A DNA stretch of 31,096 nucleotides from a virus. Lineage: Duplodnaviria > Heunggongvirae > Uroviricota > Caudoviricetes > Peduoviridae. This document shows positions 1 to 31,096 of this stretch, piece after piece (positions within the stretch are counted from its first letter, which is position 1; the number at the start of each line of letters is the position of its first letter). A program made the translations under genes and the position numbers. The stretch lies in the IMG/VR virus record IMGVR_UViG_2974787870_000001. One strand, written 5' to 3'. The notes beneath the pieces are model-generated. The model was not told where the DNA came from, searched no databases, and worked only from the letters and a program-made list of their open reading frames with translations.

Positions 1-2286
1 ATGGCCGTTAAAGCCTCCGGGCGTTTTGTCCCTCCGTCAGCATTTGCCGCAGGCACCGGTAAGGCGTTTACCGGTGCTTATGCATGGAACGCGCCACGCG
101 AGGCTGTCGGGCGCGAAAGACCCCTTACACGTGACGAGATGCGTCAGGTGCAAGGTGTTTTATCCACGATTAACCGCCTGCCTTACTTTTTGCGCTCGCT
201 GTTTACTTCACGCTATGACTACATCCGGCGCAATAAAAGCCCGGTGCACGGGTTTTATTTCCTCACATCCACTTTTCAGCGTCGTTTATGGCCGCGCATT
301 GAGCGTGTGAATCAGCGCCATGAAATGAACACCGACGCGTCGTTACTGTTTCTGGCAGAGCGTGACCACTATGCGCGCCTGCCGGGAATGAATGACAAGG
401 AGCTGAAAAAGTTTGCTGCCCGTATCTCATCGCAGCTTTTCATGATGTATGAGGAACTCAGCGATGCCTGGGTGGATGCGCATGGCGAAAAAGAATCGCT
501 GTTTACGGATGAGGCGCAGGCTCACCTCTATGGTCATGTTGCTGGCGCTGCACGTGCTTTCAATATTTCCCCTCTCTACTGGAAAAAATACCGTAAAGGA
601 CAGATAACCACGAGGCAGGCATATTCTGCCATTGCCCGTCTGTTTAACGATGAGTGGTGGACTCATCAGCTTAAAGGCCAGCGTATGCGCTGGCATGAGG
701 CGTTACTGATTGCTGTCGGGGAGGTCAATAAAGACCGTTCTCCTTATGCCAGTAAACATGCCATTCGTGATGTGCGTGCGCGCCGCCAGGCAAATCTGGA
801 ATTTCTTAAATCGTGTGACCTCGAAAACAGGGAAACCGGCGAGCGCATCGACCTTATCAGTAAGGTGATGGGCAGTATTTCTAATCCTGAAATTCGCCGG
901 ATGGAGCTGATGAACACCATTGCCGGTATTGAGCGTTACGCCGCCGCAGAAGGTGATGTGGGGATGTTTATCACGCTGACCGCGCCGTCAAAGTATCACC
1001 CGACTCGTCAGGTTGGAAAAGGCGAAAGTAAAACCGTTCAGCTTAATCACGGCTGGAATGATGAGGCATTTAATCCAAAGGATGCGCAGCGTTATCTCTG
1101 CCGTATCTGGAGCCTGATGCGCACGGCATTCAAGGATAATGATTTACAGGTCTACGGTTTGCGAGTCGTCGAGCCACACCACGACGGAACGCCGCACTGG
1201 CATATGATGCTTTTTTGTAATCCACGCCAGCGTAACCAAATTATCGAAATCATGCGTCGCTATGCGCTCAAAGAGGATGGCGACGAAAGAGGAGCCGCGC
1301 GAAACCGTTTTCAGGCAAAACACCTTAACCGGGGCGGTGCTGCGGGATATATCGCGAAATACATTTCAAAAAATATCGACGGATATGCACTGGATGGTCA
1401 GCTCGATAACGATACCGGCAGACCGCTGAAAGACACTGCCGCGGCTGTTACCGCATGGGCGTCAACGTGGCGCATCCCGCAATTTAAAACGGTTGGTCTG
1501 CCGACAATGGGGGCTTACCGTGAACTACGCAAATTGCCGCGCGGCGTCAGCATTGCTGATGAGTTTGACGAGCGCGTCGAGGCTGCACGCGCCGCCGCAG
1601 ACAGTGGTGATTTTGCGCTGTATATCAGCGCGCAGGGTGGGGCAAATGTCCCGCGCGATTGTCAGACTGTCAGGGTCGCCCGTAGTCCGTCGGATGAAGT
1701 TAACGAGTACGAGGAAGAAGTCGAGAGAGTGGTCGGCATTTACGCGCCGCATCTCGGCGCGCGTCATATTCATATCACCAGAACGACGGACTGGCGCATT
1801 GTTCCGAAAGTGCCGGTCGTTGAGCCTTTGACTTTAAAAAGCGGCATCGCCGCGCCTCGGAGTCCTGTCAATAACTGTGGAAAGCTCACCGGTGGTGATA
1901 CTTCGTTACCGGCTCCCACGCCTTCTGAGCACGCCGCAGCAGTGCTTAATCTGGTTGATGACGGTGTTATCGAATGGAATGACCCGGAGGTCGTGAGGGC
2001 GCTCAGGGGCGCATTAAAACACGACCGGAGAACGCCAAACCGTCAGCAAAGAAACGGAAGCCCGTTAAAACCGCATGAAATTGCACCATCGGCCAGACTG
2101 ACCCGGTCTGAACGATTGCAAATCACCCGTATCCGCGTTGACCTTGCTCAGAACGGTATCAGGCCGCAGCGATGGGAGCTTGAGGCGCTGGTGCGTGGCG
2201 CGACCGTAAATTATGACGGGAAAAAATTCACGTATCCGGTCGCTGATGAGTGGCCGGGATTCTCAACAGTAATGGAGTGGACATGA
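1..2286 (+). CDS. A: Replication initiation protein GpA (rolling-circle HUH endonuclease)
   Basis: 761-aa ORF; HUH-type motif 'PHWHMMLF' and paired-tyrosine motif 'YIAKYISK'; N-terminus and length match my recollection of P2 GpA. Confidence 0.93.
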   Translation: MAVKASGRFVPPSAFAAGTGKAFTGAYAWNAPREAVGRERPLTRDEMRQVQGVLSTINRLPYFLRSLFTSRYDYIRRNKSPVHGFYFLTSTFQRRLWPRIERVNQRHEMNTDASLLFLAERDHYARLPGMNDKELKKFAARISSQLFMMYEELSDAWVDAHGEKESLFTDEAQAHLYGHVAGAARAFNISPLYWKKYRKGQITTRQAYSAIARLFNDEWWTHQLKGQRMRWHEALLIAVGEVNKDRSPYASKHAIRDVRARRQANLEFLKSCDLENRETGERIDLISKVMGSISNPEIRRMELMNTIAGIERYAAAEGDVGMFITLTAPSKYHPTRQVGKGESKTVQLNHGWNDEAFNPKDAQRYLCRIWSLMRTAFKDNDLQVYGLRVVEPHHDGTPHWHMMLFCNPRQRNQIIEIMRRYALKEDGDERGAARNRFQAKHLNRGGAAGYIAKYISKNIDGYALDGQLDNDTGRPLKDTAAAVTAWASTWRIPQFKTVGLPTMGAYRELRKLPRGVSIADEFDERVEAARAAADSGDFALYISAQGGANVPRDCQTVRVARSPSDEVNEYEEEVERVVGIYAPHLGARHIHITRTTDWRIVPKVPVVEPLTLKSGIAAPRSPVNNCGKLTGGDTSLPAPTPSEHAAAVLNLVDDGVIEWNDPEVVRALRGALKHDRRTPNRQQRNGSPLKPHEIAPSARLTRSERLQITRIRVDLAQNGIRPQRWELEALVRGATVNYDGKKFTYPVADEWPGFSTVMEWT
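1851..1875 (+). promoter_or_regulatory. Candidate ori nick site inside gene A (cgcgcctcggagtcctgtcaataac)
   Basis: In P2 the origin lies within the A coding sequence and is nicked by GpA; this stretch matches my recollection of the published nick-site sequence. Recalled, not computed. Confidence 0.45.
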
Positions 2287-2738
2287 TGGCAAAAATTCAC
2301 GAGGTAAAGCTGCACGCAAAATATTTTGACCTTGTGCTGGAAGGAAAGAAACGCGCAGAGTTTCGGAAAAATGACCGTAATTATGAGCGCGGGGACACGT
2401 TGATTTTGCATGAATGGGTGCAGGGTGTGTATACGGGGCGAAAGGTTGAAGCCCGGATAACAGATGTTACTGACCTGTCAGACTGGCTGGAAGATTATGT
2501 CTTGCTAAGTATTGAGCTGCTTAATACAGGCGCATATGAGATTGTGAACTGGAAAGAACTTAGTGAGCGTGGTCTGGTATTCAGAATTAATCATGAAATT
2601 ATGCATCAGCTCGGCCTTGCTGTTATGTATGCACCAGAGACGGGGATGTCTGGCGGGGCAATGGTTGCCACGGATGGAGCATGGAACTATTCAGATGAAC
2701 AGATTGAGCGTGCACAGCAAAACGGGTGGCTTGGATAA
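2283..2738 (+). CDS. Hypothetical protein, N-terminal ASCH/PUA-like (DUF3850-like) domain
   Basis: ATG at 2283 overlaps the A stop (ATGA); 151 aa; N-terminal 'KIHEVKLHAKYFDLVLEGKKRAEFRKNDRNYERGDTLILHEW' resembles small ASCH-fold proteins; C-terminal half unassigned. Confidence 0.6.
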   Translation: MMAKIHEVKLHAKYFDLVLEGKKRAEFRKNDRNYERGDTLILHEWVQGVYTGRKVEARITDVTDLSDWLEDYVLLSIELLNTGAYEIVNWKELSERGLVFRINHEIMHQLGLAVMYAPETGMSGGAMVATDGAWNYSDEQIERAQQNGWLG

Positions 2739-2944
2739 TGCACAGAATACCAGGCGAGATACCGCACCATAAAACTAAAAATATCAAGCTGATGGCTATT
2801 GTTCAGCGTTTACAGCGGATTATGGTCAACGAAAATCTGACGCCTGACGAGCTGGTCGGGTGTGCCGAAATAGTCCGGGATAATTACGGGCGGCTTAATT
2901 ATATCCGTCAGTCCAGAGTTGCTCCACCGCCACGCAGACTATAG
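2738..2944 (+). CDS. Small hypothetical protein (68 aa)
   Basis: ATG at 2738 overlaps the upstream stop (TAATG), suggesting translational coupling; no recognisable motif. Confidence 0.4.
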   Translation: MHRIPGEIPHHKTKNIKLMAIVQRLQRIMVNENLTPDELVGCAEIVRDNYGRLNYIRQSRVAPPPRRL

Positions 2945-3118
2945 AAAACGCCGTCAGTCTTGAAACTTGTTTTCAGGGCTGGCGGGGTTGAACAACGAGC
3001 ATCGCGAGGCGTTAGTGGTATTGGAACCAATGAGAAAACAAAAAACTCAACGCCTCCCCTCATGTTTGATGGTATGGTCTTGTTTTTAGGTAATGAAGCT
3101 TTATTCGGGTGACGTGCC

Positions 3119-3124
3119 TAATAT
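3119..3124 (+). promoter_or_regulatory. Candidate -10 element (TAATAT) for the AT-rich cargo gene
   Basis: Near-consensus -10 hexamer about 36 nt upstream of the 3160 start; no convincing -35. Confidence 0.25.
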
Positions 3125-3159
3125 AGCTTTCTGCATGACGTTAGAATGATGATGAGATC

Positions 3160-3762
3160 ATGTTATTAATGAATGAGAAAAAAAGACAAAAATATCTAAA
3201 GATAATGTTTGAATGTCAAAAGCGACTTGAAACACTTCATGCTTTATCATCTGGAAGGATTGATGGCATTTATTTTCAAGTGTTAATTGAAATGGAGGCG
3301 TTGCAGCTTAGGAAGCTACTAGAGCTCATTGCATTTTCATCTCTAATTTCACATGAAAAAGCATACGAGAAGGTTACAAAGAAGATTGATGGTGTATGGA
3401 AGGCGAAGAATATATTTAAAGAGTTGGAAAAGATAAACCCTAACTTTTATCCAGTACCAATATCAGGAGTAACCAAAACGGGCTGGACGAAACTAACGGG
3501 AGGTTTTTTGACGAAAAAACAGTTTATCAAGCTATATGATGAATGCTCAAAACATATTCACGTAAGGAACCCATATCGGGTTAGGGAAAACTCGCTGGGG
3601 TTTCATAAAAAAGTTCCAGAGTATTTATCAAGAATTGAAACTCTACTGTTAAAGCACATTGTTTCTCTTGCCGGGAATGAAGAACTTCTTCTTGTAGATG
3701 TGCCTCATTATGAAGACTCTGTAACAGCTATAAAAATGAGCCACCTCGTTAAAATGGGGTGA
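3160..3762 (+). CDS. AT-rich cargo ORF of unknown function (200 aa) in the tin/old slot; candidate defence or exclusion protein
   Basis: Uninterrupted 200-aa ORF; visibly far more AT-rich than the flanking phage genes; sits between A and cos where P2 carries tin and old; followed by its own hairpin. Confidence 0.65.
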   Translation: MLLMNEKKRQKYLKIMFECQKRLETLHALSSGRIDGIYFQVLIEMEALQLRKLLELIAFSSLISHEKAYEKVTKKIDGVWKAKNIFKELEKINPNFYPVPISGVTKTGWTKLTGGFLTKKQFIKLYDECSKHIHVRNPYRVRENSLGFHKKVPEYLSRIETLLLKHIVSLAGNEELLLVDVPHYEDSVTAIKMSHLVKMG

Positions 3763-3798
3763 AAAATAAGCAATAAATAGTCGATTCTAGTGAACGGT

Positions 3799-3822
3799 CG
3801 GCTATTTTTAGCCGGATTTTTA
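3799..3822 (+). terminator. Weak intrinsic terminator after the 200-aa cargo ORF
   Basis: CGGCT-ATTTTT-AGCCG hairpin followed by a T-rich tract (GATTTTTAT). Confidence 0.4.
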
Positions 3823-3980
3823 TACTGTTTCCCCTTAATTACAGTCGTTTCTATTCATGCATGTGCTATTGCATCGAATTGCATGCGTTTTCATCCCCTG
3901 TTGCTTATGAGCGTTGTCAGTGCTGGCGCATTCTCGGTATGTTCATGCAACTGCATTAAAATCGCCCCATGAAGCGGGCG

Positions 3981-3999
3981 GGCGAGGCGGGGAAAGCAC
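3981..3999. other. cos: cos site core (19-nt cohesive-end sequence GGCGAGGCGGGGAAAGCAC)
   Basis: Sequence read directly; matches my recollection of the P2/186 19-nt cohesive end; lies in a GC-rich noncoding stretch next to the 3' end of Q, as in P2. Confidence 0.75.
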
Positions 4000-4141
4000 T
4001 GCGCGCTGGCGGTGGTGCTGATTTTATTTTTTCAGCGTCTCAGCGCGTCGTAATGGCGTTTAGATTGTGCGCCGGGGCGCTGGTGTGTCTGCGGGCTGTT
4101 TTGTGCGGTGGTGAGTGTGTGAGGGCGTGATGACGGGGTGT

Positions 4142-4163
4142 AAAAAAGCCGCCCGCAGGCGGC
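4142..4163 (-). terminator. Intrinsic terminator downstream of Q
   Basis: On the minus strand: GCCGCC-TGCG-GGCGGC hairpin followed by TTTTTT, just past the Q stop. Confidence 0.6.
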
Positions 4164-4168
4164 GATGT

Positions 4169-5203
4169 TCAGCCGTTGTCTGTGTCCAGTGAGTAGTTTT
4201 TAAAGCGGATGACCTCCTGACCGAGCCAGCCGTTTATTTCCCGAATCCTGTCCTGTAACGGGATAAGCTCATTGCGGACAAAGACCTTTGCCACTTTCTC
4301 AATATCACCCAGCGACCCGACGTTCTCCGGCTTGCCTCCCATCAACTGAAAGGGGATGCGGTGCGCGTCCAGCAGGTCAGCGGCGCTGGCTTTTTTGATA
4401 TTAAAAAAATCGTCCTTCGTTGCCACTTCACTGAGCGGGATAATTTTAATGCCGTCAGCTTTCCCCTGCGGGGCATAGAGAAACAGATTTTTAAAGTTGT
4501 TGCGGCCTTTCGATTTAACCATGTTTTCGCGAAGCATTTCGATATCGTTGCGATCCTGCACGGCATCGGTAACGTACATGATGTATCCGGCATGCGCGCC
4601 GTTTTCGTAATACTTGCGGCGGAACAGCGTGGCTGACTCATTCAGCCAGGCAGAGTTAAGGGCGCTGAGATATTCCGGCAGGCCGTACAGCTCCTGATTA
4701 ATATCCGGCTCCAGCAGGTGAAACACGGAGCCGGGCGCGAAGGCTGTCGGCTCGTTGAAGGACGGCACCCACCAGTAAACATCCTCTTCCACGCCACGGC
4801 GGGTATATTTTGCCGGTGAGGTTTCCAGTCTGATGACCTTACCGGTGGTGCTGTATCGCTTTTCCAGAAACGCATTACCGAACACCAGAAAATCCAGCAC
4901 AAAGCGGCTGAAATCCTGCTGGGAAAGCCACGGGTGCGGGATAAACGTTGAAGCCAGAATATTACGTTTGACGTAAATCGGTGAGCTGTGATGCACGGCA
5001 GCACGCAGGCTTTTTGCCAGACCGGTAAAGCTGACCGGTGGCTCATACCATCTGCCGTTACTGATGCACTCAACGTAATCCAGAATGTCACGGCGGTCGA
5101 GTACCGGCACCGGCTCGCCAAAGGTGAATGCTTCCATTTTCGGGGCGCTGGCGGTGATTGTTTTTGCCGCAGGTCGCGGTGTTTTCCCTTTTTTCTTGCT
5201 CAT
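4169..5203 (-). CDS. Q: Portal (capsid vertex) protein GpQ
   Basis: 344-aa ORF; position next to cos and overlap (ATGA) with the terminase gene; length matches P2 Q. Confidence 0.9.
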   Translation of the reverse strand: MSKKKGKTPRPAAKTITASAPKMEAFTFGEPVPVLDRRDILDYVECISNGRWYEPPVSFTGLAKSLRAAVHHSSPIYVKRNILASTFIPHPWLSQQDFSRFVLDFLVFGNAFLEKRYSTTGKVIRLETSPAKYTRRGVEEDVYWWVPSFNEPTAFAPGSVFHLLEPDINQELYGLPEYLSALNSAWLNESATLFRRKYYENGAHAGYIMYVTDAVQDRNDIEMLRENMVKSKGRNNFKNLFLYAPQGKADGIKIIPLSEVATKDDFFNIKKASAADLLDAHRIPFQLMGGKPENVGSLGDIEKVAKVFVRNELIPLQDRIREINGWLGQEVIRFKNYSLDTDNG

Positions 5204-6975
5204 CAGTAAAACTCCAGAATGGTGGATGTCAGCGGGGTGCTGATACCGGCGGTGAGTGGCTCATTTAACAGGGCGTGCATGGTCGCCCAGGCGAGGTCGG
5301 CGTGGCTGGCTTCCTCGCTGCGGCTGGCCTCATAGGTGGCGCTGCGTCCGCTGCTGGTCATGGTCTTGCGGATAGCCATAAACGAGCTGGTGATGTCGGT
5401 GGCGCTGACGTCATATTCCAGACAGCCACGGCGGATAACGTCTTTTGCCTTGAGCACCATTGCGGTTTTCATTTCCGGTGTGTAGCGGATATCGCGCGCG
5501 GCGGGATAGAACGAGCGCACGAGCTGGAACACGCCGACACCGAGGCCGGTGGCATCAATACCGATGTATTCGACGTTGTATTTTTCGGTGAGTTTGCGGA
5601 TGGATTCCGCCTGAGTGGCAAAGTCCATGCCTTTCCACTGGTGACGCTCAAGTATTCTGAATTTGCCACCGGCCACCACCGGCGGTGCCAGCACCACGCA
5701 TCCGGCGCTGTCGCCACGGTGTGACGGGTCGTAACCAATCCATACCGGGCGGGAGCCGAACGGATTGGCGGCAAACGGCGCATAGTCTTCCCATTCTTCC
5801 AGCGTGTCGACCATGCAGCGTTGCAGCTCCTCGAACGGGAACACCGACGCCTTGTCGTCCACAAATTCACACATGAACAGGTTTTTAAAATCGTCGGCGC
5901 TGTTTTCACGTTTGAGCTGCTCAATGTCGAACAGCGTGCAGCCGCCTTTCAGGGCATCCTCAATGGTGACAATCTGCCGCCACTGGCCGTCCGCACAGAG
6001 AAGCCCACCGGCAAGGGCGTTATGACTGACGTCGATTTCCACGCGTTCAGCGGCGCTGGCGCGTCCCCGGTTAAACAGTTCACCCGACCAGAACGGGTAG
6101 GCGTCGTGCGCCAGCGTGGACGGGGTGGAGAAATAGGTCGAGCGCAGGTGACTCTGTGAGGCCATACCTGATGCCACCTTACGCAGTACCTGAAAATTCG
6201 GGATCCAGAAAATCTCATCGACGTACAGGTCGCCGTTATGGCTCTGTGCGGTGTTGGAGTTGGTGCCGAGAAAAATCAGTTTTGCACCGTTATTGCCCAG
6301 GACAATCGGGTCACCGGTCAGGTCAACGTCAACCAGCCGGGCAAAGGCGATGATGTATTCGCGGAACACATACGCCTGCGTTTTACTGGCCGACAGAAAA
6401 ATCTGGTTATGACCGGTTTTCAGGGCGCGCAGCAGCGCCTCGCGGGAAAAATAAAACGTCGCGCCAATCTGGCGGGATTTCAGGATATCGCGGATGCGGT
6501 GCTCAAGCCCGGCGCGATACCAGTGCAACTGATAGTCGAAAGACTGCTCAAAGAAAATCTGCTCCAGCTTTTCGATGGCCTCGTCACTGAAAAAATTCTT
6601 TTTCGGTTTGCGCCGTCCGCCTTTGTTACGGTTAGCGACGTTCGGATTAAGGTCTGCCTCGTTGCCGGTCTGGCTGTAGCGGTTGACCCGTGCCAGTCGT
6701 TCAATCTGGCGTCCCAGCAGGTCAATTTCCTTGAAGTCACCGCCGGTTTTCTGTGGTTTGATGATGAGCTGGGTCAGCCGCGCTTCCAGACTCATTTCGA
6801 CACGGCTGATGGGGGCAACGCTGTCCCAGCCGTCGCGCTGTTTCCAGCTCTGCACTGTCGGGCGTTTCATCTGCAACATGGCGGCAATCTGCGGCACGGA
6901 AAACCCCTGCCAGTACAGCAGCGCCGCCTGACGACGCGGGTCGTGTAAAAGAGTGGTGTCTGTGGTGATGGTCAT
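5203..6975 (-). CDS. P: Terminase large (ATPase) subunit GpP
   Basis: Long minus-strand ORF; start taken at the internal Met 'MTITTDTTLLHDP' (590 aa) rather than the ORF-track start at 7005; divergent from O as in P2. Confidence 0.88.
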   Translation of the reverse strand: MTITTDTTLLHDPRRQAALLYWQGFSVPQIAAMLQMKRPTVQSWKQRDGWDSVAPISRVEMSLEARLTQLIIKPQKTGGDFKEIDLLGRQIERLARVNRYSQTGNEADLNPNVANRNKGGRRKPKKNFFSDEAIEKLEQIFFEQSFDYQLHWYRAGLEHRIRDILKSRQIGATFYFSREALLRALKTGHNQIFLSASKTQAYVFREYIIAFARLVDVDLTGDPIVLGNNGAKLIFLGTNSNTAQSHNGDLYVDEIFWIPNFQVLRKVASGMASQSHLRSTYFSTPSTLAHDAYPFWSGELFNRGRASAAERVEIDVSHNALAGGLLCADGQWRQIVTIEDALKGGCTLFDIEQLKRENSADDFKNLFMCEFVDDKASVFPFEELQRCMVDTLEEWEDYAPFAANPFGSRPVWIGYDPSHRGDSAGCVVLAPPVVAGGKFRILERHQWKGMDFATQAESIRKLTEKYNVEYIGIDATGLGVGVFQLVRSFYPAARDIRYTPEMKTAMVLKAKDVIRRGCLEYDVSATDITSSFMAIRKTMTSSGRSATYEASRSEEASHADLAWATMHALLNEPLTAGISTPLTSTILEFY

Positions 6976-7063
6976 GAATACCTCGCCGTGATGAATACAC
7001 GGCAAGGCTACTGAGTCGCGCCCCGCGATTCGCTAAGGTGCTGTTGTGTCAGTGATAAGCCAT

Positions 7064-7081
7064 CCGGGACTGATGGCGGAG
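7064..7081. promoter_or_regulatory. Candidate Ogr-dependent late promoter element (TGT-N12-CCA) in the divergent P/O region
   Basis: Partial dyad resembling the TGT-N12-ACA element of P2 late promoters, about 77 nt upstream of the O start. Confidence 0.3.
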
Positions 7082-7148
7082 GATGCGCATCGTCGGGAAA
7101 CTGATGCCGACATGTGACTCCTCTAATCACTATTCAGGACTCCTGACA

Positions 7149-8003
7149 ATGGCAAAAAAAGTCTCAAAATTCTTTCGTATCGGCGTTGAGGGTGACACCT
7201 GTGACGGGCGTGTCATCAGTGCGCAGGATATTCAGGAAATGGCCGAAACCTTTGACCCGCGAGTCTATGGTTGCCGCATTAACCTGGAACATCTGCGCGG
7301 CATCCTGCCTGACGGTATTTTTAAGCGTTATGGCGATGTGGCCGAACTGAAGGCCGAAAAGATTGACGACGATTCGGCGCTGAAAGGCAAATGGGCGCTG
7401 TTTGCGAAAATCACCCCGACCGATGACCTTATCGCGATGAACAAGGCCGCGCAGAAGGTCTATACCTCAATGGAAATTCAGCCGAACTTTGCCAACACCG
7501 GCAAATGTTATCTGGTGGGGCTGGCCGTCACCGATGACCCGGCAAGCCTCGGCACGGAATACCTGGAATTCTGCCGCACGGCAAAACATAACCCCCTGAA
7601 CCGCTTCAAATTAAGCCCTGAAAACCTGATTTCAGTGGCAACGCCTGTTGAGCTGGAGTTTGAAGACCTGCCTGAAACCGTGTTCACCGCCCTGACCGAA
7701 AAGGTGAAATCCATTTTTGGCCGCAAACAGGCCAGCGATGACGCCCGTCTGAATGACGTGCATGAAGCGGTGACCGCTGTTGCTGAACATGTGCAGGAAA
7801 AACTGAGTGCCACTGAGCAGCGCCTCGCTGAGATGGAAACCGCCTTTTCCGCACTTAAGCAGGAGGTGACTGACAGGGCGGATGAAACCAGCCAGGCATT
7901 CACCCGCCTGAAAAACAGTCTCGACCACACCGAAAGTCTGACCCAGCAGCGCCGCAGCAAGGCCACCGGTGGTGGCGGTGACGCCCTGATGACGAACTGC
8001 TGA
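7149..8003 (+). CDS. O: Capsid scaffolding protein GpO
   Basis: Start at 'MAKKVSKFFRIG', as I recall for P2 O; 284 aa; sits between P and N. Confidence 0.9.
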   Translation: MAKKVSKFFRIGVEGDTCDGRVISAQDIQEMAETFDPRVYGCRINLEHLRGILPDGIFKRYGDVAELKAEKIDDDSALKGKWALFAKITPTDDLIAMNKAAQKVYTSMEIQPNFANTGKCYLVGLAVTDDPASLGTEYLEFCRTAKHNPLNRFKLSPENLISVATPVELEFEDLPETVFTALTEKVKSIFGRKQASDDARLNDVHEAVTAVAEHVQEKLSATEQRLAEMETAFSALKQEVTDRADETSQAFTRLKNSLDHTESLTQQRRSKATGGGGDALMTNC

Positions 8004-8061
8004 CCGGCGTCAGCCAGTCCGGGAAAACCTTCACGATTAACCCTTAATTTCAGGAAAAACT

Positions 8062-9135
8062 ATGCGCCAGGAAACCCGCTTTAAATTTAATGCCTACCTG
8101 TCCCGTGTTGCCGAACTGAACGGCATTGACGCCGGTGATGTGTCGAAAAAATTCACCGTTGAACCTTCGGTCACCCAGACCCTGATGAACACCATGCAGG
8201 AGTCCTCTGACTTTCTGACCCGCATCAACATTGTGCCGGTCAGCGAAATGAAAGGGGAAAAAATTGGTATCGGTGTCACCGGCTCCATCGCCAGCACCAC
8301 CGACACTGCCGGTGGCACCGAGCGTCAGCCGAAGGACTTCTCGAAGCTGGCGTCAAACAAGTACGAATGCGACCAGATTAACTTCGATTTTTATATCCGC
8401 TACAAAACGCTTGACCTGTGGGCGCGTTATCAGGATTTCCAGCTCCGTGTCCGTAACGCCATTATCAAACGTCAGTCCCTTGATTTCATCATGGCCGGTT
8501 TTAACGGCGTGAAGCGTGCCGAAACCTCTGACCGCAGCAGCAATCCGATGCTGCAGGATGTGGCGGTCGGCTGGCTGCAGAAATACCGCAATGAAGCCCC
8601 GGCGCGCGTGATGAGCAAGGTCACTGACGAGGAAGGTCACACCACCTCTGAGGTCATCCGCGTGGGTAAGGGCGGTGATTATGTAAGCCTCGATGCACTG
8701 GTGATGGATGCGACCAACAACCTGATTGAGCCGTGGTATCAGGAAGACCCTGACCTTGTGGTGATTGTGGGGCGTCAGCTACTGGCGGACAAGTATTTCC
8801 CCATCGTCAACAGGGAGCAGGACAACAGCGAGATGCTGGCCGCTGACGTCATCATCAGCCAGAAACGCATCGGTAACCTGCCGGCGGTACGTGTCCCGTA
8901 CTTCCCGGCGGATGCGATGCTCATCACGAAGCTGGAAAACCTGTCCATCTACTACATGGATGACAGCCATCGCCGCGTGATTGTGGAAAACCCGAAACTC
9001 GACCGCGTGGAGAACTACGAGTCAATGAACATTGATTACGTGGTGGAAGACTACGCCGCCGGTTGTCTGGTGGAAAAAATCAAGGTCGGTGATTTCTCCA
9101 CACCGGCTAAAGCGACCGCAGAGCCGGGAGCGTAA
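8062..9135 (+). CDS. N: Major capsid protein GpN
   Basis: 357-aa ORF recognised as P2 N-type major capsid protein; synteny. Confidence 0.92.
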   Translation: MRQETRFKFNAYLSRVAELNGIDAGDVSKKFTVEPSVTQTLMNTMQESSDFLTRINIVPVSEMKGEKIGIGVTGSIASTTDTAGGTERQPKDFSKLASNKYECDQINFDFYIRYKTLDLWARYQDFQLRVRNAIIKRQSLDFIMAGFNGVKRAETSDRSSNPMLQDVAVGWLQKYRNEAPARVMSKVTDEEGHTTSEVIRVGKGGDYVSLDALVMDATNNLIEPWYQEDPDLVVIVGRQLLADKYFPIVNREQDNSEMLAADVIISQKRIGNLPAVRVPYFPADAMLITKLENLSIYYMDDSHRRVIVENPKLDRVENYESMNIDYVVEDYAAGCLVEKIKVGDFSTPAKATAEPGA

Positions 9136-9138
9136 CCG

Positions 9139-9882
9139 ATGACGAGTCCCGCACAGCGCCACATGATGCGGGTCTCGGCAGCGATGACCGCGCAGCGGGA
9201 AGCCGCCCCGCTGCGACATGCAACTGTCTATGAGCAGATGCTGGTCAAGCTGGCCGCAGACCAGCGCACACTGAAAGCGATTTATTCAAAAGAGCTTAAG
9301 GCCGCGAAAAAACGCGAACTGCTGCCGTTCTGGTTGCCGTGGGTGAACGGCGTGCTGGAGCAGGGCAAAGGTGCACAGGATGACATTCTGATGACGGTCA
9401 TGCTGTGGCGTCTGGATACCGGCGATATTGCCGGTGCGCTGGAGATTGCCCGTTATGCCCTGAAGTACGGTCTGACCATGCCGGGTAAACACCGACGCAC
9501 CCCGCCGTACATGTTCACCGAGGAGGTGGCGCTCGCGGCCATGCGCGCTCACGCTGCCGGTGAGTCTGTGGATACCCGCCTGCTGACGGAGACCCTTGAA
9601 CTGACCGCCACGGCTGACATGCCTGATGAAGTGCGCGCAAAGCTGCACAAAATCACCGGTCTGTTTCTGCGTGACGCTGGTGATGCCGCAGGTGCGCTGG
9701 CGCACCTGCAACGTGCGACACAGCTCGACTGTCAGGCAGGCGTCAAAAAAGAGATTGAACGACTGGAGCGGGAACTGAAACCGAAGCCGGAGCCACAGCC
9801 AAAAGCGGCCACCCGCGCCCCGCGTAAGACCCGGAGTGCGACACCGGCAAAACGTGGACGCCCGAAAAAGAAAGCCAGTTAA
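9139..9882 (+). CDS. M: Terminase small (endonuclease) subunit GpM
   Basis: 247-aa ORF immediately after N; basic C-terminal tail; synteny with P2 M. Confidence 0.88.
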   Translation: MTSPAQRHMMRVSAAMTAQREAAPLRHATVYEQMLVKLAADQRTLKAIYSKELKAAKKRELLPFWLPWVNGVLEQGKGAQDDILMTVMLWRLDTGDIAGALEIARYALKYGLTMPGKHRRTPPYMFTEEVALAAMRAHAAGESVDTRLLTETLELTATADMPDEVRAKLHKITGLFLRDAGDAAGALAHLQRATQLDCQAGVKKEIERLERELKPKPEPQPKAATRAPRKTRSATPAKRGRPKKKAS

Positions 9883-9981
9883 CAACCGAATGCGCCCCGC
9901 GCCAGGGCGGCACGCCGGTCAGTGAGGGTGAATCACCTGACACTGCACCGGCGTCCACCGCCCGACTTTTCAGAGGTAGTC

Positions 9982-10491
9982 ATGATGACGCTGATTATTC
10001 CGCGAAAGGAGGCTCCCGTGTCCGGTGAGGGTACGGTGGTCATCCCGCAACCGGCAGGCGACGAGCCGGTGATTAAAAACACGTTCTTTTTTCCCGATAT
10101 CGACCCGAAGCGCGTCCGGGAACGTATGCGCCTTGAGCAGACCGTCGCCCCCGCCCGTCTGCGTGAGGCCATCAAGTCAGGCATGGCGGAGACGAATGCG
10201 GAGCTGTACGAGTACCGCGAACAGAAAATTGCCGCCGGTTTTACGCGTCTGGCGGACGTTCCGGCGGACGACATCGACGGTGAAAGCATCAAAGTTTTTT
10301 ACTACGAGCGCGCCGTGTGTGCGATGGCGACCGCGTCGCTTTATGAGCGTTATCGCGGCGTGGATGCCAGTGCGAAAGGCGACAAGAAGGCCGACAGCAT
10401 TGACAGCACCATTGATGAACTGTGGCGGGATATGCGCTGGGCGGTGGCGCGTATCCAAGACAAGCCGCGCTGCATCGTGAGTCAAATCTGA
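9982..10491 (+). CDS. L: Head completion/stabilisation protein GpL
   Basis: Start taken at 'MMTLIIPRKEAP' with a GAGG ribosome-binding site upstream; 169 aa. Confidence 0.85.
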   Translation: MMTLIIPRKEAPVSGEGTVVIPQPAGDEPVIKNTFFFPDIDPKRVRERMRLEQTVAPARLREAIKSGMAETNAELYEYREQKIAAGFTRLADVPADDIDGESIKVFYYERAVCAMATASLYERYRGVDASAKGDKKADSIDSTIDELWRDMRWAVARIQDKPRCIVSQI

Positions 10492-10694
10492 TGAAGACCT
10501 TTGCGCTACAGGGCGACACGCTCGACGCCATTTGTGTCCGGTATTACGGGCGCACTGAGGGCGTGGTTGAGACCGTGCTCGCCGCAAATCCGGGACTGGC
10601 TGAACTGGGTGCGGTGCTGCCACACGGCACCGCCGTCGAACTGCCCGACGTTCAGACCGCGCCCGTGGCTGAAACTGTCAATCTGTGGGAGTAA
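10491..10694 (+). CDS. X: Tail protein X (LysM-like)
   Basis: 67-aa ORF starting at an ATG overlapping the L stop; synteny. Confidence 0.8.
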   Translation: MKTFALQGDTLDAICVRYYGRTEGVVETVLAANPGLAELGAVLPHGTAVELPDVQTAPVAETVNLWE

Positions 10695-10697
10695 CGC

Positions 10698-10979
10698 ATG
10701 ACAGCAGAAGAAAAAAGCGTCCTGTCGCTTTTCATGATTGGGGTGCTGATTGTTGTCGGCAAGGTGCTTGCCGGTGGTGAACCCATCACCCCGCGTCTGT
10801 TTATCGGGCGCATGTTGCTCGGTGGTTTTGTCTCGATGGTTGCCGGTGTTGTTCTGGTGCAGTTTCCTGACCTGTCACTGCCTGCGGTGTGCGGCATCGG
10901 TTCCATGCTGGGTATCGCCGGTTATCAGGTGATTGAGATTGCCATTCAGCGCCGCTTTAAGGGCAGGGGGAAACCGTAA
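10698..10979 (+). CDS. Y: Holin GpY
   Basis: 93 aa with hydrophobic helices and a charged C-terminus (RRFKGRGKP); directly precedes the endolysin. Confidence 0.8.
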   Translation: MTAEEKSVLSLFMIGVLIVVGKVLAGGEPITPRLFIGRMLLGGFVSMVAGVVLVQFPDLSLPAVCGIGSMLGIAGYQVIEIAIQRRFKGRGKP

Positions 10980-11476
10980 TGCCGGTAATTAACACGCATC
11001 AGAATATCGCCGCCTTTCTCGACATGCTGGCCGTGTCCGAAGGGACGGCGAACCATCCGCTGACGAAAAACCGGGGCTATGACGTGATAGTCACCGGACT
11101 GGACGGAAAGCCGGAAATTTTCACCGACTACAGTGACCACCCGTTCGCGCATGGCCGACCGGCGAAGGTGTTTAACCGTCGCGGTGAAAAATCCACGGCC
11201 TCCGGTCGCTATCAGCAGCTTTACCTGTTCTGGCCGCATTACCGCAAACAGCTTGCCCTGCCGGATTTCAGTCCGTTGTCACAGGACAGGCTCGCCATTC
11301 AGTTGATCCGCGAACGCGGTGCGCTGGATGACATCCGGGCGGGGCGCATTGAGCGCGCCATTTCACGCTGTCGCAATATCTGGGCGTCCCTGCCGGGTGC
11401 CGGTTACGGTCAGCGTGAGCATTCACTGGAAAAACTGGTCACCGTCTGGCGTACCGCTGGCGGCGTACCGGCTTAA
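10979..11476 (+). CDS. K: Endolysin GpK (lysozyme family)
   Basis: 165-aa ORF with a lambda-R-like N-terminus (AAFLDMLAVSEGT); position in the lysis cassette. Confidence 0.85.
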   Translation: MPVINTHQNIAAFLDMLAVSEGTANHPLTKNRGYDVIVTGLDGKPEIFTDYSDHPFAHGRPAKVFNRRGEKSTASGRYQQLYLFWPHYRKQLALPDFSPLSQDRLAIQLIRERGALDDIRAGRIERAISRCRNIWASLPGAGYGQREHSLEKLVTVWRTAGGVPA

Positions 11477-11490
11477 ACGGAGTAAACACC

Positions 11491-11916
11491 ATGAAGAAAT
11501 TATCCCTTTCACTGATGCTGAACGTGTCGCTGGCGCTGATGCTTGCACTGTCCCTGATTTACCCGCAGAGCGTGACCGTCAGTTTTGTCGCTGCCTGGGC
11601 GATTCTGGCGACGGTTATCTGTGTGGTTGCCGGTGGTGTCGGCGTGTATGCCACTGAGTATGTGCTGGAACGCTACGGGCGGGAGCTGCCGCCGGAATCG
11701 CTGGCCGTGAAGATTGTCACGTCGCTGTTTTTGCAGCCGGTAACGTGGTGCCGACGGGCTGTGGGTCTGGTGGTGATGGTGGCGACGTTTATCTCGCTGG
11801 TCGCTGCCGGGTGGATTTTTACCGCGCTGATTTATCTCGTGGCGTCGCTGTTCTTCCGGCTGATACGTACGGCCTGTCGTCAGCGTCTTGAGGAGCGGGA
11901 ACTATGTCAAAGCTGA
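11491..11916 (+). CDS. lysA: LysA, membrane protein of the lysis cassette
   Basis: 141 aa, multiple hydrophobic segments; synteny. Confidence 0.75.
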   Translation: MKKLSLSLMLNVSLALMLALSLIYPQSVTVSFVAAWAILATVICVVAGGVGVYATEYVLERYGRELPPESLAVKIVTSLFLQPVTWCRRAVGLVVMVATFISLVAAGWIFTALIYLVASLFFRLIRTACRQRLEERELCQS

Positions 11917-12347
11917 TGATTGTGCTGGTCGTGTTGTTATCGCTGGCGGTGGCCGGTCTGTTTCTGGTGAAGCATGAAAACGCCAGCCTGCGCGCCTCGC
12001 TGGACAGGGTGAACAACGTCGCCAGTGAACAGCAGACGACCATCACTATGCTGAAAAATCAGCTTCATGTTGCCCTCACCAGGGCAGACAAAAACGAGCT
12101 GGCGCAGGTGGCACTGCGTCAGGAACTGGAGAACGCCGCGAAGCGTGAAGCACAGCGCGAGAAAACCATCACGAGGTTACTTAATGAAAACGAAGATTTT
12201 CGCCGCTGGTACGGCGCTGACCTGCCTGATACTGTGCGCCGGTTGCACCAGCGCCCCGCCTGCACCGATGCCAGTGATTGTCCACAACGCCTGCCCGAAA
12301 GTGAGTCTTTGCCCGATGCCGGGCAGCGACCCGGAGACGAACGGTGA
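11904..12347 (+). CDS. lysB: LysB, inner-membrane spanin (Rz-like)
   Basis: N-terminal transmembrane segment followed by a coiled-coil-like region; synteny. Confidence 0.8.
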   Translation: MSKLMIVLVVLLSLAVAGLFLVKHENASLRASLDRVNNVASEQQTTITMLKNQLHVALTRADKNELAQVALRQELENAAKREAQREKTITRLLNENEDFRRWYGADLPDTVRRLHQRPACTDASDCPQRLPESESLPDAGQRPGDER

Positions 12348-12474
12348 TTTAAGTGCCGATATCCGGCAGCTTGAGAACGCGCTGGCGCGCTGTGCCAGCC
12401 AGGTAAAAATGATTAAACACTGTCAGGACGAAAACGATGCTCAAACCCGACAGCCTGCGCAGGGCGCTGACTGA
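12184..12474 (+). CDS. lysC: LysC, outer-membrane lipoprotein spanin (Rz1-like), overlapping lysB in another frame
   Basis: Internal start 'MKTKIFAAGTALTCLILCAGC' carries a lipobox (LCAGC) in the alternate frame over the lysB 3' end. Confidence 0.7.
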   Translation: MKTKIFAAGTALTCLILCAGCTSAPPAPMPVIVHNACPKVSLCPMPGSDPETNGDLSADIRQLENALARCASQVKMIKHCQDENDAQTRQPAQGAD

Positions 12475-12904
12475 TGCCGTCACGGTGCTGAAAACCAGTC
12501 CCGAGATGCTGCGGATATTCGTTGATAACGGGAGTATTGCCTCCACGCTGGCGACGTCGTTGTCATTCGAAAAGCGTTACACGCTCAATGTGATTGTGAC
12601 CGACTTTACCGGTGATTTTGATCTGCTCATCGTGCCGGTGCTGGCGTGGCTGCGGGAAAATCAGCCCGACATCATGACCACCGACGCAGGCCAGAAAAAG
12701 GGCTTCACGTTTTATGCAGACATCAACAATGACAGCAGCTTTGATATCAGCATCAGCCTGATGCTGACCGAGCGCACGCTGGTCAGTGAGGTGGACGGCG
12801 CACTGCATGTGAAGAATATCCCGGAACCCACGCCGCCGGAGCCGGTCACCCGCCCGGTGGAGCTTTATATCAATGGCGAACTGGTGAGCATGTGGGATGA
12901 ATGA
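12437..12904 (+). CDS. R: Tail completion protein GpR
   Basis: 155-aa ORF; synteny. Confidence 0.82.
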   Translation: MLKPDSLRRALTDAVTVLKTSPEMLRIFVDNGSIASTLATSLSFEKRYTLNVIVTDFTGDFDLLIVPVLAWLRENQPDIMTTDAGQKKGFTFYADINNDSSFDISISLMLTERTLVSEVDGALHVKNIPEPTPPEPVTRPVELYINGELVSMWDE

Positions 12905-13349
12905 GTTTAAGCGTTTTGAAGACCGGCTGACCGGACTGATTGAATCGCTGTCACCGTCAGGGCGTCGGCGACTGAGCGCCGAACTGGCGAAACGTCTGCG
13001 GCAGAGTCAGCAGCGTCGGGTGATGGCTCAGAAAGCCCCGGACGGCACACCCTACGCGCCACGCCAGCAGCAGAGCGCCAGAAAAAAGACTGGTCGTGTT
13101 AAGCGAAAAATGTTTGCGAAACTTATCACCAGTCGTTTTTTGCATATCCGCGCCAGCCCGGAACAGGCATCAATGGAGTTTTACGGCGGAAAGTCACCGA
13201 AAATCGCCAGTGTGCATCAGTTCGGTCTGTCGGAAGAAAACCGGAAAGACGGTAAGAAAATTGATTATCCGGCGCGTCCCCTGCTCGGCTTTACCGGTGA
13301 GGATGTGCAGATGATTGAAGAGATTATTCTGGCGCACCTCGACCGTTAG
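12897..13349 (+). CDS. S: Tail completion protein GpS
   Basis: 150-aa ORF overlapping the R stop; synteny. Confidence 0.82.
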   Translation: MNEFKRFEDRLTGLIESLSPSGRRRLSAELAKRLRQSQQRRVMAQKAPDGTPYAPRQQQSARKKTGRVKRKMFAKLITSRFLHIRASPEQASMEFYGGKSPKIASVHQFGLSEENRKDGKKIDYPARPLLGFTGEDVQMIEEIILAHLDR

Positions 13350-13350
13350 T

Positions 13351-13368
13351 TGTGCCATTCCCGACACC
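13351..13368 (+). promoter_or_regulatory. Candidate late promoter element upstream of V (TGT-N12-ACC)
   Basis: Partial dyad in the 66-bp S-V intergenic region. Confidence 0.3.
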
Positions 13369-13415
13369 TCATCGTCACATTGCCGCCGGTATGACCCGGC
13401 GGCATCCTTCCCGTT

Positions 13416-14051
13416 ATGAACACTCTCGCAAATATTCAGGAACTCGCGCGCGCACTGCGCAACATGATCCGCACCGGCATTATCGTCGAAACCGACCTTA
13501 ACGCCGGTCGCTGCCGTGTGCAAACCGGCGGCATGTGCACCGACTGGCTTCAGTGGCTGACCCATCGCGCCGGACGTTCGCGCACATGGTGGGCACCTTC
13601 CGTGGGGGAACAGGTGCTGATTCTGGCCGTGGGCGGTGAACTCGACACGGCGTTCGTTCTGCCGGGGATTTATTCCGGCGATAACCCCGCGCCGTCGGCG
13701 TCGGCGGATGCCCTGCATATCCGTTTCCCTGACGGGGCGGTGATTGAGTATGAACCTGAAACCAGTGCACTCACGGTAAGCGGAATTAAAACGGCCAGCG
13801 TGACGGCTTCTGATTCTGTTACTGCCACGGTACCGGTGGTCATGGTGAAAGCATCAACCCGCGTCACCCTGGACACACCGGAGGTGGTCTGCACCAACAG
13901 GCTGATTACCGGCACGCTGGAAGTGCAGAAGGGCGGGACGATGCGCGGCAACATTGAACACACCGGCGGTGAACTTTCATCAAACGGTAAAGTACTGCAT
14001 ACCCATAAACACCCCGGCGACAGCGGCGGCAAAACCGGGAGTCCTCTATGA
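13416..14051 (+). CDS. V: Baseplate assembly/spike protein GpV
   Basis: 211-aa ORF; synteny. Confidence 0.88.
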   Translation: MNTLANIQELARALRNMIRTGIIVETDLNAGRCRVQTGGMCTDWLQWLTHRAGRSRTWWAPSVGEQVLILAVGGELDTAFVLPGIYSGDNPAPSASADALHIRFPDGAVIEYEPETSALTVSGIKTASVTASDSVTATVPVVMVKASTRVTLDTPEVVCTNRLITGTLEVQKGGTMRGNIEHTGGELSSNGKVLHTHKHPGDSGGKTGSPL

Positions 14052-14395
14052 CAGCGCGTTATCTCGGAATGAATCGCAGTGATGGCCTGACTGTCACTGA
14101 CCTTGAGCATATCAGCCAGAGTATCGGCGATATCCTGCGCACACCGGTCGGCTCACGGGTGATGCGTCGTGATTACGGCTCGTTGCTGGCGTCAATGATT
14201 GACCAGCCGCAGACCCCGGCGCTTGAGTTGCAGATTAAGGTCGCCTGTTACATGGCCGTGCTGAAATGGGAACCCCGCGTCACCCTGTCATCCGTCACCA
14301 CGGCGCGCAGTTTTGACGGGCGAATGACGGTCACGTTAACCGGTCAGCACAACGACACCGGCCAGCCACTTTCGTTAACCATCCCTGTGAGTTGA
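14048..14395 (+). CDS. W: Baseplate wedge protein GpW (gp25-like)
   Basis: 115-aa ORF overlapping the V stop; synteny. Confidence 0.85.
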   Translation: MTARYLGMNRSDGLTVTDLEHISQSIGDILRTPVGSRVMRRDYGSLLASMIDQPQTPALELQIKVACYMAVLKWEPRVTLSSVTTARSFDGRMTVTLTGQHNDTGQPLSLTIPVS

Positions 14396-14399
14396 AACC

Positions 14400-15308
14400 A
14401 TGCCGATTATCGACCTGAACCAGCTACCCGCACCGGATGTGGTCGAGGAGCTGGACTTTGAAACCATTCTTGCCGAACGCAAGGCGACACTGATTTCCCT
14501 TTACCCGGAAGACCAGCAGGAGGCGGTTGCCCGTACCCTGACGCTGGAATCCGAGCCTCTCGTCAAACTGCTGGAGGAAAATGCTTATCGTGAGCTTATC
14601 TGGCGTCAGCGTGTGAATGAGGCCGCACGGGCGGTGATGCTGGCCTGTGCTGCCGGTAATGACCTTGATGTGATTGGTGCCAATTACAACACCACGCGCC
14701 TGACTATCACCCCGGCAGATGATTCGACCCTCCCGCCGACACCGGCAGTGATGGAGTCTGACACCGATTATCGTCTGCGTATTCAGCAGGCGTTTGAAGG
14801 TTTAAGCGTCGCCGGGTCGGTGGGTGCCTATCAGTATCATGGCCGCAGTGCCGACGGGCGTGTCGCGGATATCTCTGTCACCAGTCCGTCTCCGGCCTGC
14901 GTCACTATCTCTGTGCTGTCACGTGAAAATAACGGCGTCGCATCCGAAGACCTGCTGGCCGTGGTGCGTAACGCCCTTAATGGCGAGGACGTCAGGCCGG
15001 TGGCCGACCGCGTGACCGTGCAGTCTGCCGCCATCGTTGAATACCAGATAAACGCCACGCTGTATCTTTACCCTGGTCCCGAAAGCGAACCCATCCGCGC
15101 TGCCGCCGTGAAAAAACTGGAAGCGTATATCACGGCACAGCACCGGCTGGGGCGCGACATCCGTCTGTCTGCCATTTATGCCGCTTTGCATGTGGAAGGC
15201 GTGCAGCGTGTCGAACTGACTGCACCACTGGCTGACATCGTGCTCAACAGTACGCAGGCGTCTTTCTGTACCGAATACCGCGTCGTGACCGGAGGCTCGG
15301 ATGAGTGA
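14400..15308 (+). CDS. J: Baseplate protein GpJ
   Basis: 302-aa ORF; synteny. Confidence 0.88.
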   Translation: MPIIDLNQLPAPDVVEELDFETILAERKATLISLYPEDQQEAVARTLTLESEPLVKLLEENAYRELIWRQRVNEAARAVMLACAAGNDLDVIGANYNTTRLTITPADDSTLPPTPAVMESDTDYRLRIQQAFEGLSVAGSVGAYQYHGRSADGRVADISVTSPSPACVTISVLSRENNGVASEDLLAVVRNALNGEDVRPVADRVTVQSAAIVEYQINATLYLYPGPESEPIRAAAVKKLEAYITAQHRLGRDIRLSAIYAALHVEGVQRVELTAPLADIVLNSTQASFCTEYRVVTGGSDE

Positions 15309-15831
15309 TTCGCGACTGCTGCCGACCGGCTCATCACCGCTTGAAGTTGCTGCCGCAAAAGCCTGTGCGGAAATTGAAAAAACGCCGGTCAGTATTCGTG
15401 AGCTGTGGAACCCGGACACCTGCCCGGCAAATCTGCTGCCGTGGCTGGCGTGGGCGTTTTCGGTCGACAGATGGGATGAAAAGTGGCCGGAAGCGACCAA
15501 GCGCGCCGTTATTCGCGATGCCTATTTCATCCACTGTCATAAGGGTACTATAGGTGCAATCCGGCGTGTGGTGGAGCCGCTCGGCTATCTCATTAACGTA
15601 AAGGAATGGTGGGAGACAAACGATCCAGCCGGAACCTTTCGCCTTGATATCGGTGTGCTGGAAAGCGGTATCACAGAGGAAATGTATCTGGAAATGGAAC
15701 GGCTGATTGCCGATGCCAAACCCGCAAGTCGCCACCTTATCGGCCTGAACATTATCCAGGACATTCCCGGCTATCTGTATACGGGCGGTGTGGTCTGTGA
15801 TGGTGATGTTATTACTGTTTATCCCGGATAA
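15301..15831 (+). CDS. I: Baseplate/tail-fibre attachment protein GpI
   Basis: 176-aa ORF overlapping the J stop; synteny. Confidence 0.85.
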   Translation: MSDSRLLPTGSSPLEVAAAKACAEIEKTPVSIRELWNPDTCPANLLPWLAWAFSVDRWDEKWPEATKRAVIRDAYFIHCHKGTIGAIRRVVEPLGYLINVKEWWETNDPAGTFRLDIGVLESGITEEMYLEMERLIADAKPASRHLIGLNIIQDIPGYLYTGGVVCDGDVITVYPG

Positions 15832-15841
15832 GTGAGAAACA

Positions 15842-18577
15842 ATGAGCACGAAATTTAAAACCGTTATCACTACTGCCGGAGCCGCAAAGCTGGCAGCCGC
15901 CACTGTCCCCGGCGGGAAAAAAGTAACCCTGTCTGCAATGGCCGTGGGTGACGGTAATGGCAAATTGCCGGTGCCGGATGCCGGTCAGACGAAACTGGTG
16001 CATGAGGTCTGGCGTCACGCTCTGAATAAAGTCAGCGTGGATAACAAGAATAAAAACTATATCGTGGCTGAACTGGTTGTACCGCCCGAAGTGGGCGGAT
16101 TCTGGATGCGTGAGCTTGGTCTGTATGACGATGCCGGAACACTGATTGCGGTCGCCAACATGGCAGAAAGCTATAAGCCTGAACTCGCTGAAGGCTCCGG
16201 GCGTGCGCAGACCTGCCGCATGGTTATTATTGTCAGTAACGTGGCGTCCGTTGAGCTGAGTATTGATGCCAGCACAGTGATGGCGACGCAGGATTACGTC
16301 GATGACAAAATCGCAGAACATGAGCAGTCCCGCCGCCATCCTGACGCCACGCTGACAGAAAAAGGTTTTACCCAGTTAAGCAGCGCAACAAACAGCACCA
16401 GTGAAAAACTGGCGGCAACGCCAAAAGCGGTCAAGGCTGCGAATGACAACGCAAATTCACGTCTGGCGAAAAATCAGAACGGTGCAGATATCCAGGATAA
16501 ATCAGCTTTTCTGGACAATGTTGGCGTTACCAGCCTGACGTTTATGAAAAACAACGGCGAAATGCCGGTTGATGCTGATCTGAATACATTTGGTCCAGTT
16601 AAGGCTTATCTGGGGATCTGGTCTAAAGCTACCTCAACTAACGCAACACTGGAGAAAAATTTCCCGGAAGATAATGCTGTCGGTGTGCTTGAGGTTTTTG
16701 CTGCCGGCAATTTTGCAGGCACGCAACGCTTTATCACGAGAGACGGCAATGTATACATGCGTAAACTCGCCAATAAGTGGAATGGTACTGATGGTCCATG
16801 GGGCGTATGGCGTCACACTCAATCAGCTACCCGCCCTTTGAGTACGACTATAGACCTGAATACGCTTGGAGCCGCCGAACATCTTGGTTTATGGCGTAAC
16901 AGTAGCTCGGCTATAGCTTCATATGAACGCAATTATCCAGAGGAAGGCGGCTTTGCTCAAGGGACGCTTGAGATCCTCGAAGGCGGGAATTATGGAAGAA
17001 CGCAACGTTATACCACTCGCCGTGGAAATATGTACGTCCGCTGCCTTGCGGCAAGCTGGGATGCATCAAATCCGCAGTGGGAACCGTGGTTAAGAGTCGG
17101 TCATCAGTCAGAGAGTCGTTATTACGAAGGTGATTTAAATGTTCTAACCGACCCCGGTATTTACAGTGTTACAGGAAAGGCAACAAACGGTCCGATGCTG
17201 GACACCGTTGGCGCGACACTACTTGGGATACTGGAAGTAATCAGACGTTTTGATGGTGTGTCTGTCTGGCAGCGTTACACAACCACAGGGAAATCAGAAA
17301 CCACACAGGGACGCACTTTTGAGCGCGTCTACGCCGGGAGCAAATGGACCGAATGGCGAGAAGTATATAACTCCTTTTCGTTGCCTCTGAATCTGGGCAT
17401 CGGTGGCGCAGTGGCAAAACTATCCATTCTGGACTGGCAGACCTACGATTTTGTGCCGGGCAGTCTGATAACCGTTCGGCTTGATAATATGACCAACATT
17501 CCCGACGGTATGGACTGGGGCGTCATTGATGGCAACCTGATAAACATCGCAGTTGGTCCGAGTGATGATTCCGGTACGGGGCGCTCAATGCATGTATGGC
17601 GCAGCACTGTAAGTAAAGCCAACTACCGCTTTTTTATGGTGCGCATTTCAGGAAATCCGGGAAGCCGCACGATCACAACAAGACGAGTACCAATCATTGA
17701 CGAAGCCCAGACATGGGGCGCGAAACAGACATTCAGTGCTGGCCTTTCTGGTGAACTGTCCGGCAATGCGGCGACAGCAACAAAGCTGAAAACAGCCCGT
17801 AAAATTAATAACGTTTCGTTTGATGGAACATCAGATATTAACCTGACGCCGAAAAATATTGGTGCATTTGCTTCAGGAAAAACAGGAGACACCGTTGCGA
17901 ATGATAAAGCCGTTGGATGGAACTGGAGTAGCGGAGCCTATAACGCAACTATTGGTGGGGCATCAACGTTAATTCTTCATTTTAATATCGGTGAAGGAAG
18001 TTGTCCCGCCGCCCAGTTTCGCGTTAATTATAAGAACGGTGGTATTTTTTATCGTTCTGCTCGTGACGGTTACGGATTCGAGGCTGACTGGTCTGAGTTT
18101 TATACCACAACGCGAAAACCTACAGCGGGAGATGTCGGTGCACTGCCGTTATCTGGTGGTCAATTGAATGGTGCTCTGGGTATAGGAACATCCAGTGCTC
18201 TTGGCGGTAATTCGATTGTTTTGGGTGATAATGACACGGGCTTTAAACAAAATGGTGATGGTAATCTGGATGTTTATGCTAATAGCGTCCATGTTATGCG
18301 CTTTGTCTCCGGAAGCGTTCAAAGTAATAAAACCATAAATATTACGGGGCGTGTTAATCCCTCGGATTACGGTAACTTTGATTCCCGCTATGTGAGAGAT
18401 GTCAGACTTGGCACACGTGTTGTCCAGACCATGCAGAAAGGGGTGATGTATGAGAAAGCAGGGCACGTAATTACCGGGCTTGGTATTGTCGGTGAAGTCG
18501 ATGGTGATGACCCCGCAGTATTCAGACCAATACAAAAATACATCAATGGCACATGGTATAACGTCGCACAGGTGTAA
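15842..18577 (+). CDS. H: Tail fibre protein GpH (conserved N-terminus, mosaic C-terminus with three tandem domain repeats)
   Basis: 911 aa; N-terminus 'MSTKFKTVITTAGAAKLAAA' as I recall for P2 H; GC drops in the distal half. Confidence 0.9.
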   Translation: MSTKFKTVITTAGAAKLAAATVPGGKKVTLSAMAVGDGNGKLPVPDAGQTKLVHEVWRHALNKVSVDNKNKNYIVAELVVPPEVGGFWMRELGLYDDAGTLIAVANMAESYKPELAEGSGRAQTCRMVIIVSNVASVELSIDASTVMATQDYVDDKIAEHEQSRRHPDATLTEKGFTQLSSATNSTSEKLAATPKAVKAANDNANSRLAKNQNGADIQDKSAFLDNVGVTSLTFMKNNGEMPVDADLNTFGPVKAYLGIWSKATSTNATLEKNFPEDNAVGVLEVFAAGNFAGTQRFITRDGNVYMRKLANKWNGTDGPWGVWRHTQSATRPLSTTIDLNTLGAAEHLGLWRNSSSAIASYERNYPEEGGFAQGTLEILEGGNYGRTQRYTTRRGNMYVRCLAASWDASNPQWEPWLRVGHQSESRYYEGDLNVLTDPGIYSVTGKATNGPMLDTVGATLLGILEVIRRFDGVSVWQRYTTTGKSETTQGRTFERVYAGSKWTEWREVYNSFSLPLNLGIGGAVAKLSILDWQTYDFVPGSLITVRLDNMTNIPDGMDWGVIDGNLINIAVGPSDDSGTGRSMHVWRSTVSKANYRFFMVRISGNPGSRTITTRRVPIIDEAQTWGAKQTFSAGLSGELSGNAATATKLKTARKINNVSFDGTSDINLTPKNIGAFASGKTGDTVANDKAVGWNWSSGAYNATIGGASTLILHFNIGEGSCPAAQFRVNYKNGGIFYRSARDGYGFEADWSEFYTTTRKPTAGDVGALPLSGGQLNGALGIGTSSALGGNSIVLGDNDTGFKQNGDGNLDVYANSVHVMRFVSGSVQSNKTINITGRVNPSDYGNFDSRYVRDVRLGTRVVQTMQKGVMYEKAGHVITGLGIVGEVDGDDPAVFRPIQKYINGTWYNVAQV

Positions 18578-18580
18578 TTT

Positions 18581-19108
18581 ATGCAGCATTTAAAAAATAT
18601 TACTGCGGGTAATCCAAAAACTGTTGCCCAATATCAACTGACAAAAAATTTTGATGTTATCTGGTTATGGTCCGAAGAGGGAAAAAACTGGTATGAGGAA
18701 GTAAGTAATTTTCAGGAAGACACGATAAAGATTGTTTACGACGAGAATAATATAATTGTCGGCATCACCAGAGATGCTTCAACGCTCAACCCTGAAGGTT
18801 TTAGCGTTGTCGAGGTTCCTGATATTACCGCCAACCGACGTGCTGATGACTCAGGTAAATGGATGTTTAAGGATGGTGCCGTGATTAAGCGGATTTATAC
18901 GGCAGACGAACAGCAACAACAGGCAGAATCACAAAAGGCCGCGTTACTTTCCGAAACCGAATCCGTGATTTTGCCGCTGGAGCGCGCTGTCAGGCTGAAT
19001 ATGGCAACAGATGAGGAGCGCAGTCGACTGGAAGCATGGGAACGCTACAGCGTTCTGGTCAGTCGTGTGGATCCTGCAAATCCTGAATGGCCGGAAATGC
19101 CGCAATAA
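18581..19108 (+). CDS. G: Tail fibre assembly chaperone GpG
   Basis: 175-aa ORF immediately after H; synteny. Confidence 0.82.
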
Positions 19109-19326
19109 GTTGTATGAGCTCTGGTGGGAGCTTACATATCTATGGCACAGAGTAAAGCCTAATCTGACAGTCCGCTCTGTGCTAGGAGCGGACATTGTTG
19201 CCATCTATCTGCATAAATCTGTGGGGAGCTGCTCACTTGTGGGGAATGAGTCCTCAACTGTTTGCGTTTATAAACACAATCCTTTAGATTTTCTCCTACT
19301 ATCTACTAAAATTTTATCTAGTGAAA

Positions 19327-20448
19327 ATGCCCAATAATCATATGTATGCAAGTCTACTGTCTTACAAAAACTTAAAGATGGCACATCAAGGAAGTAACTT
19401 ACGGTCTATTACTGAGTTTTCTCTCTATTCAGATAGTCAACCAATTGGGGCGGTTGATGATGATTCAGTTTATTGTTTTCTGAATATGCTACCCAGGATA
19501 ACCAAACAATCCACCGTTGCATCTTCAATTACAGTGCGCACAAAGTGGTATAGTGACTTAAATAATATGATTCTTTCTAGTTCTCAGAGTCATACAAAGG
19601 ATTATCATGGTGGATGGTATAATGATGAAATAGCTGCGCTTTCAAGTTTACTGCTTGGTGTCCGTTTTCATGCTGGGTCAATTACTCGTCACTATGATTA
19701 CTACACAGGTGATTTCGGAAGGATCCAAGCGGAGAGTTCTTTTCCTCCCGTTTTAGAGTTTAAACATAACAAACCTATAGTTCCTAATGCTATCAAAGAA
19801 ATTGATATAACTAACCTTAAAGAGCTTAACAATTTACATCTCTTAAGTGAAAAGAATTTCAACCATTTAATTAGAGCAGCCAGAAGCTATCAAAATGCAT
19901 TATGGATATGCGAGTCATCTCCAAATATGAGTTGGCTATTGATGGTGTCAGCCCTAGAATGTGCGGCTAATCAATGGGCAAAATCCAATGCGTCTAAAGA
20001 AGAAAGATTTAAACATGCCAAGCCTGAATTATATGAAAAATTAGATACCAATGAATTTAGACATTTAATCTCTATTATTGCTAATGAGTTTAAAGATTCA
20101 TTTGGGGCGACAAAGAAGTTTGTGGATTTCTGCCTGTATTTCCTTCCAGATGAACCTCAAGTGAGGCCAAAAGTAGGAAGAATTGATTGGGGAAAAGAAT
20201 CGCTATCAACAACTTTTAAAAAAATATATAACTACCGTTCTAAGGCATTGCATGGAGGACAACCATTTCCTGAGCCGATGTGTTCCTATCCTGAAGTATG
20301 GGATGGGTATATTGCTGAACGAGCGAGAGCATGTTCAACCTTAGGTGGAACGTGGTTGAATGAAGATGTGCCAATTAATTTAAATACATTCAACTTTATG
20401 ACCCATTCCATTTTGAATAAGTGGTGGCAATCTTTATTACCAAGTTAA
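19327..20448 (+). CDS. AT-rich cargo ORF of unknown function (about 373 aa) in the Z/fun slot; candidate defence or abortive-infection protein
   Basis: Long ORF in a strongly AT-rich island between G and FI; start uncertain (GTG 19321, ATG 19327, 19344 or 19378; none has a clear ribosome-binding site); Rx4H motif (RSKALH) near the C-terminus; perfect hairpin at its stop. Confidence 0.65.
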   Translation: MPNNHMYASLLSYKNLKMAHQGSNLRSITEFSLYSDSQPIGAVDDDSVYCFLNMLPRITKQSTVASSITVRTKWYSDLNNMILSSSQSHTKDYHGGWYNDEIAALSSLLLGVRFHAGSITRHYDYYTGDFGRIQAESSFPPVLEFKHNKPIVPNAIKEIDITNLKELNNLHLLSEKNFNHLIRAARSYQNALWICESSPNMSWLLMVSALECAANQWAKSNASKEERFKHAKPELYEKLDTNEFRHLISIIANEFKDSFGATKKFVDFCLYFLPDEPQVRPKVGRIDWGKESLSTTFKKIYNYRSKALHGGQPFPEPMCSYPEVWDGYIAERARACSTLGGTWLNEDVPINLNTFNFMTHSILNKWWQSLLPS

Positions 20449-20470
20449 CACTGTAAGTATCAGTGTTAAC
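20444..20470 (+). terminator. Perfect 10-bp inverted repeat (GTTAACACTG-N7-CAGTGTTAAC) at the end of the cargo ORF
   Basis: Read directly; overlaps the stop codon; AT-rich downstream, so terminator function is plausible but unproven. Confidence 0.4.
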
Positions 20471-20600
20471 TGCACCATGTAATTTTATATCTGTACCAGA
20501 CTGGAGGAAAATGTTCGCTTATCGCCCATTAGGGTCAACCATACTCAAATCTCTCACATTGCAGGAGATTTGAGTATGAACACGTCACCGTGGAAGGACT

Positions 20601-20623
20601 GGCGGGCGAATTGCCCGCTTTTT
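20601..20623 (+). terminator. Intrinsic terminator closing the cargo island
   Basis: GCGGGC-GAATT-GCCCGC hairpin followed by TTTTTTG, directly upstream of the candidate FI late promoter element. Confidence 0.65.
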
Positions 20624-20632
20624 TGTATCTGT

Positions 20633-20650
20633 TGTTTCATCCACTGACCA
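20633..20650 (+). promoter_or_regulatory. Candidate Ogr-dependent late promoter element for FI (TGT-N12-CCA)
   Basis: Same TGT-N12-CCA pattern as in the P/O region, about 80 nt upstream of the FI start. Confidence 0.3.
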
Positions 20651-20722
20651 GCCAGGTCAAATAGCGTCTCATGCTCTGCACAACAGAAAATAGTTGCACC
20701 CATTAACCACGGAGTTAAACGG

Positions 20723-21913
20723 ATGAGTGACTATCATCACGGCGTGCAGGTGCTGGAGATTAACGACGGCACCCGCGTCATTTCCACCGTATCCACCGCC
20801 ATTGTTGGCATGGTCTGCACGGCCAGCGATGCGGATGCGGAAACCTTCCCCGTCAATAAACCGGTGCTGATCACCAATGTGCAGAGCGCGATTGCAAAGG
20901 CCGGTAAAAAAGGCACGCTGGCGGCATCGTTGCAGGCCATCGCTGACCAGTCAAAACCGGTCACCGTTGTCGTGCGCGTGGAAGACGGCACCGGCGACGA
21001 CGAAGAAACGAAACTCGCGCAGACCGTTTCCAATATCATCGGCACCACTGACGAAAACGGTCAGTACACCGGACTGAAAGCCCTGATGGGCGCAGAGTCG
21101 GTTACCGGCGTTAAACCGCGCATTCTCGGCGTACCGGGACTGGACACCAAAGAGGTGGCGGTTGCACTGGCATCGGTATGCCAGGAACTGAATGCCTTCG
21201 GGTATATCAGCGCATGGGGCTGTAAAACCATTTCCGAGGCAAAAGCCTACCGTCAGAATTTCAGTCAGCGTGAGCTGATGGTCATCTGGCCGGATTTCCT
21301 TGCATGGGATACGGTCACCAGTACCACCGCCACCGCGTATGCCACCGCCCGTGCGCTGGGGCTGCGTGCCAAAATCGACCAGGAGCAGGGCTGGCATAAA
21401 ACGCTGTCCAACGTCGGGGTAAACGGTGTTACCGGCATCAGCGCATCTGTATTCTGGGATTTGCAGAAGTCTGGCACTGATGCTGACCTGCTGAACGAGG
21501 CAGGCGTCACAACGCTGGTTCGCCGCGACGGTTTCCGTTTCTGGGGTAACCGTACCTGCTCCGATGACCCACTTTTCCTCTTTGAAAGCTACACACGTAC
21601 CGCGCAGGTACTGGCCGACACGATGGCTGAGGCGCACATGTGGGCTATTGATAAGCCCATCACCGCAACGCTGATTCGCGACATCATTGATGGCATCAAT
21701 GCCAAATTCCGCGAACTGAAAAACAACGGTTATATCGTGGATGGCACATGCTGGTTCAGTGAAGAAGCCAACGATGCGGAAACCCTCAAGGCCGGAAAAC
21801 TGTATATCGACTACGACTATACACCGGTGCCTCCTCTCGAAAACCTGACCCTGCGCCAGCGTATTACTTCAAGATACCTGGCAAGTCTGGTCACCTCGGT
21901 TAACAGCAATTAA
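20723..21913 (+). CDS. FI: Tail sheath protein FI
   Basis: 396-aa ORF; synteny. Confidence 0.92.
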   Translation: MSDYHHGVQVLEINDGTRVISTVSTAIVGMVCTASDADAETFPVNKPVLITNVQSAIAKAGKKGTLAASLQAIADQSKPVTVVVRVEDGTGDDEETKLAQTVSNIIGTTDENGQYTGLKALMGAESVTGVKPRILGVPGLDTKEVAVALASVCQELNAFGYISAWGCKTISEAKAYRQNFSQRELMVIWPDFLAWDTVTSTTATAYATARALGLRAKIDQEQGWHKTLSNVGVNGVTGISASVFWDLQKSGTDADLLNEAGVTTLVRRDGFRFWGNRTCSDDPLFLFESYTRTAQVLADTMAEAHMWAIDKPITATLIRDIIDGINAKFRELKNNGYIVDGTCWFSEEANDAETLKAGKLYIDYDYTPVPPLENLTLRQRITSRYLASLVTSVNSN

Positions 21914-21925
21914 GGAGCCTGACCG

Positions 21926-22444
21926 ATGGCAATGCCGCGCAAACTCAAGTTAATGAACGTCTTTCTGAACGGCTACAGCTATCAGGGCGTTGCAAAGTCC
22001 GTCACGCTGCCAAAACTGACCCGTAAGCTCGAAAACTATCGCGGTGCGGGGATGAACGGCAGCGCACCGGTAGACCTCGGCCTTGATGACGATGCGCTGT
22101 CAATGGAGTGGTCGCTCGGTGGCTTCCCGGATTCGGTTATCTGGGAGCTTTACGCCGCAACCGGTGTGGATGCCGTGCCGATTCGTTTTGCAGGCTCTTA
22201 CCAGCGCGACGATACCGGCGAAACGGTGGCCGTCGAAGTGGTCATGCGTGGACGTCAGAAAGAAATCGACACCGGCGAGGGTAAACAGGGAGAAGACACC
22301 GAGTCGAAAATCTCCGTGGTCTGCACCTATTTCCGGCTGACGATGGACGGTAAGGAGCTGGTCGAAATCGACACCATCAACATGATTGAGAAGGTGAACG
22401 GCGTCGACCGGCTGGAGCAACACCGCCGCAATATCGGCCTGTGA
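21926..22444 (+). CDS. FII: Tail tube protein FII
   Basis: 172-aa ORF after the sheath gene; synteny. Confidence 0.9.
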   Translation: MAMPRKLKLMNVFLNGYSYQGVAKSVTLPKLTRKLENYRGAGMNGSAPVDLGLDDDALSMEWSLGGFPDSVIWELYAATGVDAVPIRFAGSYQRDDTGETVAVEVVMRGRQKEIDTGEGKQGEDTESKISVVCTYFRLTMDGKELVEIDTINMIEKVNGVDRLEQHRRNIGL

Positions 22445-22500
22445 TTTTCATCCGGTCAGCCTGGCTGACCGGTTAACCCCGATTCAGAAGTGAGAAAACC

Positions 22501-22776
22501 ATGAACAAAGAAAATGTGATTACCCTGGACAATCCGGTCAAGCGTGGTGAGCAGGTTATCGAACAGGTCACGCTGATGAAACCTAATGCCGGGACGCTGC
22601 GCGGTGTCAGTCTGGCTGCGGTCGCAAACTCCGAAGTCGATGCACTGATTAAGGTGCTGCCGCGCATGACGGCACCGATGCTGACCGAGCAGGAGGTCGC
22701 CGCGCTGGAACTGCCTGACCTTGTGGCGCTGGCCGGTAAGGTGGTCGGTTTTTTGTCTCCGAACTCGGTGCAGTGA
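22501..22776 (+). CDS. E: Tail assembly chaperone GpE
   Basis: 91-aa ORF upstream of the tape-measure gene; T6G slippery run near its 3' end. Confidence 0.85.
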   Translation: MNKENVITLDNPVKRGEQVIEQVTLMKPNAGTLRGVSLAAVANSEVDALIKVLPRMTAPMLTEQEVAALELPDLVALAGKVVGFLSPNSVQ

Positions 22777-22928
22777 CGTTTCCGAAAAATCTGTCGGTCG
22801 ATGACCTGATGGCAGATGTGGCAGTGATATTTCACTGGCCGCCATCAGAACTGTATCCCATGAGCCTGACCGAACTCATCACATGGCGCGAAAAGGCGCT
22901 CCGGCGAAGCGGAAACACGAATGAGTAA
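22501..22928 (+). CDS. E+E': GpE+E' frameshift-extended tail chaperone (-1 slip at TTTTTTG, about 22749..22755)
   Basis: Reading the -1 frame after the T-run gives '...VSELGAVTFPKNLSVDDLMADVAVIFHWPPSELYPMSLTELITWREKALRRSGNTNE' ending at a TAA that overlaps the T start; conserved chaperone frameshift arrangement. Confidence 0.7.
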
Positions 22929-25368
22929 CAATGTAAAATTACAGGTATTGCTCAGGGCTGTTGACCAGGCATCCCGCCCGTTTAAATCCATCCGTACAGC
23001 GAGCAAATCGCTGTCGGGGGATATCCGGGAAACACAAAAATCACTGCGCGAGCTGAACGGTCACGCATCCCGTATTGAGGGATTCCGCAAGACCAGTGCA
23101 CAGCTCGCCGTGACTGGTCATGCACTTGAAAAGGCACGGCAGGAAGCCGAAGCCCTTGCCACACAGTTTAAAAACACCGAACGTCCGACCCGTGCTCAGG
23201 CGAAAGTGCTGGAATCCGCAAAGCGTGCGGCGGAGGACTTACAGGCGAAATATAACCGCCTGACGGATTCCGTTAAACGCCAGCAACGGGAACTGGCCGT
23301 TGTGGGAATTAATACCCGCAATTTTGCACATGATGAGCAGGGACTGAAAAACCGTATCAGTGAAACCACCGCACAACTTAACCGTCAGCGTGACGCGCTG
23401 GCGCGTGTCAGTGCGCAACAGGCAAAACTTAACGCAGTAAAACAGCGTTATCAGGCCGGAAAGGAACTGGCCGGAAATATGGCCTCGGTAGGCGCTGCCG
23501 GTGTGGGGATTGCGGCGGCGGGAACGATGGCCGGAGTTAAGCTGCTGATGCCCGGTTATGAGTTTGCGCAGAAAAACTCAGAATTGCAGGCCGTGCTAGG
23601 AGTGGCAAAAGACTCCGCCGAAATGGCCGCGCTACGCAAACAGGCGCGCCAGCTCGGCGACAACACAGCCGCCTCGGCGGATGATGCAGCAGCAGCTCAA
23701 ATCATCGTGGCTAAATCAGGAGCGGATAAAAATGGCATCTTGGCACAAACACCGGCCATTTTGAATATGTCACTGGCAAACAAGAAAACGATGGAGGAAA
23801 ACGCCACTTTACTTATTGGGACAAAATCGGCATTCGGGCTTGCTGATGATAAGGCTTCCCATATTGCTGATGTTATTTCAATGACGATGAATAAATCGCA
23901 AGCCACATTCGAGGGACTAAGTGATTCACTTACCTATGTCGGGCCAGTGGCAAAAGATGCAGGTGTCAGCTTGGAAGAAACAGCAGCAATGTTAGGTGCA
24001 TTACACGATGCAAATATCAGTGGGTCTATGGCTGGCACAGGAAGTCGAGCAGTACTGAGTCGTTTGCAGGCACCAACCGGGAAAGCGTATGACGCTATTA
24101 AAGAGCTTGGCGTAAAGACAACTGACAGCAAAGGTAATACGCGACCTGTCTTTTCAATTCTGAAAGAAATTCAGCGGAGTTTTGAAAAAAATAAACTAGG
24201 AACAGGGCAGCGCGCTGAATACATGAAAACAATATTCGGCGAAGAGGCCAGCTCATCAGCAAGTGTATTAATGACAGCAGCAGCCAGCGGCAAGCTGGAT
24301 AATCTGACCAGGTTGATTAAAGAATCTGACGGTAAAACAGAAGAACTGGTTAAGGTTATGCAGGACAACCTCGGCGGTGACTTTAAGGAGTTTCAGTCCG
24401 CTTATGAGGCGGTGGGGACTGACCTGTTTGACCAGCAGGAAGGCGCACTGCGTAAGCTCACGCAGACGGCCACAAAGTATGTGTTAAAACTCGACGGCTG
24501 GATCCAGAAAAACAAATCACTGGCGTCAACCATCGGCATCATTGCCGGTGGCGCGCTGGCGCTGACTGGCATCATCGGTGCCATTGGTCTTGTCGCCTGG
24601 CCGGTTATCACCGGCATCAATGCCATCATCGCGGCAGCAGGCGCAATGGGGGCAATCTTCACGACGGTTGGCAGTGCCGTTATGACGGCCATCGGGGCGA
24701 TTAGCTGGCCGGTTGTGGCCGTGGTGGCCGCCATTGTCGCCGGGGCGTTGCTTATCCGTAAATACTGGGAGCCTGTCAGCGCATTCTTTGGCGGTGTGGT
24801 TGAAGGGCTGAAAGCGGCATTTGCGCCGGTGGGGGAACTGTTCACGCCACTTAAACCGGTTTTTGACTGGCTGGGGGAAAGGTTACAGGCCGCGTGGCAG
24901 TGGTTTAAAAATCTGATTGCCCCGGTCAAAGCCACCCAGGACACCCTGAACCGTTGCCGTGACACGGGCGTCATGTTCGGGCAGGCACTGGCTGACGCGC
25001 TGATGCTGCCGCTTAATGCGTTCAACAAACTGCGCAGTGGTATTGACTGGGTACTGGAAAAACTCGGTGTTATCAACAAAGAGTCAGACACACTTGACCA
25101 GACCGCCGCAAGGACTAATGCCGCCACGTATGGCACCGGTGGTTATATTCCGGCGACCAGCTCTTATGCAGGCTATCAGGCTTATCAGCCGGTTACGGCA
25201 CCGGCTGGCCGCTCTTATGTGGACCAGAGTAAAAACGAATATCACATCAACCTGACGGGTGGTACTGCGCCGGGGACACAGCTTGACCGCCAGTTACAGG
25301 ATGCGCTCGAAAAATACGAGCGGGATAAACGTGCGCGCGCCCGTGCCAGCATGATGCATGACGGTTAA
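22921..25368 (+). CDS. T: Tail tape measure protein GpT
   Basis: 815 aa, coiled-coil N-terminus and Gly/Ala-rich hydrophobic segment; synteny. Confidence 0.92.
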   Translation: MSNNVKLQVLLRAVDQASRPFKSIRTASKSLSGDIRETQKSLRELNGHASRIEGFRKTSAQLAVTGHALEKARQEAEALATQFKNTERPTRAQAKVLESAKRAAEDLQAKYNRLTDSVKRQQRELAVVGINTRNFAHDEQGLKNRISETTAQLNRQRDALARVSAQQAKLNAVKQRYQAGKELAGNMASVGAAGVGIAAAGTMAGVKLLMPGYEFAQKNSELQAVLGVAKDSAEMAALRKQARQLGDNTAASADDAAAAQIIVAKSGADKNGILAQTPAILNMSLANKKTMEENATLLIGTKSAFGLADDKASHIADVISMTMNKSQATFEGLSDSLTYVGPVAKDAGVSLEETAAMLGALHDANISGSMAGTGSRAVLSRLQAPTGKAYDAIKELGVKTTDSKGNTRPVFSILKEIQRSFEKNKLGTGQRAEYMKTIFGEEASSSASVLMTAAASGKLDNLTRLIKESDGKTEELVKVMQDNLGGDFKEFQSAYEAVGTDLFDQQEGALRKLTQTATKYVLKLDGWIQKNKSLASTIGIIAGGALALTGIIGAIGLVAWPVITGINAIIAAAGAMGAIFTTVGSAVMTAIGAISWPVVAVVAAIVAGALLIRKYWEPVSAFFGGVVEGLKAAFAPVGELFTPLKPVFDWLGERLQAAWQWFKNLIAPVKATQDTLNRCRDTGVMFGQALADALMLPLNAFNKLRSGIDWVLEKLGVINKESDTLDQTAARTNAATYGTGGYIPATSSYAGYQAYQPVTAPAGRSYVDQSKNEYHINLTGGTAPGTQLDRQLQDALEKYERDKRARARASMMHDG

Positions 25369-25382
25369 GGAGGTGACGAAAA

Positions 25383-25862
25383 ATGATGCTCGCGTTAGGT
25401 ATGTTTGTTTTTATGCGCCAGACGCTGCCACACCAGACCATGCAGCGTGAATCAGATTATCGCTGGCCGTCAAATTCCCGTATCGGTAAACGGGATGCCT
25501 TTCAGTTTCTCGGTGTTGGCGAGGAAAACATCACGCTTGCCGGTGTGCTTTATCCCGAACTGACCGGCGGCAAGCTGACGATGACCACGCTCAGACTGAT
25601 GGCAGAGGAAGGCCGGGCGTGGCCGTTGCTGGATGGCACCGGCATGATTTACGGTATGTATGTCATCAGCAAGGTGAGTGAAACAGGGAGTATTTTCTTT
25701 GCAGACGGCACACCCCGGAAAATTGATTTTACGCTGTCGCTCACCCGCGTTGATGAATCACTGGCCGCGCTTTATGGCGATATCGGTAAACAGGCGGAGT
25801 CGCTCATCGGTAAGGCCGGCAGTCTGGCGACCAGATTCACAGGTATGATGGGGGCGGGATAA
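25383..25862 (+). CDS. U: Tail protein GpU
   Basis: 159-aa ORF; synteny. Confidence 0.85.
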   Translation: MMLALGMFVFMRQTLPHQTMQRESDYRWPSNSRIGKRDAFQFLGVGEENITLAGVLYPELTGGKLTMTTLRLMAEEGRAWPLLDGTGMIYGMYVISKVSETGSIFFADGTPRKIDFTLSLTRVDESLAALYGDIGKQAESLIGKAGSLATRFTGMMGAG

Positions 25863-27025
25863 TGCTGGATGCGCTGACATTTGATGCAGGCAGTACGCTG
25901 ACGCCGGATTACATGCTGATGCTCGACAGCAGGGATATTACCGGCAATATCAGCGACCGTCTGATGAGCATGACTCTGACGGATAACCGGGGCTTTGAAG
26001 CTGACCAGCTTGATATTGAACTGAACGATGCCGACGGGCAGGTCGGGCTGCCGGTTCGTGGCGCTGTCCTGACGGTGTATATCGGCTGGAAAGGTTTTGC
26101 CCTGGTATGCAAAGGGAAATTCACCGTTGATGAGGTTGAACACCGGGGCGCACCGGATGTGGTCACCATCCGCGCCCGGAGTGCAGATTTCCGCGGGACG
26201 CTCAATTCCCGCCGGGAAGGCTCCTGGCATGACACCACGCTCGGTGCGATTGTTGAGGCGATAGCCTCCCGTAACAGGCTGGAAGCCAGTGTCGCTCCGT
26301 CACTGGCCGGAATTAAAATCCCGCACATCGACCAGTCGCAGGAGTCTGATGCGAAATTCCTGACCCGTCTTGCAGAACGCAACGGCGGTGAGGTGTCGGT
26401 AAAAATGGGAAAACTGTTGTTTCTCAAAGCGGGGCAGGGGGTGACGGCCAGCGGTAAAAAAATCCCGCAGGTCACCATCACCCGCAGCGACGGCGACCGC
26501 CATCATTTTGCGATTGCTGACCGTGGAGCCTATACCGGCGTAACGGCAAAGTGGTTACACACCAAAGACCCGAAGCCGCAAAAGCAGAAGGTAAAACTGA
26601 AACGCAAAAAGAAAGAAAAACACCTGCGCGCACTGGAGCACCCGAAAGCAAAACCGGTCAGGCAGAAGAAAGCGCCAAAAGTACCGGAAGCGCGCGAAGG
26701 TGAATACATGGCCGGTGAGGCTGACAACGTTTTTGCCCTGACCACGGTATATGCCACGAAAGCACAGGCCATGCGTGCCGCTCAGGCGAAGTGGGATAAA
26801 CTGCAACGGGGCGTTGCGGAGTTCTCCATCAGCCTGGCTACCGGTCGTGCTGATATTTACACGGAAACACCGGTTAAAGTATCAGGCTTTAAGCGCGTCA
26901 TAGACGAGCAGGACTGGACAATCACTAAGGTGACACATTTTCTGAATAATAGCGGCTTCACGACGTCCTTAGAGCTTGAGGTCAGGCTTTCTGATGTGGA
27001 GTACGAAACAGAAGATGATGAGTGA
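25862..27025 (+). CDS. D: Tail protein GpD
   Basis: 387-aa ORF with a lysine-rich internal segment; synteny. Confidence 0.88.
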   Translation: MLDALTFDAGSTLTPDYMLMLDSRDITGNISDRLMSMTLTDNRGFEADQLDIELNDADGQVGLPVRGAVLTVYIGWKGFALVCKGKFTVDEVEHRGAPDVVTIRARSADFRGTLNSRREGSWHDTTLGAIVEAIASRNRLEASVAPSLAGIKIPHIDQSQESDAKFLTRLAERNGGEVSVKMGKLLFLKAGQGVTASGKKIPQVTITRSDGDRHHFAIADRGAYTGVTAKWLHTKDPKPQKQKVKLKRKKKEKHLRALEHPKAKPVRQKKAPKVPEAREGEYMAGEADNVFALTTVYATKAQAMRAAQAKWDKLQRGVAEFSISLATGRADIYTETPVKVSGFKRVIDEQDWTITKVTHFLNNSGFTTSLELEVRLSDVEYETEDDE

Positions 27026-27106
27026 TGTAATTTATTTATCTGTTTGTTTTATAAGGATAAATTAACTAAAATGGCACCATCAACAAAACCGGAAGAGGTG
27101 CTCGCG

Positions 27107-27325
27107 ATGTTTCATTGTCCTTTATGCCAGCATGCCGCACATGCGCGTACAAGCCGCTATATCACTGACACGACAAAAGAGCGTTATCACCAGTGTCAGA
27201 ACGTGAATTGCAGCGCCACATTCATCACTTATGAGTCGGTACAGCGATACATCGTGAAGCCGGGAGAAGTCCACGCCGTAAGACCGCACCCGTTGCCGTC
27301 AGGGCAGCAAATTATGTGGATGTGA
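27107..27325 (+). CDS. ogr: Late-gene transcriptional activator Ogr (zinc finger)
   Basis: Start at 'MFHCPLCQHAAHAR' with a GGAAGAGG ribosome-binding site upstream; four-cysteine arrangement (C-x2-C ... C-x4-C); 72 aa. Confidence 0.9.
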   Translation: MFHCPLCQHAAHARTSRYITDTTKERYHQCQNVNCSATFITYESVQRYIVKPGEVHAVRPHPLPSGQQIMWM

Positions 27326-27335
27326 TCACAAAAAT

Positions 27336-27360
27336 AGCCCCTCAGTCGAGGGGCTTATTT
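27336..27360 (+). terminator. Intrinsic terminator after ogr
   Basis: AGCCCCTC-AGTC-GAGGGGCT hairpin followed by TATTTAT. Confidence 0.65.
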
Positions 27361-27598
27361 ATGGTCGATGTGGACGCTATGTGGACAGTGGTTGACATAA
27401 ATCCATTTATATCATCAGGTTAGGTGCTTTTTTGTGACACCATCCCTGTCTTCCCCCACATGATGTGGGGGTTTTTTTTATCAATTACTTACATGCAATC
27501 AAAAGTAAAAACAGGTACTTATCGAAAGCTGTAAGGGTTTGGAGCGGTTTCAAAATTTCTTGCGTGTGGACACTATGTGGACACTCAGAGGGGGAAAT
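27361..27598. other. attP: attP region with two pairs of direct TGTGGAC arm-type repeats
   Basis: ATGTGGAC at about 27368..27375 and 27380..27387; TGTGGACAC at about 27565..27573 and 27576..27584; pairs flank about 180 bp lying between ogr and the 3' end of int. Confidence 0.6.
27453..27479 (+). terminator. Strong hairpin plus T8 inside attP (CCCCCACA-TGA-TGTGGGGG-TTTTTTTT)
   Basis: Read directly; may be the 3' end of a host gene carried in the attP core to rebuild it after integration. Confidence 0.55.
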
Positions 27599-28609
27599 TT
27601 ATAACGTCACTCCGCCTTTTAGTGGATTCAGAGCGACGGCATTTTGCAGATAGTCAGGCGCAAGGTGCGCATAGGCCATCGTCTGCTGAATGCTCGCATG
27701 TCCCAGAATCTGTTGCAGTGCGATTATATTGCCCCCATTCATCATGAAATGGCTTGCGAATGTATGCCGCAGGATGTGGGTTGCCTGATTGGGTGGTATA
27801 TCAGGTTTCACTCTGCGTAAAATCCCGCAAAATTTCTCATAATCAACTTTGAATAATTTGGCGCTGGCCTCCTCTTTAACTTTTTTCTCCAGTTCCTCAG
27901 AAATCGGCACGGTTCGCTTTTTACCGTTTTTGGTTTTCAGGAAGGTAACCCTGCAATTTGTAATCTGTGCTGGTTTTAGCGTGGCAACTTCCGTCCATCT
28001 TCCTCCAGTGCTCAGACATAAAAGCGCGACAAGTAAGTCATCACCAGCCAAAACATTTAACAGTTTTTCGATTTCTGCTTTTTCCAGGAACGTCATTTCA
28101 GGGTTGGCCTCCGCCAGTGGCGGCAGTCCGTGAATTGGGTGTTGCCCGGAAAATTCATCCAATTGAATTAATTTTGTGAACATGCCGGATAATCGGTACA
28201 TGTCACGGTTTATCGTTGCGGCACTGATACCATCACGTAGTCGCATGGAACGATAATCCATCAAAGCCCTTTTGCTCATCCTGCTCACTGGTATATCACC
28301 TATGCTGCTGATGGTTTTGAGTAGATGATTAAACTCTTTTGTTCCATGCTCGTGGTTTTGCCCGTGATATTTCCACCAGATGTCCAGCAACTCACTCAAA
28401 GTCCGGCGGTCTGCTCGCTGGCCTCCCCATTCTTTCTGACTGGCATTGGCGATTGTGTATCGCTCAAAGGCTAGTGCTTCAGCTTTTCTTTCGAATTTCC
28501 TGCGGATGCGTTTTCCGTCGCGACCGCGAGGTCTAATGTCCACTTCATAGCGACCATCATCGAGCTTCTTAATTGCCATAAGAAAGCCCTCCGGCGCTGT
28601 ATTCACCAT
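27599..28609 (-). CDS. int: Tyrosine integrase
   Basis: 336-aa minus-strand ORF with a C-terminal 'HILRHTFASHF...LGHASIQQTMAYAHL' catalytic region; true start is probably the internal Met 'MAIKKLDDGRYEVD' near 28579. Confidence 0.9.
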   Translation of the reverse strand: MVNTAPEGFLMAIKKLDDGRYEVDIRPRGRDGKRIRRKFERKAEALAFERYTIANASQKEWGGQRADRRTLSELLDIWWKYHGQNHEHGTKEFNHLLKTISSIGDIPVSRMSKRALMDYRSMRLRDGISAATINRDMYRLSGMFTKLIQLDEFSGQHPIHGLPPLAEANPEMTFLEKAEIEKLLNVLAGDDLLVALLCLSTGGRWTEVATLKPAQITNCRVTFLKTKNGKKRTVPISEELEKKVKEEASAKLFKVDYEKFCGILRRVKPDIPPNQATHILRHTFASHFMMNGGNIIALQQILGHASIQQTMAYAHLAPDYLQNAVALNPLKGGVTL

Positions 28610-28648
28610 CTTGGTAGCAAATGGTGAAAATGTAATCTTTATATAGAG

Positions 28649-28942
28649 TTAGCCAATCCTTTTCGCGGAGTGGTTGGACTCTGTTGACTCTGGCCCAATG
28701 TGCGCGAGAGCCGGTGCGATTTGTCCTGCGTCCGGCGCGGTTTTATCTGTCATAAGCCATAGAGCATATTTTTGGAATGTGGGATGCATAGTGATTTTTA
28801 GCAAAGCTGTGCCACCGGGTTCAAAGTTTCCTCCTTCATATTTTTTAAGTGTGCTTAGCGGTAACTCTATGATTTCACAGAATTTTGATTGGCTTAGCCC
28901 TTCAGCCTCACGCAAGGCCTTAATCTTTTCGCTTAATTTCAT
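28649..28942 (-). CDS. C: Immunity repressor C (HTH, P2 C-like)
   Basis: 97 aa; HTH region 'LSQSKFCEIIELPLSTLKKYE'; C-terminal 'GQIAPALAHIG' resembles P2 C; divergent from cox. Confidence 0.85.
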   Translation of the reverse strand: MKLSEKIKALREAEGLSQSKFCEIIELPLSTLKKYEGGNFEPGGTALLKITMHPTFQKYALWLMTDKTAPDAGQIAPALAHIGPESTESNHSAKRIG

Positions 28943-29063
28943 TTGACATGGTGCCTATATAGGGACTAAATTCCCTCAAAACTGGAACCTATATAGGTTC
29001 CATTGATTTGAGAATAAACCAGCGTCTAAACGGTTTTGAGTGGTTTAGAAAGGGCTGGATCCT
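28943..29063. promoter_or_regulatory. Pe/Pc switch region: TTGACA -35 (28943..28948), candidate -10 TAAATT (about 28967..28972), two CCTATATAGG repeats (28954..28963, 28988..28997)
   Basis: Two identical 10-bp palindromic repeats flank the candidate -10 of the rightward early promoter; same arrangement as the P2 C operators. Confidence 0.55.
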
Positions 29064-29351
29064 ATGAGGGTACCATATATGGACGCTGAAAATTATGTGA
29101 TTCAGTATCCGCTTGATGCGGTTCATGTGGATAAATTTGCTGATTTATTAGGGAAGCCAAAGACAGCCGTCAGTGAAATGGTGAAGGCAAATAAATTACC
29201 AATTATTGAATTGCGTGATCCTTGCAAACCGAAGGCTCGTGCCGGTGAAAAATGGGTTTTCATTCCTGAGTTTAATCGCGCTGTACGTGAGGCGTTTTAT
29301 AACCGACCGGTTGAACAGCGCGATGCATGGCTTTTGTGGATGGGGTTGTGA
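29064..29351 (+). CDS. cox: Cox (excisionase/early repressor)
   Basis: 95-aa ORF; C-terminal 'RDAWLLWMGL' resembles P2 Cox; start may be the internal Met at 29079. Confidence 0.8.
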   Translation: MRVPYMDAENYVIQYPLDAVHVDKFADLLGKPKTAVSEMVKANKLPIIELRDPCKPKARAGEKWVFIPEFNRAVREAFYNRPVEQRDAWLLWMGL

Positions 29352-29353
29352 TT

Positions 29354-29524
29354 ATGAATGAGCCGCGTTATATTGCTCAGTTATTGCGTAACGAAAGCCC
29401 CAGGGCGATTGACTTCACCATCACCCACGGGAAGGGACGCAAGGGAATCATTATCCGCACCAAAAAACAGAGTCCGTTAAAAAAGGCTCTGACCTTTCTG
29501 AAAAGCCGGAGGGTATGGAAATGA
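29354..29524 (+). CDS. Small early-operon protein (56 aa)
   Basis: ATG immediately after the cox stop; stop overlaps the B start. Confidence 0.5.
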   Translation: MNEPRYIAQLLRNESPRAIDFTITHGKGRKGIIIRTKKQSPLKKALTFLKSRRVWK

Positions 29525-30021
29525 CAGTGATGACGCTCAATCTCGTTGAAAAACAGCCAGCAACTATGCGCCGGATAATTGGTAAGCATCTGGCCGTCCC
29601 TCGCTGGCAGGAGACATGCGATTATTATAATCAGATGATGGAACGCGAACGGCTAACGGTTTGCTTTCATGCGCAGTTAAAACAGCGTCACGCAACGATG
29701 CGTTTTGAAGAAATGAATGACGTCGAACGTGAACGACTGGTATGTGCAATTGATGAATTGCGCGGGGCATTCTCAAAACGCCGTCAGGTTGGCGCAAGTG
29801 AGTATGCATATATTAGTTTTTTAACAGTCAGTCAGCGTCGCACTTTATTTATGCACGCACGACTGACAGAAAAAGAATTTAACCAGCCATACTGGCGAAT
29901 TAATGAGGAATCATGTTACTGGCGTGATGCTTTATTCCGTGCGTTACGTGAATTATTCAGTCTGTTTGAGTATGCACCGACAATTCTGACGTCGGTAAAA
30001 CCAGAGCAATATCTGCATTAA
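29515..30021 (+). CDS. B: Replication protein GpB (helicase-loader-like)
   Basis: 168-aa ORF recognised as P2 B-like; start may be 29521 (ATGA overlap with the upstream stop). Confidence 0.85.
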   Translation: MEMTVMTLNLVEKQPATMRRIIGKHLAVPRWQETCDYYNQMMERERLTVCFHAQLKQRHATMRFEEMNDVERERLVCAIDELRGAFSKRRQVGASEYAYISFLTVSQRRTLFMHARLTEKEFNQPYWRINEESCYWRDALFRALRELFSLFEYAPTILTSVKPEQYLH

Positions 30022-30084
30022 GTAATTAACCAGAGTTTTTAACGCACTTAATCGTGCGGGGCTTCTTTTTGCCTGGAGAAAGTC

Positions 30085-30309
30085 ATGCATACAGTTTCTG
30101 AAAATCAGTGCGGTAAATACGCATTACTGCTGCAACAGGCCAGAACCGAAGCACAGGCCGACGCTGCGACGCGCTTTTCTTCTCATCTTGACGCCATGAT
30201 TCGCCACATAACAAAGGCGGAGTTATCCCGCGTGGAGATAGTCGAGCTGCTCAGTCAGGAGTCGGAAAAATTTCACAATATCGGATTGTCTCGCGGGGAG
30301 GTGCTTTGA
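30085..30309 (+). CDS. Hypothetical early protein (74 aa)
   Basis: ORF in the early operon between B and A; overlaps the next ORF. Confidence 0.55.
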
Positions 30310-30608
30310 TGTCCTGTTCTCATTCAGTTGTATTACTGAATAACGCCTTAAAAATCGCCGTTATGGAAAATGGTGATTTGTCTCTTATTCAACTTTGTCT
30401 TGATAAAGAAAAACGCGACATAACTGAATCTGTTATCGCGATTTATCAGAATGAATTAAACCTCCTGTCTGATGTGGTCAATTTACTTGTTAAACGCGCT
30501 GTATTCCACAAGCAAATTTCCTCCGTGGATGAACTGACAAAATTAACGACAGAACTTGCCAGTTATTGCGCTGATGTATCCAGGAAACTTAACGATAAAA
30601 GGAGCTGA
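30306..30608 (+). CDS. Hypothetical early protein (100 aa), lower GC
   Basis: ORF with an AGGAG motif upstream of the following gene; AT-rich compared with neighbours. Confidence 0.55.
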
Positions 30609-30610
30609 TA

Positions 30611-30835
30611 ATGCCGGACAACGTAGATTTTATTCAGGAACAACAGGCTGAATTACTGGAGCGCCAGATTAACGCGGCAAGGGTAAAACATTGCGGTGCT
30701 TCTGCGCTGGTTTGCGAAGAGTGTGACGCGCCAATACCTGCTGCCCGTCGTGCGGCTTATCCGTCAGCCACGCGTTGTGTTTCCTGTCAGTCAGTCTTTG
30801 AAGCAAAAAACAAACATTACCGGAGAACGGCATGA
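30611..30835 (+). CDS. TraR/DksA-family C4 zinc-finger protein
   Basis: 74 aa with C-x2-C ... C-x2-C (CEECDAP...CVSCQ) preceded by a coiled-coil-like region; ribosome-binding site AAAGGAG. Confidence 0.7.
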   Translation: MPDNVDFIQEQQAELLERQINAARVKHCGASALVCEECDAPIPAARRAAYPSATRCVSCQSVFEAKNKHYRRTA

Positions 30836-31096
30836 GTATTCGTATTGAAATTGGCGAACGTTATGTCGTTACCAGTGACAGCTTTCAGTTTATTCTCCAC
30901 GAGAAAAAGAGAGCGGAAAGCGGTAAAAACGCCGGTCAGGAATGGCTGGCAGTGGTTGGTTATTACCCGAAATTAAGCCAGCTCGTTTCCGGCCTGATGC
31001 ATCACGATATTCTGACCGGAAGCGCAAAGTCTTTTGCTGATTTAAACGCACAGGTTGAGCAACTCAGCAGGCGTTGTTCAGAGGCTTTTGGCTCAT
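30832..31096 (+). CDS. Hypothetical early protein, 3' end beyond the window
   Basis: ATG overlaps the upstream stop (ATGA); open to the window end ('MSIRIEIGERYVVTSDSFQFILHEKKRAESGK...'), so absent from the ORF track. Confidence 0.5.
   Translation, partial: MSIRIEIGERYVVTSDSFQFILHEKKRAESGKNAGQEWLAVVGYYPKLSQLVSGLMHHDILTGSAKSFADLNAQVEQLSRRCSEAFGS

What the first reader, a model, noticed from the sequence alone, without database searches (positions are those of the whole stretch)
2945..3825. AT-rich 200-aa cargo ORF occupying the tin/old slot between gene A and cos
The region between the replication gene and cos carries tin and old in P2 and is the other known variable cargo locus. Here it holds one AT-rich ORF (3160..3762) with its own upstream noncoding region (about 215 bp) and a downstream hairpin with T-tract (3799..3822). 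No Old-type ATPase/TOPRIM protein is present in the slot. The protein has no motif I can assign (an RENSLGFH, Rx6H, stretch is too weak to interpret). Base composition and position argue for horizontally acquired cargo, possibly a small exclusion or defence protein.
Basis: partly seen in the sequence, partly recalled or inferred. Interest (0 to 1): 0.8.

Follow-up and report, generated by a model that had tools for sequence, protein, structure and literature searches.

The report
Unknown cargo gene in P2 hotspot
A real, horizontally acquired single gene of unknown function sits in the known anti-phage "hotspot" of a P2-type prophage next to cos. It belongs to a large unannotated protein family with a HEPN-like fold, so it is a reasonable but untested candidate for a new phage-defence protein.

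Summary
Window 3160-3762 (+) is a 200-aa ORF; the start conserved in homologues is ATG 3169 (197 aa). Its GC is 35.7% against 52.1% for the window. It lies between the gpA/orf91 block and cos (19-mer at 3981-3999), and a terminator-like hairpin follows at 3798-3825. It is a real gene: dN/dS is 0.07-0.16.

It is a self-contained cassette of about 850 bp (3017 to about 3865). The same backbone flank occurs in 343 complete E. coli genomes, and only 20 carry this cassette. Others carry ParB/methylase sets, Orf97 with other genes, or a PDC-S15 candidate.

The protein has no Pfam, NCBIfam, PADLOC or PDB sequence match. It is PHROG 13799 (unknown function) and is listed, untested, as P2-hotspot "system #58" in Rousset et al. 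2022.

It belongs to a family of at least 2,262 50%-identity clusters across many phyla. Members are solitary, AT-rich relative to their flanks (42 of 45 loci), and often sit on mobile elements or beside defence genes.

Best reading: an untested single-gene anti-phage or exclusion effector of HEPN-like fold.

The parts
2726..2944 (+). Left-flank backbone gene (72 aa as the longest ORF; 68 aa in NCBI's PGAP annotation). It is a homologue of PSP3 gp37/orf37 and is not part of the cassette.
   Evidence: 76% identical to PSP3 gp37. PHROG 11386. Present with orf91 in 343 E. coli genomes whatever the cargo.
2947..3016 (+). Conserved structured ~70-nt element: a hairpin at 2947-2989 followed by GTTGAACAACGAG..GCGAGGCGTTAG. 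Its 3' end is the left junction of the variable slot.
   Evidence: MFE -47.9 kcal/mol, z = -4.96 for 2940-3070. RNAalifold on 9 copies gives 23 pairs, 5 with compensatory changes. Sequence is conserved up to 3016 and diverges after it. The element is found in 66 P2/186-family phage records. No Rfam match.
3017..3168 (+). Cassette-specific 5' non-coding region (AT-rich). It presumably holds the gene's own promoter and ribosome-binding site, but none was identified by consensus.
   Evidence: It diverges from other prophages right after 3016. It is partly alignable with the upstream regions of the Enterobacter, Salmonella and E. coli homologues. No + strand sigma-70-like hit. The Salmonella homologue has TTGGCG-16-TATAAT at the equivalent place.
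3160..3762 (+). Cargo ORF, 200 aa (conserved start ATG 3169, 197 aa, WP_021519103.1). It is a member of a large unannotated family with a HEPN-like helical core plus a small beta-sheet.
   Evidence: PHROG 13799, E 1.8e-109. Identical to system #58 of PMC9122126 Table S5B.
3798..3825 (+). Terminator-like hairpin (TCGGCTATTTTTAGCCGG) followed by a T-run, 36 nt after the stop codon.
   Evidence: Terminator scan hit: 6 sites found against 1.1 expected in the region. The MFE structure contains the stem, but z is only -1.6.
3869..3892 (+). Right junction, where the backbone resumes. A TGCAT-N-TTGCATGCGTTTT motif is shared by P2-like and 186-like loci just left of cos.
   Evidence: Invariant columns at 3870-3872 and 3880-3884 in loci with unrelated cargo. 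Also present in Enterobacter prophages, P2 and 186.
3981..3999 (+). cos 19-mer GGCGAGGCGGGGAAAGCAC, the right limit of the slot.
   Evidence: Identical to the cosR annotated in NC_001895. Read from the sequence.

Best explanation
Window 3017 to about 3865 is a self-contained, horizontally mobile single-gene cassette. It is inserted in the gpA-cos accessory hotspot of a P2-like prophage.

The 197/200-aa product is a soluble enzyme-like protein of a large, unannotated family. Its core is a HEPN-like four-helix bundle (helices 6-30, 39-62, 119-133 and 145-164). The core carries an inserted helical hairpin (66-92) and a small beta-sheet (99-111, 165-196).

The most likely role is a stand-alone anti-phage or exclusion effector of the abortive-infection type. 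Other single-protein HEPN-family Abi proteins such as AbiV and AbiU2, and the positional analogues Tin and Old, work this way.

On the proposed mechanism, the protein is kept inactive or harmless in the lysogen. On infection it would attack RNA or a nucleotide substrate through a pocket built from R51/E55 (helix 2), H134/N137 (end of helix 5) and H166 (end of helix 6). Y12, R22 and E44 would assist.

Shown: it is a real gene; it is mobile cargo; it has no partner gene; the fold resemblance; and which residues are conserved.

Inferred: the defence role, the substrate, the grouping of those residues into one site, and regulation.
For: Real and constrained: dN/dS is 0.07-0.16. Fourteen positions, including 11 polar or aromatic ones, are at least 90% conserved across 283 homologues from many phyla.

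Cassette: the junctions are at 3016/3017 and about 3865-3870. Unrelated cargo lies between the same junctions in other E. coli prophages. 20 of 343 backbone-bearing genomes carry it.

Hotspot: this gpA-portal slot is experimentally established as a reservoir of anti-phage systems (PMC9122126 section 10; PMC9519451; bioRxiv 10.64898/2026.02.27.708500).

Stand-alone: no neighbour family recurs across 45 loci. The gene occurs alone in the window and in Enterobacter. It assorts independently of the adjacent Orf97.

Defence and mobile-element company:
- an AbiL-like pair in the same slot;
- a PDC-S15/FRG candidate in the same slot;
- phage 186 Orf97, annotated as "blocks 186 infection", as neighbour;
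- P0242 between Thoeris+Fic and HsdR/SymE/NACHT, and also on a conjugative element;
- P0232 at the cargo end of a capsid-encoding satellite-like element;
- P0218 beside HEPN_AbiU2;
- P0204 among toxin-antitoxin pairs, an HD/HD_assoc (dGTPase-like) protein, HsdM and AbiEi/Eii;
- P0263 beside a DpnII/MboI-like protein.

Composition: AT-richer than the flanks in 42 of 45 loci, median -10.7 GC points.

Against: There is no experimental test. The protein is listed but not among the systems cloned in PMC9122126.

No PADLOC model matches it or 60 diverse relatives.

The canonical HEPN Rx4-6H motif is absent, and no Pfam HEPN family matches even at E<=1. RNase activity is therefore only an analogy.

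Many chromosomal relatives sit among ordinary metabolic genes. Among 150 neighbours from 45 loci only a handful hit defence models. No formal enrichment test could be done.

The hotspot also carries non-defence cargo such as partition systems and a cytolethal distending toxin (PMC9122126).

No promoter was identified in the window copy, so expression in lysogens is unknown.
Confidence: 0.45

Rival explanations
1. A non-defence accessory gene ("moron"): an enzyme or binding protein that alters host physiology, such as stress tolerance or small-molecule or nucleotide metabolism. On this reading it sits in the slot only because the slot tolerates insertions.
For: Many family members lie singly among metabolic or housekeeping genes with no defence gene nearby. 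The hotspot is known to carry non-defence cargo. No defence-model hit. The conserved residue set (R, E, H, N, H, Y) fits many enzyme chemistries.
Against: The gene recurs on phages, a satellite-like element and a conjugative element, and beside Thoeris, RM, Abi and toxin-antitoxin genes. Its distribution is patchy, AT-rich and solitary across phyla, which is typical of conflict genes. The closest folds are toxins and Abi proteins.
Confidence: 0.25
2. A prophage-selfish factor rather than a host defence. It could be a toxin-like addiction or stabilisation module, or a superinfection-exclusion factor aimed at related P2/186-type phages or P4-type satellites during induction.
For: In 186-like Salmonella and E. 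coli prophages the homologue lies directly after tum and orf97, downstream of a perfect LexA box (CTGTATGTATATACAG). It is therefore within, or just after, the SOS-induced p95 unit. Orf97 itself blocks 186 infection (annotation). The window copy lies downstream of the early-operon element, and no terminator with a T-tract lies in between. The closest folds are HEPN toxins.
Against: No antitoxin-like partner is conserved. The Salmonella-type copy has its own strong promoter-like site (10/12 match), which suggests independent expression. Systems in this hotspot mostly did not act on P2-like phages in PMC9122126.
Confidence: 0.15
3. An anti-defence protein that helps the phage overcome host immunity, for example a catalytically diverged HEPN-like decoy or inhibitor.
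For: P2-like phages occasionally carry anti-defence genes (28 of 1,511 elements). The canonical HEPN catalytic motif is missing.
Against: Anti-defence genes are rare in P2. A near-universal set of polar residues conserved across phyla argues for catalysis rather than mimicry. Many homologues are in non-phage chromosomal sites.
Confidence: 0.07
4. Not a functional gene: a chance ORF or decaying remnant in AT-rich junk DNA.
For: No annotated function. No clear promoter or Shine-Dalgarno sequence in the window copy. Truncated 123-aa alleles are common in Salmonella Typhimurium.
Against: dN/dS is 0.07-0.16. The family has at least 2,262 50%-identity clusters. The AF2 model is confident. The identical protein is on at least 852 contigs. 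A 603-nt ORF in 36% GC DNA is itself unlikely by chance.
Confidence: 0.02

Closest known systems
HepT/HEPN toxins of MNT-HEPN (type VII) toxin-antitoxin systems (PDB 7ae2, 8xdj, 5yep) and related DUF86/HEPN proteins (1ylm, 2hsb, 1jog)
   Different: No sequence or profile similarity. No adjacent MNT antitoxin. The RX4HXY / Rx4-6H catalytic motif is absent. The window protein has an extra helical hairpin and a beta-sheet subdomain, so only about 60% of it aligns.
Single-protein HEPN-family abortive-infection proteins (AbiV, PDB 9bj5; AbiU2, Pfam PF18734; AbiD/F, AbiJ). Their family assignment to HEPN follows Anantharaman et al. 2013 and is from my own knowledge.
   Different: No Pfam or PADLOC match to any of them. 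The conserved residues differ. No phenotype is known.
P2 Tin and Old (NC_001895)
   Same: Positional analogues: non-essential lysogenic-conversion genes between orf91 and cos, in an AT-rich accessory slot.
   Different: No sequence similarity. Old is an ABC-ATPase plus TOPRIM protein of 586 aa, and Tin is 253 aa. Both are on the opposite strand, with a promoter near cos. The window gene is on the + strand.
Other single-gene or unannotated systems validated in the same hotspot (DUF4238 protein, "three hypothetical proteins", DprA+PRTase: PMC9122126; PD-T4/PD-T7/PD-lambda systems: PMC9519451)
   Same: Same locus and same kind of cargo. Several have only remote HEPN-like similarity.
   Different: PADLOC 2.0.0, which as far as I know models these systems, gives no hit. 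The window protein is listed as system #58 but was not cloned or tested.
Phage 186 Orf97
   Same: It is the immediate upstream neighbour of the 70-72%-identical homologues in Salmonella and E. coli prophages. It is an accessory gene of the same slot, annotated as blocking 186 infection.
   Different: Unrelated protein (243 aa, N-terminal membrane helix). It assorts independently of this family and is absent from the window.

Membership tests
HEPN superfamily | Four-helix up-and-down alpha-helical core (fold-level similarity) | tested here: met
HEPN superfamily | Conserved Rx4-6H catalytic motif at the start of the last core helix | tested here: not met
   The window has R142-x6-H149 at the topologically expected place. 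Across 283 homologues, position 142 is R in 8% and position 149 is H in 21%. The Salmonella homologue has S-E there.
HEPN superfamily | Sequence-profile match to a curated HEPN family (Pfam/NCBIfam) | tested here: not met
   No Pfam hit at E<=1 for the protein. None for 61 diverse members in Pfam or NCBIfam. No PDB sequence hit with profiles.
HEPN superfamily | Metal-independent RNase activity, usually from a composite site in a dimer | not testable with these tools
   This needs biochemistry or a multimer model. Coordinates of the model were not available for site geometry.
OLD-family nucleases (P2 Old) | ABC/AAA ATPase domain plus TOPRIM domain | tested here: not met
   200 aa with no Pfam or PADLOC hit. 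No tblastn match to phage records, which include P2.
P2 Tin | Sequence homology to Tin (NP_046797) | tested here: not met
   tblastn of the protein against 50,697 phage records, including NC_001895 and AF063097, found no match at E<=1e-3.
Known or candidate defence systems (PADLOC-DB 2.0.0) | HMM match to a system component | tested here: not met
   0 families for the protein. Only isolated weak hits (E>5e-4, one member each) among 61 relatives.
Type II toxin-antitoxin toxin | Conserved adjacent antitoxin gene | tested here: not met
   No recurrent neighbour family in 45 loci. The gene is alone in the slot in the window and in Enterobacter L012/L014.
PHROG 13799 | Full-length profile match | tested here: met
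   E 1.8e-109, residues 4-200 against profile 1-197 of 198. The family is annotated "unknown function".
P2-hotspot "system #58" (Rousset et al. 2022, Table S5B) | Identical representative protein sequence, located between gpA and gpQ | tested here: met
   The exact 200-aa sequence is listed, with 70 occurrences and no Pfam, TM helix, signal peptide or notes. It is absent from the tables of cloned systems.
P2 gpA-cos variable-cargo cassette | Different genes between identical backbone junctions in related prophages | tested here: met
   Left junction at 3016/3017 and right junction at about 3865-3870. Alternative cargo in L063-L066 and in P2. 20 of 343 backbone-bearing genomes have this cassette.

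The most novel reading that the evidence does not exclude
The ORF is the first recognisable member, in a model organism's prophage, of a large unrecognised family of single-protein immune effectors. The family has at least 2,262 clusters at 50% identity, spans many bacterial phyla, and is absent from Pfam, NCBIfam, PADLOC and the PDB.

On this reading the HEPN-type helical scaffold has lost the Rx4-6H site. It has evolved a different, intramolecular catalytic centre (R51/E55/H134/N137/H166) supported by an added beta-sheet subdomain, and may act on a substrate other than the usual HEPN RNA targets.

A secondary novel element: the ~70-nt structured repeat that ends at the insertion point (2947-3016) may be the recombination or transcript-end joint at which cassettes are swapped in P2/186-type phages.
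Probability: 0.25. Interest if true: 0.65.

Novelty: new variant of a known kind. Interest (0 to 1): 0.45.

Why it matters
P2-type prophages are a major, fast-swapping source of E. coli immunity, and about half of their hotspot cargo is still unannotated.

This cassette is short (about 850 bp) and single-gene. It is present unchanged in hundreds of sequenced E. coli isolates and is easy to clone.

If it protects against phages, it would name and give a first handle on a family of more than two thousand sequence clusters that no database currently describes. It would also show how a HEPN-like scaffold can work without its hallmark motif.

If it does not protect, it is a clean example that position in the hotspot alone does not predict defence.

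The junction element next to it may help explain how cassettes are exchanged at this site.

Tried and rejected
- **Sequence annotation.** Pfam, NCBIfam and PADLOC gave nothing for the protein or for 61 diverse relatives. PDB sequence searches with two family profiles built from 41 and 61 sequences were also empty. PHROGs gave only an unknown-function family.
- **Phage records.** Megablast covers only the flanks, and tblastn finds no homologue in 50,697 GenBank phage records. The gene is so far seen in prophages, not in sequenced virions.
- **Structure searches.** Foldseek against the PDB and BFVD gave no significant match. The afdb50 library was unavailable.
Rejected, because it is not conserved.
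- **A two-gene system with the upstream 243-aa protein.** Rejected. That protein is phage 186 Orf97 and it assorts independently. It is unrelated to the 307-aa neighbour in Pseudomonas.
- **A conserved partner or antitoxin.** All-against-all BLAST of ±4 neighbours in 45 loci found no recurrent family.
- **Fusions as functional hints.** Longer family members (P0052, P0056, P0062, P0115) carry extensions with no Pfam match. P0115 has N-terminal hydrophobic stretches that look like membrane helices.
- **An antisense promoter.** The site at 3219->3191 (TTGACA-17-GATATT, 10/12) could suggest a type I TA-like antisense RNA. Its -35 comes from the Cys-Gln codons TGT CAA. Most homologues have Arg at the Gln position, so the site is probably chance in AT-rich DNA.
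- **Rfam.** No match for the hairpin element or anything else in 2600-4300.
- **The search for related loci with the diverse alignment.** It failed because no conserved 7-10-column stretch exists. It was repeated with the closer alignment.
- **Literature.** No paper mentions WP_021519103 or phrog_13799.

Full report
**Setting.** The window is a P2-like prophage of E. coli. It opens with gene A (1-2286), followed by an orf91-like DUF3850/ASCH gene and a 72-aa ORF. After the region in question come cos, then the portal (4169-5203, -) and terminase (5203-7005, -) genes. The cos 19-mer GGCGAGGCGGGGAAAGCAC lies at 3981-3999, identical to the annotated cosR of P2. The finding therefore sits in the gpA-cos slot, which in P2 holds tin and old on the opposite strand.

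**Checking the observation.**
- The ORF 3160-3762 (+) exists and is the only substantial ORF in the slot. Homologues and NCBI's PGAP annotation start at ATG 3169, giving 197 aa.
- GC is 35.7% (GC3 33%), against 52.1% for the window with sd 6.2% for windows of equal size. Only one other region, about 19250-20450, is equally AT-rich.
- A terminator-like hairpin with a T-run follows at 3798-3825. Its folding z-score is unremarkable at -1.6.
- The 215-bp upstream gap is real, but its first ~72 bp is conserved backbone (see the junction element below).
- The gene is under strong purifying selection. dN/dS is 0.07-0.10 against homologues 70-77% identical in Enterobacter, Salmonella and another E. 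coli lineage, and 0.08-0.16 between other pairs.

**It is a cassette.**
- The left flank up to 3016 is found in 343 of 5,426 complete E. coli genomes. The ORF is in only 20 of them, at 98.8-99.9% identity.
- Alignment of prophages sharing that flank shows identity up to 3016 and complete divergence afterwards. On the right, similarity resumes at a TGCAT..TTGCATGCGTTTT motif (about 3869-3892) and is near-perfect from about 3953 through cos.
- Between these junctions other prophages carry:
  - ParB-N, a hypothetical protein and a Dam-type methylase;
  - a cytosine methyltransferase, a hypothetical protein and ParB-N;
  - Orf97 plus an unrelated 260-aa protein;
  - Orf97, a 70%-identical homologue of our protein, and an FRG-domain protein that matches the PADLOC candidate PDC-S15.
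That is excluded.

**What is known about it.**
- The protein has no Pfam, NCBIfam or PADLOC match and no PDB sequence match.
- It matches PHROG 13799, "unknown function".
- No sequenced phage in a 50,697-record collection encodes it.
- The exact sequence is listed in Rousset et al. 2022 (PMC9122126), Table S5B, as P2-hotspot system #58. That entry has 70 occurrences among 18,150 loci and no domain, transmembrane helix, signal peptide or note. It does not appear in that paper's tables of cloned systems.
- All database names are "hypothetical protein", and the identical protein is on at least 852 contigs. No paper mentions its accession or PHROG number.
- So its existence is catalogued and its function is not.

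**The family.**
- A word-indexed search found 44 close clusters in Gammaproteobacteria.
- An exhaustive profile search found 2,262 representatives of 50%-identity clusters at E<=1e-3, and 1,494 at E<=1e-10. Nearly all are 185-230 aa.
- Genome hits span Proteobacteria, Bacteroidota, Firmicutes, Acidobacteriota, Cyanobacteria and Verrucomicrobiota.
- None of 61 diverse members matches Pfam, NCBIfam or PADLOC meaningfully.
- Across 283 sequences the near-universal residues are Y12, R22, E44, Q49, R51, E55, N93, Y97, P98, P100, H134, N137, P138 and H166.

**Structure.**
- AlphaFold2 with the 41-sequence alignment gives a confident model (pLDDT 86.3, pTM 0.86). It has six helices (6-30, 39-62, 66-76, 82-92, 119-133, 145-164) and a small sheet (99-111, 165-169, 176-180, 192-196).
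- Foldseek finds nothing significant, but again lists HEPN proteins first. BFVD gives nothing.
- I conclude that the helical core is HEPN-like at fold level. The protein fails the defining Rx4-6H motif test and every sequence-profile test, so I do not file it as a HEPN family member.
- The conserved R/E on helix 2 and the H..N and H at the ends of the last two core helices suggest an active site. I could not check their spatial clustering because no coordinates were available.

**Context.**
- No partner gene is conserved.
- Homologues 70-77% identical occupy the same slot in several prophage types:
  - Enterobacter P2-like prophages, alone or with an AbiL-like pair;
  - Salmonella 186-like and E. 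coli P2-like prophages, directly after a 243-aa protein.
- That 243-aa protein is phage 186 Orf97 (91% identical), annotated as blocking 186 infection when expressed from a plasmid.
  - There the gene lies downstream of tum and a perfect LexA box.
  - It also has its own promoter-like site, TTGGCG-16-TATAAT.
- More distant members have these neighbours:
  - between Thoeris/Fic and HsdR/SymE/NACHT genes, and on a conjugative element;
  - at the end of a capsid-encoding satellite-like element;
  - beside HEPN_AbiU2;
  - among toxin-antitoxin pairs, an HD/HD_assoc protein, HsdM and AbiEi/Eii;
  - beside a DpnII/MboI-like gene;
  - beside an IS200-type transposase.
- Many others lie alone among metabolic genes. 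Only a few of 150 neighbours hit defence models.
- Family members are AT-richer than their flanks in 42 of 45 loci, median -10.7 points.
- This pattern fits a mobile conflict gene, but I could not compute a formal enrichment.

**Verdict on mechanism.**
- The best-supported reading is a stand-alone anti-phage or exclusion effector with a HEPN-like scaffold and a non-canonical catalytic centre (confidence 0.45).
- The defence role rests on three things: the experimentally established nature of the slot, the company the family keeps, and the fold.
- The substrate (RNA or nucleotide) is inference by analogy.
- The rivals are a non-defence moron (0.25), a prophage-selfish toxin or exclusion factor tied to induction (0.15), an anti-defence protein (0.07) and a non-gene (0.02).

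**Novelty and interest.** The locus type is well known and the protein is already listed as an unannotated hotspot entry. New here are the size and breadth of its family, the fold assignment, the conserved residue set, the absence of the HEPN motif and the cassette boundaries. It is one of very many untested hotspot genes, so a specialist would be interested rather than surprised. It is directly testable.

**The junction element.**
- The 2947-3016 element is a long hairpin followed by GTTGAACAACGAG..GCGAGGCGTTAG. It ends exactly at the insertion point.
- It is conserved in 66 P2/186-family phage records.
- It follows orf97 in phage 186, just before the annotated terminator t95b.
- It follows the gp37-like ORF in the window and in PSP3.
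- It occurs twice in several hotspots:
  - in E. coli KK19-02 the two copies flank the Orf97-plus-homologue block;
  - in Salmonella the two copies are about 396 bp apart, downstream of the homologue.
- Nine copies support the hairpin with compensatory changes at five pairs. Rfam has no match.
- It may mark transcript ends or serve as the homologous joint for cassette exchange. This was only partly followed up.

Noticed in passing
window 2947-3016; also L066 6700-6767 and 8383-8450; L007 8652-8719 and 9047-9115; L017 10662-10722 and 11059-11119; phage 186 (NC_001317) 30343-30412: A conserved ~70-nt structured element: a long hairpin followed by GTTGAACAACGAG..GCGAGGCGTTAG. It ends exactly at the left junction of the variable slot and is repeated at cassette boundaries in some prophages. 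There are compensatory changes at 5 of 23 pairs. It has no Rfam match and is unannotated in 186, where it lies between orf97 and terminator t95b. It could be a transcript-end or RNA-stability element, or the recombination joint for cassette swapping.
   Followed up: partly
window 19250-20450 (ORF 19321-20448, +, 375 aa): The second strongly AT-rich stretch of the window (about 35% GC). It lies between the tail-fibre genes (911-aa and 175-aa ORFs) and the 396-aa ORF at 20723, which is the position of P2's second (Z/fun) accessory hotspot. The 375-aa protein has no Pfam or PADLOC match.
   Followed up: partly
window 3869-3892; L083 (phage 186) 4003-4032; L067 (P2) 5955-5980: A TGCAT-N-TTGCATGCGTTTT-like motif is conserved just left of cos in P2-like, 186-like and Enterobacter prophages whatever the cargo, and in the P4 sequences quoted in PMC9122126. 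It marks where backbone similarity resumes. Its function is unknown; it may be part of the cos/terminase recognition region.
   Followed up: no
L007 7186-7917; L015 7187-7918; L065 6919-7650; L066 6920-7651: The 243-aa membrane-anchored protein next to the 70-72%-identical homologues is phage 186 Orf97 (91% identical, "expression from plasmid blocks 186 infection"). It occurs in P2-like as well as 186-like prophages and combines with different downstream genes. It has no Pfam or PADLOC match.
   Followed up: partly
L007 6627-6642 and 7928-7955: A perfect LexA box (CTGTATGTATATACAG) lies upstream of tum in the Salmonella 186-like prophage. A strong promoter-like site (TTGGCG-16-TATAAT) lies in the 83-bp gap just upstream of the homologue. 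The window copy has a ~10-nt insertion at the equivalent place and no recognisable promoter.
   Followed up: partly
window 1-31096 versus RefSeq records (NZ_CP054371.1, NZ_CP059130.1, NZ_CP151017.1, NZ_OY754371.1, NZ_CP104598.1 and others): Several complete E. coli chromosomes match at exactly the window's own coordinates (for example 2945-3900 and 2250-3016). These assemblies were therefore rotated to start at the first base of the prophage gene A. Presumably a start-fixing tool mistook the P2 replication endonuclease for a replication-initiator gene.
   Followed up: no
window 3191-3219 (- strand): A promoter-like site (TTGACA-17-GATATT, 10/12) lies antisense to the 5' end of the ORF. The -35 derives from codons that differ in most homologues, so it is probably chance in AT-rich DNA.
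   Followed up: partly
protein cluster of P0006 (Salmonella); NZ_CM196105.1 (hit H51): Truncated 123-124-aa alleles of the Salmonella homologue are common (231 contigs, S. Typhimurium). One E. coli genome has only the first 60% of the cassette, in three places. This may be decay or IS disruption.
   Followed up: no
L011 9258-10978 (- strand): In one Enterobacter P2-like prophage the same slot also holds an AbiL-like pair. The 399-aa protein hits PADLOC AbiLi at 9e-26, and the 172-aa protein hits AbiLii weakly. This is an example of stacked cargo in the hotspot.
   Followed up: partly

Follow-up and report, generated by a model that had tools for sequence, protein, structure and literature searches.

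Positions 3981-3999 of the window (the whole stretch of DNA that was analyzed, 31,096 bp) carry a sequence that had been recognized as the cohesive end of a P2-type phage, and the question this raises is why such a sequence should lie inside the window and not at its ends, and what kind of molecule the window then represents. The reading we favor, with a probability of about 0.9, is that the sequence is the functional cos of a complete, 31,096-bp P2-like (Peduovirus) genome whose record is circular and has been cut at the start codon (ATG) of gene A, with cos coming to lie internally because the two 19-nt 5' ends are joined in a circular representation. This reading draws on the identity and position of cos, the 55-bp block in which it sits, the presence of terminase and portal genes, colinearity with P2, closure of the window ends and a single attP, all of which are documented below. 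The coordinates of the features are given in Table 1.

Table 1. Features of the window relevant to cos, packaging, integration and genome closure.
Feature	Coordinates	Strand	Evidence or remarks
Replication gene A	1..2286	+	Pfam Phage_GPA, E=7e-124; window begins at its ATG
gpA-to-cos slot contents	2283..3762	+	Three ORFs: orf91-like, 72-aa and 200-aa
orf91-like DUF3850/ASCH+DUF7415 gene	2283-2738	+	
72-aa ORF	2726-2944	+	
200-aa cargo ORF	3160-3762	+	
TGCAT triad (3858, 3870, 3880)	3858..3884		Offsets recur in P2, P4, 186 and PSP3
Spacer, TGCAT triad to 55-bp block	3886..3944		Sequence variable, length nearly fixed
Conserved 55-bp cos block	3952..4006		53/55 identical to P2, 50/55 to P4, 48/55 to 186
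cos cohesive-end sequence, 19 bp	3981..3999	+	Unique exact match; same as P2, fiAA91-ss and P4
Terminator-like hairpin after gene Q	4148..4163	-	Counterpart of P2 tQ; consensus scan
Portal gene gpQ	4169..5203	-	Pfam Phage_portal; colinear with P2 Q, 97.5% nt identity
Large terminase gene gpP	5203..6975	-	Pfam Terminase_6N, Terminase_6C, Terminase_5, HTH_23
Small terminase gene gpM	9139..9882	+	Pfam Phage_term_smal, E=3e-48; colinear with P2 M
attP P arm (Int arm-type repeats), then IHF-like site	27365..27392	+	Aligns with P arm and IHF site annotated for P2
attP common core, 47 bp, single copy	27436..27482	+	Identical to 3' end of host cpxP
attP P' arm	27564..27590	+	Aligns with annotated P' arm of P2
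Integrase gene	27599..28609	-	Pfam Int_N, Phage_integrase; specificity class other than that of P2 int
orf83 homologue split by window boundary	30832..31096 (+ bases 1-11)	+	ORF restored by joining the ends

The 19-mer GGCGAGGCGGGGAAAGCAC is found once in the window, on the plus strand, and remains the sole match even when three mismatches are allowed; it was matched in none of 100 dinucleotide-preserving shuffles of the sequence, and the chance expectation is 0. P2 (NC_001895) has the identical sequence annotated as its cosL (1-19) and cosR (33575-33593), as does fiAA91-ss, and the satellite P4 (NC_001609) has it as its first 19 nt; it has also been quoted for P2-related phages in general as their 5'-protruding cohesive end (PMC3931495). 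When window positions 3600-4400 were searched by BLAST, base 3981 aligned with the first base of many cos-anchored phage records, including those of fiAA91-ss, Wphi, HQ103, P24A7b and R18C. Contiguous phage DNA lies on both sides of the 19-mer. The preliminary description of the window had placed the sequence internally with contiguous flanks, which is borne out, and it also stood up to comparison with real P2-type cos sequences, being identical to the annotated P2 cos with flanks that are conserved as well. Its attribution to a joint 'P2/186' cohesive end holds only for P2. The corresponding 19-mer of 186 and PSP3 is GGCGTGGCGGGGAAAGCAT, which differs from that of the window at 2 of the 19 positions (5 and 19), so that the window has the P2/P4 version.

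Cos adjoins the portal/terminase operon (Q, P) and has the gpA-side accessory slot on its other side, a layout that has been described (PMC9122126), and the cognate terminase genes gpM and gpP are both present in the same genome as cos. The portal gene is annotated at the same coordinates in E. coli Ec55, and the coordinates given here for gpP also follow the Ec55 annotation (the mechanically called ORF reaches 7005); the HTH-type Terminase_5 domain of gpP is N-terminal. The hairpin following gene Q is in a region conserved with P2, where tQ is annotated at 160-181 from cos, and for the ori nick region within gene A, at about 1820-1899, comparison with the 80 bp that surround the nick site of the P2 ori gives 98.75% identity. 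The polarity of the nicks at cos is taken from the annotation of 186 and PSP3, in which the top strand is cut at the 5' end and the bottom strand at the 3' end, together with PMC3931495. By this analogy, cleavage in the phage of the window would occur between 3980 and 3981 on the top strand and between 3999 and 4000 on the bottom strand, giving 19-nt 5' overhangs. After injection, the complementary 19-nt ends would anneal and then be ligated, gpA would nick ori inside gene A, and replication would produce double-stranded circles. The terminase (gpM and gpP) would recognize cos on these circles and make the two nicks, 19 bp apart, and the DNA would be packaged through the gpQ portal. [quoted passage not shown]

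When the window is re-anchored at 3981, the gene order of P2 is kept, and 79% of the sequence aligns with P2 at 86-97.5% identity, with the exception of the integrase gene, where just 186 bp align with P2 int, at 70%. Going by P2 gene order and nucleotide similarity, the window can be assigned to the genus Peduovirus. Five stretches do not align to P2: 2507-3980 (gpA-to-cos slot), 16448-18370 (C-terminal part of the tail fibre gene H), 19197-20594 (Z/fun slot), 27415-27611 (attP core region) and 27793-29352 (int-C-cox module). The C-terminal part of H is unrelated to that of P2, the int-C-cox module is of another immunity and integration class, and P2 orf30 is absent from the window (13352-13415). 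The closest phage records cover 93-94% of window positions 1-25000 at 97.5-98.1% identity, while R18C matches positions 25001-31096 at 98.7%. No record in the phage collection reaches at least 99% over the whole window.

The joining of the window ends, on which a circular interpretation depends, was confirmed by comparison with P2. The last 600 and first 600 bases of the window, placed end to end, align to P2 positions 27434-28633 over 1200 bp with 0 gaps, and after re-anchoring at cos a single P2 alignment of 4,250 bp spans the window boundary. Joining the ends also reunites the two parts of the orf83 homologue; the joined 276 nt specify an intact ORF of 91 aa, of which 89 are identical to P2 Orf83, and in Ec55 orf83 likewise crosses the origin of the record. 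A self-overlap test revealed no terminal direct repeat of 8-400 nt, or near-match to one, at the window ends, so closure was judged from the alignments to related phages and from the reunited ORF. From these comparisons, bases 31096 and 1 are neighbors, and the window amounts to precisely one unit of the genome, the opening of which falls at the ATG of gene A.

The same ATG is base 1 of the circular phage record MT374855. Starting at gene A is a database convention, and in the window it was probably produced by automated rotation of a circularized assembly to its replication gene. Some assemblers rotate sequences to dnaA or to repA-like genes. Several RefSeq E. coli chromosome records also have the ATG of gene A of a P2-like prophage as base 1, with orf83 lying across the origin (examples are Ec55 and SCU-316; accessions include NZ_CP059130.1, 1-5300, and NZ_CP054371.1). 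In these bacterial records, the chromosome start seems to have been set at the phage replication gene by automated rotation.

The preliminary description went on to conclude that the sequence represents a circular or permuted phage form, or an assembly opened at gene A, and neither an integrated prophage nor a linear genome bounded by cos. Closure and attP support this as far as the representation goes, but as to whether the molecule itself was circular, the sequence alone is compatible with linear ends that have been joined. It is close to an even chance that the source was linear virion DNA and that the circle is an assembly artefact, arising from annealed, ligated or end-filled cos ends, or from contaminating circular forms. 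Such a source competes only with physical circularity and leaves the identification of cos as it stands. Behavior of this kind has been described for cos phages, the cos of which is often placed internally by assemblers (PMC5557969, PMC5000459), and in the phage collection roughly one P2-like record in two carries cos internally. The sequence offers no evidence against virion DNA as the source, nor does it distinguish such DNA from a circle that was excised or replicating in a bacterial culture. The plasmid collection held no free 31-kb replicon of this type, and matched the window only over about 229 bp at cos, the matches coming from whole P2-like prophages carried in IncC plasmids. The plasmids that match the cos region are conjugative, about 200 kb in size, and come from Klebsiella, Citrobacter, Providencia, Enterobacter and E. 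coli. In one of them (NZ_CP021835.1, 97764-109992), the P2-like genes from B to L are present along with cos, and the gpA-to-cos slot is occupied by a reverse-transcriptase gene.

The window is very unlikely to be a single unit from a head-to-tail concatemer, or from a tandem double lysogen, and not a monomeric circle. Any unit drawn from a tandem array would likewise have cos inside it, an undivided attP and an end continuous with its start, and sequence alone cannot separate the two. However, the window is exactly one genome length with zero repeated bases at its ends, and its start at a codon that serves as the record origin elsewhere fits a rotated circular contig. The reported use of circular dsDNA by P2 as its packaging substrate, mentioned above (PMC5557969), argues further against a concatemer, and no tandem junction with an intact attP was found among 5,426 complete E. 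coli genomes.

The favored reading, that of a functional cos in a complete genome, is also supported by the sequence around the 19-mer. The term '55-bp cos region' is quoted in two publications (PMC3931495, PMC9594776), and the corresponding block of the window begins 29 bp before the top-strand nick, takes in the 19-mer and ends 7 bp beyond it. Within it, the window differs from P2 by two substitutions left of the nick, C to T at -19 and G to A at -12. Among 120 IMG/VR loci with the 19-mer there were 66 distinct 55-mers, with every difference falling in the left half, and the window 55-mer is one mismatch away from the commonest natural variant. An ungapped conservation profile, computed over 114 distinct loci, shows that conservation in P2-like contigs begins at about -36 and extends rightwards through the intergenic region into gene Q, whereas in P4-like contigs it is limited to about -35 to +25. 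The two nick sites share the sequence GCG(G/C)GC(G/A)^G, each on its own strand (top, GCGGGCG^GGCG, 3974-3984; bottom, GCGCGCA^GTGC, 3996-4006), giving a partial two-fold symmetry, and this symmetry would account for the conservation, even in P4, of the 7 bp to the right of the 19-mer.

That the 19-mer is a chance match, or the dead remnant of a cos that no longer works, is highly improbable. A chance origin conflicts with the expectation of 0 matches given above. A dead remnant might be suspected because the left half of the block departs from P2 at two positions and because T at -19 is rare (2/120 loci), but A at -12 is the majority base (95/120), and the number of distinct 55-mers indicates that the left half varies naturally. 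Also intact are the TGCAT offsets described below, the genes for terminase and portal, and the P2 colinearity that extends across 79% of the window.

The motif TGCAT occurs at 3858, 3870, 3880 and 3952 of the window, i.e. at -123, -111, -101 and -29 from the top-strand nick, and P2 shows the same offsets. The first of these is shifted to -124 in P4 and 186 and to -120 in PSP3, the other offsets being unchanged. Among 108 distinct IMG/VR loci, TGCAT is found exactly at -29 in 103, within 1 nt either side of -111 in 84, and within 1 nt either side of -101 in 96, compared with a background of about 0.02 per 10-nt bin. In contrast to the motifs, the region between them (-95 to -37) is almost unrelated in sequence among the window, P2, P4, 186 and PSP3; over the IMG/VR loci, mean pairwise ungapped identity is 0.36 for this spacer and 0.84 for -36 to -1. 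Judged by its placement, the triad could possibly represent accessory terminase-binding repeats of an extended cos. Such a role would fit both the more than 1000-fold higher transduction of cosmids with longer cos flanks (PMC9594776) and the repeats and IHF site annotated around the cos of phiCTX. We consider it unlikely, though worth stating, that cos is bipartite, comprising the 55-bp block and the TGCAT triad about 100-125 bp to its left, with the length of the spacer and not its sequence being under constraint. If it were, the functional cos would extend from about 3853 to 4006, and this would be the real right-hand limit of the defence-gene hotspot. More speculatively, the terminase may be anchored on the side of the nicks that faces the slot, since this is where the putative accessory repeats are situated. 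No link between TGCAT and the P2 cos was found in the open papers searched, and the fixed-offset repeats and a bipartite cos may already have been described, for example in the primary cos paper (Ziermann & Calendar 1990). Repeats at fixed offsets could be of help in the design of P2/P4 cosmids and delivery particles.

The attP region lies between ogr and int, and the series ogr, P arm, core, P' arm and int is undivided in the window. An intact attP had been reported in the preliminary description, correctly so, as there is a single undivided copy with both arms, though the core is not that of P2. The 47-bp core is common to the attP, attL and attR of the prophage of E. coli N21, and the identical sequence is present just downstream of cpxP, terminator included. 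This downstream region is one that we take to be the CpxQ sRNA region. A search of the whole window against Rfam at gathering thresholds gave no matches, and around the attP core there were sub-threshold hits only (Hrs1, 31.8 bits against a cut-off of 56.4). The order of the N21 prophage is cpxP, attL, int...A, slot, cos, Q...D, ogr, attR, fieF, and integration of the phage of the window between cpxP and fieF would keep the 3' end of cpxP intact.

In phage records, the attP region is continuous. The undivided attP span of 161 bp was present in 0 of the 5,426 complete E. coli genomes, where all matches break at 27436. Four E. coli genomes in which ogr lies near int were considered as possible exceptions and rejected, as what they contain is not an intact attP but the remains of a prophage that has undergone deletion, in which truncated copies of int and D are fused. 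At the cpxP-fieF site, some genomes, E. coli 3PT (NZ_CM137004.1) being one, retain no more than such an int-D fusion together with ogrK. The remnant at this site looks like the product of an internal prophage deletion reaching from int to D.

The window has a next to negligible probability of being part of an integrated prophage, in which cos would be internal owing to a prophage map permuted relative to that of the virion, for while N21-type prophages carry cos internally between A and Q, and the region from the slot to cos is 98-99% identical to 21 E. coli chromosomes, this reading is refuted by the intact attP (the single core copy in an undivided ogr-to-int region, at which every match in the 5,426 E. 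coli genomes breaks) and by closure, the window ends joining into phage DNA with no bacterial flank found in the window. The internal position of cos had, along with the intact attP, been put forward as excluding a prophage, and the part of this argument that concerns cos fails, given that the cos of the N21 prophage is also internal, between gene A and Q; the exclusion follows from the intact attP and closure. Together, these two features make the window one complete phage genome and not a prophage fragment, and cos fixes the true ends of that genome (3981 and 3999).

The cos of the window shares with that of P2 the identical 19-nt end, 53 of the 55 bp of the block and the four TGCAT offsets, as well as its location between the gpA-side accessory slot and Q, and identity with P2 is about 97.5% through the head, lysis and tail-completion genes. 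The spacer (-95 to -37) is unrelated in sequence between the two, and the P2 slot holds tin and old on the minus strand, whereas that of the window holds the 200-aa ORF of unknown function on the plus strand. P4 has the identical 19-mer, 50 of the 55 bp, and the TGCAT offsets (the first at -124), and is packaged by the P2 terminase (PMC9122126), but in P4-like elements homology to the right of cos stops after +25, while in the window it continues into gene Q. The cos regions of 186 and PSP3 (Eganvirus) resemble that of the window in having a 19-nt 5' end, a left block of the form TGCATTAAAACCG...GGGC, TGCGCGC on the right, and TGCAT at -124 (186) or -120 (PSP3), -111, -101 and -29, and differ from it in the cohesive-end sequence itself. 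The Pseudomonas phage phiCTX (NC_003278) also has a cos of the P2 family, with a G+C-rich end (annotated as 21 nt) followed by TGCGCGC, but its cohesive-end sequence is different and the TGCAT triad is absent. With repeats R3-R6 and an IHF site annotated in its vicinity, the phiCTX cos provides a documented precedent for accessory repeats close to a cos of this family. The cosN and cosB sites of lambda follow a similar logic, with staggered nicks that produce 5' ends, partial two-fold symmetry and binding repeats on one side, but the ends of lambda are 12 nt long and those of P2-type phages 19 nt, lambda packages from concatemers, and there is no sequence similarity. As an example of a P2-type cos, the site in the window is correctly identified but ordinary and already known, and adds no new P2 cos biology.

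Cos also anchors the gpA-to-cos slot, a known hotspot of anti-phage genes, and so allows the slot contents to be read correctly. It had been proposed that cos delimits the slot occupied in P2 by tin and old, and this agrees with the published gpA-gpQ hotspot next to cos (PMC9122126, PMC13586616); the gene arrangement in the slot of the window is already listed in the hotspot catalogue (PMC9122126, supplement). Homology to most relatives stops near 3016 and restarts near 3938-3947, and if the TGCAT triad belongs to cos, the variable part of the slot would be about 3017-3852. The full slot is present in 21 of the 5,426 E. coli genomes. The 200-aa ORF is a member of a small protein family comprising about 44 clusters, found in Gammaproteobacteria and without a named domain. 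It matches phrog_13799 only, with nothing significant in PADLOC, Pfam, NCBIfam or PDB sequences. Its AlphaFold model (pLDDT 85) weakly resembles a HEPN-toxin-like helical bundle, with no obvious R-x4-6-H motif, and its distant homologues in Marinobacter and Pseudomonas are solitary genes amid housekeeping genes. Searches of Pfam, PHROGs, PADLOC, NCBIfam and PDB sequences also returned no match for a 375-aa ORF at 19321-20448 (plus strand), which has a GTG start and occupies the Z/fun slot, between the tail-fibre assembly gene G and the sheath gene FI.

Follow-up and report, generated by a model that had tools for sequence, protein, structure and literature searches.

An overlapped lysB/lysC gene pair predicted to encode the two-component spanin of a P2-like phage

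The segment between positions 11904 and 12474 is very probably the spanin locus of a P2-like (Peduovirus) phage, with the two components encoded by genes of the "overlapped" architecture, a reading to which we give a probability of about 0.93. In this layout, one of the classes of Summer 2007 and Kongari 2018, for which P2 lysB/lysC is the paradigm, the gene of the outer-membrane subunit starts inside lysB in the +1 frame and stops inside gene R (PMC3091744, PMC3556154, PMC6139136). The window, that is, the whole stretch of 31,096 nucleotides that was analysed, is a P2-like genome, circularly permuted, with its first letters in the replication gene A. Here lysB/lysC is a known P2-type gene pair in its known arrangement, already described, and as a discovery it carries little weight, this being the textbook example of an overlapped spanin, found in P2 itself. 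The practical value is in annotation, the lysC start at 12184 being better supported than the starts given in several phage records and in RefSeq for identical DNA, and the locus also makes a clean worked example of dual coding. The features discussed below are the following.

10698-10979, plus strand: holin Y (PF04550, E=2.6e-42)
10979-11476, plus strand: endolysin K (PHROG 90 endolysin)
11491-11916, plus strand: lysA (NF038378, E=1.6e-35)
11904-12347, plus strand: lysB, i-spanin (inner-membrane subunit), 147 aa (TIGR03495, PHROG 89, identity to P2 and Wphi)
11913-11969, plus strand: N-terminal transmembrane segment of LysB, residues 4-22, LMIVLVVLLSLAVAGLFLV (Kyte-Doolittle)
12173-12177, plus strand: Shine-Dalgarno sequence GAGGT of lysC (read from the sequence)
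12184-12474, plus strand: lysC, o-spanin (outer-membrane lipoprotein subunit), 96-aa precursor (NF038368, PF23793, identity to P2)
12184-12243, plus strand: predicted signal peptide of LysC, residues 1-20 (n-region MKTK, h-region IFAAGTALTCLIL, lipobox L-C-A-G)
12244-12246, plus strand: codon of Cys21, the predicted lipid-modified first residue of mature LysC (invariance in homologues)
12184-12347, plus strand: dual-coding segment of 164 nt, LysB residues 94-147 and LysC residues 1-54
12327-12347, plus strand: six-residue LysB extension RPGDER and new stop (comparison with P2)
12437-12904, plus strand: tail completion gene R, its first 38 nt overlapping the end of lysC (Pfam PF06891 P2_Phage_GpR, E=1.4e-44)

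The original prediction had described a lysB gene in this region, with a lipobox-containing ORF that begins inside it in another frame, runs past its stop and overlaps the start of R. The lysB ORF has exactly the expected coordinates in both the ORF list and the raw sequence. The internal ORF begins where it had been placed, at ATG 12184 in the +1 frame, and its 96-aa product (MKTKIFAAGTALTCLILCAGCTS... / MKTKIFAAGTALTCLILCAGCTSAPP...) contains the LILCAGC motif at residues 15-21 (12226-12246). The ORF indeed passes the lysB stop, ending 127 nt beyond it with TGA at 12472-12474, and shares its last 38 nt with R (ATG 12437), while its overlap with lysB amounts to 164 nt. The spacer between the GAGG of the Shine-Dalgarno sequence and the ATG is 7 nt. 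The +1 phase is open from stop to stop over 12055-12474; chance alternative-frame ORFs of more than 100 aa are, however, numerous in this GC-rich window, and so an alternative-frame ORF of the size of lysC is not significant alone. The neighbouring genes are, in order, gpX, holin Y, endolysin K and LysA on one side and R (PF06891) and S (PF05069) on the other. The holin and endolysin genes lie directly upstream, as expected for the lysis-cassette location of overlapped spanins, and the cassette order Y-K-lysA-lysB-lysC-R-S is that of P2 and Wphi. A Pfam, NCBIfam and PADLOC scan of the cargo ORFs found no match for two ORFs of interest.

Both products belong to curated spanin families. LysB scored 168 bits (E=1.3e-49) against NCBIfam TIGR03495, phage_LysB "Rz-like lysis system protein LysB", over positions 2-135 of the 135 in the model and well above its curated cut-off of 92.75 bits, and it falls in PHROG 89, "Rz-like spanin"; the PHROG spanin families are matched by LysC as well. 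LysC scored 126.7 bits (E=2.9e-37; curated cut-off, 27 bits) against NCBIfam NF038368, P2_Rz1 "Rz1-like lysis system protein LysC", the whole model (1-85 of 85) aligning to LysC residues 4-88, and 60.4 bits (E=1.6e-16; cut-off, 27) against Pfam PF23793 LysC. The proteins are 95-96% (LysB) and 91-94% (LysC) identical to their counterparts in P2 and Wphi. The likeness to P2 lysC that had been proposed was borne out, with 94% protein identity and the same 96-aa form. The P2 proteins (NP_046767 for LysB, NP_757382 for LysC; 94-95% identity) are members of the same families, and their genes have the same cassette order, the same +1 start inside lysB behind the same Shine-Dalgarno sequence GAGGT, and the same stop inside R. 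The LCAG|C lipobox is also shared, and SpaninDB lists P2 as an overlapped pair with two periplasmic cysteines in LysB and four in LysC, as here.

The pair is widespread. By tblastn lysC matched 274 phage records, with identities down to 35%. Three E. coli chromosomes carry the 571 bp from 11904 to 12474 at 100% identity, in P2-like prophages (e.g. ETEC1701 and JNE25-003), and DNA at least 90% identical occurs in 1561 of 5426 complete E. coli genomes (about 29%), where it is annotated as lysB/lysC. In the protein collection, 631 contigs carry exactly this LysB, under the name "Rz-like lysis system protein LysB", and 13 carry exactly this LysC. Among the Yersinia phages VB-YPM-4 and vB_YpM_46, VB-YPM-4 carries a LysB (147 aa) and a LysC that are 100% identical to those of the window. 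VB-YPM-4 and the E. coli prophages differ from our reading in annotation only, with a 52-aa CDS in the former and an 80-aa, CTG-start lysC in RefSeq for the latter. Conservation was followed in two sets: 83 close relatives that align without gaps, taken from IMG/VR and GenBank and comprising 67 distinct sequences, and 17 diverse Peduoviridae loci, with LysC identity down to about 35%, from the hosts Escherichia, Salmonella, Klebsiella, Erwinia, Yersinia, Burkholderia, Pseudomonas, Halomonas, Shewanella and Aeromonas.

LysB has the anatomy of an i-spanin, with one transmembrane domain at the N-terminus and then a helical domain in the periplasm, as judged by Kyte-Doolittle hydropathy and an AlphaFold2 (AF2) model. 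Averaged over 19 residues, Kyte-Doolittle hydropathy peaks at 3.1 for the span that begins at residue 4, and the single-sequence AF2 model predicts one helix over residues 2-104 (pLDDT 83-95) that encloses the transmembrane segment. The tail, from about residue 105 to 147, is non-helical and of low confidence in the model, and lies within the residues encoded by the overlap (94-147). The periplasmic part contains two cysteines. LysB is 147 aa long here and 141 aa in P2: the P2 stop TGA reads CGA in the window (12327-12329), and a CGA of P2 has become the new TGA (12345-12347). Neither substitution alters LysC, where AGT becomes AGC (Ser) and GGC becomes GGT (Gly). Of the 83 close relatives, 21 have the 147-aa form, and single sequences encode 156 or 127 aa. 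This variation in tail length fits the published observation that the C-termini of i-spanins encoded by such overlaps diverge freely while the o-spanins stay conserved (PMC6139136).

The N-terminus of LysC consists of the n-region MKTK, a 13-residue h-region and the lipobox, which leads to Cys21. This cysteine is invariant in all 100 homologues (83/83 close relatives and 17/17 diverse loci), and in the diverse loci it is preceded by the motif L/C/F-x-[GA]. The lipobox matched neither the PROSITE-like PS51257 pattern nor the DOLOP pattern [LVI][ASTVI][GAS]C; the strict expressions miss LysC because its residue -3 is a cysteine. For the identical LCAG|C of P2, SpaninDB gives a 20-aa signal, LipoP cleavage at 20 and 17 and "No hit by Prosite". 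The missed patterns weigh against a lipoprotein, but since a PROSITE miss goes together there with a positive LipoP call, and since Cys21 is invariant, we did not take them to refute it. Residues +2 and +3 are Thr-Ser, without the Asp at +2 that bears on outer-membrane sorting, and none of the 17 diverse loci has Asp at +2. By analogy with studied spanins, LysC would be lipidated at Cys21 and located in the outer membrane. The predicted mature protein has 76 aa, with nine prolines, of which P25 and P26 are both intact, and four periplasmic cysteines. A single-sequence AF2 model of low confidence (mean pLDDT 51.5) places a helix in the signal peptide, a proline-rich unstructured stretch at 22-55 and a second helix at 56-88, and this predicted fold matches the description of P2 LysC as N-terminally proline-rich and C-terminally helical (PMC3556154). 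It is conceivable, though unlikely, that the recurrent 141-aa and 147-aa LysB tails, and the cysteine at lipobox position -3 with its second LipoP site (17|18), give rise to functionally distinct spanin isoforms.

The pair had also been called a P2-type Rz/Rz1 arrangement, and this held for presumed function and layout but not for sequence, LysB being without detectable similarity to a lambdoid Rz. As in Rz/Rz1 of lambda and phage 21, a helical inner-membrane subunit is paired with a small proline-containing outer-membrane lipoprotein whose gene uses the +1 frame of the same DNA; the pair provides the final function of the lysis cassette, and the mechanism is presumed to be the same (PMC6139136, PMC3556154). 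A BLASTP comparison of LysB with phage 21 Rz gave E=0.33, with no detectable homology, and no Pfam Rz family matched LysB at E<=0.01. Moreover, Rz1 lies wholly inside Rz ("embedded"), whereas lysC extends 127 nt beyond lysB and into R. Lambda Rz1 is shorter and more proline-rich than mature LysC and is not known to have a C-terminal helix. For the 76-aa mature LysC, a C-terminal helix is predicted (low-confidence model; PMC3556154). The Burkholderia P2-like phages KS14, KL3, phiE202 and Milagro have the same overlapped layout, in which lysC begins some 155-164 nt ahead of the lysB stop (164 nt in phiE202 and Milagro, 155 nt in FLC5, which is related to KS14) and ends a few nucleotides into R, and their LysC has a signal peptidase II site between residues 20 and 21 (PMC3091744). 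They differ in that LysC is only 35-46% identical to that of the window, the lipobox reads L-C-A-C and lysC shares 8 nt with R, not 38.

The internal start of lysC, which the original prediction expected to be conserved, is ATG in all 83 close relatives and ATG or GTG in all 17 diverse loci. In the close relatives LysC is always 96 aa long and always keeps LCAGC, and the Shine-Dalgarno GAGG is kept in 79. In 25 of them a stop codon in the lysC frame stands directly before the ATG and therefore excludes any upstream start. Across the diverse loci lysC is invariably in the +1 frame relative to lysB, overlaps it by 146-176 nt and ends at or inside R; GAGG- or GGAG-type motifs precede the start in most of them, and in 10 of the 17 the frame opens only 0-1 codon before it. 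With automatic start choice, 20 residues precede the lipobox cysteine in 15 of the 17 loci; the other two have 21 and 25, where the script took an earlier TTG.

It is very unlikely that lysC, as a real gene, initiates elsewhere, at ATG 12067 (135 aa), CTG 12232 (80 aa) or ATG 12316 (52 aa). An open frame from 12055 with an ATG at 12067 would allow an earlier start, but the stop codons just mentioned (25/83 and 10/17 loci) show that an upstream extension cannot be general, and the 12067 start has no Shine-Dalgarno-like motif upstream and would leave the signal peptide preceded by 39 charged residues. The downstream starts have public annotation in their favour: on 100%-identical E. coli DNA, PGAP/RefSeq places the lysC start at the CTG equivalent to 12232 (80 aa), 159-nt (52-aa) o-spanin CDSs from the equivalent of 12316 are annotated in VB-YPM-4, SEN1, EtG and ST147-VIM1phi7.1, and LysC forms of 81 and 87 aa are common in the protein collection. 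These starts, however, would delete the n- and h-regions or the entire lipobox, and the NF038368 alignment begins at residue 4 of the 96-aa LysC, the form that is also used by SpaninDB and the P2 RefSeq record. Nor does the window have an ATG, GTG or TTG between 12184 and Cys21: LysC has Ile16 here, where P2 has Met16, and Thr10, so that the alternative downstream ATGs of its relatives are absent. Gene callers are, moreover, documented to be biased against overlapped o-spanin genes (PMC6139136).

Among the individual start codons considered, the upstream ones at 12067, 12070 and 12145 (GTG) were rejected for having no Shine-Dalgarno-like motif and for placing charged residues ahead of the signal peptide, and those downstream at 12232 (CTG) and 12316 for losing part or all of it. 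With 12184 as the start of lysC, the public mis-starts strip LysC of part or all of its signal peptide, and in Cartapus, YenM_06.16-2, Aeromonas LPM4 and fiAA91-ss no lysC CDS is annotated.

The mechanism of spanins has been summarised for lambda Rz/Rz1 (PMC6139136, PMC3091744), and their biochemistry has been done almost entirely on that pair (PMC6139136). Because of this, and because LysB has no sequence similarity to a lambdoid Rz, we hold the mechanism for LysB/LysC by analogy. LysB would be a type II inner-membrane protein, anchored by a transmembrane helix at its N-terminus and continuing as a long helical stalk in the periplasm, with a C-terminal tail that has no fixed structure. LysC, translated within lysB from its own Shine-Dalgarno sequence and the +1-frame ATG at 12184, would lose its 20-residue signal to signal peptidase II, which would cut before Cys21, and the cysteine would be lipid-modified. 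The Lol pathway would then carry the 76-aa mature protein to the inner leaflet of the outer membrane, a destination expected because residue +2 is Thr, not Asp. The two subunits would associate by their periplasmic parts, spanning the envelope across the peptidoglycan mesh. After holin Y had released endolysin K and the wall had been degraded, the spanin complexes would be free to rearrange, and would fuse or disrupt both membranes, inner and outer, and let the progeny out. Lipidation, sorting, complex formation and membrane fusion are carried over here from lambda Rz/Rz1 work and P2 genetics. The lysB and lysC genes reportedly complement lambda Rz/Rz1 null mutants, in work on the genetics of P2 lysC.

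The original P2 annotation ("lysis control / regulation of lysis") suggests another role, in which LysB and LysC would regulate when lysis occurs and would not form a spanin complex that disrupts the outer membrane; the P2 and Wphi records read "nonessential; affects timing of lysis" and "regulation of lysis", and "lysis regulatory protein" is still found in many records. We consider this highly improbable. In anatomy the two proteins fit a two-component spanin exactly, with a transmembrane-anchored helical protein and a lipoprotein with a non-Asp +2 residue, last in the cassette, and the curated families and SpaninDB class LysB/LysC as spanins. A nonessential timing phenotype is, in addition, what spanin mutants display in standard medium to which no divalent cations are added, as is established for lambda Rz/Rz1. 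Regulator and spanin roles are also not mutually exclusive.

Both reading frames of the predicted spanin genes are under purifying selection. In the part that is lysB only, third codon positions are polymorphic at 45 of 93 sites vs 36 of 187 for the other positions (P=8e-7; 67 distinct sequences), and in the 89 nt that are lysC only, the lysC third positions are polymorphic at 8 of 30 sites vs 4 of 59 (P=0.018; 67 distinct sequences), the codon-position pattern of diversity passing from the lysB phase upstream to the lysC phase after the lysB stop. Within the overlap (143-nt core), nucleotide diversity is half that of the lysB-only part, and variants that alter both proteins are depleted, with 7 of 29 observed vs 229 of 429 possible (53%; P=0.0013). 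That the +1-frame ORF is merely a chance open frame in GC-rich coding DNA, with lysB and R the only genes, can be regarded on these comparisons as effectively refuted, for although the window has many chance ORFs of more than 100 aa in alternative frames, LysC has HMM E-values of 1e-16 to 1e-37, protein-level matches in 274 phage records at identities reaching down to 35%, third-position diversity that tracks its own phase in 89 nt free of other genes, and an invariant length in the 83 relatives.

The real gene lysC has its signal peptide overprinted on the most conserved C-terminal motif of LysB, EN-x3-R-x-W-x4-LPD-x-V-x-RL-x2-RP. The hexamer TGCCTG, read as Leu-Pro in the lysB frame and as Cys-Leu in the lysC frame, is conserved in 16 of the 17 diverse loci, and this dual coding probably explains the odd conserved Cys14 of the LysC signal peptide. 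Diversity is lower still downstream, with pi of 0.013 in the lysC-only part vs 0.051 in the lysB-only part, and only 1 of the 38 sites in the lysC/R overlap is polymorphic (67 distinct sequences).

The 3' half of lysC might hold a third layer of information, in which a hairpin and the ribosome-binding region of R would tune R/S read-through or translation; we regard this as unlikely, but if true it would help to explain the least variable stretch of the locus. The hairpin has a stem of 8 bp (12381-12399) and is annotated in P2 as a "putative transcription attenuator" of the O operon. Folded in its 61-nt context it was not more stable than shuffled sequences (z=-0.28), it was not reported by a consensus terminator scan, and the 83 relatives contain no compensatory changes in it. 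One stem pair is G-U here and A-U in P2, and the variation seen among the same relatives consists of A-U to G-U changes and changes in the loop, with two sequences that break a pair.

The stretch at 12183-12260 is read in two frames, so that one DNA sequence encodes both the signal peptide of the o-spanin LysC and the most conserved motif of the i-spanin LysB (EN...R.W....LPD.V.RL..RP). Two elements lie within lysC:

12223-12228, TGCCTG, encoding Leu-Pro of LysB and Cys14-Leu15 of LysC
12381-12399, an 8-bp hairpin, GCTGGCGC-GCT-GTGCCAGC

The hexamer TGCCTG was retained in 16 of the 17 diverse Peduoviridae loci, and the presence of a conserved Cys inside the LysC signal peptide is probably explained by this overlap, since the same DNA encodes the conserved LysB motif. 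As for the hairpin, its equivalent is labelled 'putative transcription attenuator; O operon' in the P2 RefSeq record, and the two differ in one pair, A-U in P2 and G-U in the window. The window hairpin has no T-run, its stability in context did not exceed that of shuffled sequences, and no compensatory changes were found in it among the relatives.

The stop codon of lysB has moved (12327-12347). Where P2 has TGA, the window has CGA, and the next stop, a new TGA, comes 18 nt further on; LysB thereby gains RPGDER and reaches 147 aa, compared to 141 in P2. Neither substitution alters the LysC protein. The 147-aa variant was present in 21 of the 83 gapless close relatives, and the exact LysB protein of the window in 631 contigs.

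Analysis of the public annotations revealed that the start of lysC is often placed too far downstream. On DNA identical to the window, RefSeq/PGAP gives lysC a CTG start and 80 aa (L097, the E. coli ETEC1701 locus, 929-1171, corresponding to 12232-12474 of the window). Several phage records (loci L003-L006, 1633/1639-1791/1797) carry a 52-aa 'o-spanin' without a lipobox, and in others lysC is missing from the annotation entirely. A P2-type LysC o-spanin with 42% identity, adjoining an R-family tail gene, is also present in OR820920.1, a record named 'Bacillus phage vB_BpuM-ZY1'. This host assignment looks doubtful, because a spanin that is an outer-membrane lipoprotein would be of no use to a phage of Gram-positive bacteria.

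Two further ORFs and one further gene lie elsewhere in the window:

3160-3762, + strand, 200-aa ORF in the P2 tin/old variable locus, with an ASCH/DUF3850 ORF (2250-2738) before it and portal gene Q after it
15842-18577, + strand, tail-fibre gene H, 911 aa
19321-20448, + strand, 375-aa ORF in the P2 Z/fun variable locus, with tail-fibre assembly gene G (18581-19108) on one side and sheath gene FI (20723-21913) on the other

Neither ORF had a match in Pfam, NCBIfam or PADLOC. For the 200-aa ORF, tblastn of 50,697 phage records also returned no match; since P2 variable loci are hotspots for anti-phage defence cargo, it may merit separate study. Matches to the 375-aa ORF, 99.7% identical, were confined to 6 phage records, each of which labels the product 'hypothetical protein'. 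The H product has a weak match to PF12604, the C-terminal domain of T4 gp37 (E=7.6e-5), and P2 H is considerably shorter, suggesting a mosaic receptor-binding tip.

Follow-up and report, generated by a model that had tools for sequence, protein, structure and literature searches.

Pyocin knobs and mosaic gpH proteins have both been described before. The knob domain is catalogued, it is used as a protein name in GenBank, and in RBPseg the "Pyocin knob" is among the mobile pseudo-domains and occurs in six tail-fibre classes (PMC12143355). Mosaicism of the fibre was published in 2008 for gpH of the Yersinia phage L-413C (Garcia et al., 2008). The summary of that protein in PMC7460101 gives the same boundaries of P2 homology as those of the fibre protein H analysed here, and it does not call the middle modules knobs. 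Acquisition by recombination has already been proposed for L-413C gpH. An explicit description of knobs in a P2-like gpH was not found in the literature. The three knobs in H are a real but ordinary finding, since both the domain and the mosaic fibre type are known and three is the commonest copy number. The addition is a domain map with exact unit boundaries for a fibre type that has been applied to plague diagnostics (L-413C) and to fibre engineering.

Gene H and its domain map

The window, i.e., the whole stretch of 31,096 nucleotides that was analysed, is a near-complete P2-like (Peduovirus) genome. Its gene order V-W-J-I-H-G matches that of P2, L-413C, and P24B2. The product of gene H is a P2-type gpH: it has a PF12571 N-terminus, its gene is located after V-W-J-I, and a gene for a Caudo_TAP chaperone follows. 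The features of the two genes are as follows.

15842..18577, plus strand: gene H, tail fibre protein (ORF, 911 aa)
15842..16294, plus strand: N-terminal baseplate-attachment domain, aa 1-151 (Pfam PF12571 Phage_tail_fib, E = 8.3e-58)
16349..16474, plus strand: phage tail fibre repeat, aa 170-211 (Pfam PF03406, E = 1.1e-20)
16559..16834, plus strand: Knob 1 (K1), aa 240-331 (similar to K2; AF2 fold)
16835..17113, plus strand: Knob 2 (K2), aa 332-424 (similar to K1; AF2 fold)
17114..17407, plus strand: Knob 3 (K3), a diverged copy, aa 425-522 (profile match, K3 model)
17408..17776, plus strand: module D4, aa 523-645, between K3 and the distal shaft
17777..18166, plus strand: conserved distal shaft, aa 646-775, includes a gp37_C / Mu S'-like domain
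18167..18574, plus strand: distal tip, aa 776-911, like the C-terminus of P2 gpH
18452-18541, plus strand: hypervariable patch within the tip, aa 871-900 (from 90-nt DNA bins)
18581..19108, plus strand: gene G, tail fibre assembly chaperone, 175 aa (Pfam PF02413 Caudo_TAP, E = 1.2e-34)

The H-G DNA (3267 nt) is 99.7% identical to that of Escherichia phage vB_EcoM-720R8 and 98% identical to that of Yersinia phage vB_YpM_22, and about 28 phage records, including L-413C, cover 73-100% of this query. At the protein level, gpH is 99.8% identical to its counterpart in vB_EcoM-720R8, 93.5% to that of P24B2, and 81% to that of L-413C. Judged by its sequence, H is an L-413C-type long gpH of Peduovirus, because it is colinear over 911/913 aa, including the middle part that is not derived from P2. 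The N-terminal domain (aa 1-151) is 98-100% identical among the relatives with a long H, and it is also 98% identical to the domain of P37 and 85% to that of P2 gpH. The region of the PF03406 repeat has an additional similarity to Mu S aa 110-176. Pfam has no model that matches H aa 235-670, and NCBIfam yielded no match for H or for any single knob unit.

Three tandem units and their fold

The original prediction was that H contains three successive copies of one domain. The alignments of K1 with K2, a profile test of K3, and the fold all support this claim. Repeats are present at the predicted location (16560-17350, aa 240-503), but the units really span aa 240-522, and the proposed repeat length of about 80 aa has to be replaced by a measured period of 92-93 aa (the units have lengths of 87-91 aa by HMM envelope). 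Mutually, the copies are 19-40% identical, about 37% for K1 and K2 and about 19% for K3.

A self-BLASTP search with the whole H yielded the diagonal alone and no off-diagonal repeat. The direct Smith-Waterman alignment of K1 (aa 231-330) with K2 (aa 331-425) had a score of 180, in contrast to 26.5 +/- 5.1 for shuffled sequences. None of the 500 shuffles reached the observed score (z = 30), and significant internal repeats are thus present, as the self-alignment was expected to reveal. Profile-profile comparison of the two units with hhalign resulted in an E-value of 7.9e-27. For K3, the pairwise local alignments with K1 and K2 were not significant (z = 0.1 and 1.8), and the hhalign matches were weak (P ~5e-4 to 1e-3, probability 22-33%), albeit in register. 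These values would agree with the view that only K1 and K2 are true repeats and that K3 is an unrelated beta-rich region in which a few residues are alike by chance. We regard this as very improbable. K3 can be aligned with K1 and K2 over its full length, and the D-L-N, G, (L/V)E(V/I), QxYTT, and WxxW positions are kept. Furthermore, K3 was tested independently with a profile that was seeded with K1 and K2 and iterated once. It comprised 136 domains from 91 unrelated representative proteins, and all 34 proteins with a K3-like segment were left out. With this profile K3 (aa 431-510) scored 25.3 bits, while the best of 2000 K3 shuffles scored 10.0 bits.

Structure prediction revealed the kind of fold that is shared by the units. 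In the AF2 model of aa 225-680 the mean pLDDT of the knob blocks is 62-88, mostly 70-88 (about 70-86 for K1), and it drops below 50 past aa 512. Five main strands follow one another in the same order in each unit, with an offset of 88-93 residues (91-93 from K1 to K2). A Foldseek search of the PDB with this model retrieved the R1 pyocin fibre (6CL5) with an E-value of 7.5e-6 and a probability of 1.00, and further matches were the receptor-binding protein of phi812, the P68 fibre, and the receptor-binding protein of 80alpha. Seven of the matches (6EU4, 6CU2, 6CL6, 5EFV, 5NXH, 5M9F, and 9EUF of phi812) are knob-bearing structures that have been listed with the pyocin Knob fold, or counterparts from related phages (Buth et al., PMC6116203). 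The prediction of a single unit, which had been proposed as a check, was performed with K3. One of five models was confident (83.3, the others 42-52), and the match list was the same as that of the aa 225-680 model.

All units are predicted to form a compact antiparallel sheet of about 85-90 aa with five or six strands and long loops, and they superpose on solved pyocin knobs above unrelated folds. The best match of the unit profile to a PDB sequence is to 6CL5 residues 141-212, which is marginal (E = 0.0056, 19.9 bits) and in register; by the offset from the start of the construct (residue 323) this stretch is the full domain of Knob2. In addition, the NCBI name of almost identical E. coli proteins is "pyocin knob domain-containing protein", which implies that a curated domain model was matched. 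This name is carried by most of those homologues that have a name at all, all of them partial proteins in that search, and a homologue search with the unit profile yielded nothing but short fragments. On the basis of the models, the units of aa 240-522 are identified as the pyocin knob, the catalogued domain known from R-type pyocin fibres.

The module D4 (aa 523-645) was considered as a fourth knob, as had been hinted by an off-diagonal BLAST alignment. It was rejected, because it has no profile similarity to K1-K3 (E = 0.8-7.7 in an HMM cross-search, hhalign probability < 1%) and its model is unreliable (pLDDT ~30 in the AF2 monomer model). D4 is 48% identical to T6 gp37 aa 406-517, it is 95-100% identical among the long-H relatives with the exception of L-413C (76%), and its PHROG matches are exclusively to tail-fibre PHROGs.

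The knob is widespread. Out of 1.84 billion cluster representatives, the unit profile retrieved 1034 at E <= 1e-3, and 210 when the threshold was set to E <= 1e-10. The 147 sequences with the best matches have a median spacing of 95 aa from start to start. Sixteen of these proteins have one copy, 45 have two, 54 have three, 22 have four, eight have five, and two have six copies. Therefore, three tandem knobs are the commonest arrangement.

Origin of the array and exchange of its units

A tblastn search of phage genomes with the three-knob segment yielded full-length matches with 56-60% identity in the distal fibre genes of T-even phages, among them T6, RB10, and PST. H aa 226-688 and T6 gp37 aa 105-562 have an identity of 53%, and the identities of K1, K2, and K3 to their T6 gp37 counterparts are 66%, 70%, and 44%, respectively. 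T6-type gp37, the subunit of the distal long tail fibre, has its three knobs in the order of those of H, together with D4, and it gave three profile matches. Matching units are closer to one another across H and T6 than the units are within H, and therefore the triplication is older than the transfer by which P2-like and T-even phages came to share the block.

It might be argued that the repeats were made by a recent tandem duplication in the phage's own lineage, via slippage or unequal crossing-over, as the units follow one another head to tail every 92-93 aa. However, the only repeat of the array at the DNA level is a 17-nt stretch that encodes DLNT(F/L)G, with a spacing of 276 nt, and nothing is repeated past this motif, so that the duplication must be ancient. 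In addition, the identity of the copies to one another is below that to their T6 gp37 counterparts (44-70%), and three-copy arrays are the commonest form over hundreds of unrelated proteins. A recent duplication is thus extremely improbable. Taken together, these comparisons show the knob array to be, as far as can be judged from sequences, an old inherited block that is passed on as a whole between unrelated phages.

The base composition is in agreement with a mosaic origin of H. It had been noticed that the distal part of H and the chaperone gene G have a lower GC content, and this was confirmed: the value falls from 0.577 in the genes V-I to 0.536 for H aa 1-207, 0.492 for aa 226-688, 0.458 for aa 689-911, and 0.453 for G. 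Likewise, GC3 is 0.59 for the N-terminal domain, but only 0.33-0.40 for the C-terminal third. The block that is shared with T6 gp37 has a GC content of 0.42 in T6, compared to 0.49 in H. The parts of H that are not P2-like are AT-richer, and the similarities to P2, T6 gp37, and Mu S/S' are found in different segments, as expected for the proposed mosaic. P2 gpH (669 aa) has only aa 1-207 (84.5%) and aa 775-911 (53%) in common with H. The segment of aa 671-768 is 81% identical to a chain of the Mu S/S' fibre (PDB 8ju3), and the distal shaft matches PF12604 at aa 679-754 (E = 7.6e-5) and has weak gp37-type matches at aa 679-852. The tip is similar to the C-terminus of Mu S (5yvq) and to S16 gp37 (6f45). 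It is a reasonable interpretation of the low GC content that the knobs and the distal parts were acquired by recombination from AT-richer phages.

Exchange among close relatives was analysed with seven H proteins of 909-919 aa, the DNA of which was compared in 90-nt bins. Identities in bins and pairs were preferred because the entropy at aa 646-911 is inflated by fragments with other C-terminal modules. Divergence of the DNA is limited to two places, namely aa 241-540 (up to 630 in L-413C) and aa 871-900. The divergent tracts comprise aa 241-450 in P24B2, aa 241-520 in 569R9, aa 301-520 in phage 899, and aa 241-630 in L-413C. The breakpoints vary by phage and are near the borders of the units. 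The knobs are the most variable parts of the long-H proteins, with identities of 45-100% for K1, 70-99% for K2, and 47-100% for K3, and the DNA identity of the array falls to 45-50% in L-413C. In comparison with H, L-413C gpH is 98% identical in its N-terminal domain and in its distal third, in contrast to 45% for K1, 70% for K2, 47% for K3, and 76% for D4, and L-413C therefore has other knob alleles. As these alignments show, single knob units have evidently been swapped between closely related P2-like phages.

The C-terminal parts of H and the chaperone G were also compared across related phages, as had been suggested. The shaft (aa 646-775) is 98-100% identical in the long-H relatives. The same is true for the tip (aa 776-911), with the exception of PhiR44_1 (74%). 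At the DNA level, the bin of aa 871-900 has an identity of 74-81% in five relatives and of 40% in PhiR44_1. Exchange in the distal half of H is thus real at the knobs and at the tip patch, but aa 631-870 are 96-100% identical at the DNA level, and the larger portion of the distal half is the best conserved region of H. The exchanged cassettes are the knob units and the tip patch, and the wording "mosaic distal half" of the original prediction needs to be narrowed to them. G is 90-100% identical to the G proteins of the relatives, but only 77% to that of PhiR44_1. A joint exchange of G with the distal fibre, which had also been envisaged, is in agreement with PhiR44_1, in which the tip is different, too, but with no other relative. 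The map reveals the course of natural recombination, in which single knobs and a tip patch of 30 aa are exchanged and aa 631-870 remain untouched, and the unit boundaries are sensible junctions for the construction of chimeric fibres.

Possible functions and comparison with known fibres

Very probably, H contains three tandem knobs that represent an old mobile block with swapped units, and that, in analogy to the structures of pyocin and phage fibres, would act as nodes and as lateral sugar-binding sites. The AF2 models are monomers and the trimer geometry of the knobs is assumed; in a trimer, three chains would contribute to each level of knobs, their sheets being packed around the three-fold axis and their loops pointing outward. 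The knobs would be rigid globular nodes in the middle of the fibre that aid trimer folding, and their variable outer loops might be lateral low-affinity sites for sugars (LPS). Such lateral sites could cooperate with the distal tip in orienting the fibre at the cell surface. A role of the knobs in host range, as had been suggested for the exchanged modules, is plausible by analogy. Variable positions are only modestly enriched outside of the strands (mean entropy 0.71 vs. 0.57, p = 0.03), which speaks against a simple role of this kind.

It can also be argued that the knobs are purely structural, i.e., spacers and folding nuclei for fibre length and stiffness without receptor contact, that their diversity stems from relaxed constraint on the loops plus recombination, and that the host range is set by the tip and the chaperone alone. 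In the related P2-like phage P88 the host range was changed experimentally via a segment of 31 aa near the C-terminus, which is not a knob (PMC5285337), and H has a comparable hypervariable patch at aa 871-900. The folding role of knobs has been stressed by Buth et al. (PMC6116203). In addition, the knobs of H are 93-100% identical to those of vB_YpM_22, which was isolated on Y. pestis, and 99-100% identical to those of 720R8, for which E. coli is recorded as host, and thus the identity of the knobs has no simple map to the recorded host. On the other hand, in L-413C whole units have been replaced by alleles with 45-47% identity beside flanks with 97-98% identity, and retained exchange fits this pattern better than drift. 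Furthermore, ligand contact is favoured by homologous folds: Knob2 shows the highest diversity within the pyocin fibre and has been proposed to be an LPS-binding site on the basis of diversity mapping and of bound ethylene glycol, and the knob-like prism of K1F binds sialic acid (PMC6116203). A solely structural role is thus possible, but somewhat doubtful. A different view is that the knobs, and not the tip, are the main exchangeable specificity cassettes of L-413C-type fibres, with a putative lateral LPS-core site at each level. This is unlikely in our opinion; if true, the swaps of K1 and K3 (in which L-413C and H are 45-47% identical, as opposed to 98% in the tip) would explain differences in host discrimination such as the selectivity of L-413C for Y. 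pestis.

The preferred reading, three knobs in an old mobile block that may serve as nodes and lateral sugar sites, can be compared to several known systems. The R1/R2 pyocin fibre (PA0620; 6CL5, 6CL6, 6CU2) has two knobs (Knob1 and Knob2) and, after them, an iron-binding shaft and a lectin-like foot. In H, three knobs are followed by the D4 module of 123 aa and a gp37 / Mu S-like tip. Further relatives of the fold are the staphylococcal proteins phi11 gp45 (5EFV), phi812 (9EUF), and K gp144 (5M9F), as well as T4 gp34 (5NXH). Their sequences are unrelated to H (8-18% identity), and their context is that of a baseplate protein or a proximal fibre, in the staphylococcal cases with Gram-positive hosts. 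T6-type gp37 differs from H in its attachment, which is to the gp36 joint in contrast to the P2 baseplate, and in its other tip and its chaperone gp38. P2 gpH is like H in its N-terminal attachment domain, its C-terminal tip, and the gene order, and its chaperone G is 91% identical. However, its middle part is unrelated to that of H, and the unit profile found no knob in P2 gpH. A further counterpart is gpH of the Yersinia phage L-413C (913 aa), which has the same architecture and length as H, with the 207 N-terminal and the 137 C-terminal amino acids being P2-like.

Low-GC ORFs and the small ORF after G

19110-19337, + strand: small ORF just downstream of the fibre assembly chaperone gene G (6269-6496 in L003)
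19321-20448, + strand: 375-aa ORF between G and the sheath gene FI
2250-3762, + strand: second low-GC island, following the 761-aa ORF that opens the window
2250-2738, + strand: ORF with DUF3850/ASCH and DUF7415 domains
3160-3762, + strand: 200-aa ORF

The 375-aa ORF has a very low GC content of 0.366 and lies in the G-FI interval, the position that is occupied by Z/fun in P2. Searches against Pfam, PADLOC and PHROG yielded zero matches for this ORF. Ninety-nine homologues were found, which range from Enterobacterales to MAGs of Chloroflexi and are named 'hypothetical' almost throughout, and the UniRef name of one of them is 'Apea-like HEPN domain-containing protein'. The product contains the motif RSxALH (Rx4H) at R306-H311, which is invariant across 27 members with identities of 28-74%. 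The protein is a candidate HEPN-type nuclease, and its gene is possibly anti-phage cargo.

In the related phage vB_EcoM-720R8 the small ORF after G is annotated as 'ubiquitin-conjugating enzyme H (fragment)'. The overlapping ORF of the window had no match in the Pfam search, and therefore this name is probably an annotation artefact.

In the second island, the GC content is 0.37-0.41 at 3001-4000. The sole match of its 200-aa ORF is phrog_13799, a PHROG of unknown function.

Modules of the tail fibre protein H

17408-17776, + strand: D4, a 123-aa module directly after the pyocin knob units (H residues 523-645)
17852-18145, + strand: stretch similar to Mu S/S' (H residues 671-768)
18452-18541, + strand: short hypervariable patch, defined by DNA identity among relatives (H residues 871-900)

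D4 is 95-100% conserved in the relatives with a long H, with the exception of L-413C (76%), and it shares 48% identity with the T-even fibre protein gp37 of T6. No family could be assigned to the module, and the monomer model of this region was unusable (pLDDT of about 30). D4 may represent an intertwined trimeric segment.

Residues 671-768 are 81% identical to the Mu S/S' tail fibre chain of the solved structure 8ju3, and they are far closer to Mu than the remainder of H. The stretch looks as if P2-like and Mu-like fibres had exchanged it recently.

The hypervariable patch in the fibre tip

The fibre tip is conserved apart from the patch, which has DNA identities of 74-81% in five relatives and of 40% in PhiR44_1; in the latter phage the chaperone G is also divergent (77%). 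The position of the patch is comparable to that of HR2, the mapped host-range segment of the related phage P88 (PMC5285337).

Follow-up and report, generated by a model that had tools for sequence, protein, structure and literature searches.

A candidate single-gene anti-phage cassette with a predicted HEPN domain in the Z/fun slot of a P2-like prophage

Analysis of a 31,096-nucleotide stretch of P2-like phage DNA (IMG/VR record IMGVR_UViG_2974787870_000001; hereafter the window) points to a horizontally acquired, self-contained single-gene anti-phage cassette, acting in superinfection exclusion or abortive infection, in the Z/fun slot of a P2-like prophage, a reading that we consider fairly probable. 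The 373-aa cargo protein is modeled as two domains: an N-terminal alpha/beta domain of unassigned fold family and, C-terminal to it, a split HEPN domain in which the motif R-S-x-x-L-H is near-invariant. The gene had been proposed from its sequence as a candidate abortive-infection or exclusion protein, and this proposal is now supported by the slot, the genomic context of the relatives, a DefensePredictor call, and the predicted HEPN fold, all of them computational. Close homologues with a function unrelated to defence were looked for and none was found.

The G–FI slot and the limits of the cargo

The phage carrying the gene is P2-like, in essence Yersinia phage vB_YpM_22. All features described here lie on the + strand, and positions are those of the window. 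The backbone gene on the left of the slot is the tail-fibre assembly (chaperone) gene G (18581..19108), a 175-aa ORF that carries PF02413 (Caudo_TAP) in identical loci and is named "tail fiber assembly protein" in RefSeq; on the right it is the tail sheath gene FI (20723..21913), with Phage_sheath_1 domains. Both lie outside the cargo. The AT-rich character of the DNA between the two genes was confirmed, with a GC content of 0.33–0.40 over 19150–20650 versus 0.50–0.59 (about 0.55) in the flanks. Alignment with P2 and P2-EC30 likewise bore out the assignment to the P2 Z/fun slot, as the G–FI insert varies within conserved flanks.

The left flank (19109..19195) is shared with P2 and P2-EC30 and is near-identical in the three phages despite their differing cargo. 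In the P2-EC30 entry (AJ512676) it is labelled "left inverted repeat"; it contains two hairpins, has an RNA fold of −32 kcal/mol (z = −2.0), and is probably where the V–G late operon ends. The GC-rich intrinsic terminator described at the far end of the island is indeed there (20601..20626; stem 20601–20619 followed by a T run), but it is part of the conserved backbone of P2 and P2-EC30 and not of the cargo, so that the conserved flanks on both sides carry terminators. Because the left flank and this terminator are backbone, the truly variable cargo spans only ~19196–20595 in the flank alignments with P2 and P2-EC30: the sequence-only reading of an AT-rich, one-gene island holds, while its limits of 19109–20625 do not. 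P2-EC30 is annotated with long inverted repeats around its cargo; a similar arrangement was considered here and rejected, since the window has none and the right-hand repeat is largely replaced. Inspection of 20620–20722 by eye showed no TGT-N12-ACA dyad that would bear out the late promoter element proposed for FI.

The G–FI slot corresponds to the P2 fun locus, a documented defence hotspot in which three validated systems have been found (Vassallo 2022, PMC9519451). In P2-EC30 it is occupied by PD-T7-3/DARNA (AJ512676 ORF1; PADLOC E = 3.5e-168), and in other E. coli prophages by a SMEK protein or by a DUF4145 protein with a weak match to PD-T7-4 (E = 1.1e-08, 32.8 bits). The variable anti-phage hotspot described in the sequence-only reading is thus visible in the occupants of sibling phages. 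Matching slot flanks are present in 2,622 E. coli genomes, with this particular cargo in ~5 complete ones, and comparison of identical loci revealed that the cargo accompanies two different tail-fibre alleles. The low GC content, the terminators in the conserved flanks, and the linkage to two tail-fibre alleles all favor a foreign, insulated cassette that was probably acquired horizontally.

The cargo gene and its protein

The cargo gene (19327..20448) was called as a + strand ORF from its ATG, in agreement with the long ORF of about 373 codons reported before; an alternative GTG start lies at 19321. RefSeq/PGAP gives a shorter product of 356 aa starting at 19378. We favor the longer ORF because residues 8–17 are conserved across the family, with N15 kept at ≥90%. 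Homologue searches place the protein in a large uncharacterised family of uniform size (1,744 clusters at 50% identity). The identical protein is found in six P2-like phage records, and in the public assembly collection 202 blocks contain the gene. N- and C-terminal extensions of longer relatives were considered as fused domains and are mostly low-complexity sequence or mis-called starts, the one exception being a member with a ComEA-like HhH tail.

As in the initial reading, no named domain was recognised: scans of Pfam, PADLOC, PHROGs, and NCBIfam with the protein, its two halves, and 41 relatives gave no meaningful match. A PDB sequence profile search returned a chance match only, no Foldseek match of the full-length model in PDB or BFVD had an E-value under 0.7, and a literature search by accession numbers found nothing. 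The automatic UniProt name of the protein is "Apea-like HEPN domain-containing."

The AF2 model (pLDDT 92.8, pTM 0.91) divides the protein into two parts. Based on secondary structure, pLDDT, and invariant columns, residues 1 to ~172 (19327..19842) are predicted to form an alpha/beta domain with a putative sensor or regulatory role. Its invariant residues are E30, D36, Y49, R71, H94, G95, E101, and R121, and it contains the motif YHGGxxxDEIAAL, an HGG..DEIAAL-type version of which is found in 226 of 271 relatives; no match to this domain was found in Pfam, in PDB sequences, or by hhalign against ApeA. Residues ~175–373 (19849..20445) are modeled as a split HEPN domain with helices 175–194, 199–221, 290–310, and 352–370, whose core has the predicted up-and-down helical bundle fold and whose insertions sit between helices 2 and 3 and helices 3 and 4.

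The Rx4H motif RSKALH (R304–H309; 20236..20253), previously noted as a possible hint of a HEPN-type RNase, lies at the end of helix 290–310, the third core helix, where a conserved Rx4-6H is typical of HEPN domains. It is the sole Rx4H in the protein, and as ~0.5 such motifs are expected by chance its occurrence alone is not significant. The hint was strengthened by the predicted fold and by conservation: among 271 full-length relatives, 270 have R[SC]xxxH, and a set of 41 diverse sequences (35–83% identity) shows no variation at R304, S305, L308, or H309.

A sigma-70-like promoter candidate just 5′ of the ORF (TTTAGA-18-TAAAAT; 19283..19312) is weak, with a 9/12 match, and such sites are not above shuffle expectation in the region; a partly similar sequence is also found upstream of a Klebsiella homologue. 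No clear Shine–Dalgarno sequence was found for the ORF. An inverted-repeat scan recovered the perfect hairpin over the stop codon (20443..20471), with arms of 11 nt (20443–20453 and 20461–20471) instead of the 10 bp first reported. A further perfect 14-bp hairpin is located in the 3′ untranslated region (20540..20578; z = −4.3 and −4.9), and at the corresponding point P2-EC30 has a long hairpin that differs in sequence. When homologue loci were aligned, their non-coding DNA was not conserved on either side of the gene.

Proposed function and alternatives

Relatives of the gene adjoin integrases and att sites and are found at the ends of tailed prophages. They are also present in restriction-modification and defence islands (methylase, ResIII, AbiJ, Abi_C) and in IS or T4SS mobile elements. 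The cargo gene itself is listed as WP_223660635.1 in Table S10 of DefensePredictor, where it is flagged "predicted_defensive TRUE" at a mean log-odds of 10.6; the supplement files of that paper do not contain the family motifs. The gene, with its predicted HEPN RNase domain, is most likely a phage-exclusion system, a function that is plausible and not surprising.

The cargo has no partner gene. An NDT/TIR-like upstream neighbor was tried as a conserved partner and rejected, as it was seen in just two metagenomic loci, which are close relatives of each other. Overlapping neighbor genes are found in a few relatives (a helicase at locus L030, unknown ORFs at L028), so the family as a whole may not be strictly single-gene.

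A mode of action can be proposed by analogy with ApeA, DARNA/PD-T7-3, HepT, and Csm6. The lysogen would express the gene from the cassette's own promoter, shielded from the tail operons by the terminator on each side, and the protein would be kept inactive as a HEPN dimer or higher oligomer. When a second phage infects, an infection cue, for example a small nucleotide-derived ligand or a nucleic acid, would be bound by the N-terminal domain, perhaps with the participation of the HEPN insertions; the ComEA-like HhH DNA-binding tail of one family member hints at a nucleic-acid cue. Binding would open the composite HEPN active site and lead to RNA cleavage, most likely of tRNA anticodon loops or mRNA, whereupon translation would stop and the infection would abort. 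More tentatively, the ~170-residue N-terminal domain may be a new infection sensor that allosterically gates a compact, ApeA-like split HEPN tRNase and answers to a trigger unlike the deoxydinucleotides of ApeA or the SSB-bound ssDNA of DARNA. The family of >1,700 clusters at 50% identity would then be a new, widespread single-protein defence family, a possibility to which we give appreciably less credence than to an anti-phage cassette as such.

A HEPN RNase could also stabilise the prophage or slow the host under stress, as the toxins of HEPN toxin–antitoxin modules do, without sensing phages. We regard such an addiction or stress toxin as unlikely. No toxin–antitoxin module of the type II, III, or VII HEPN kind was found: the cargo has no MNT gene or adjacent small ORF, no tandem repeats or repeat array, no Rfam match for an RNA antitoxin, and no conserved non-coding RNA, which leaves the putative toxin without an antitoxin candidate. 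The large conserved N-terminal domain is typical of sensor–effector fusions and not of minimal toxins, and the parDE case looks like an insertion into the parDE locus.

Less likely again is an RNase that works to the advantage of the phage or against a host defence, either by host RNA decay in P2 lytic growth or by destruction of cyclic-oligonucleotide signals as Csm6 HEPN can. The gene is carried in the virion-packaged genomes of six P2-like phages, among late genes, and some HEPN enzymes do cleave cyclic oligoadenylates (bioRxiv 10.64898/2026.02.22.705581). However, the terminators on both sides part it from the late operons, many relatives are chromosomal and lie in restriction-modification and defence islands or non-phage mobile elements, the characterised cargos of the slot are defences, and DefensePredictor scores this one as defensive.

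Inactive HEPN domains usually lose the Rx4H motif, which counts against a catalytically inert HEPN-fold protein that serves as a nucleotide- or protein-binding regulator without RNase activity. In the cargo family the motif R and H are near-invariant (270/271), and the flanking Y, W, and G are also invariant and are kept by ApeA. We therefore think an inert regulator improbable, even though some HEPN domains are non-catalytic binding modules (Anantharaman 2013, PMC3710099). A tail-fibre or tail-assembly accessory protein, suggested only by the position between G and FI and by two homologues that adjoin tail-fibre genes of other prophages, is hardly credible, as the gene is absent from nearly all P2-like prophages, is replaced in the slot by unrelated genes, lies in AT-rich foreign DNA, has relatives in non-phage contexts, and encodes a predicted HEPN fold.

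If the anti-phage reading is confirmed, the cargo protein would join the immune systems that combine a sensor and a HEPN domain in one protein. At 373 aa it would be small, as well as widespread and genetically tractable, and its sensor domain without known relatives would make it a useful case for how infection switches on HEPN RNases. The gene travels in P2-like phages of E. coli and Yersinia pestis, and where lysogens serve in typing or therapy it could alter how sensitive they are to phages.

Comparison with known systems

ApeA (Gao_Ape) consists of one protein, a HEPN anticodon nuclease that is switched on by deoxydinucleotides (bioRxiv 10.64898/2026.01.26.701840). Its conserved positions run parallel to those of the cargo protein: an invariant E in the second helix comes first, then an invariant W ahead of the motif, and then the motif itself within the shared context I-Y-x-x-R-[NS]-x-x-x-H-x-G (cargo/ApeA: E211/E371, W288/W493, Y301/Y499, R304/R502, H309/H507, G311/G509), such that RSKALH aligns with the catalytic R502–H507. 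The similarity is confined to this HEPN motif region and is statistically weak: hhalign gave E = 0.007–0.026 at a probability of 2–6% over 132–134 columns, barely better than the E = 0.04–0.07 of reversed-sequence controls, and HMM-to-sequence cross-matches reached ≤12 bits. ApeA is also the best remote match of the cargo in DefensePredictor (HH probability 66.5, query coverage 0.126). The ApeA family HMMs (PADLOC; Pfam PF18739 HEPN_Apea) matched neither the cargo nor its 41 relatives, although the PADLOC model has a narrow reach, scoring an Ec2ApeA homologue at only 2e-12 and failing to detect distant homologues of ApeA, and true ApeA homologues also lack a precomputed Pfam match. The architectures differ. 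ApeA has ~585 aa in three domains, with a helical N-terminal domain and a Mid domain in front of its HEPN domain, whereas the 373-aa cargo protein has a single ~170-aa alpha/beta domain that does not align with ApeA and lacks counterparts of the ligand-pocket residues T36, S40, E74, R148, and R152.

DARNA/PD-T7-3, an abortive-infection HEPN protein encoded by one gene, also has an Rx4H motif and lies in exactly the same G–FI slot, in P2-EC30. It has been demonstrated to be an ssDNA-activated HEPN tRNase triggered by SSB-bound ssDNA (bioRxiv 10.64898/2026.02.22.705581). The cargo protein does not belong to this family: there is no PADLOC PD-T7-3 match, hhalign against DARNA and against the DUF4145 cargo found nothing, and the domain order is reversed, as in DARNA (456 aa) the HEPN domain comes first and a Pds5-like helical domain makes up the C-terminal part.

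The HepT/MNT-HEPN toxins (PDB 5yep, 7ae2, 8xdj) are proteins of 130–140 aa paired with an MNT antitoxin; the cargo gene is without such a neighbor, and its product has an extra 170-aa N-terminal domain and insertions in the HEPN domain. P2 fun(Z), the T5-exclusion gene, resembles the cargo in slot, orientation, one-gene layout, flanks, and terminator, but its 299-aa product is unrelated (in hhalign, 23 columns aligned at E = 0.34) and has no PADLOC match. The P2 G–FI slot has taken up single genes again and again, unrelated to one another and in several cases of HEPN type (DARNA, the DUF4145 protein, and the cargo family), a pattern suggesting selection for translation-shutoff exclusion genes in P2 lysogens.

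Limits and signals of the exchanged segment

Positions 18581–21000 are 99.9% identical to the Yersinia phage vB_YpM_22 (Peduovirus) and its siblings, and the window reads as essentially a P2-like phage genome. A single long ORF (19327..20448) separates the tail-fibre assembly gene G (18581..19108) from the sheath gene FI (20723..21913); it encodes 373 residues from its ATG, with an alternative GTG start two codons upstream, and has a GC content of 0.33–0.40 against 0.50–0.59 on both sides. A perfect hairpin sits at its stop codon (arms 20443–20453 and 20461–20471), followed by a second perfect hairpin of 14 bp (20540–20578) and a GC-rich terminator with a T run after the stem (20601–20619). 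The sequence-only reading had picked out the AT-rich ORF, the terminator and the stop-codon hairpin, whose arms are 11 nt long rather than 10 bp.

Alignments of the window to P2 and to AJ512676, the “Z-region” record of P2-EC30, set the limits of the cargo. Approximately 90 bp after the G stop (19109 to ~19195) are conserved backbone, annotated in P2-EC30 as “left inverted repeat”. On the right, conservation starts again at ~20596, so the terminator previously taken to close the island is present but belongs to the phage backbone. The variable island proposed at 19109–20625 exists within narrower limits: the exchanged segment is ~19196–20595, of which 20514–20595 is a diverged copy of the right-hand repeat present in P2. 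The conserved left flank is predicted to fold into hairpins, so that terminator-like structures flank the cargo on both sides; from these and a weak sigma-70-like site within the segment (TTTAGA-18-TAAAAT, 19283–19312) we infer an independently transcribed accessory (“moron”) gene. The −10-like element ends only 14 nt 5′ of the ATG.

The long hairpin just 5′ of the conserved terminator occurs both in the window (20540–20578) and in P2-EC30 (AJ512676, 1960–2010). The two sequences differ and have fold z values of −4.3 and −4.9: structure upstream of the terminator is maintained while sequence is exchanged. It could act in RNA stability, termination or as a recombination boundary.

RefSeq/PGAP starts the gene at 19378 (356 aa; WP_223660635.1, WP_249418720.1), whereas GenBank phage records carry the 373-aa form. 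No obvious Shine–Dalgarno sequence was seen at either start (19327 or 19378). We prefer the longer ORF because residues 8–17 are kept in distant relatives and form a confident helix in the AlphaFold2 model.

Two domains, the second with a predicted HEPN fold

The profile searches envisaged in the sequence-only reading, against Pfam and defence-system models, gave no named domain: in Pfam, PADLOC, PHROGs and NCBIfam, no model matched the whole protein, either half, or any of 41 diverse relatives. A word-indexed search returned 200 relatives, and an exhaustive profile search 1,744 clusters (50% identity) at E ≤ 0.001, 834 of them at E ≤ 1e-30. Nearly all of the best 150 matches are 350–420 aa long and align end to end; judged by these sequences, the family is large and uniform.

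The alignment of 41 members (35–83% identity) has 35 invariant columns, among them R304, S305, L308 and H309 of the Rx4H motif RSKALH (R304–H309, 20236–20253), for which the sequence-only reading had allowed a chance origin. That caution is fair for the protein alone (0.5 occurrences expected from its composition, one present), but the motif is kept in 270 of 271 full-length relatives, which by this count is no chance effect.

An AlphaFold2 model built on the same alignment (pLDDT 92.8, pTM 0.91) has an alpha/beta N-terminal domain (approximately residues 1–172) and an all-helical C-terminal domain (approximately 175–373) of HEPN fold, with the near-invariant, catalytic-type motif at the end of helix 290–310. 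The HEPN names listed beside the C-terminal model are the 4nqf HEPN domain, HI0074, Csm6, HepT toxins, the sacsin HEPN domain and AbiV. The gene product is very probably a HEPN protein. The N-terminal domain, with invariant polar residues E30, D36, Y49, R71, H94-G95, E101 and R121, had no match in the libraries searched. Among longer relatives the only genuine domain fusion is P0239, a metagenomic protein of 461 aa whose C-terminus bears a ComEA-like helix-hairpin-helix DNA-binding domain (PDB 8dfk, E = 1.5e-9); this tail on one relative hints slightly at nucleic acid as a possible cue.

Slot occupants and distribution of relatives

The G–FI slot is the Z/fun locus of P2. Vassallo et al. 2022 (PMC9519451) described it as a second defence-enriched locus of P2-like phages, with three of their validated systems besides fun, and a 2026 survey also reported a defence hotspot inside the P2 late/tail genes. 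Its flanks were matched in 2,622 of 5,426 complete E. coli genomes, the cargo itself in only about five. Comparing occupancy between phages bore out the variability suggested from the sequence: the other occupants examined are unrelated and in all cases single genes, namely P2 fun (299 aa), P2-EC30 ORF1 (471 aa), a DUF4145 protein with a weak PADLOC PD-T7-4 match (E = 1.1e-08, 32.8 bits, part of the model), a SMEK-domain protein encoded on the opposite strand (the DefensePredictor work validated a SMEK protein as DS-27), and a 175-aa protein with no identity assigned. PADLOC identifies ORF1 (AJ512676, 364–1779; a hypothetical protein in the 2002 deposit) as PD-T7-3/DARNA (E = 3.5e-168). Across different phages, the slot thus accommodates no fewer than two HEPN-type single genes unrelated to each other, DARNA and the cargo family, and possibly a third, the DUF4145 cargo. 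In the window it carries a foreign, insulated, single-gene cassette where proven defences sit.

The other P2 accessory hotspot (2250–3762), flanked by replication gene A (1..2286) and portal gene Q (4169..5203, minus strand), contains two genes: an ASCH/DUF3850 plus DUF7415 protein (2250..2738) and an AT-rich 200-aa ORF (3160..3762, GC 0.37) with no Pfam or PADLOC match. This ORF gives the phage another uncharacterised cargo gene.

The public assembly collection contains the exact 373-aa protein in 202 blocks, and all eight places inspected (L017–L024) are in the G–FI slot. The upstream tail-fibre and chaperone alleles are of two kinds (911 + 175 aa versus 872 + 192 aa) beside an identical cargo, a pattern that shows recombination around the cargo, with the host-range module and the cargo shuffled independently.

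Relatives are concentrated at prophage ends and in defence islands and mobile elements. The more distant ones lie at tail-fibre ends of other tailed prophages (one beside a PIN_8 protein and UmuDC), beside IS3 and an integrase in Kosakonia, next to a T4SS coupling protein, and in islands with methylases, ResIII and PLD-SNF2 helicases, AbiJ_NTD4, Abi_C and DUF4145. In Klebsiella (loci L004/L005), a phage integrase precedes the homologue (L005) and a tRNA 3′-end-like sequence (GGTTCAAATCC...CCA, 9126–9200) follows immediately 3′, which places the gene between the integrase and the tRNA-end att fragment of an integrated element. In Pectobacterium versatile (L012, 8001–9332), the relative called as 443 aa (P0021) begins with ~70 residues of a truncated ParE toxin and immediately follows a ParD antitoxin gene, which looks like an insertion of the HEPN gene into a parDE module.

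Some sub-lineages have tightly linked neighbours and may be two-gene systems: an upstream protein of ~320 aa with weak nucleoside 2-deoxyribosyltransferase/TIR-like similarity in two related metagenomic loci (L009, 6967–7944; L010, 6985–7944), an overlapping DEAD/ResIII helicase (L030, 8127–9857), and overlapping ORFs without assigned function (L028, 3018–3905).

Proposed function and relation to known HEPN systems

An anti-phage function is probable. By analogy with ApeA, DARNA and HEPN enzymes, the lysogen would make the protein constitutively at a low level, its HEPN domains would pair with the composite active site kept closed, the N-terminal domain would sense an infection cue, and the activated enzyme would cleave tRNA anticodon loops or mRNA, aborting infection. 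We lean slightly towards such RNA-cleaving abortive infection with N-terminal sensing, and somewhat more clearly towards the explanation taken as a whole.

Four other roles were weighed, each weakened by at least one of four observations: no antitoxin was found, relatives also occur outside phages, the catalytic motif is retained, and the slot is variable. An addiction or stress toxin is the strongest of them, though unlikely; across the relatives' loci no partner gene is conserved, and no tandem repeats, Rfam family or conserved non-coding flank suggesting an RNA antitoxin were found. An RNase that benefits the phage or counters defence is less likely again, an inert HEPN regulator is quite improbable, and a tail accessory protein can practically be dismissed.

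The gene has been predicted before: its RefSeq call, WP_223660635.1, appears in Table S10 (“uncharacterized_clusters”) of the DefensePredictor paper (Science 2026, PMC13092281), with a mean log-odds of 10.6, predicted_defensive TRUE and the category “Putative novel defense gene”; its best remote match there is ApeA (12.6% query coverage, probability 66.5). The HEPN systems tested in that paper (HEP2, HEP3, DS-11 and others) are different proteins, and the portions searched of its 12 supplement files, some covered in part, contain no family signature peptides. Our literature search found no papers testing the family.

For comparison, ApeA homologues were gathered with Ec2ApeA residues 1–399 (ApeA preprint supplement) as query, and 30 of them were aligned. 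The invariant HEPN residues of ApeA and the cargo family occur in the same order (E371/E211, W493/W288, Y499/Y301, R502/R304, H507/H309 and G509/G311). Using hhalign, the two gave E = 0.026 with full-length profiles and 0.007 with only the domains (probability 2–6%), with reversed-sequence controls at 0.04–0.07; HMM-versus-sequence cross-matches reached at most 12 bits. The PADLOC ApeA model matches an Ec2ApeA homologue at only 2e-12 and misses distant ones, so the absent PADLOC match is weak evidence by itself. The protein was not classed as an ApeA, given the weak profile score, the lack of any alignment outside the HEPN domain, and the different size and architecture: ApeA has ~585 residues, its helical N-terminal and Mid domains forming a dinucleotide pocket, whereas the cargo protein has 373 and an unlike N-terminal domain. 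No similarity to DARNA/PD-T7-3, the DUF4145 cargo or P2 fun was found.

A single-protein sensor plus HEPN RNase in a prophage hotspot is a well-known kind of system, and with the slot already known as a hotspot and the protein already flagged by a published predictor, a specialist would not be surprised. New are the size of the family and its architecture, in which a compact, remotely ApeA-like HEPN domain follows an unrecognised N-terminal domain in one protein.

Follow-up and report, generated by a model that had tools for sequence, protein, structure and literature searches.

The segment at positions 27361–27598 of a 31,096-base P2-like phage genome (this whole stretch of DNA is referred to here as the window) is almost certainly the phage attachment site, attP, of a temperate phage of the WPhi/L-413C type, judged from its sequence and from its alignment with mapped sites, and the corresponding bacterial site, attB, lies between cpxP and fieF. 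Nothing that contradicts the attP assignment was found in this analysis. Both the attP and the integration site have already been described for WPhi and L-413C, and the current understanding of site-specific recombination is left unchanged by the finding. The published 47-nt core of these two phages predates the discovery of the small RNA CpxQ, and this core corresponds to most of CpxQ. No paper linking the WPhi/L-413C core or att site to CpxQ was found in the literature searchable here; the connection is a re-labelling of a known site and not a new mechanism.

Gene order around the attachment site

The window is a P2-like (Peduovirus) genome with the ORF order A ... Q, P, O, N ... D, ogr, [attP], int, C, cox, and its larger parts match many Peduovirus genomes at 95–98%. 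The segment of interest falls between ogr and the tyrosine integrase gene, which is where P2 keeps its attP. All four neighbouring genes were matched by Pfam:

27107–27325, + strand: ogr, late-gene activator of 72 aa and neighbour of attP on the P-arm side (Pfam Ogr_Delta, E = 1e-21; position as P2 ogr)
27599–28579, − strand: int, heterobivalent tyrosine integrase of 326 aa from MAIKKLDDGRY (Pfam Int_N, E = 1e-28; Phage_integrase, E = 1e-19)
28649–28942, − strand: C, immunity repressor, co-transcribed with int (Pfam HTH_3)
29064–29351, + strand: cox, directionality factor for excision and repressor of Pc, with the P′ arm as its expected site of action (Pfam Phage_Cox, E = 1e-23)

The int ORF reaches an upstream ATG at 28609, and its stop codon occupies 27599–27601. 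Since the core of the site is flanked by phage DNA on both sides, the region is attP and not a prophage junction, and the presence of attP rather than attL or attR confirms that the window is an excised or virion-form P2-like genome.

In the C–cox intergenic region, a direct repeat (T/A)GCCTATATAGG / AACCTATATAGG was observed at 28950–28965 and 28984–28999, 34 bp apart, adjoining a promoter-like site at 28943–28972. These repeats probably serve as operators for the C repressor in this immunity type.

Anatomy of the attP region

The features annotated between ogr and int in the P2 RefSeq record (NC_001895) were transferred to the window through an alignment of the window with P2, WPhi and L-413C. 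Together with the terminator, IHF and junction analyses, this gave the following map:

27336–27362, + strand: ogr/late-operon terminator, 8-bp GC-rich stem and T-rich tail (two-strand terminator scan; aligns with the P2 'rho-independent terminator for ogr transcript and F operon'; transferred coordinates 27336–27355)
27369–27387, + strand: P arm, two direct arm-type integrase sites, TGTGGACG (27369–27376) and TGTGGACA (27380–27387), 11 bp apart (counterpart of 'Int, P arm', a protein_bind feature of P2; transferred coordinates 27365–27392, repeats at 27369 and 27380)
27396–27428, + strand: putative P-arm bending element of IHF type, CATAAATCCATTTATATCATCAGGTTA (homologue of the IHF site annotated in P2; consensus match at 27410–27422 with 1 mismatch; transferred IHF region 27396–27435)
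27436–27482, + strand: core (common core, O region), GACACCATCCCTGTCTTCCCCCACATGATGTGGGGGTTTTTTTTATC, 47 nt (exact match to E. coli attB and to the attL/attR junctions; identical in WPhi and L-413C; transferred core region from about 27434)
27453–27479, + strand: copy of the cpxP/CpxQ intrinsic terminator, 9-bp stem CCCCCACAT/ATGTGGGGG, 1-nt loop centre, T8 (terminator scan; identical sequence downstream of E. coli cpxP)
27492–27563, + strand: P′ arm spacer, the positional equivalent of the P2 Cox-binding region (mapped from the P2 'Cox' protein_bind feature; transferred Cox region 27492–27566)
about 27526–27552: candidate Cox site GCTGTAAGGGTTTGGAGCGGTTTCAAA (position and weak similarity)
27565–27583, + strand: P′ arm, two direct arm-type integrase sites, both TGTGGACA (27565–27572 and 27576–27583; aligns with P2 'Int, P′ arm'; transferred coordinates from 27564, repeats at 27565 and 27576)

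The functional extent, from the start of the P arm at about 27365 to the end of the P′ arm at 27583, fits the segment 27361–27598 well.

The motif TGTGGAC occurs 7 times in the window against 3.9 copies expected on both strands, and four of the seven copies lie within 214 bp, all on the + strand, at 27369, 27380, 27565 and 27576. Together they make up two direct repeats of 19 nt, TGTGGACGCTATGTGGACA and TGTGGACACTATGTGGACA, with a within-pair distance of 11 bp. By simple arithmetic, a 238-bp stretch should contain about 0.03 copies, and four on one strand would be expected at about 1e-7 per stretch; the clustering is therefore not due to chance. Thus, the four copies in two direct pairs proposed in the preliminary description, which was made from the sequence alone, are borne out. 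Its statement that the pairs flank a hairpin also stands, while the separation of about 180 bp given there is corrected to a gap of 177 bp, or 196 bp from start to start.

The published arm-binding consensus of P2-type phages is tgTGGaCa (PMC3448106). The repeats of the window agree with this consensus, with at least two direct copies on each side of the core, and they are unchanged across P2, WPhi and L-413C. The position between ogr and int, the alignment with the P2 features and the agreement with the consensus together support the earlier proposal that the region is an attP with integrase arm sites around a core.

A different arrangement of arm repeats was seen in Pseudocitrobacter vendiensis. 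In its attL (locus L018), about 70–150 nt to the right of the core, the P′ arm repeats GTCCACACTGTCCACA correspond to the arm motif inverted with respect to the direct TGTGGAC pair in its own P arm (locus L059), and an additional GTCCACATGTGGAC palindrome is present closer to int.

The core is the 3′ part of the CpxQ small RNA

Complete E. coli genomes were searched with window positions 27300–27640 as a 341-bp query. Thousands of them contain an exact 47-nt match to query positions 137–183 (27436–27482 of the window), while a minority match either 137–341, which comprises the core, P′ arm and int, or 1–183, which comprises ogr, the P arm and the core. The matches to 137–183, 137–341 and 1–183 are the signature of attB, attL and attR, respectively. 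This is the genome search with the central segment that had been suggested beforehand, and it returned both the chromosomal site and the two hybrid junctions.

In an unoccupied genome, the 47-nt site begins 24 nt past the cpxP stop codon and ends 78 nt before the start of fieF. The cpxP 3′UTR, counted from the stop codon through the U-run, is 67 nt long, and it gives rise to CpxQ, an Hfq-dependent small RNA of about 60 nt that covers nearly the whole 3′UTR (PMC9438474, PMC4817254). The core consists of the 3′ 44 nt of CpxQ and of the cpxP 3′UTR, followed by ATC, and it thereby covers about three-quarters of CpxQ (its 3′ part), terminator and U-tail included. Only these 44 of about 60 nt (GACACC...U8) are held in the phage copy; the CpxQ 5′ part UUUUCCUUGCCAUA and cpxP are missing, with phage DNA as the left flank. 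The phage-borne segment is thus a partial CpxQ copy that acts as the att core, and not a CpxQ gene.

The strong hairpin with T8 that had been reported at 27453–27479 is exact: the arms 27453–27461 and 27463–27471 are 100% complementary, forming a perfect 9-bp stem, and the T8 run occupies 27472–27479. Its RNA fold has an energy of −19.7 kcal/mol (z = −2.6). The core reaches 17 nt to the left of this hairpin. The suggestion that the phage reconstitutes a host gene on integration, with the hairpin as the 3′ end of that gene, proved right, since the hairpin is the terminator of cpxP/CpxQ.

In lysogens, attL reads cpxP ... CCTTGCCATA, core, AATTACTTACATGC ... int, and attR reads ogr, P arm, core, fieF. 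The part of attL that lies right of the exchange point is phage DNA, and the phage copy completes cpxP/CpxQ in the lysogen with the sequence restored exactly. At attR, a second copy of the terminator separates fieF from the phage late genes, and fieF keeps its native upstream DNA unchanged. When occupancy was counted with junction-spanning queries in 5426 complete E. coli genomes, the empty site was present in 4591 and the junction of cpxP, core, P′ arm and int in 531. The remaining genomes presumably carry other elements or variant spacers.

Rfam matched no family named CpxQ, either in the window or in the E. coli attB. The only notable hit was Hrs1 (RF02628), on the opposite strand and below the gathering score, with 31.8 bits for window positions 27413–27479 (−) and 44.5 bits for the E. 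coli attB. The extent of the Hrs1 (Hfq-regulated sRNA 1) match is exactly that of the cpxP 3′UTR (CpxQ), but in antisense to cpxP. The gathering threshold is exceeded in Mixta, Kalamiella and Erwinia (58–68 bits) and not reached in E. coli; the Rfam matches at individual loci are:

locus L017, 5282–5355, − strand: Hrs1
locus L015, 3532–3605, + strand: Hrs1
locus L026, 182–255, + strand: Hrs1
locus L001, 2972–3044, − strand: Hrs1

At its start, the Hrs1 model has A7 and a hairpin, the pattern of a terminator in reverse complement, and Hrs1 therefore appears to be a model of CpxQ made from the wrong strand.

Breadth of the integration site

To survey other species, one genome per species was scanned with the query CCCTGTCTTCCCCCACATG, which yielded at least 120 loci. 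Among the matches listed, TTTTCCTTGCCATAGACACCATCCCTGTCTTCCCCCACATGATGTGGGGGTTTTTTTT follows cpxP with hardly any variation in Escherichia, Salmonella, Citrobacter, Klebsiella, Enterobacter, Kosakonia, Kluyvera and other genera, as well as in some Erwiniaceae. Also among the matches listed, P2-like prophages whose Int is 66–86% identical to that of the window occupy the cpxP site in Salmonella, Kosakonia, Citrobacter, Yokenella and Pseudocitrobacter, and in these diverged prophages the P-arm flanks are unrelated up to CACCAT (CCAT in Trabulsiella, locus L113), and the sequence to the right of that point is identical to the host. Matches of the 19-mer in Blautia (L020) and in an Actinomycetota MAG (L056) came without the hairpin and were rejected as chance.

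Because the core is most of CpxQ, which is nearly invariant across Enterobacteriaceae, diverged P2-like integrases of several genera share this target, and at least about 10% of complete E. coli genomes are occupied. The integration site of the phage is the cpxP–fieF intergenic region, and its natural hosts are E. coli and relatives.

Two cases look like tandem occupancy of the CpxQ attB, namely loci L108 and L007 of Kosakonia oryziphila (on one contig, about 32 kb apart) and loci L008 and L023 of Salmonella enterica s1 (about 32 kb apart). At these tandem loci, a first P2-like prophage (Int 67% identical) with TGTAGAC instead of TGTGGAC arm repeats is followed by a hybrid junction and a second element on the right. 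The second element in Kosakonia has TGTGGAC arms and an Int that is 87% identical over the available part of the contig. In Citrobacter amalonaticus P55 (locus L050), two core copies at 1053–1071 and 2891–2909 lie 1.8 kb apart with phage-type flanks facing inwards. This pair marks either a very small element or the remnant of a prophage at the cpxP site.

Accessory elements and proposed recombination mechanism

The putative IHF element lies in a stretch (ATAAATCC.TTTAT.TCA) that is conserved with P2, and its AAATCC(T/A)TTTAT part is kept in all diverged attR junctions examined. Matches to the IHF consensus with 1 mismatch, such as the one at 27410–27422, are as a class not enriched in the window (47 found, 38 expected). 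Separately, a perfect IHF consensus, TATCAATTACTTA, was noticed at 27479–27491, directly 3′ of the T8 run and overlapping the last bases of the core. ATCAA at this position is kept in most diverged phages using the cpxP site, and P2 has no annotated IHF site on the P′ side of its core.

On the P′ side, the P2 Cox box TTAAA(G/C)NC(A/C) is not expected, because the Cox protein encoded in the window is just 40% identical to P2 Cox. The Cox-box search returned nothing beyond a weak motif common to the P′ spacer and the Pe–Pc region, where GGTTTGGAGCGGTTT (27536–27550) weakly resembles GGTTTTGAGTGGTTT at 29032–29046 upstream of cox. In WPhi, the spot corresponding to the candidate Cox site matches the 12-nt direct repeat of Pe–Pc, and WPhi Cox has been reported to recognise a 12-nt direct repeat of this region (PMC5009727).

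Taken together, these elements suggest the following course of recombination. The mechanism of heterobivalent tyrosine integrases has been worked out for lambda and P2. By analogy, the conserved N-terminal domain of Int would bind the four TGTGGAC(A) sites, two per arm, and the divergent core-binding domain would bind the 47-bp core, so that Int bridges arms and core; host IHF would bend the P arm to form the intasome. The core would then recombine with the identical attB that begins 24 nt past the cpxP stop codon, across a short overlap common to attP and attB. Beginning at the exchange point, the phage copy contains all that remains of the cpxP transcript, namely the 3′ three-quarters of CpxQ, the terminator hairpin and the U-tail, and for this reason attL rebuilds an intact cpxP/CpxQ 3′ end, with attR acquiring the second terminator copy ahead of fieF. 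Cox bound to the P′ spacer is expected to direct excision. In this scheme, the layout of the region, its homology to the sites mapped in P2, the attB and the attL/attR junctions were shown by the analysis, and the protein binding, the role of Cox and the exact point of strand exchange are what we infer.

Position of strand exchange

Natural polymorphisms in the attL and attR of lysogens in other genera bound the exchange point to 27440–27471. On the left, the bound at 27440 is set by the attR of Trabulsiella (L113), which keeps the phage allele at 27439. On the right, the bound at 27471–27472 is set by Pseudocitrobacter, whose attL (L018) has the phage allele just past the stem and whose attR (L059) has the host allele; the tandem Kosakonia junctions (L108, L007) agree with it. 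Because CpxQ is too conserved, this mapping gives no sharp crossover, and the bounds from these lysogens do not separate two 7-bp overlap candidates found by an inverted-repeat scan:

27435–27451: candidate strand-exchange region B, (A/T)GACA-CCATCCC-TGTCT, with the 7-bp spacer at 27440–27446 (5/6 matches in attB, 4/6 in attP)
within 27453–27479: candidate strand-exchange region A, CCCCCA-CATGATG-TGGGGG, with the overlap at 27458–27464 (6/6 matches in attB and attP)

The favoured candidate for the overlap is CCATCCC at 27440–27446, flanked by AGACA/TGTCT, since identity with the host is required of a phage only over the stretch that runs from the overlap to where the host transcript ends, and in all lineages it is kept from CCAT/CACCAT on. 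An exchange in the terminator stem of the same attP, with CATGATG (27458–27464) as the overlap, is possible but rather unlikely. Among the inverted repeats with a 7-bp spacer, its CCCCCA/TGGGGG arms match best in attB as well as in attP, and CATGATG lies inside the interval bounded by the polymorphisms. However, the 17 nt to the left would in that case not need to be identical to the host, yet every diverged lineage keeps the identity from CCAT/CACCAT, with an unrelated flank beyond, and the terminator role fully accounts for the palindrome.

Possible regulatory effects of the CpxQ fragment

We regard it as very unlikely that the phage-borne CpxQ fragment is not only the attP core but also expressed as a regulatory RNA, or that antisense transcription of C and int perturbs CpxQ. 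By the first route, read-through from ogr or the late operon, at attP or attR, would end at the CpxQ terminator and give a truncated RNA that mimics or titrates CpxQ/Hfq; the 44 CpxQ nt in the core do include the Hfq-binding terminator and U-tail, and the T-tail of the ogr terminator is weak (TATTTATGGT). By the second route, the constitutive Pc-driven C–int transcript of the lysogen would run antisense over CpxQ and cpxP at attL and alter the Cpx envelope-stress response, and the CpxQ hairpin is without a T-run on the − strand, so it would not stop int transcripts.

Against these routes, the promoter scan of 27000–29400 found no sigma-70-like promoter between ogr and the core, and for TTGACA at 27392 no usable −10 at 16–18 nt. 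Moreover, the 5′-most 14 nt of CpxQ are not conserved in the diverged phages that use this attB, which have unrelated left flanks. Selection on the fragment is therefore explained by recombination and by the rebuilding of the host 3′ end. If the fragment were regulatory after all, the Cpx response would be subtly rewired in about a tenth of E. coli genomes, namely those with the attL junction.

The ogr terminator hairpin at 27336–27355 is terminator-like on both strands, with the tail ATTTTTGTGA on the − strand. From this arrangement, the int/C transcripts of the phage form may cross the entire attP and end at 27336–27355, and in the lysogen they may instead run antisense into cpxP.

Finally, it is extremely improbable that the hairpin is nothing more than a terminator of the phage itself, placed between the convergent ogr and int genes, with the TGTGGAC copies being operators or chance repeats rather than parts of a recombination site: the hairpin with T8 does score as an intrinsic + strand terminator between convergent genes, but ogr already has a terminator at 27336–27355, the homologue of the ogr/F-operon terminator annotated in P2; the repeats fall on the Int arm sites of the P2 annotation; and the hairpin lies inside the 47-nt host-identical block that forms the prophage junction in hundreds of genomes. 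As the sole explanation, a phage terminator is ruled out by the attL/attR junctions, and the hairpin may serve as a backup terminator next to its main role in attP.

Comparison with known attachment sites

The closest relatives of this attP are those of WPhi and L-413C, whose 47-nt core, arm repeats and IHF-region sequence are identical to the window. Over the 341-bp region, the identity is 98.8% for L-413C, 98.5% for HQ103 and R18C, and 89.9% for WPhi. Int is 99.4% identical to that of L-413C, 98.2% to that of WPhi and 52% to that of P2; the corresponding values for Cox are 98.9%, 82% and 40%, while C is 100% identical in L-413C and 56% in WPhi. Accordingly, L-413C, a phage of Yersinia and E. 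coli, differs from the window by few point differences only, whereas WPhi differs in the P′ spacer (the presumed Cox-binding region) and in the immunity genes, both of which are of the L-413C type in the window. WPhi and L-413C have been reported to have an identical attP core and to share one integration coordinate, MG1655 4104392 (PMC3448106). The WPhi prophage of E. coli W is located at cpxP–fieF (PMC3032704), and a P2-like prophage has been found at yiiP–cpxP in Salmonella (PMC6449608). On the basis of these identities, the phage belongs to the WPhi/L-413C integration-specificity group.

In comparison with P2, the order and spacing of the elements between ogr and int, the TGTGGAC(A) motif in two direct pairs and the IHF-region sequence are alike. 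In contrast, the P2 core AAAAAATAAGCCCGTGTAAGGGAGATT, annotated with a length of 27 bp, is unrelated to that of the window. The divergence of Int follows the same division, with 71% identity in the N-terminal arm-binding part (55 aa), 38.5% in the core-binding part and 55% in the catalytic part. Furthermore, the P′ arm of P2 overlaps the end of int, whereas that of the window lies 15 nt beyond the int stop codon, and the Cox boxes are different as well (PMC5009727). The P2 core presumably matches the 3′ end of the small RNA gene cyaR. The cyaR RNA is listed as an insertion site of P2-type prophages (PMC3032704).

A similar comparison can be drawn with lambda at the level of overall layout. In lambda attP, arm-type sites flank a core common to attB, IHF bends an arm, and an excisionase acts on one of the arms. 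The window shares with it the arm sites on both sides and a core equal to attB, together with a putative IHF-bent arm and a cox gene whose product is expected to act on one arm. It differs from lambda in having just two sites per arm, all direct, in the arm sequence and in the much longer identity with attB. The longer identity block is attributed to the rebuilding of the end of the host transcript.

In this last respect, the site resembles those of phages that integrate at the 3′ ends of RNA genes, such as 186 at tRNA-Ile, Fels-2 and SopEPhi at ssrA, and P2-type phages at rybB and cyaR, where the gene is restored at one junction (PMC3448106, PMC3032704). As in these cases, the phage carries the 3′ part of a structured and highly conserved RNA, here CpxQ within the cpxP 3′UTR; unlike them, the target of this phage is not a free-standing RNA gene.

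Follow-up and report, generated by a model that had tools for sequence, protein, structure and literature searches.

The systems closest to the locus described here are the immunity switches of P2, WPhi and P2 Hy dis. In WPhi the operators of the C repressor are two 10-bp half-sites, spaced by 34 bp, on either side of the -10 of Pe, the early promoter; C binds both sites, derepression is obtained solely when both are mutated, and cutting the spacing to 2.5 or 2 helical turns leaves repression in vivo unaffected (PMC1904268, PMC1904263). The WPhi half-site, TATTGGTGAC, is found in two copies, 34 bp apart, the first of which starts 6 nt after TTGACA. The O1 and O2 annotated in P2 are 8 bp long, 22 bp apart, and they also flank the -10. 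P2 Hy dis again has sites of 8 bp, with a spacing of 26 bp and placed around the -35 (PMC1904268). DNA bending has been shown for the C proteins of P2 and WPhi, and the two convergent transcripts of WPhi overlap by 82 nt, the start of Pc being 60 nt from O2 (PMC1904263). The P2 C family has been described as binding non-palindromic direct repeats; in the model proposed for P2 the repeat is read by one of the two monomers, the contacts of the other being less specific, and C.Esp1396I and the 434 and P22 c2 repressors are listed as structural neighbours of P2 C (PMC2995052). Phages are placed in the same immunity group when their C proteins are at least 95% identical and when they have the same C-cox spacer (PMC3448106).

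The window, i.e., the whole stretch of 31,096 bp that was analysed, is 96-98% identical to sequenced P2-like phages (Peduovirus) over its first 25 kb. The genes int and C run leftward and cox runs rightward from a short spacer (Table 1), an order annotated identically in L-413C, and C and cox are divergent as stated in the first-pass annotation. The C protein matches the P2 C structures 2XCJ/2L49 over residues 3-97 (phmmer, E=1.9e-21). Its identity with the C proteins of other phages is 100% (L-413C gpC), 66% (P37), 56% (WPhi) and 43% (P2), and 34 columns are invariant when it is aligned with the C proteins of P2, WPhi, P37 and L-413C. For Cox, the identity is 81% with the WPhi protein and 87% with that of P37. 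The cox gene probably starts at the ATG at 29079 rather than at the upstream ATG at 29064 (the start given in the ORF list and in the L-413C record), because (i) RefSeq and the R18C record begin the gene at the equivalent base; (ii) the Cox proteins of WPhi and P37 align from there; (iii) GAGGG at 29066-29070 is correctly placed as ribosome-binding site.

Table 1. Features of the C-cox switch region, with positions counted from the first base of the window.
Feature	Position	Strand	Basis or remark
int-like ORF	27599-28609	-	ORF list; next after C
C repressor gene, 97 aa, helix-turn-helix	28649-28942	-	ORF; Pfam HTH_3
Pe -35, TTGACA	28943-28948	+	Abuts the C start codon
Putative operator O1, CCTATATAGG	28954-28963		In the Pe -35/-10 spacer, about -26 to -17; same position as WPhi O1
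Pe -10, TAAATT	28967-28972	+	Promoter scan
Left outer dyad arm, CTCAAA	28975-28980		Pairs with 29007-29012 in the RNA fold
Perfect 20-bp palindrome, TGGAACCTATATAGGTTCCA	28983-29002		O2 at its centre
Putative operator O2, CCTATATAGG	28988-28997		At about +10 to +19 relative to Pe; equivalent to WPhi O2
Right outer dyad arm, TTTGAG	29007-29012		RNA fold; arms conserved in relatives
Putative Pc -10, TAGGAT	29059-29064	-	Low confidence; by homology with 'ggatctaa' of WPhi
cox, 90 aa, heads the early operon	29079-29351	+	Pfam Phage_Cox, E=1e-23

The start codon of C is read as CAT at 28940-28942 (minus strand), and TTGACA begins at the very next base. The promoter scan gives TTGACA-18 nt-TAAATT, with 10 of 12 consensus matches, which confirms the consensus -35 reported between the divergent genes; the start site of Pe would be near 28979, 7 nt downstream of the -10. 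The whole window contains two exact copies of CCTATATAGG, 34 bp apart from start to start: one lies between TTGACA and TAAATT, the other just downstream of the -10. The two perfect 10-bp palindromes previously seen around the -10 are thus real. Since each copy is palindromic, direct and inverted orientation cannot be told apart at this locus. With one mismatch allowed, the same two sites are still the sole matches (0.27 expected), while two mismatches give 5 matches against 5.2 expected, the three extra ones being scattered, i.e., at chance level. No third copy of CCTATATAGG was found in the window, int side included. On the minus strand no consensus promoter for Pc was found by the promoter scan; the WPhi segment 'ggatctaa', on which the candidate -10 of Table 1 is modelled, lies at the WPhi Pc start as placed by PMC1904263. 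From the comparisons presented below, it is very probable that the two copies of CCTATATAGG are the operators O1 and O2 of C.

In both WPhi and the window, TTGACA abuts the start codon of C, 10-bp sites are placed 34 bp apart (one between -35 and -10, the other downstream of the transcription start), and a dyad flanks O2; the Cox identity of 81% goes in the same direction. On the contrary, the recognition helices are different (GTVKNYESGH for WPhi, STLKKYEGGN for the window, with C proteins 56% identical), the site sequences are unrelated, the sites of WPhi form direct repeats without palindromic symmetry while each site of the window is palindromic, and the C-cox spacer is 16 nt shorter in the window. 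P2 has a homologous C, two sites flanking the Pe -10, the same gene order and promoters that are likewise thought to converge. However, its sites are non-palindromic, of 8 bp and 22 bp apart, its C is 43% identical to that of the window, and its -35 lies inside the C coding sequence. The P2 Pe -35 is annotated at the place equivalent to that of the window. The resemblance to the P2 arrangement noted in the first-pass annotation thus holds for paired sites flanking the Pe -10, but the geometry (10 bp, 34 bp) is that of WPhi and not that of P2 (8 bp, 22 bp). In the same manner, the comparison with the operator half-sites of P2 and its relatives, which had been proposed as a check, reproduces the WPhi geometry exactly while the sequence differs. 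P2 Hy dis has a C of the same family and two repeated sites, but these are shorter, 26 bp apart and placed around the -35; its C is 63% identical to P2 C, compared with 43% for that of the window, thus the two belong to different classes.

L-413C, R18C, FSL SP-004, P24B2 and E. coli prophages have an identical C and a switch region 99-100% identical to that of the window; L-413C and R18C differ from it by substitutions in or beside both repeats. C.Esp1396I and the 434 and P22 c2 repressors are also helix-turn-helix dimers on dyad-symmetric sites, and C.Esp1396I places one dimer on each of two directly repeated palindromes. Nevertheless, they are of other protein families, C.Esp1396I has its sites at a distance of 15 bp, and the lambdoid operators occur in threes and are shared with Cro. 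The family description as non-palindromic direct repeats does not apply to the window, where the sites are perfect palindromes and O2 is embedded in a palindrome of 20 bp. This is regarded as a weakness of the description and not as a ground for excluding the locus from the family.

The 801 bp around the switch are 99-99.8% identical to L-413C, FSL SP-004, P24B2, R18C, P2_AC1 and HQ103, and likewise to a "P2" induced from E. coli O157:H43 T22. At an identity of 99% or more, the C gene together with the spacer recurs in 16 phage records and in 420 of the 5,426 complete E. coli genomes; in 314 of these 420 genomes the 80 nt at 28940-29019 are found exactly (wild-type version). Over the same 80 nt, L-413C has three differing positions and FSL SP-004, P24B2, P2_AC1, HQ103 and others have none. 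By the criterion of PMC3448106, the window is a member of the L-413C-type immunity group. It does not fall in the WPhi class, i.e., C at least 95% identical and operator TATTGGTGAC: C is 56% identical, the operator sequence is another one, and the WPhi DNA matches the window on the cox side only. As judged from its operator, which differs from those of P2, P2 Hy dis and WPhi, the three characterised ones, this is a separate immunity type.

The operator had been taken as specific to this phage and as defining its immunity group. The first point is contradicted both by the 16 phage records and 420 E. coli genomes that carry the same C and spacer and by the presence of the same 10-mer pair in diverged C lineages, as far as Pseudomonas. 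The second one holds in so far as the operator is unlike those of P2, P2 Hy dis and WPhi, but the type so defined is an ordinary and very common one, that of L-413C. Elements of this kind are well known, and the exact sequence is already present in many sequenced phages. The locus represents one more specificity of the P2 C-operator family, which was probably noted already in the immunity classification of 2006. In the literature searched, no mention of CCTATATAGG in a phage context was found, and nothing usable on P2 vir operator mutants; for this class, neither C binding, nor a footprint, nor a reporter assay was found described there.

Variation within the class (at least 99% identity) is too low for conservation footprinting, thus heteroimmune relatives were compared instead. 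One genome per species was scanned, which gave 80 loci with relatives of C; the upstream regions were oriented and 30 of them were aligned. The common layout starts with CAT-TTGACA and, after 3-5 nt, continues with a first site about 17 nt long, a -10 TAnAnT, a left arm (approximately CCCnnAAAAGG), the second site and a right arm (approximately CCTTTTnnGGG). Within the -35, TTGA is invariant in the 30 relatives and the following C is found in at least 90% of them; TAnAnT is present in at least 90% of the aligned sequences, i.e., T28967, A28968, A28970 and T28972 in the numbering of the window. The two sites are alike within one genome and unlike between genomes. Their orientation is direct in 10 of the 30, inverted in 9 (e.g., P37, L009 and L029) and ambiguous in 11; for many of the latter, the window included, the ambiguity comes from self-palindromic sites. 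It must be noticed that in three loci (L007, L008 and L009) the distance between the C start and the Cox homologue is about 930 nt and not about 140 nt; an insertion appears to have taken place between the switch and cox.

Three members of the class carry informative differences. R18C is reported as virulent, in a paper where repressor, operator and lysogeny are not mentioned (PMC6823313), and L-413C is a lytic or clear-plaque mutant of the temperate L-413 (PMC2893161, PMC3448106). Both have a C protein identical to that of the window. In the 801 bp, R18C is distinguished by 28962 G>T (position 9 of O1) and 28988 C>T (position 1 of O2), its other three differences from the window being common to L-413C; the probability that two random changes both fall within the 20 nt of the repeats is about 6e-4. 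In L-413C, 28954 C>A changes position 1 of O1, and 29000 C>A lies 3 nt outside the O2 10-mer but inside the 20-bp palindrome; the latter also breaks a base pair of the O2 hairpin (see below) and is thus readable either way. A third change of L-413C, 28971 T>C in the Pe -10, also occurs in the prophage of strain 41EC2. Paired changes in O1 and O2 are the pattern predicted by the published rule that both sites must be lost. We infer that the substitutions of R18C and L-413C would cause their lytic habit; this is based on the 801 bp, and other changes could contribute. HQ103 (L092), a Yersinia phage whose record gives Y. pestis EV76-CN as host, has both repeats intact and a 7-bp deletion (28777-28783) that frameshifts C after residue 53; from its sequence it looks like a repressor-null member of the class.

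No E. coli prophage resembled the R18C or L-413C version of the region more closely than the wild type does. The variants read in prophages and in IMG/VR contigs fall at 28946 (-35), 28950, 28971, 28972 (-10), 29002, 29024 and 29053. None of the variants read changes a 10-mer, 5 of the 106 variant E. coli prophages having been read base by base; since 80 of the 106 are 28972 T>C, at most 26 could hold such a change. This 28972 T>C, found in 80 of the 420 E. coli prophages of the class, converts the -10 from TAAATT to TAAATC, with loss of the near-invariant last T. Other prophages have 28946 A>G in the -35, or both 28971 and 28972 changed to C. The variants at 28946, 28971 and 28972 look like promoter-down variants of resident prophages, and they may come from a single clonal lineage.

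The binding of C to paired operators over Pe, as already suggested in the first-pass annotation, is supported by homology, by the comparison across classes and by the natural mutants. In particular, the layout is conserved in the 30 heteroimmune relatives while the site sequence changes from class to class, which argues for operators. Repression would then proceed as follows: (i) one C dimer would bind each palindromic site; (ii) C bound to O1 would occlude the Pe spacer and C bound to O2 the initial transcribed region, RNA polymerase being kept off Pe; (iii) the intervening 34 bp would probably be bent by the two dimers; (iv) with Pe blocked, cox and the replication genes would be silent and lysogeny would be maintained. 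A lysogen would be immune to phages with the same operators, and repression would probably persist until both sites are damaged, as is the case for WPhi, P2 and P2 Hy dis. With a palindromic site, a symmetric dimer could contact both halves equally. The variable spacing among the lineages that share the 10-mer (see below) suggests that each site is an independent dimer site. A 10-mer is short for a helix-turn-helix dimer, thus the real site is probably longer, about 18 bp.

The surroundings of O2 have a second property, i.e., they can fold. As RNA, the 20-bp palindrome gives a hairpin of 8 bp (-11.3 kcal/mol, z=-3.5), and the RNA folds of the region are stable on both strands (-11 to -18 kcal/mol, z from -3.5 to -4.4). 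In the 30 relatives, the dyad arms that flank O2 (alignment columns 38-49 and 62-72) show compensatory changes. Over the 11 dyad pairs, 76% of cells are paired, compared with 63% in shuffles and 31-54% when the pairing partners are slid; it must be noticed that the 11-pair structure was chosen by eye from the sequences and is thus biased upward, though the slid controls are clearly lower. Cells with a double change number 43, compared with an expectation of 18, and the observed value was attained in 0 of 500 shuffles. When the MAFFT alignment was folded with RNAalifold, the inner 4 pairs alone were recovered. In Rfam, the segment 28850-29150 has no meaningful match, the sole one being a miRNA at E=0.42. 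The octamer GTTTTGAG at 29033-29040 is a second perfect complement of CTCAAAAC (28975-28982), about 25 nt to the right of the arm used in the fold, and is an alternative pairing partner for the left arm. The 20-bp palindrome was also flagged as terminator-like in the scan; a function of the hairpin as terminator was rejected, since the early operon must be read through and the relatives have no U-tract after the stem.

These folds are the basis of the first alternative: the O2 palindrome would be mainly an RNA or DNA structural element, i.e., a 5' stem-loop of the Pe transcript and/or a part of the C mRNA leader, the O1 copy being secondary. Such an element would affect the stability, attenuation or antisense pairing of the convergent transcripts. 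Besides the terminator-like flag, the stable folds on both strands and the compensatory changes, two results on WPhi go in this direction. From the figures of PMC1904263, the Pe start of WPhi would be near base 1368 of the WPhi locus, in which case, given the overlap of the transcripts, the early RNA would open, from its first nucleotide, with the hairpin, which would lie within the C mRNA leader as well. In addition, replacing the flanking phage DNA of WPhi by vector DNA raised unrepressed expression about 100-fold, an effect left unexplained (PMC1904263). The stem pair broken by 29000 C>A in L-413C may also be counted here.

On the other side, the same 10-mer is present at O1 without any hairpin context, and the loop, i.e., the core of O2, changes along with the C helix in the relatives. 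The 28988 C>T of R18C merely turns a C-G pair into U-G in RNA, which would hardly weaken the stem, and is accompanied by a partner mutation in O1. In WPhi, repression was unchanged when the left arm was removed by deleting 6 or 10 nt on the upstream side of O2 (PMC1904263), thus the arms are not needed for the action of C. The recovery of just the inner 4 pairs by RNAalifold and the missing U-tract in relatives also speak against it. As the sole function of the palindrome, a structural element is unlikely; it could be a layer on top of the operator, and the O2 hairpin possibly has an additional function beside that of operator, without replacing it.

The reading as C operators can be compared further with the distribution of the 10-mer. 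IMG/VR was scanned for two copies of CCTATATAGG lying 10-40 nt apart, and 60 loci were obtained, 50 of them beside a C-family gene. The pairs are spaced by 34 bp, as in the window, in 35 loci and by 22-25, 31 or 32 bp in 15 others; the C gene was checked locus by locus for these 15, which stand beside a confirmed C homologue, and several of them resemble Pseudomonas loci of the species-genome scan. The remaining 10 are unrelated repeat arrays. Altogether, 14 distinct C proteins, 47-73% identical to that of the window, carry the pair, at spacings of 22-25, 29, 31, 32 or 34 bp (L020 and L024, at 29 bp, included), and the DNA around the 10-mers is unrelated among these 14 lineages. Residues S30, T31, K34, Y35, E36, F/Y40 and E41 are kept in all 14 proteins (S-T..K-Y-E...F/Y-E helix). 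Other sites are found in the relatives where residue 30 is N or G, where residue 40 is I or where the helix is of the KNYEGGH type. The recognition-helix positions of P2 C, described as poorly conserved between classes (PMC2995052), overlap the set of residues 30-41 given above.

The link with Cox is of another kind. In WPhi, P37, L006 and L009, Cox is 80-87% identical to that of the window and the repeats are different; in WPhi, P37 and L009 the C helix differs as well, while in L006 it is the same. No Cox match was detectable in the fetched DNA of L020, L024, L121, L138, L152, L076, L135 and L094, and all eight retain the CCTATATAGG pair, with one base altered in one copy for L020 and L076. 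As far as sequence comparison can tell, the repeats thus follow the recognition helix of C and not Cox. L006 is an exception: its helix is that of the window and its repeats are CCTATATGTG, thus the sequence of the 10-mer is not wholly determined by the helix pattern.

This L006 (Kosakonia oryzendophytica) has a C 82% identical to that of the window; its sites form a direct, non-palindromic repeat, GGAACCTATATGTGT, which shares with the 10-mer its left half alone. Another group consists of L094, L096, L109, L124, L131, L135, L136 and L150 (all from IMG/VR) and L076, with C-family genes and pairs that are 22-25 bp apart and lie just after TTGACA. The C genes of the eight IMG/VR loci are apparently of Pseudomonas type, the sole named source being that of L076 (Pseudomonas syringae), where one copy is CCCATATAGG instead of CCTATATAGG. 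In L135 a single long palindrome extends over both sites and the intervening DNA.

A second alternative, according to which the repeats would bind Cox, integrase or a host protein such as IHF instead of C, is highly improbable in the light of these data. Cox does act in the same intergenic region in P2, we know of no identified recognition sequence for WPhi Cox, and the centre of the sites is AT-rich. However, strongly similar Cox proteins stand beside wholly different repeats (WPhi, P37 and L009), the pair persists where Cox is not detectable, the window has no further copy, even on the int side, and the repeats covary with the C helix. The third alternative, two repeats arisen by chance in an AT-rich promoter region, has nothing in its favour beyond the low complexity of the TATATA core and is effectively refuted, as 100 dinucleotide-preserving shuffles of the 31,096-bp window gave 0 exact copies of CCTATATAGG and as at least 14 lineages have the pair next to a C homologue, the flanking DNA being unrelated.

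For the annotation of these phages, the promoter and the putative operators are now located for an immunity type present in about 8% of complete E. coli genomes and carried also by the plague-diagnostic phage L-413C. In practice, the paired operator substitutions, with an intact repressor, are a simple candidate reason for the lysis by R18C and L-413C. Operator mutants should ignore the immunity of a resident prophage, while repressor-null mutants should not, a distinction that matters for the choice of P2-like phages for diagnostics or therapy. Three points appear to be unstated in the accessible literature: (i) palindromic sites, with mixed orientations among relatives; (ii) the use of the same 10-mer, with various spacings, by C lineages that have diverged; (iii) the paired operator substitutions of R18C and L-413C.

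The palindromic sites and the mixed orientations bear on the way a symmetric C dimer reads asymmetric direct repeats. It may be proposed, though tentatively and with some doubt, that the "half-sites" of the P2 C family are complete dimer operators of about 18 bp with an outer dyad GGT-N11/12-ACC, O2 serving perhaps also as the loop and upper stem of a conserved hairpin in the transcripts from Pe and Pc. The class of the window would expose these full dimer operators because its core is a perfect palindrome. If this is true, the orientation and the spacing of the sites would be free parameters (direct, inverted or palindromic; 22-34 bp in relatives), and the "non-palindromic direct repeats" would be a special case. 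Moreover, C proteins that are 47-73% identical and share CCTATATAGG and the S-T..K-Y-E...F/Y-E helix could be cross-immune, and the immunity classes set by 95% identity of C would be over-split.
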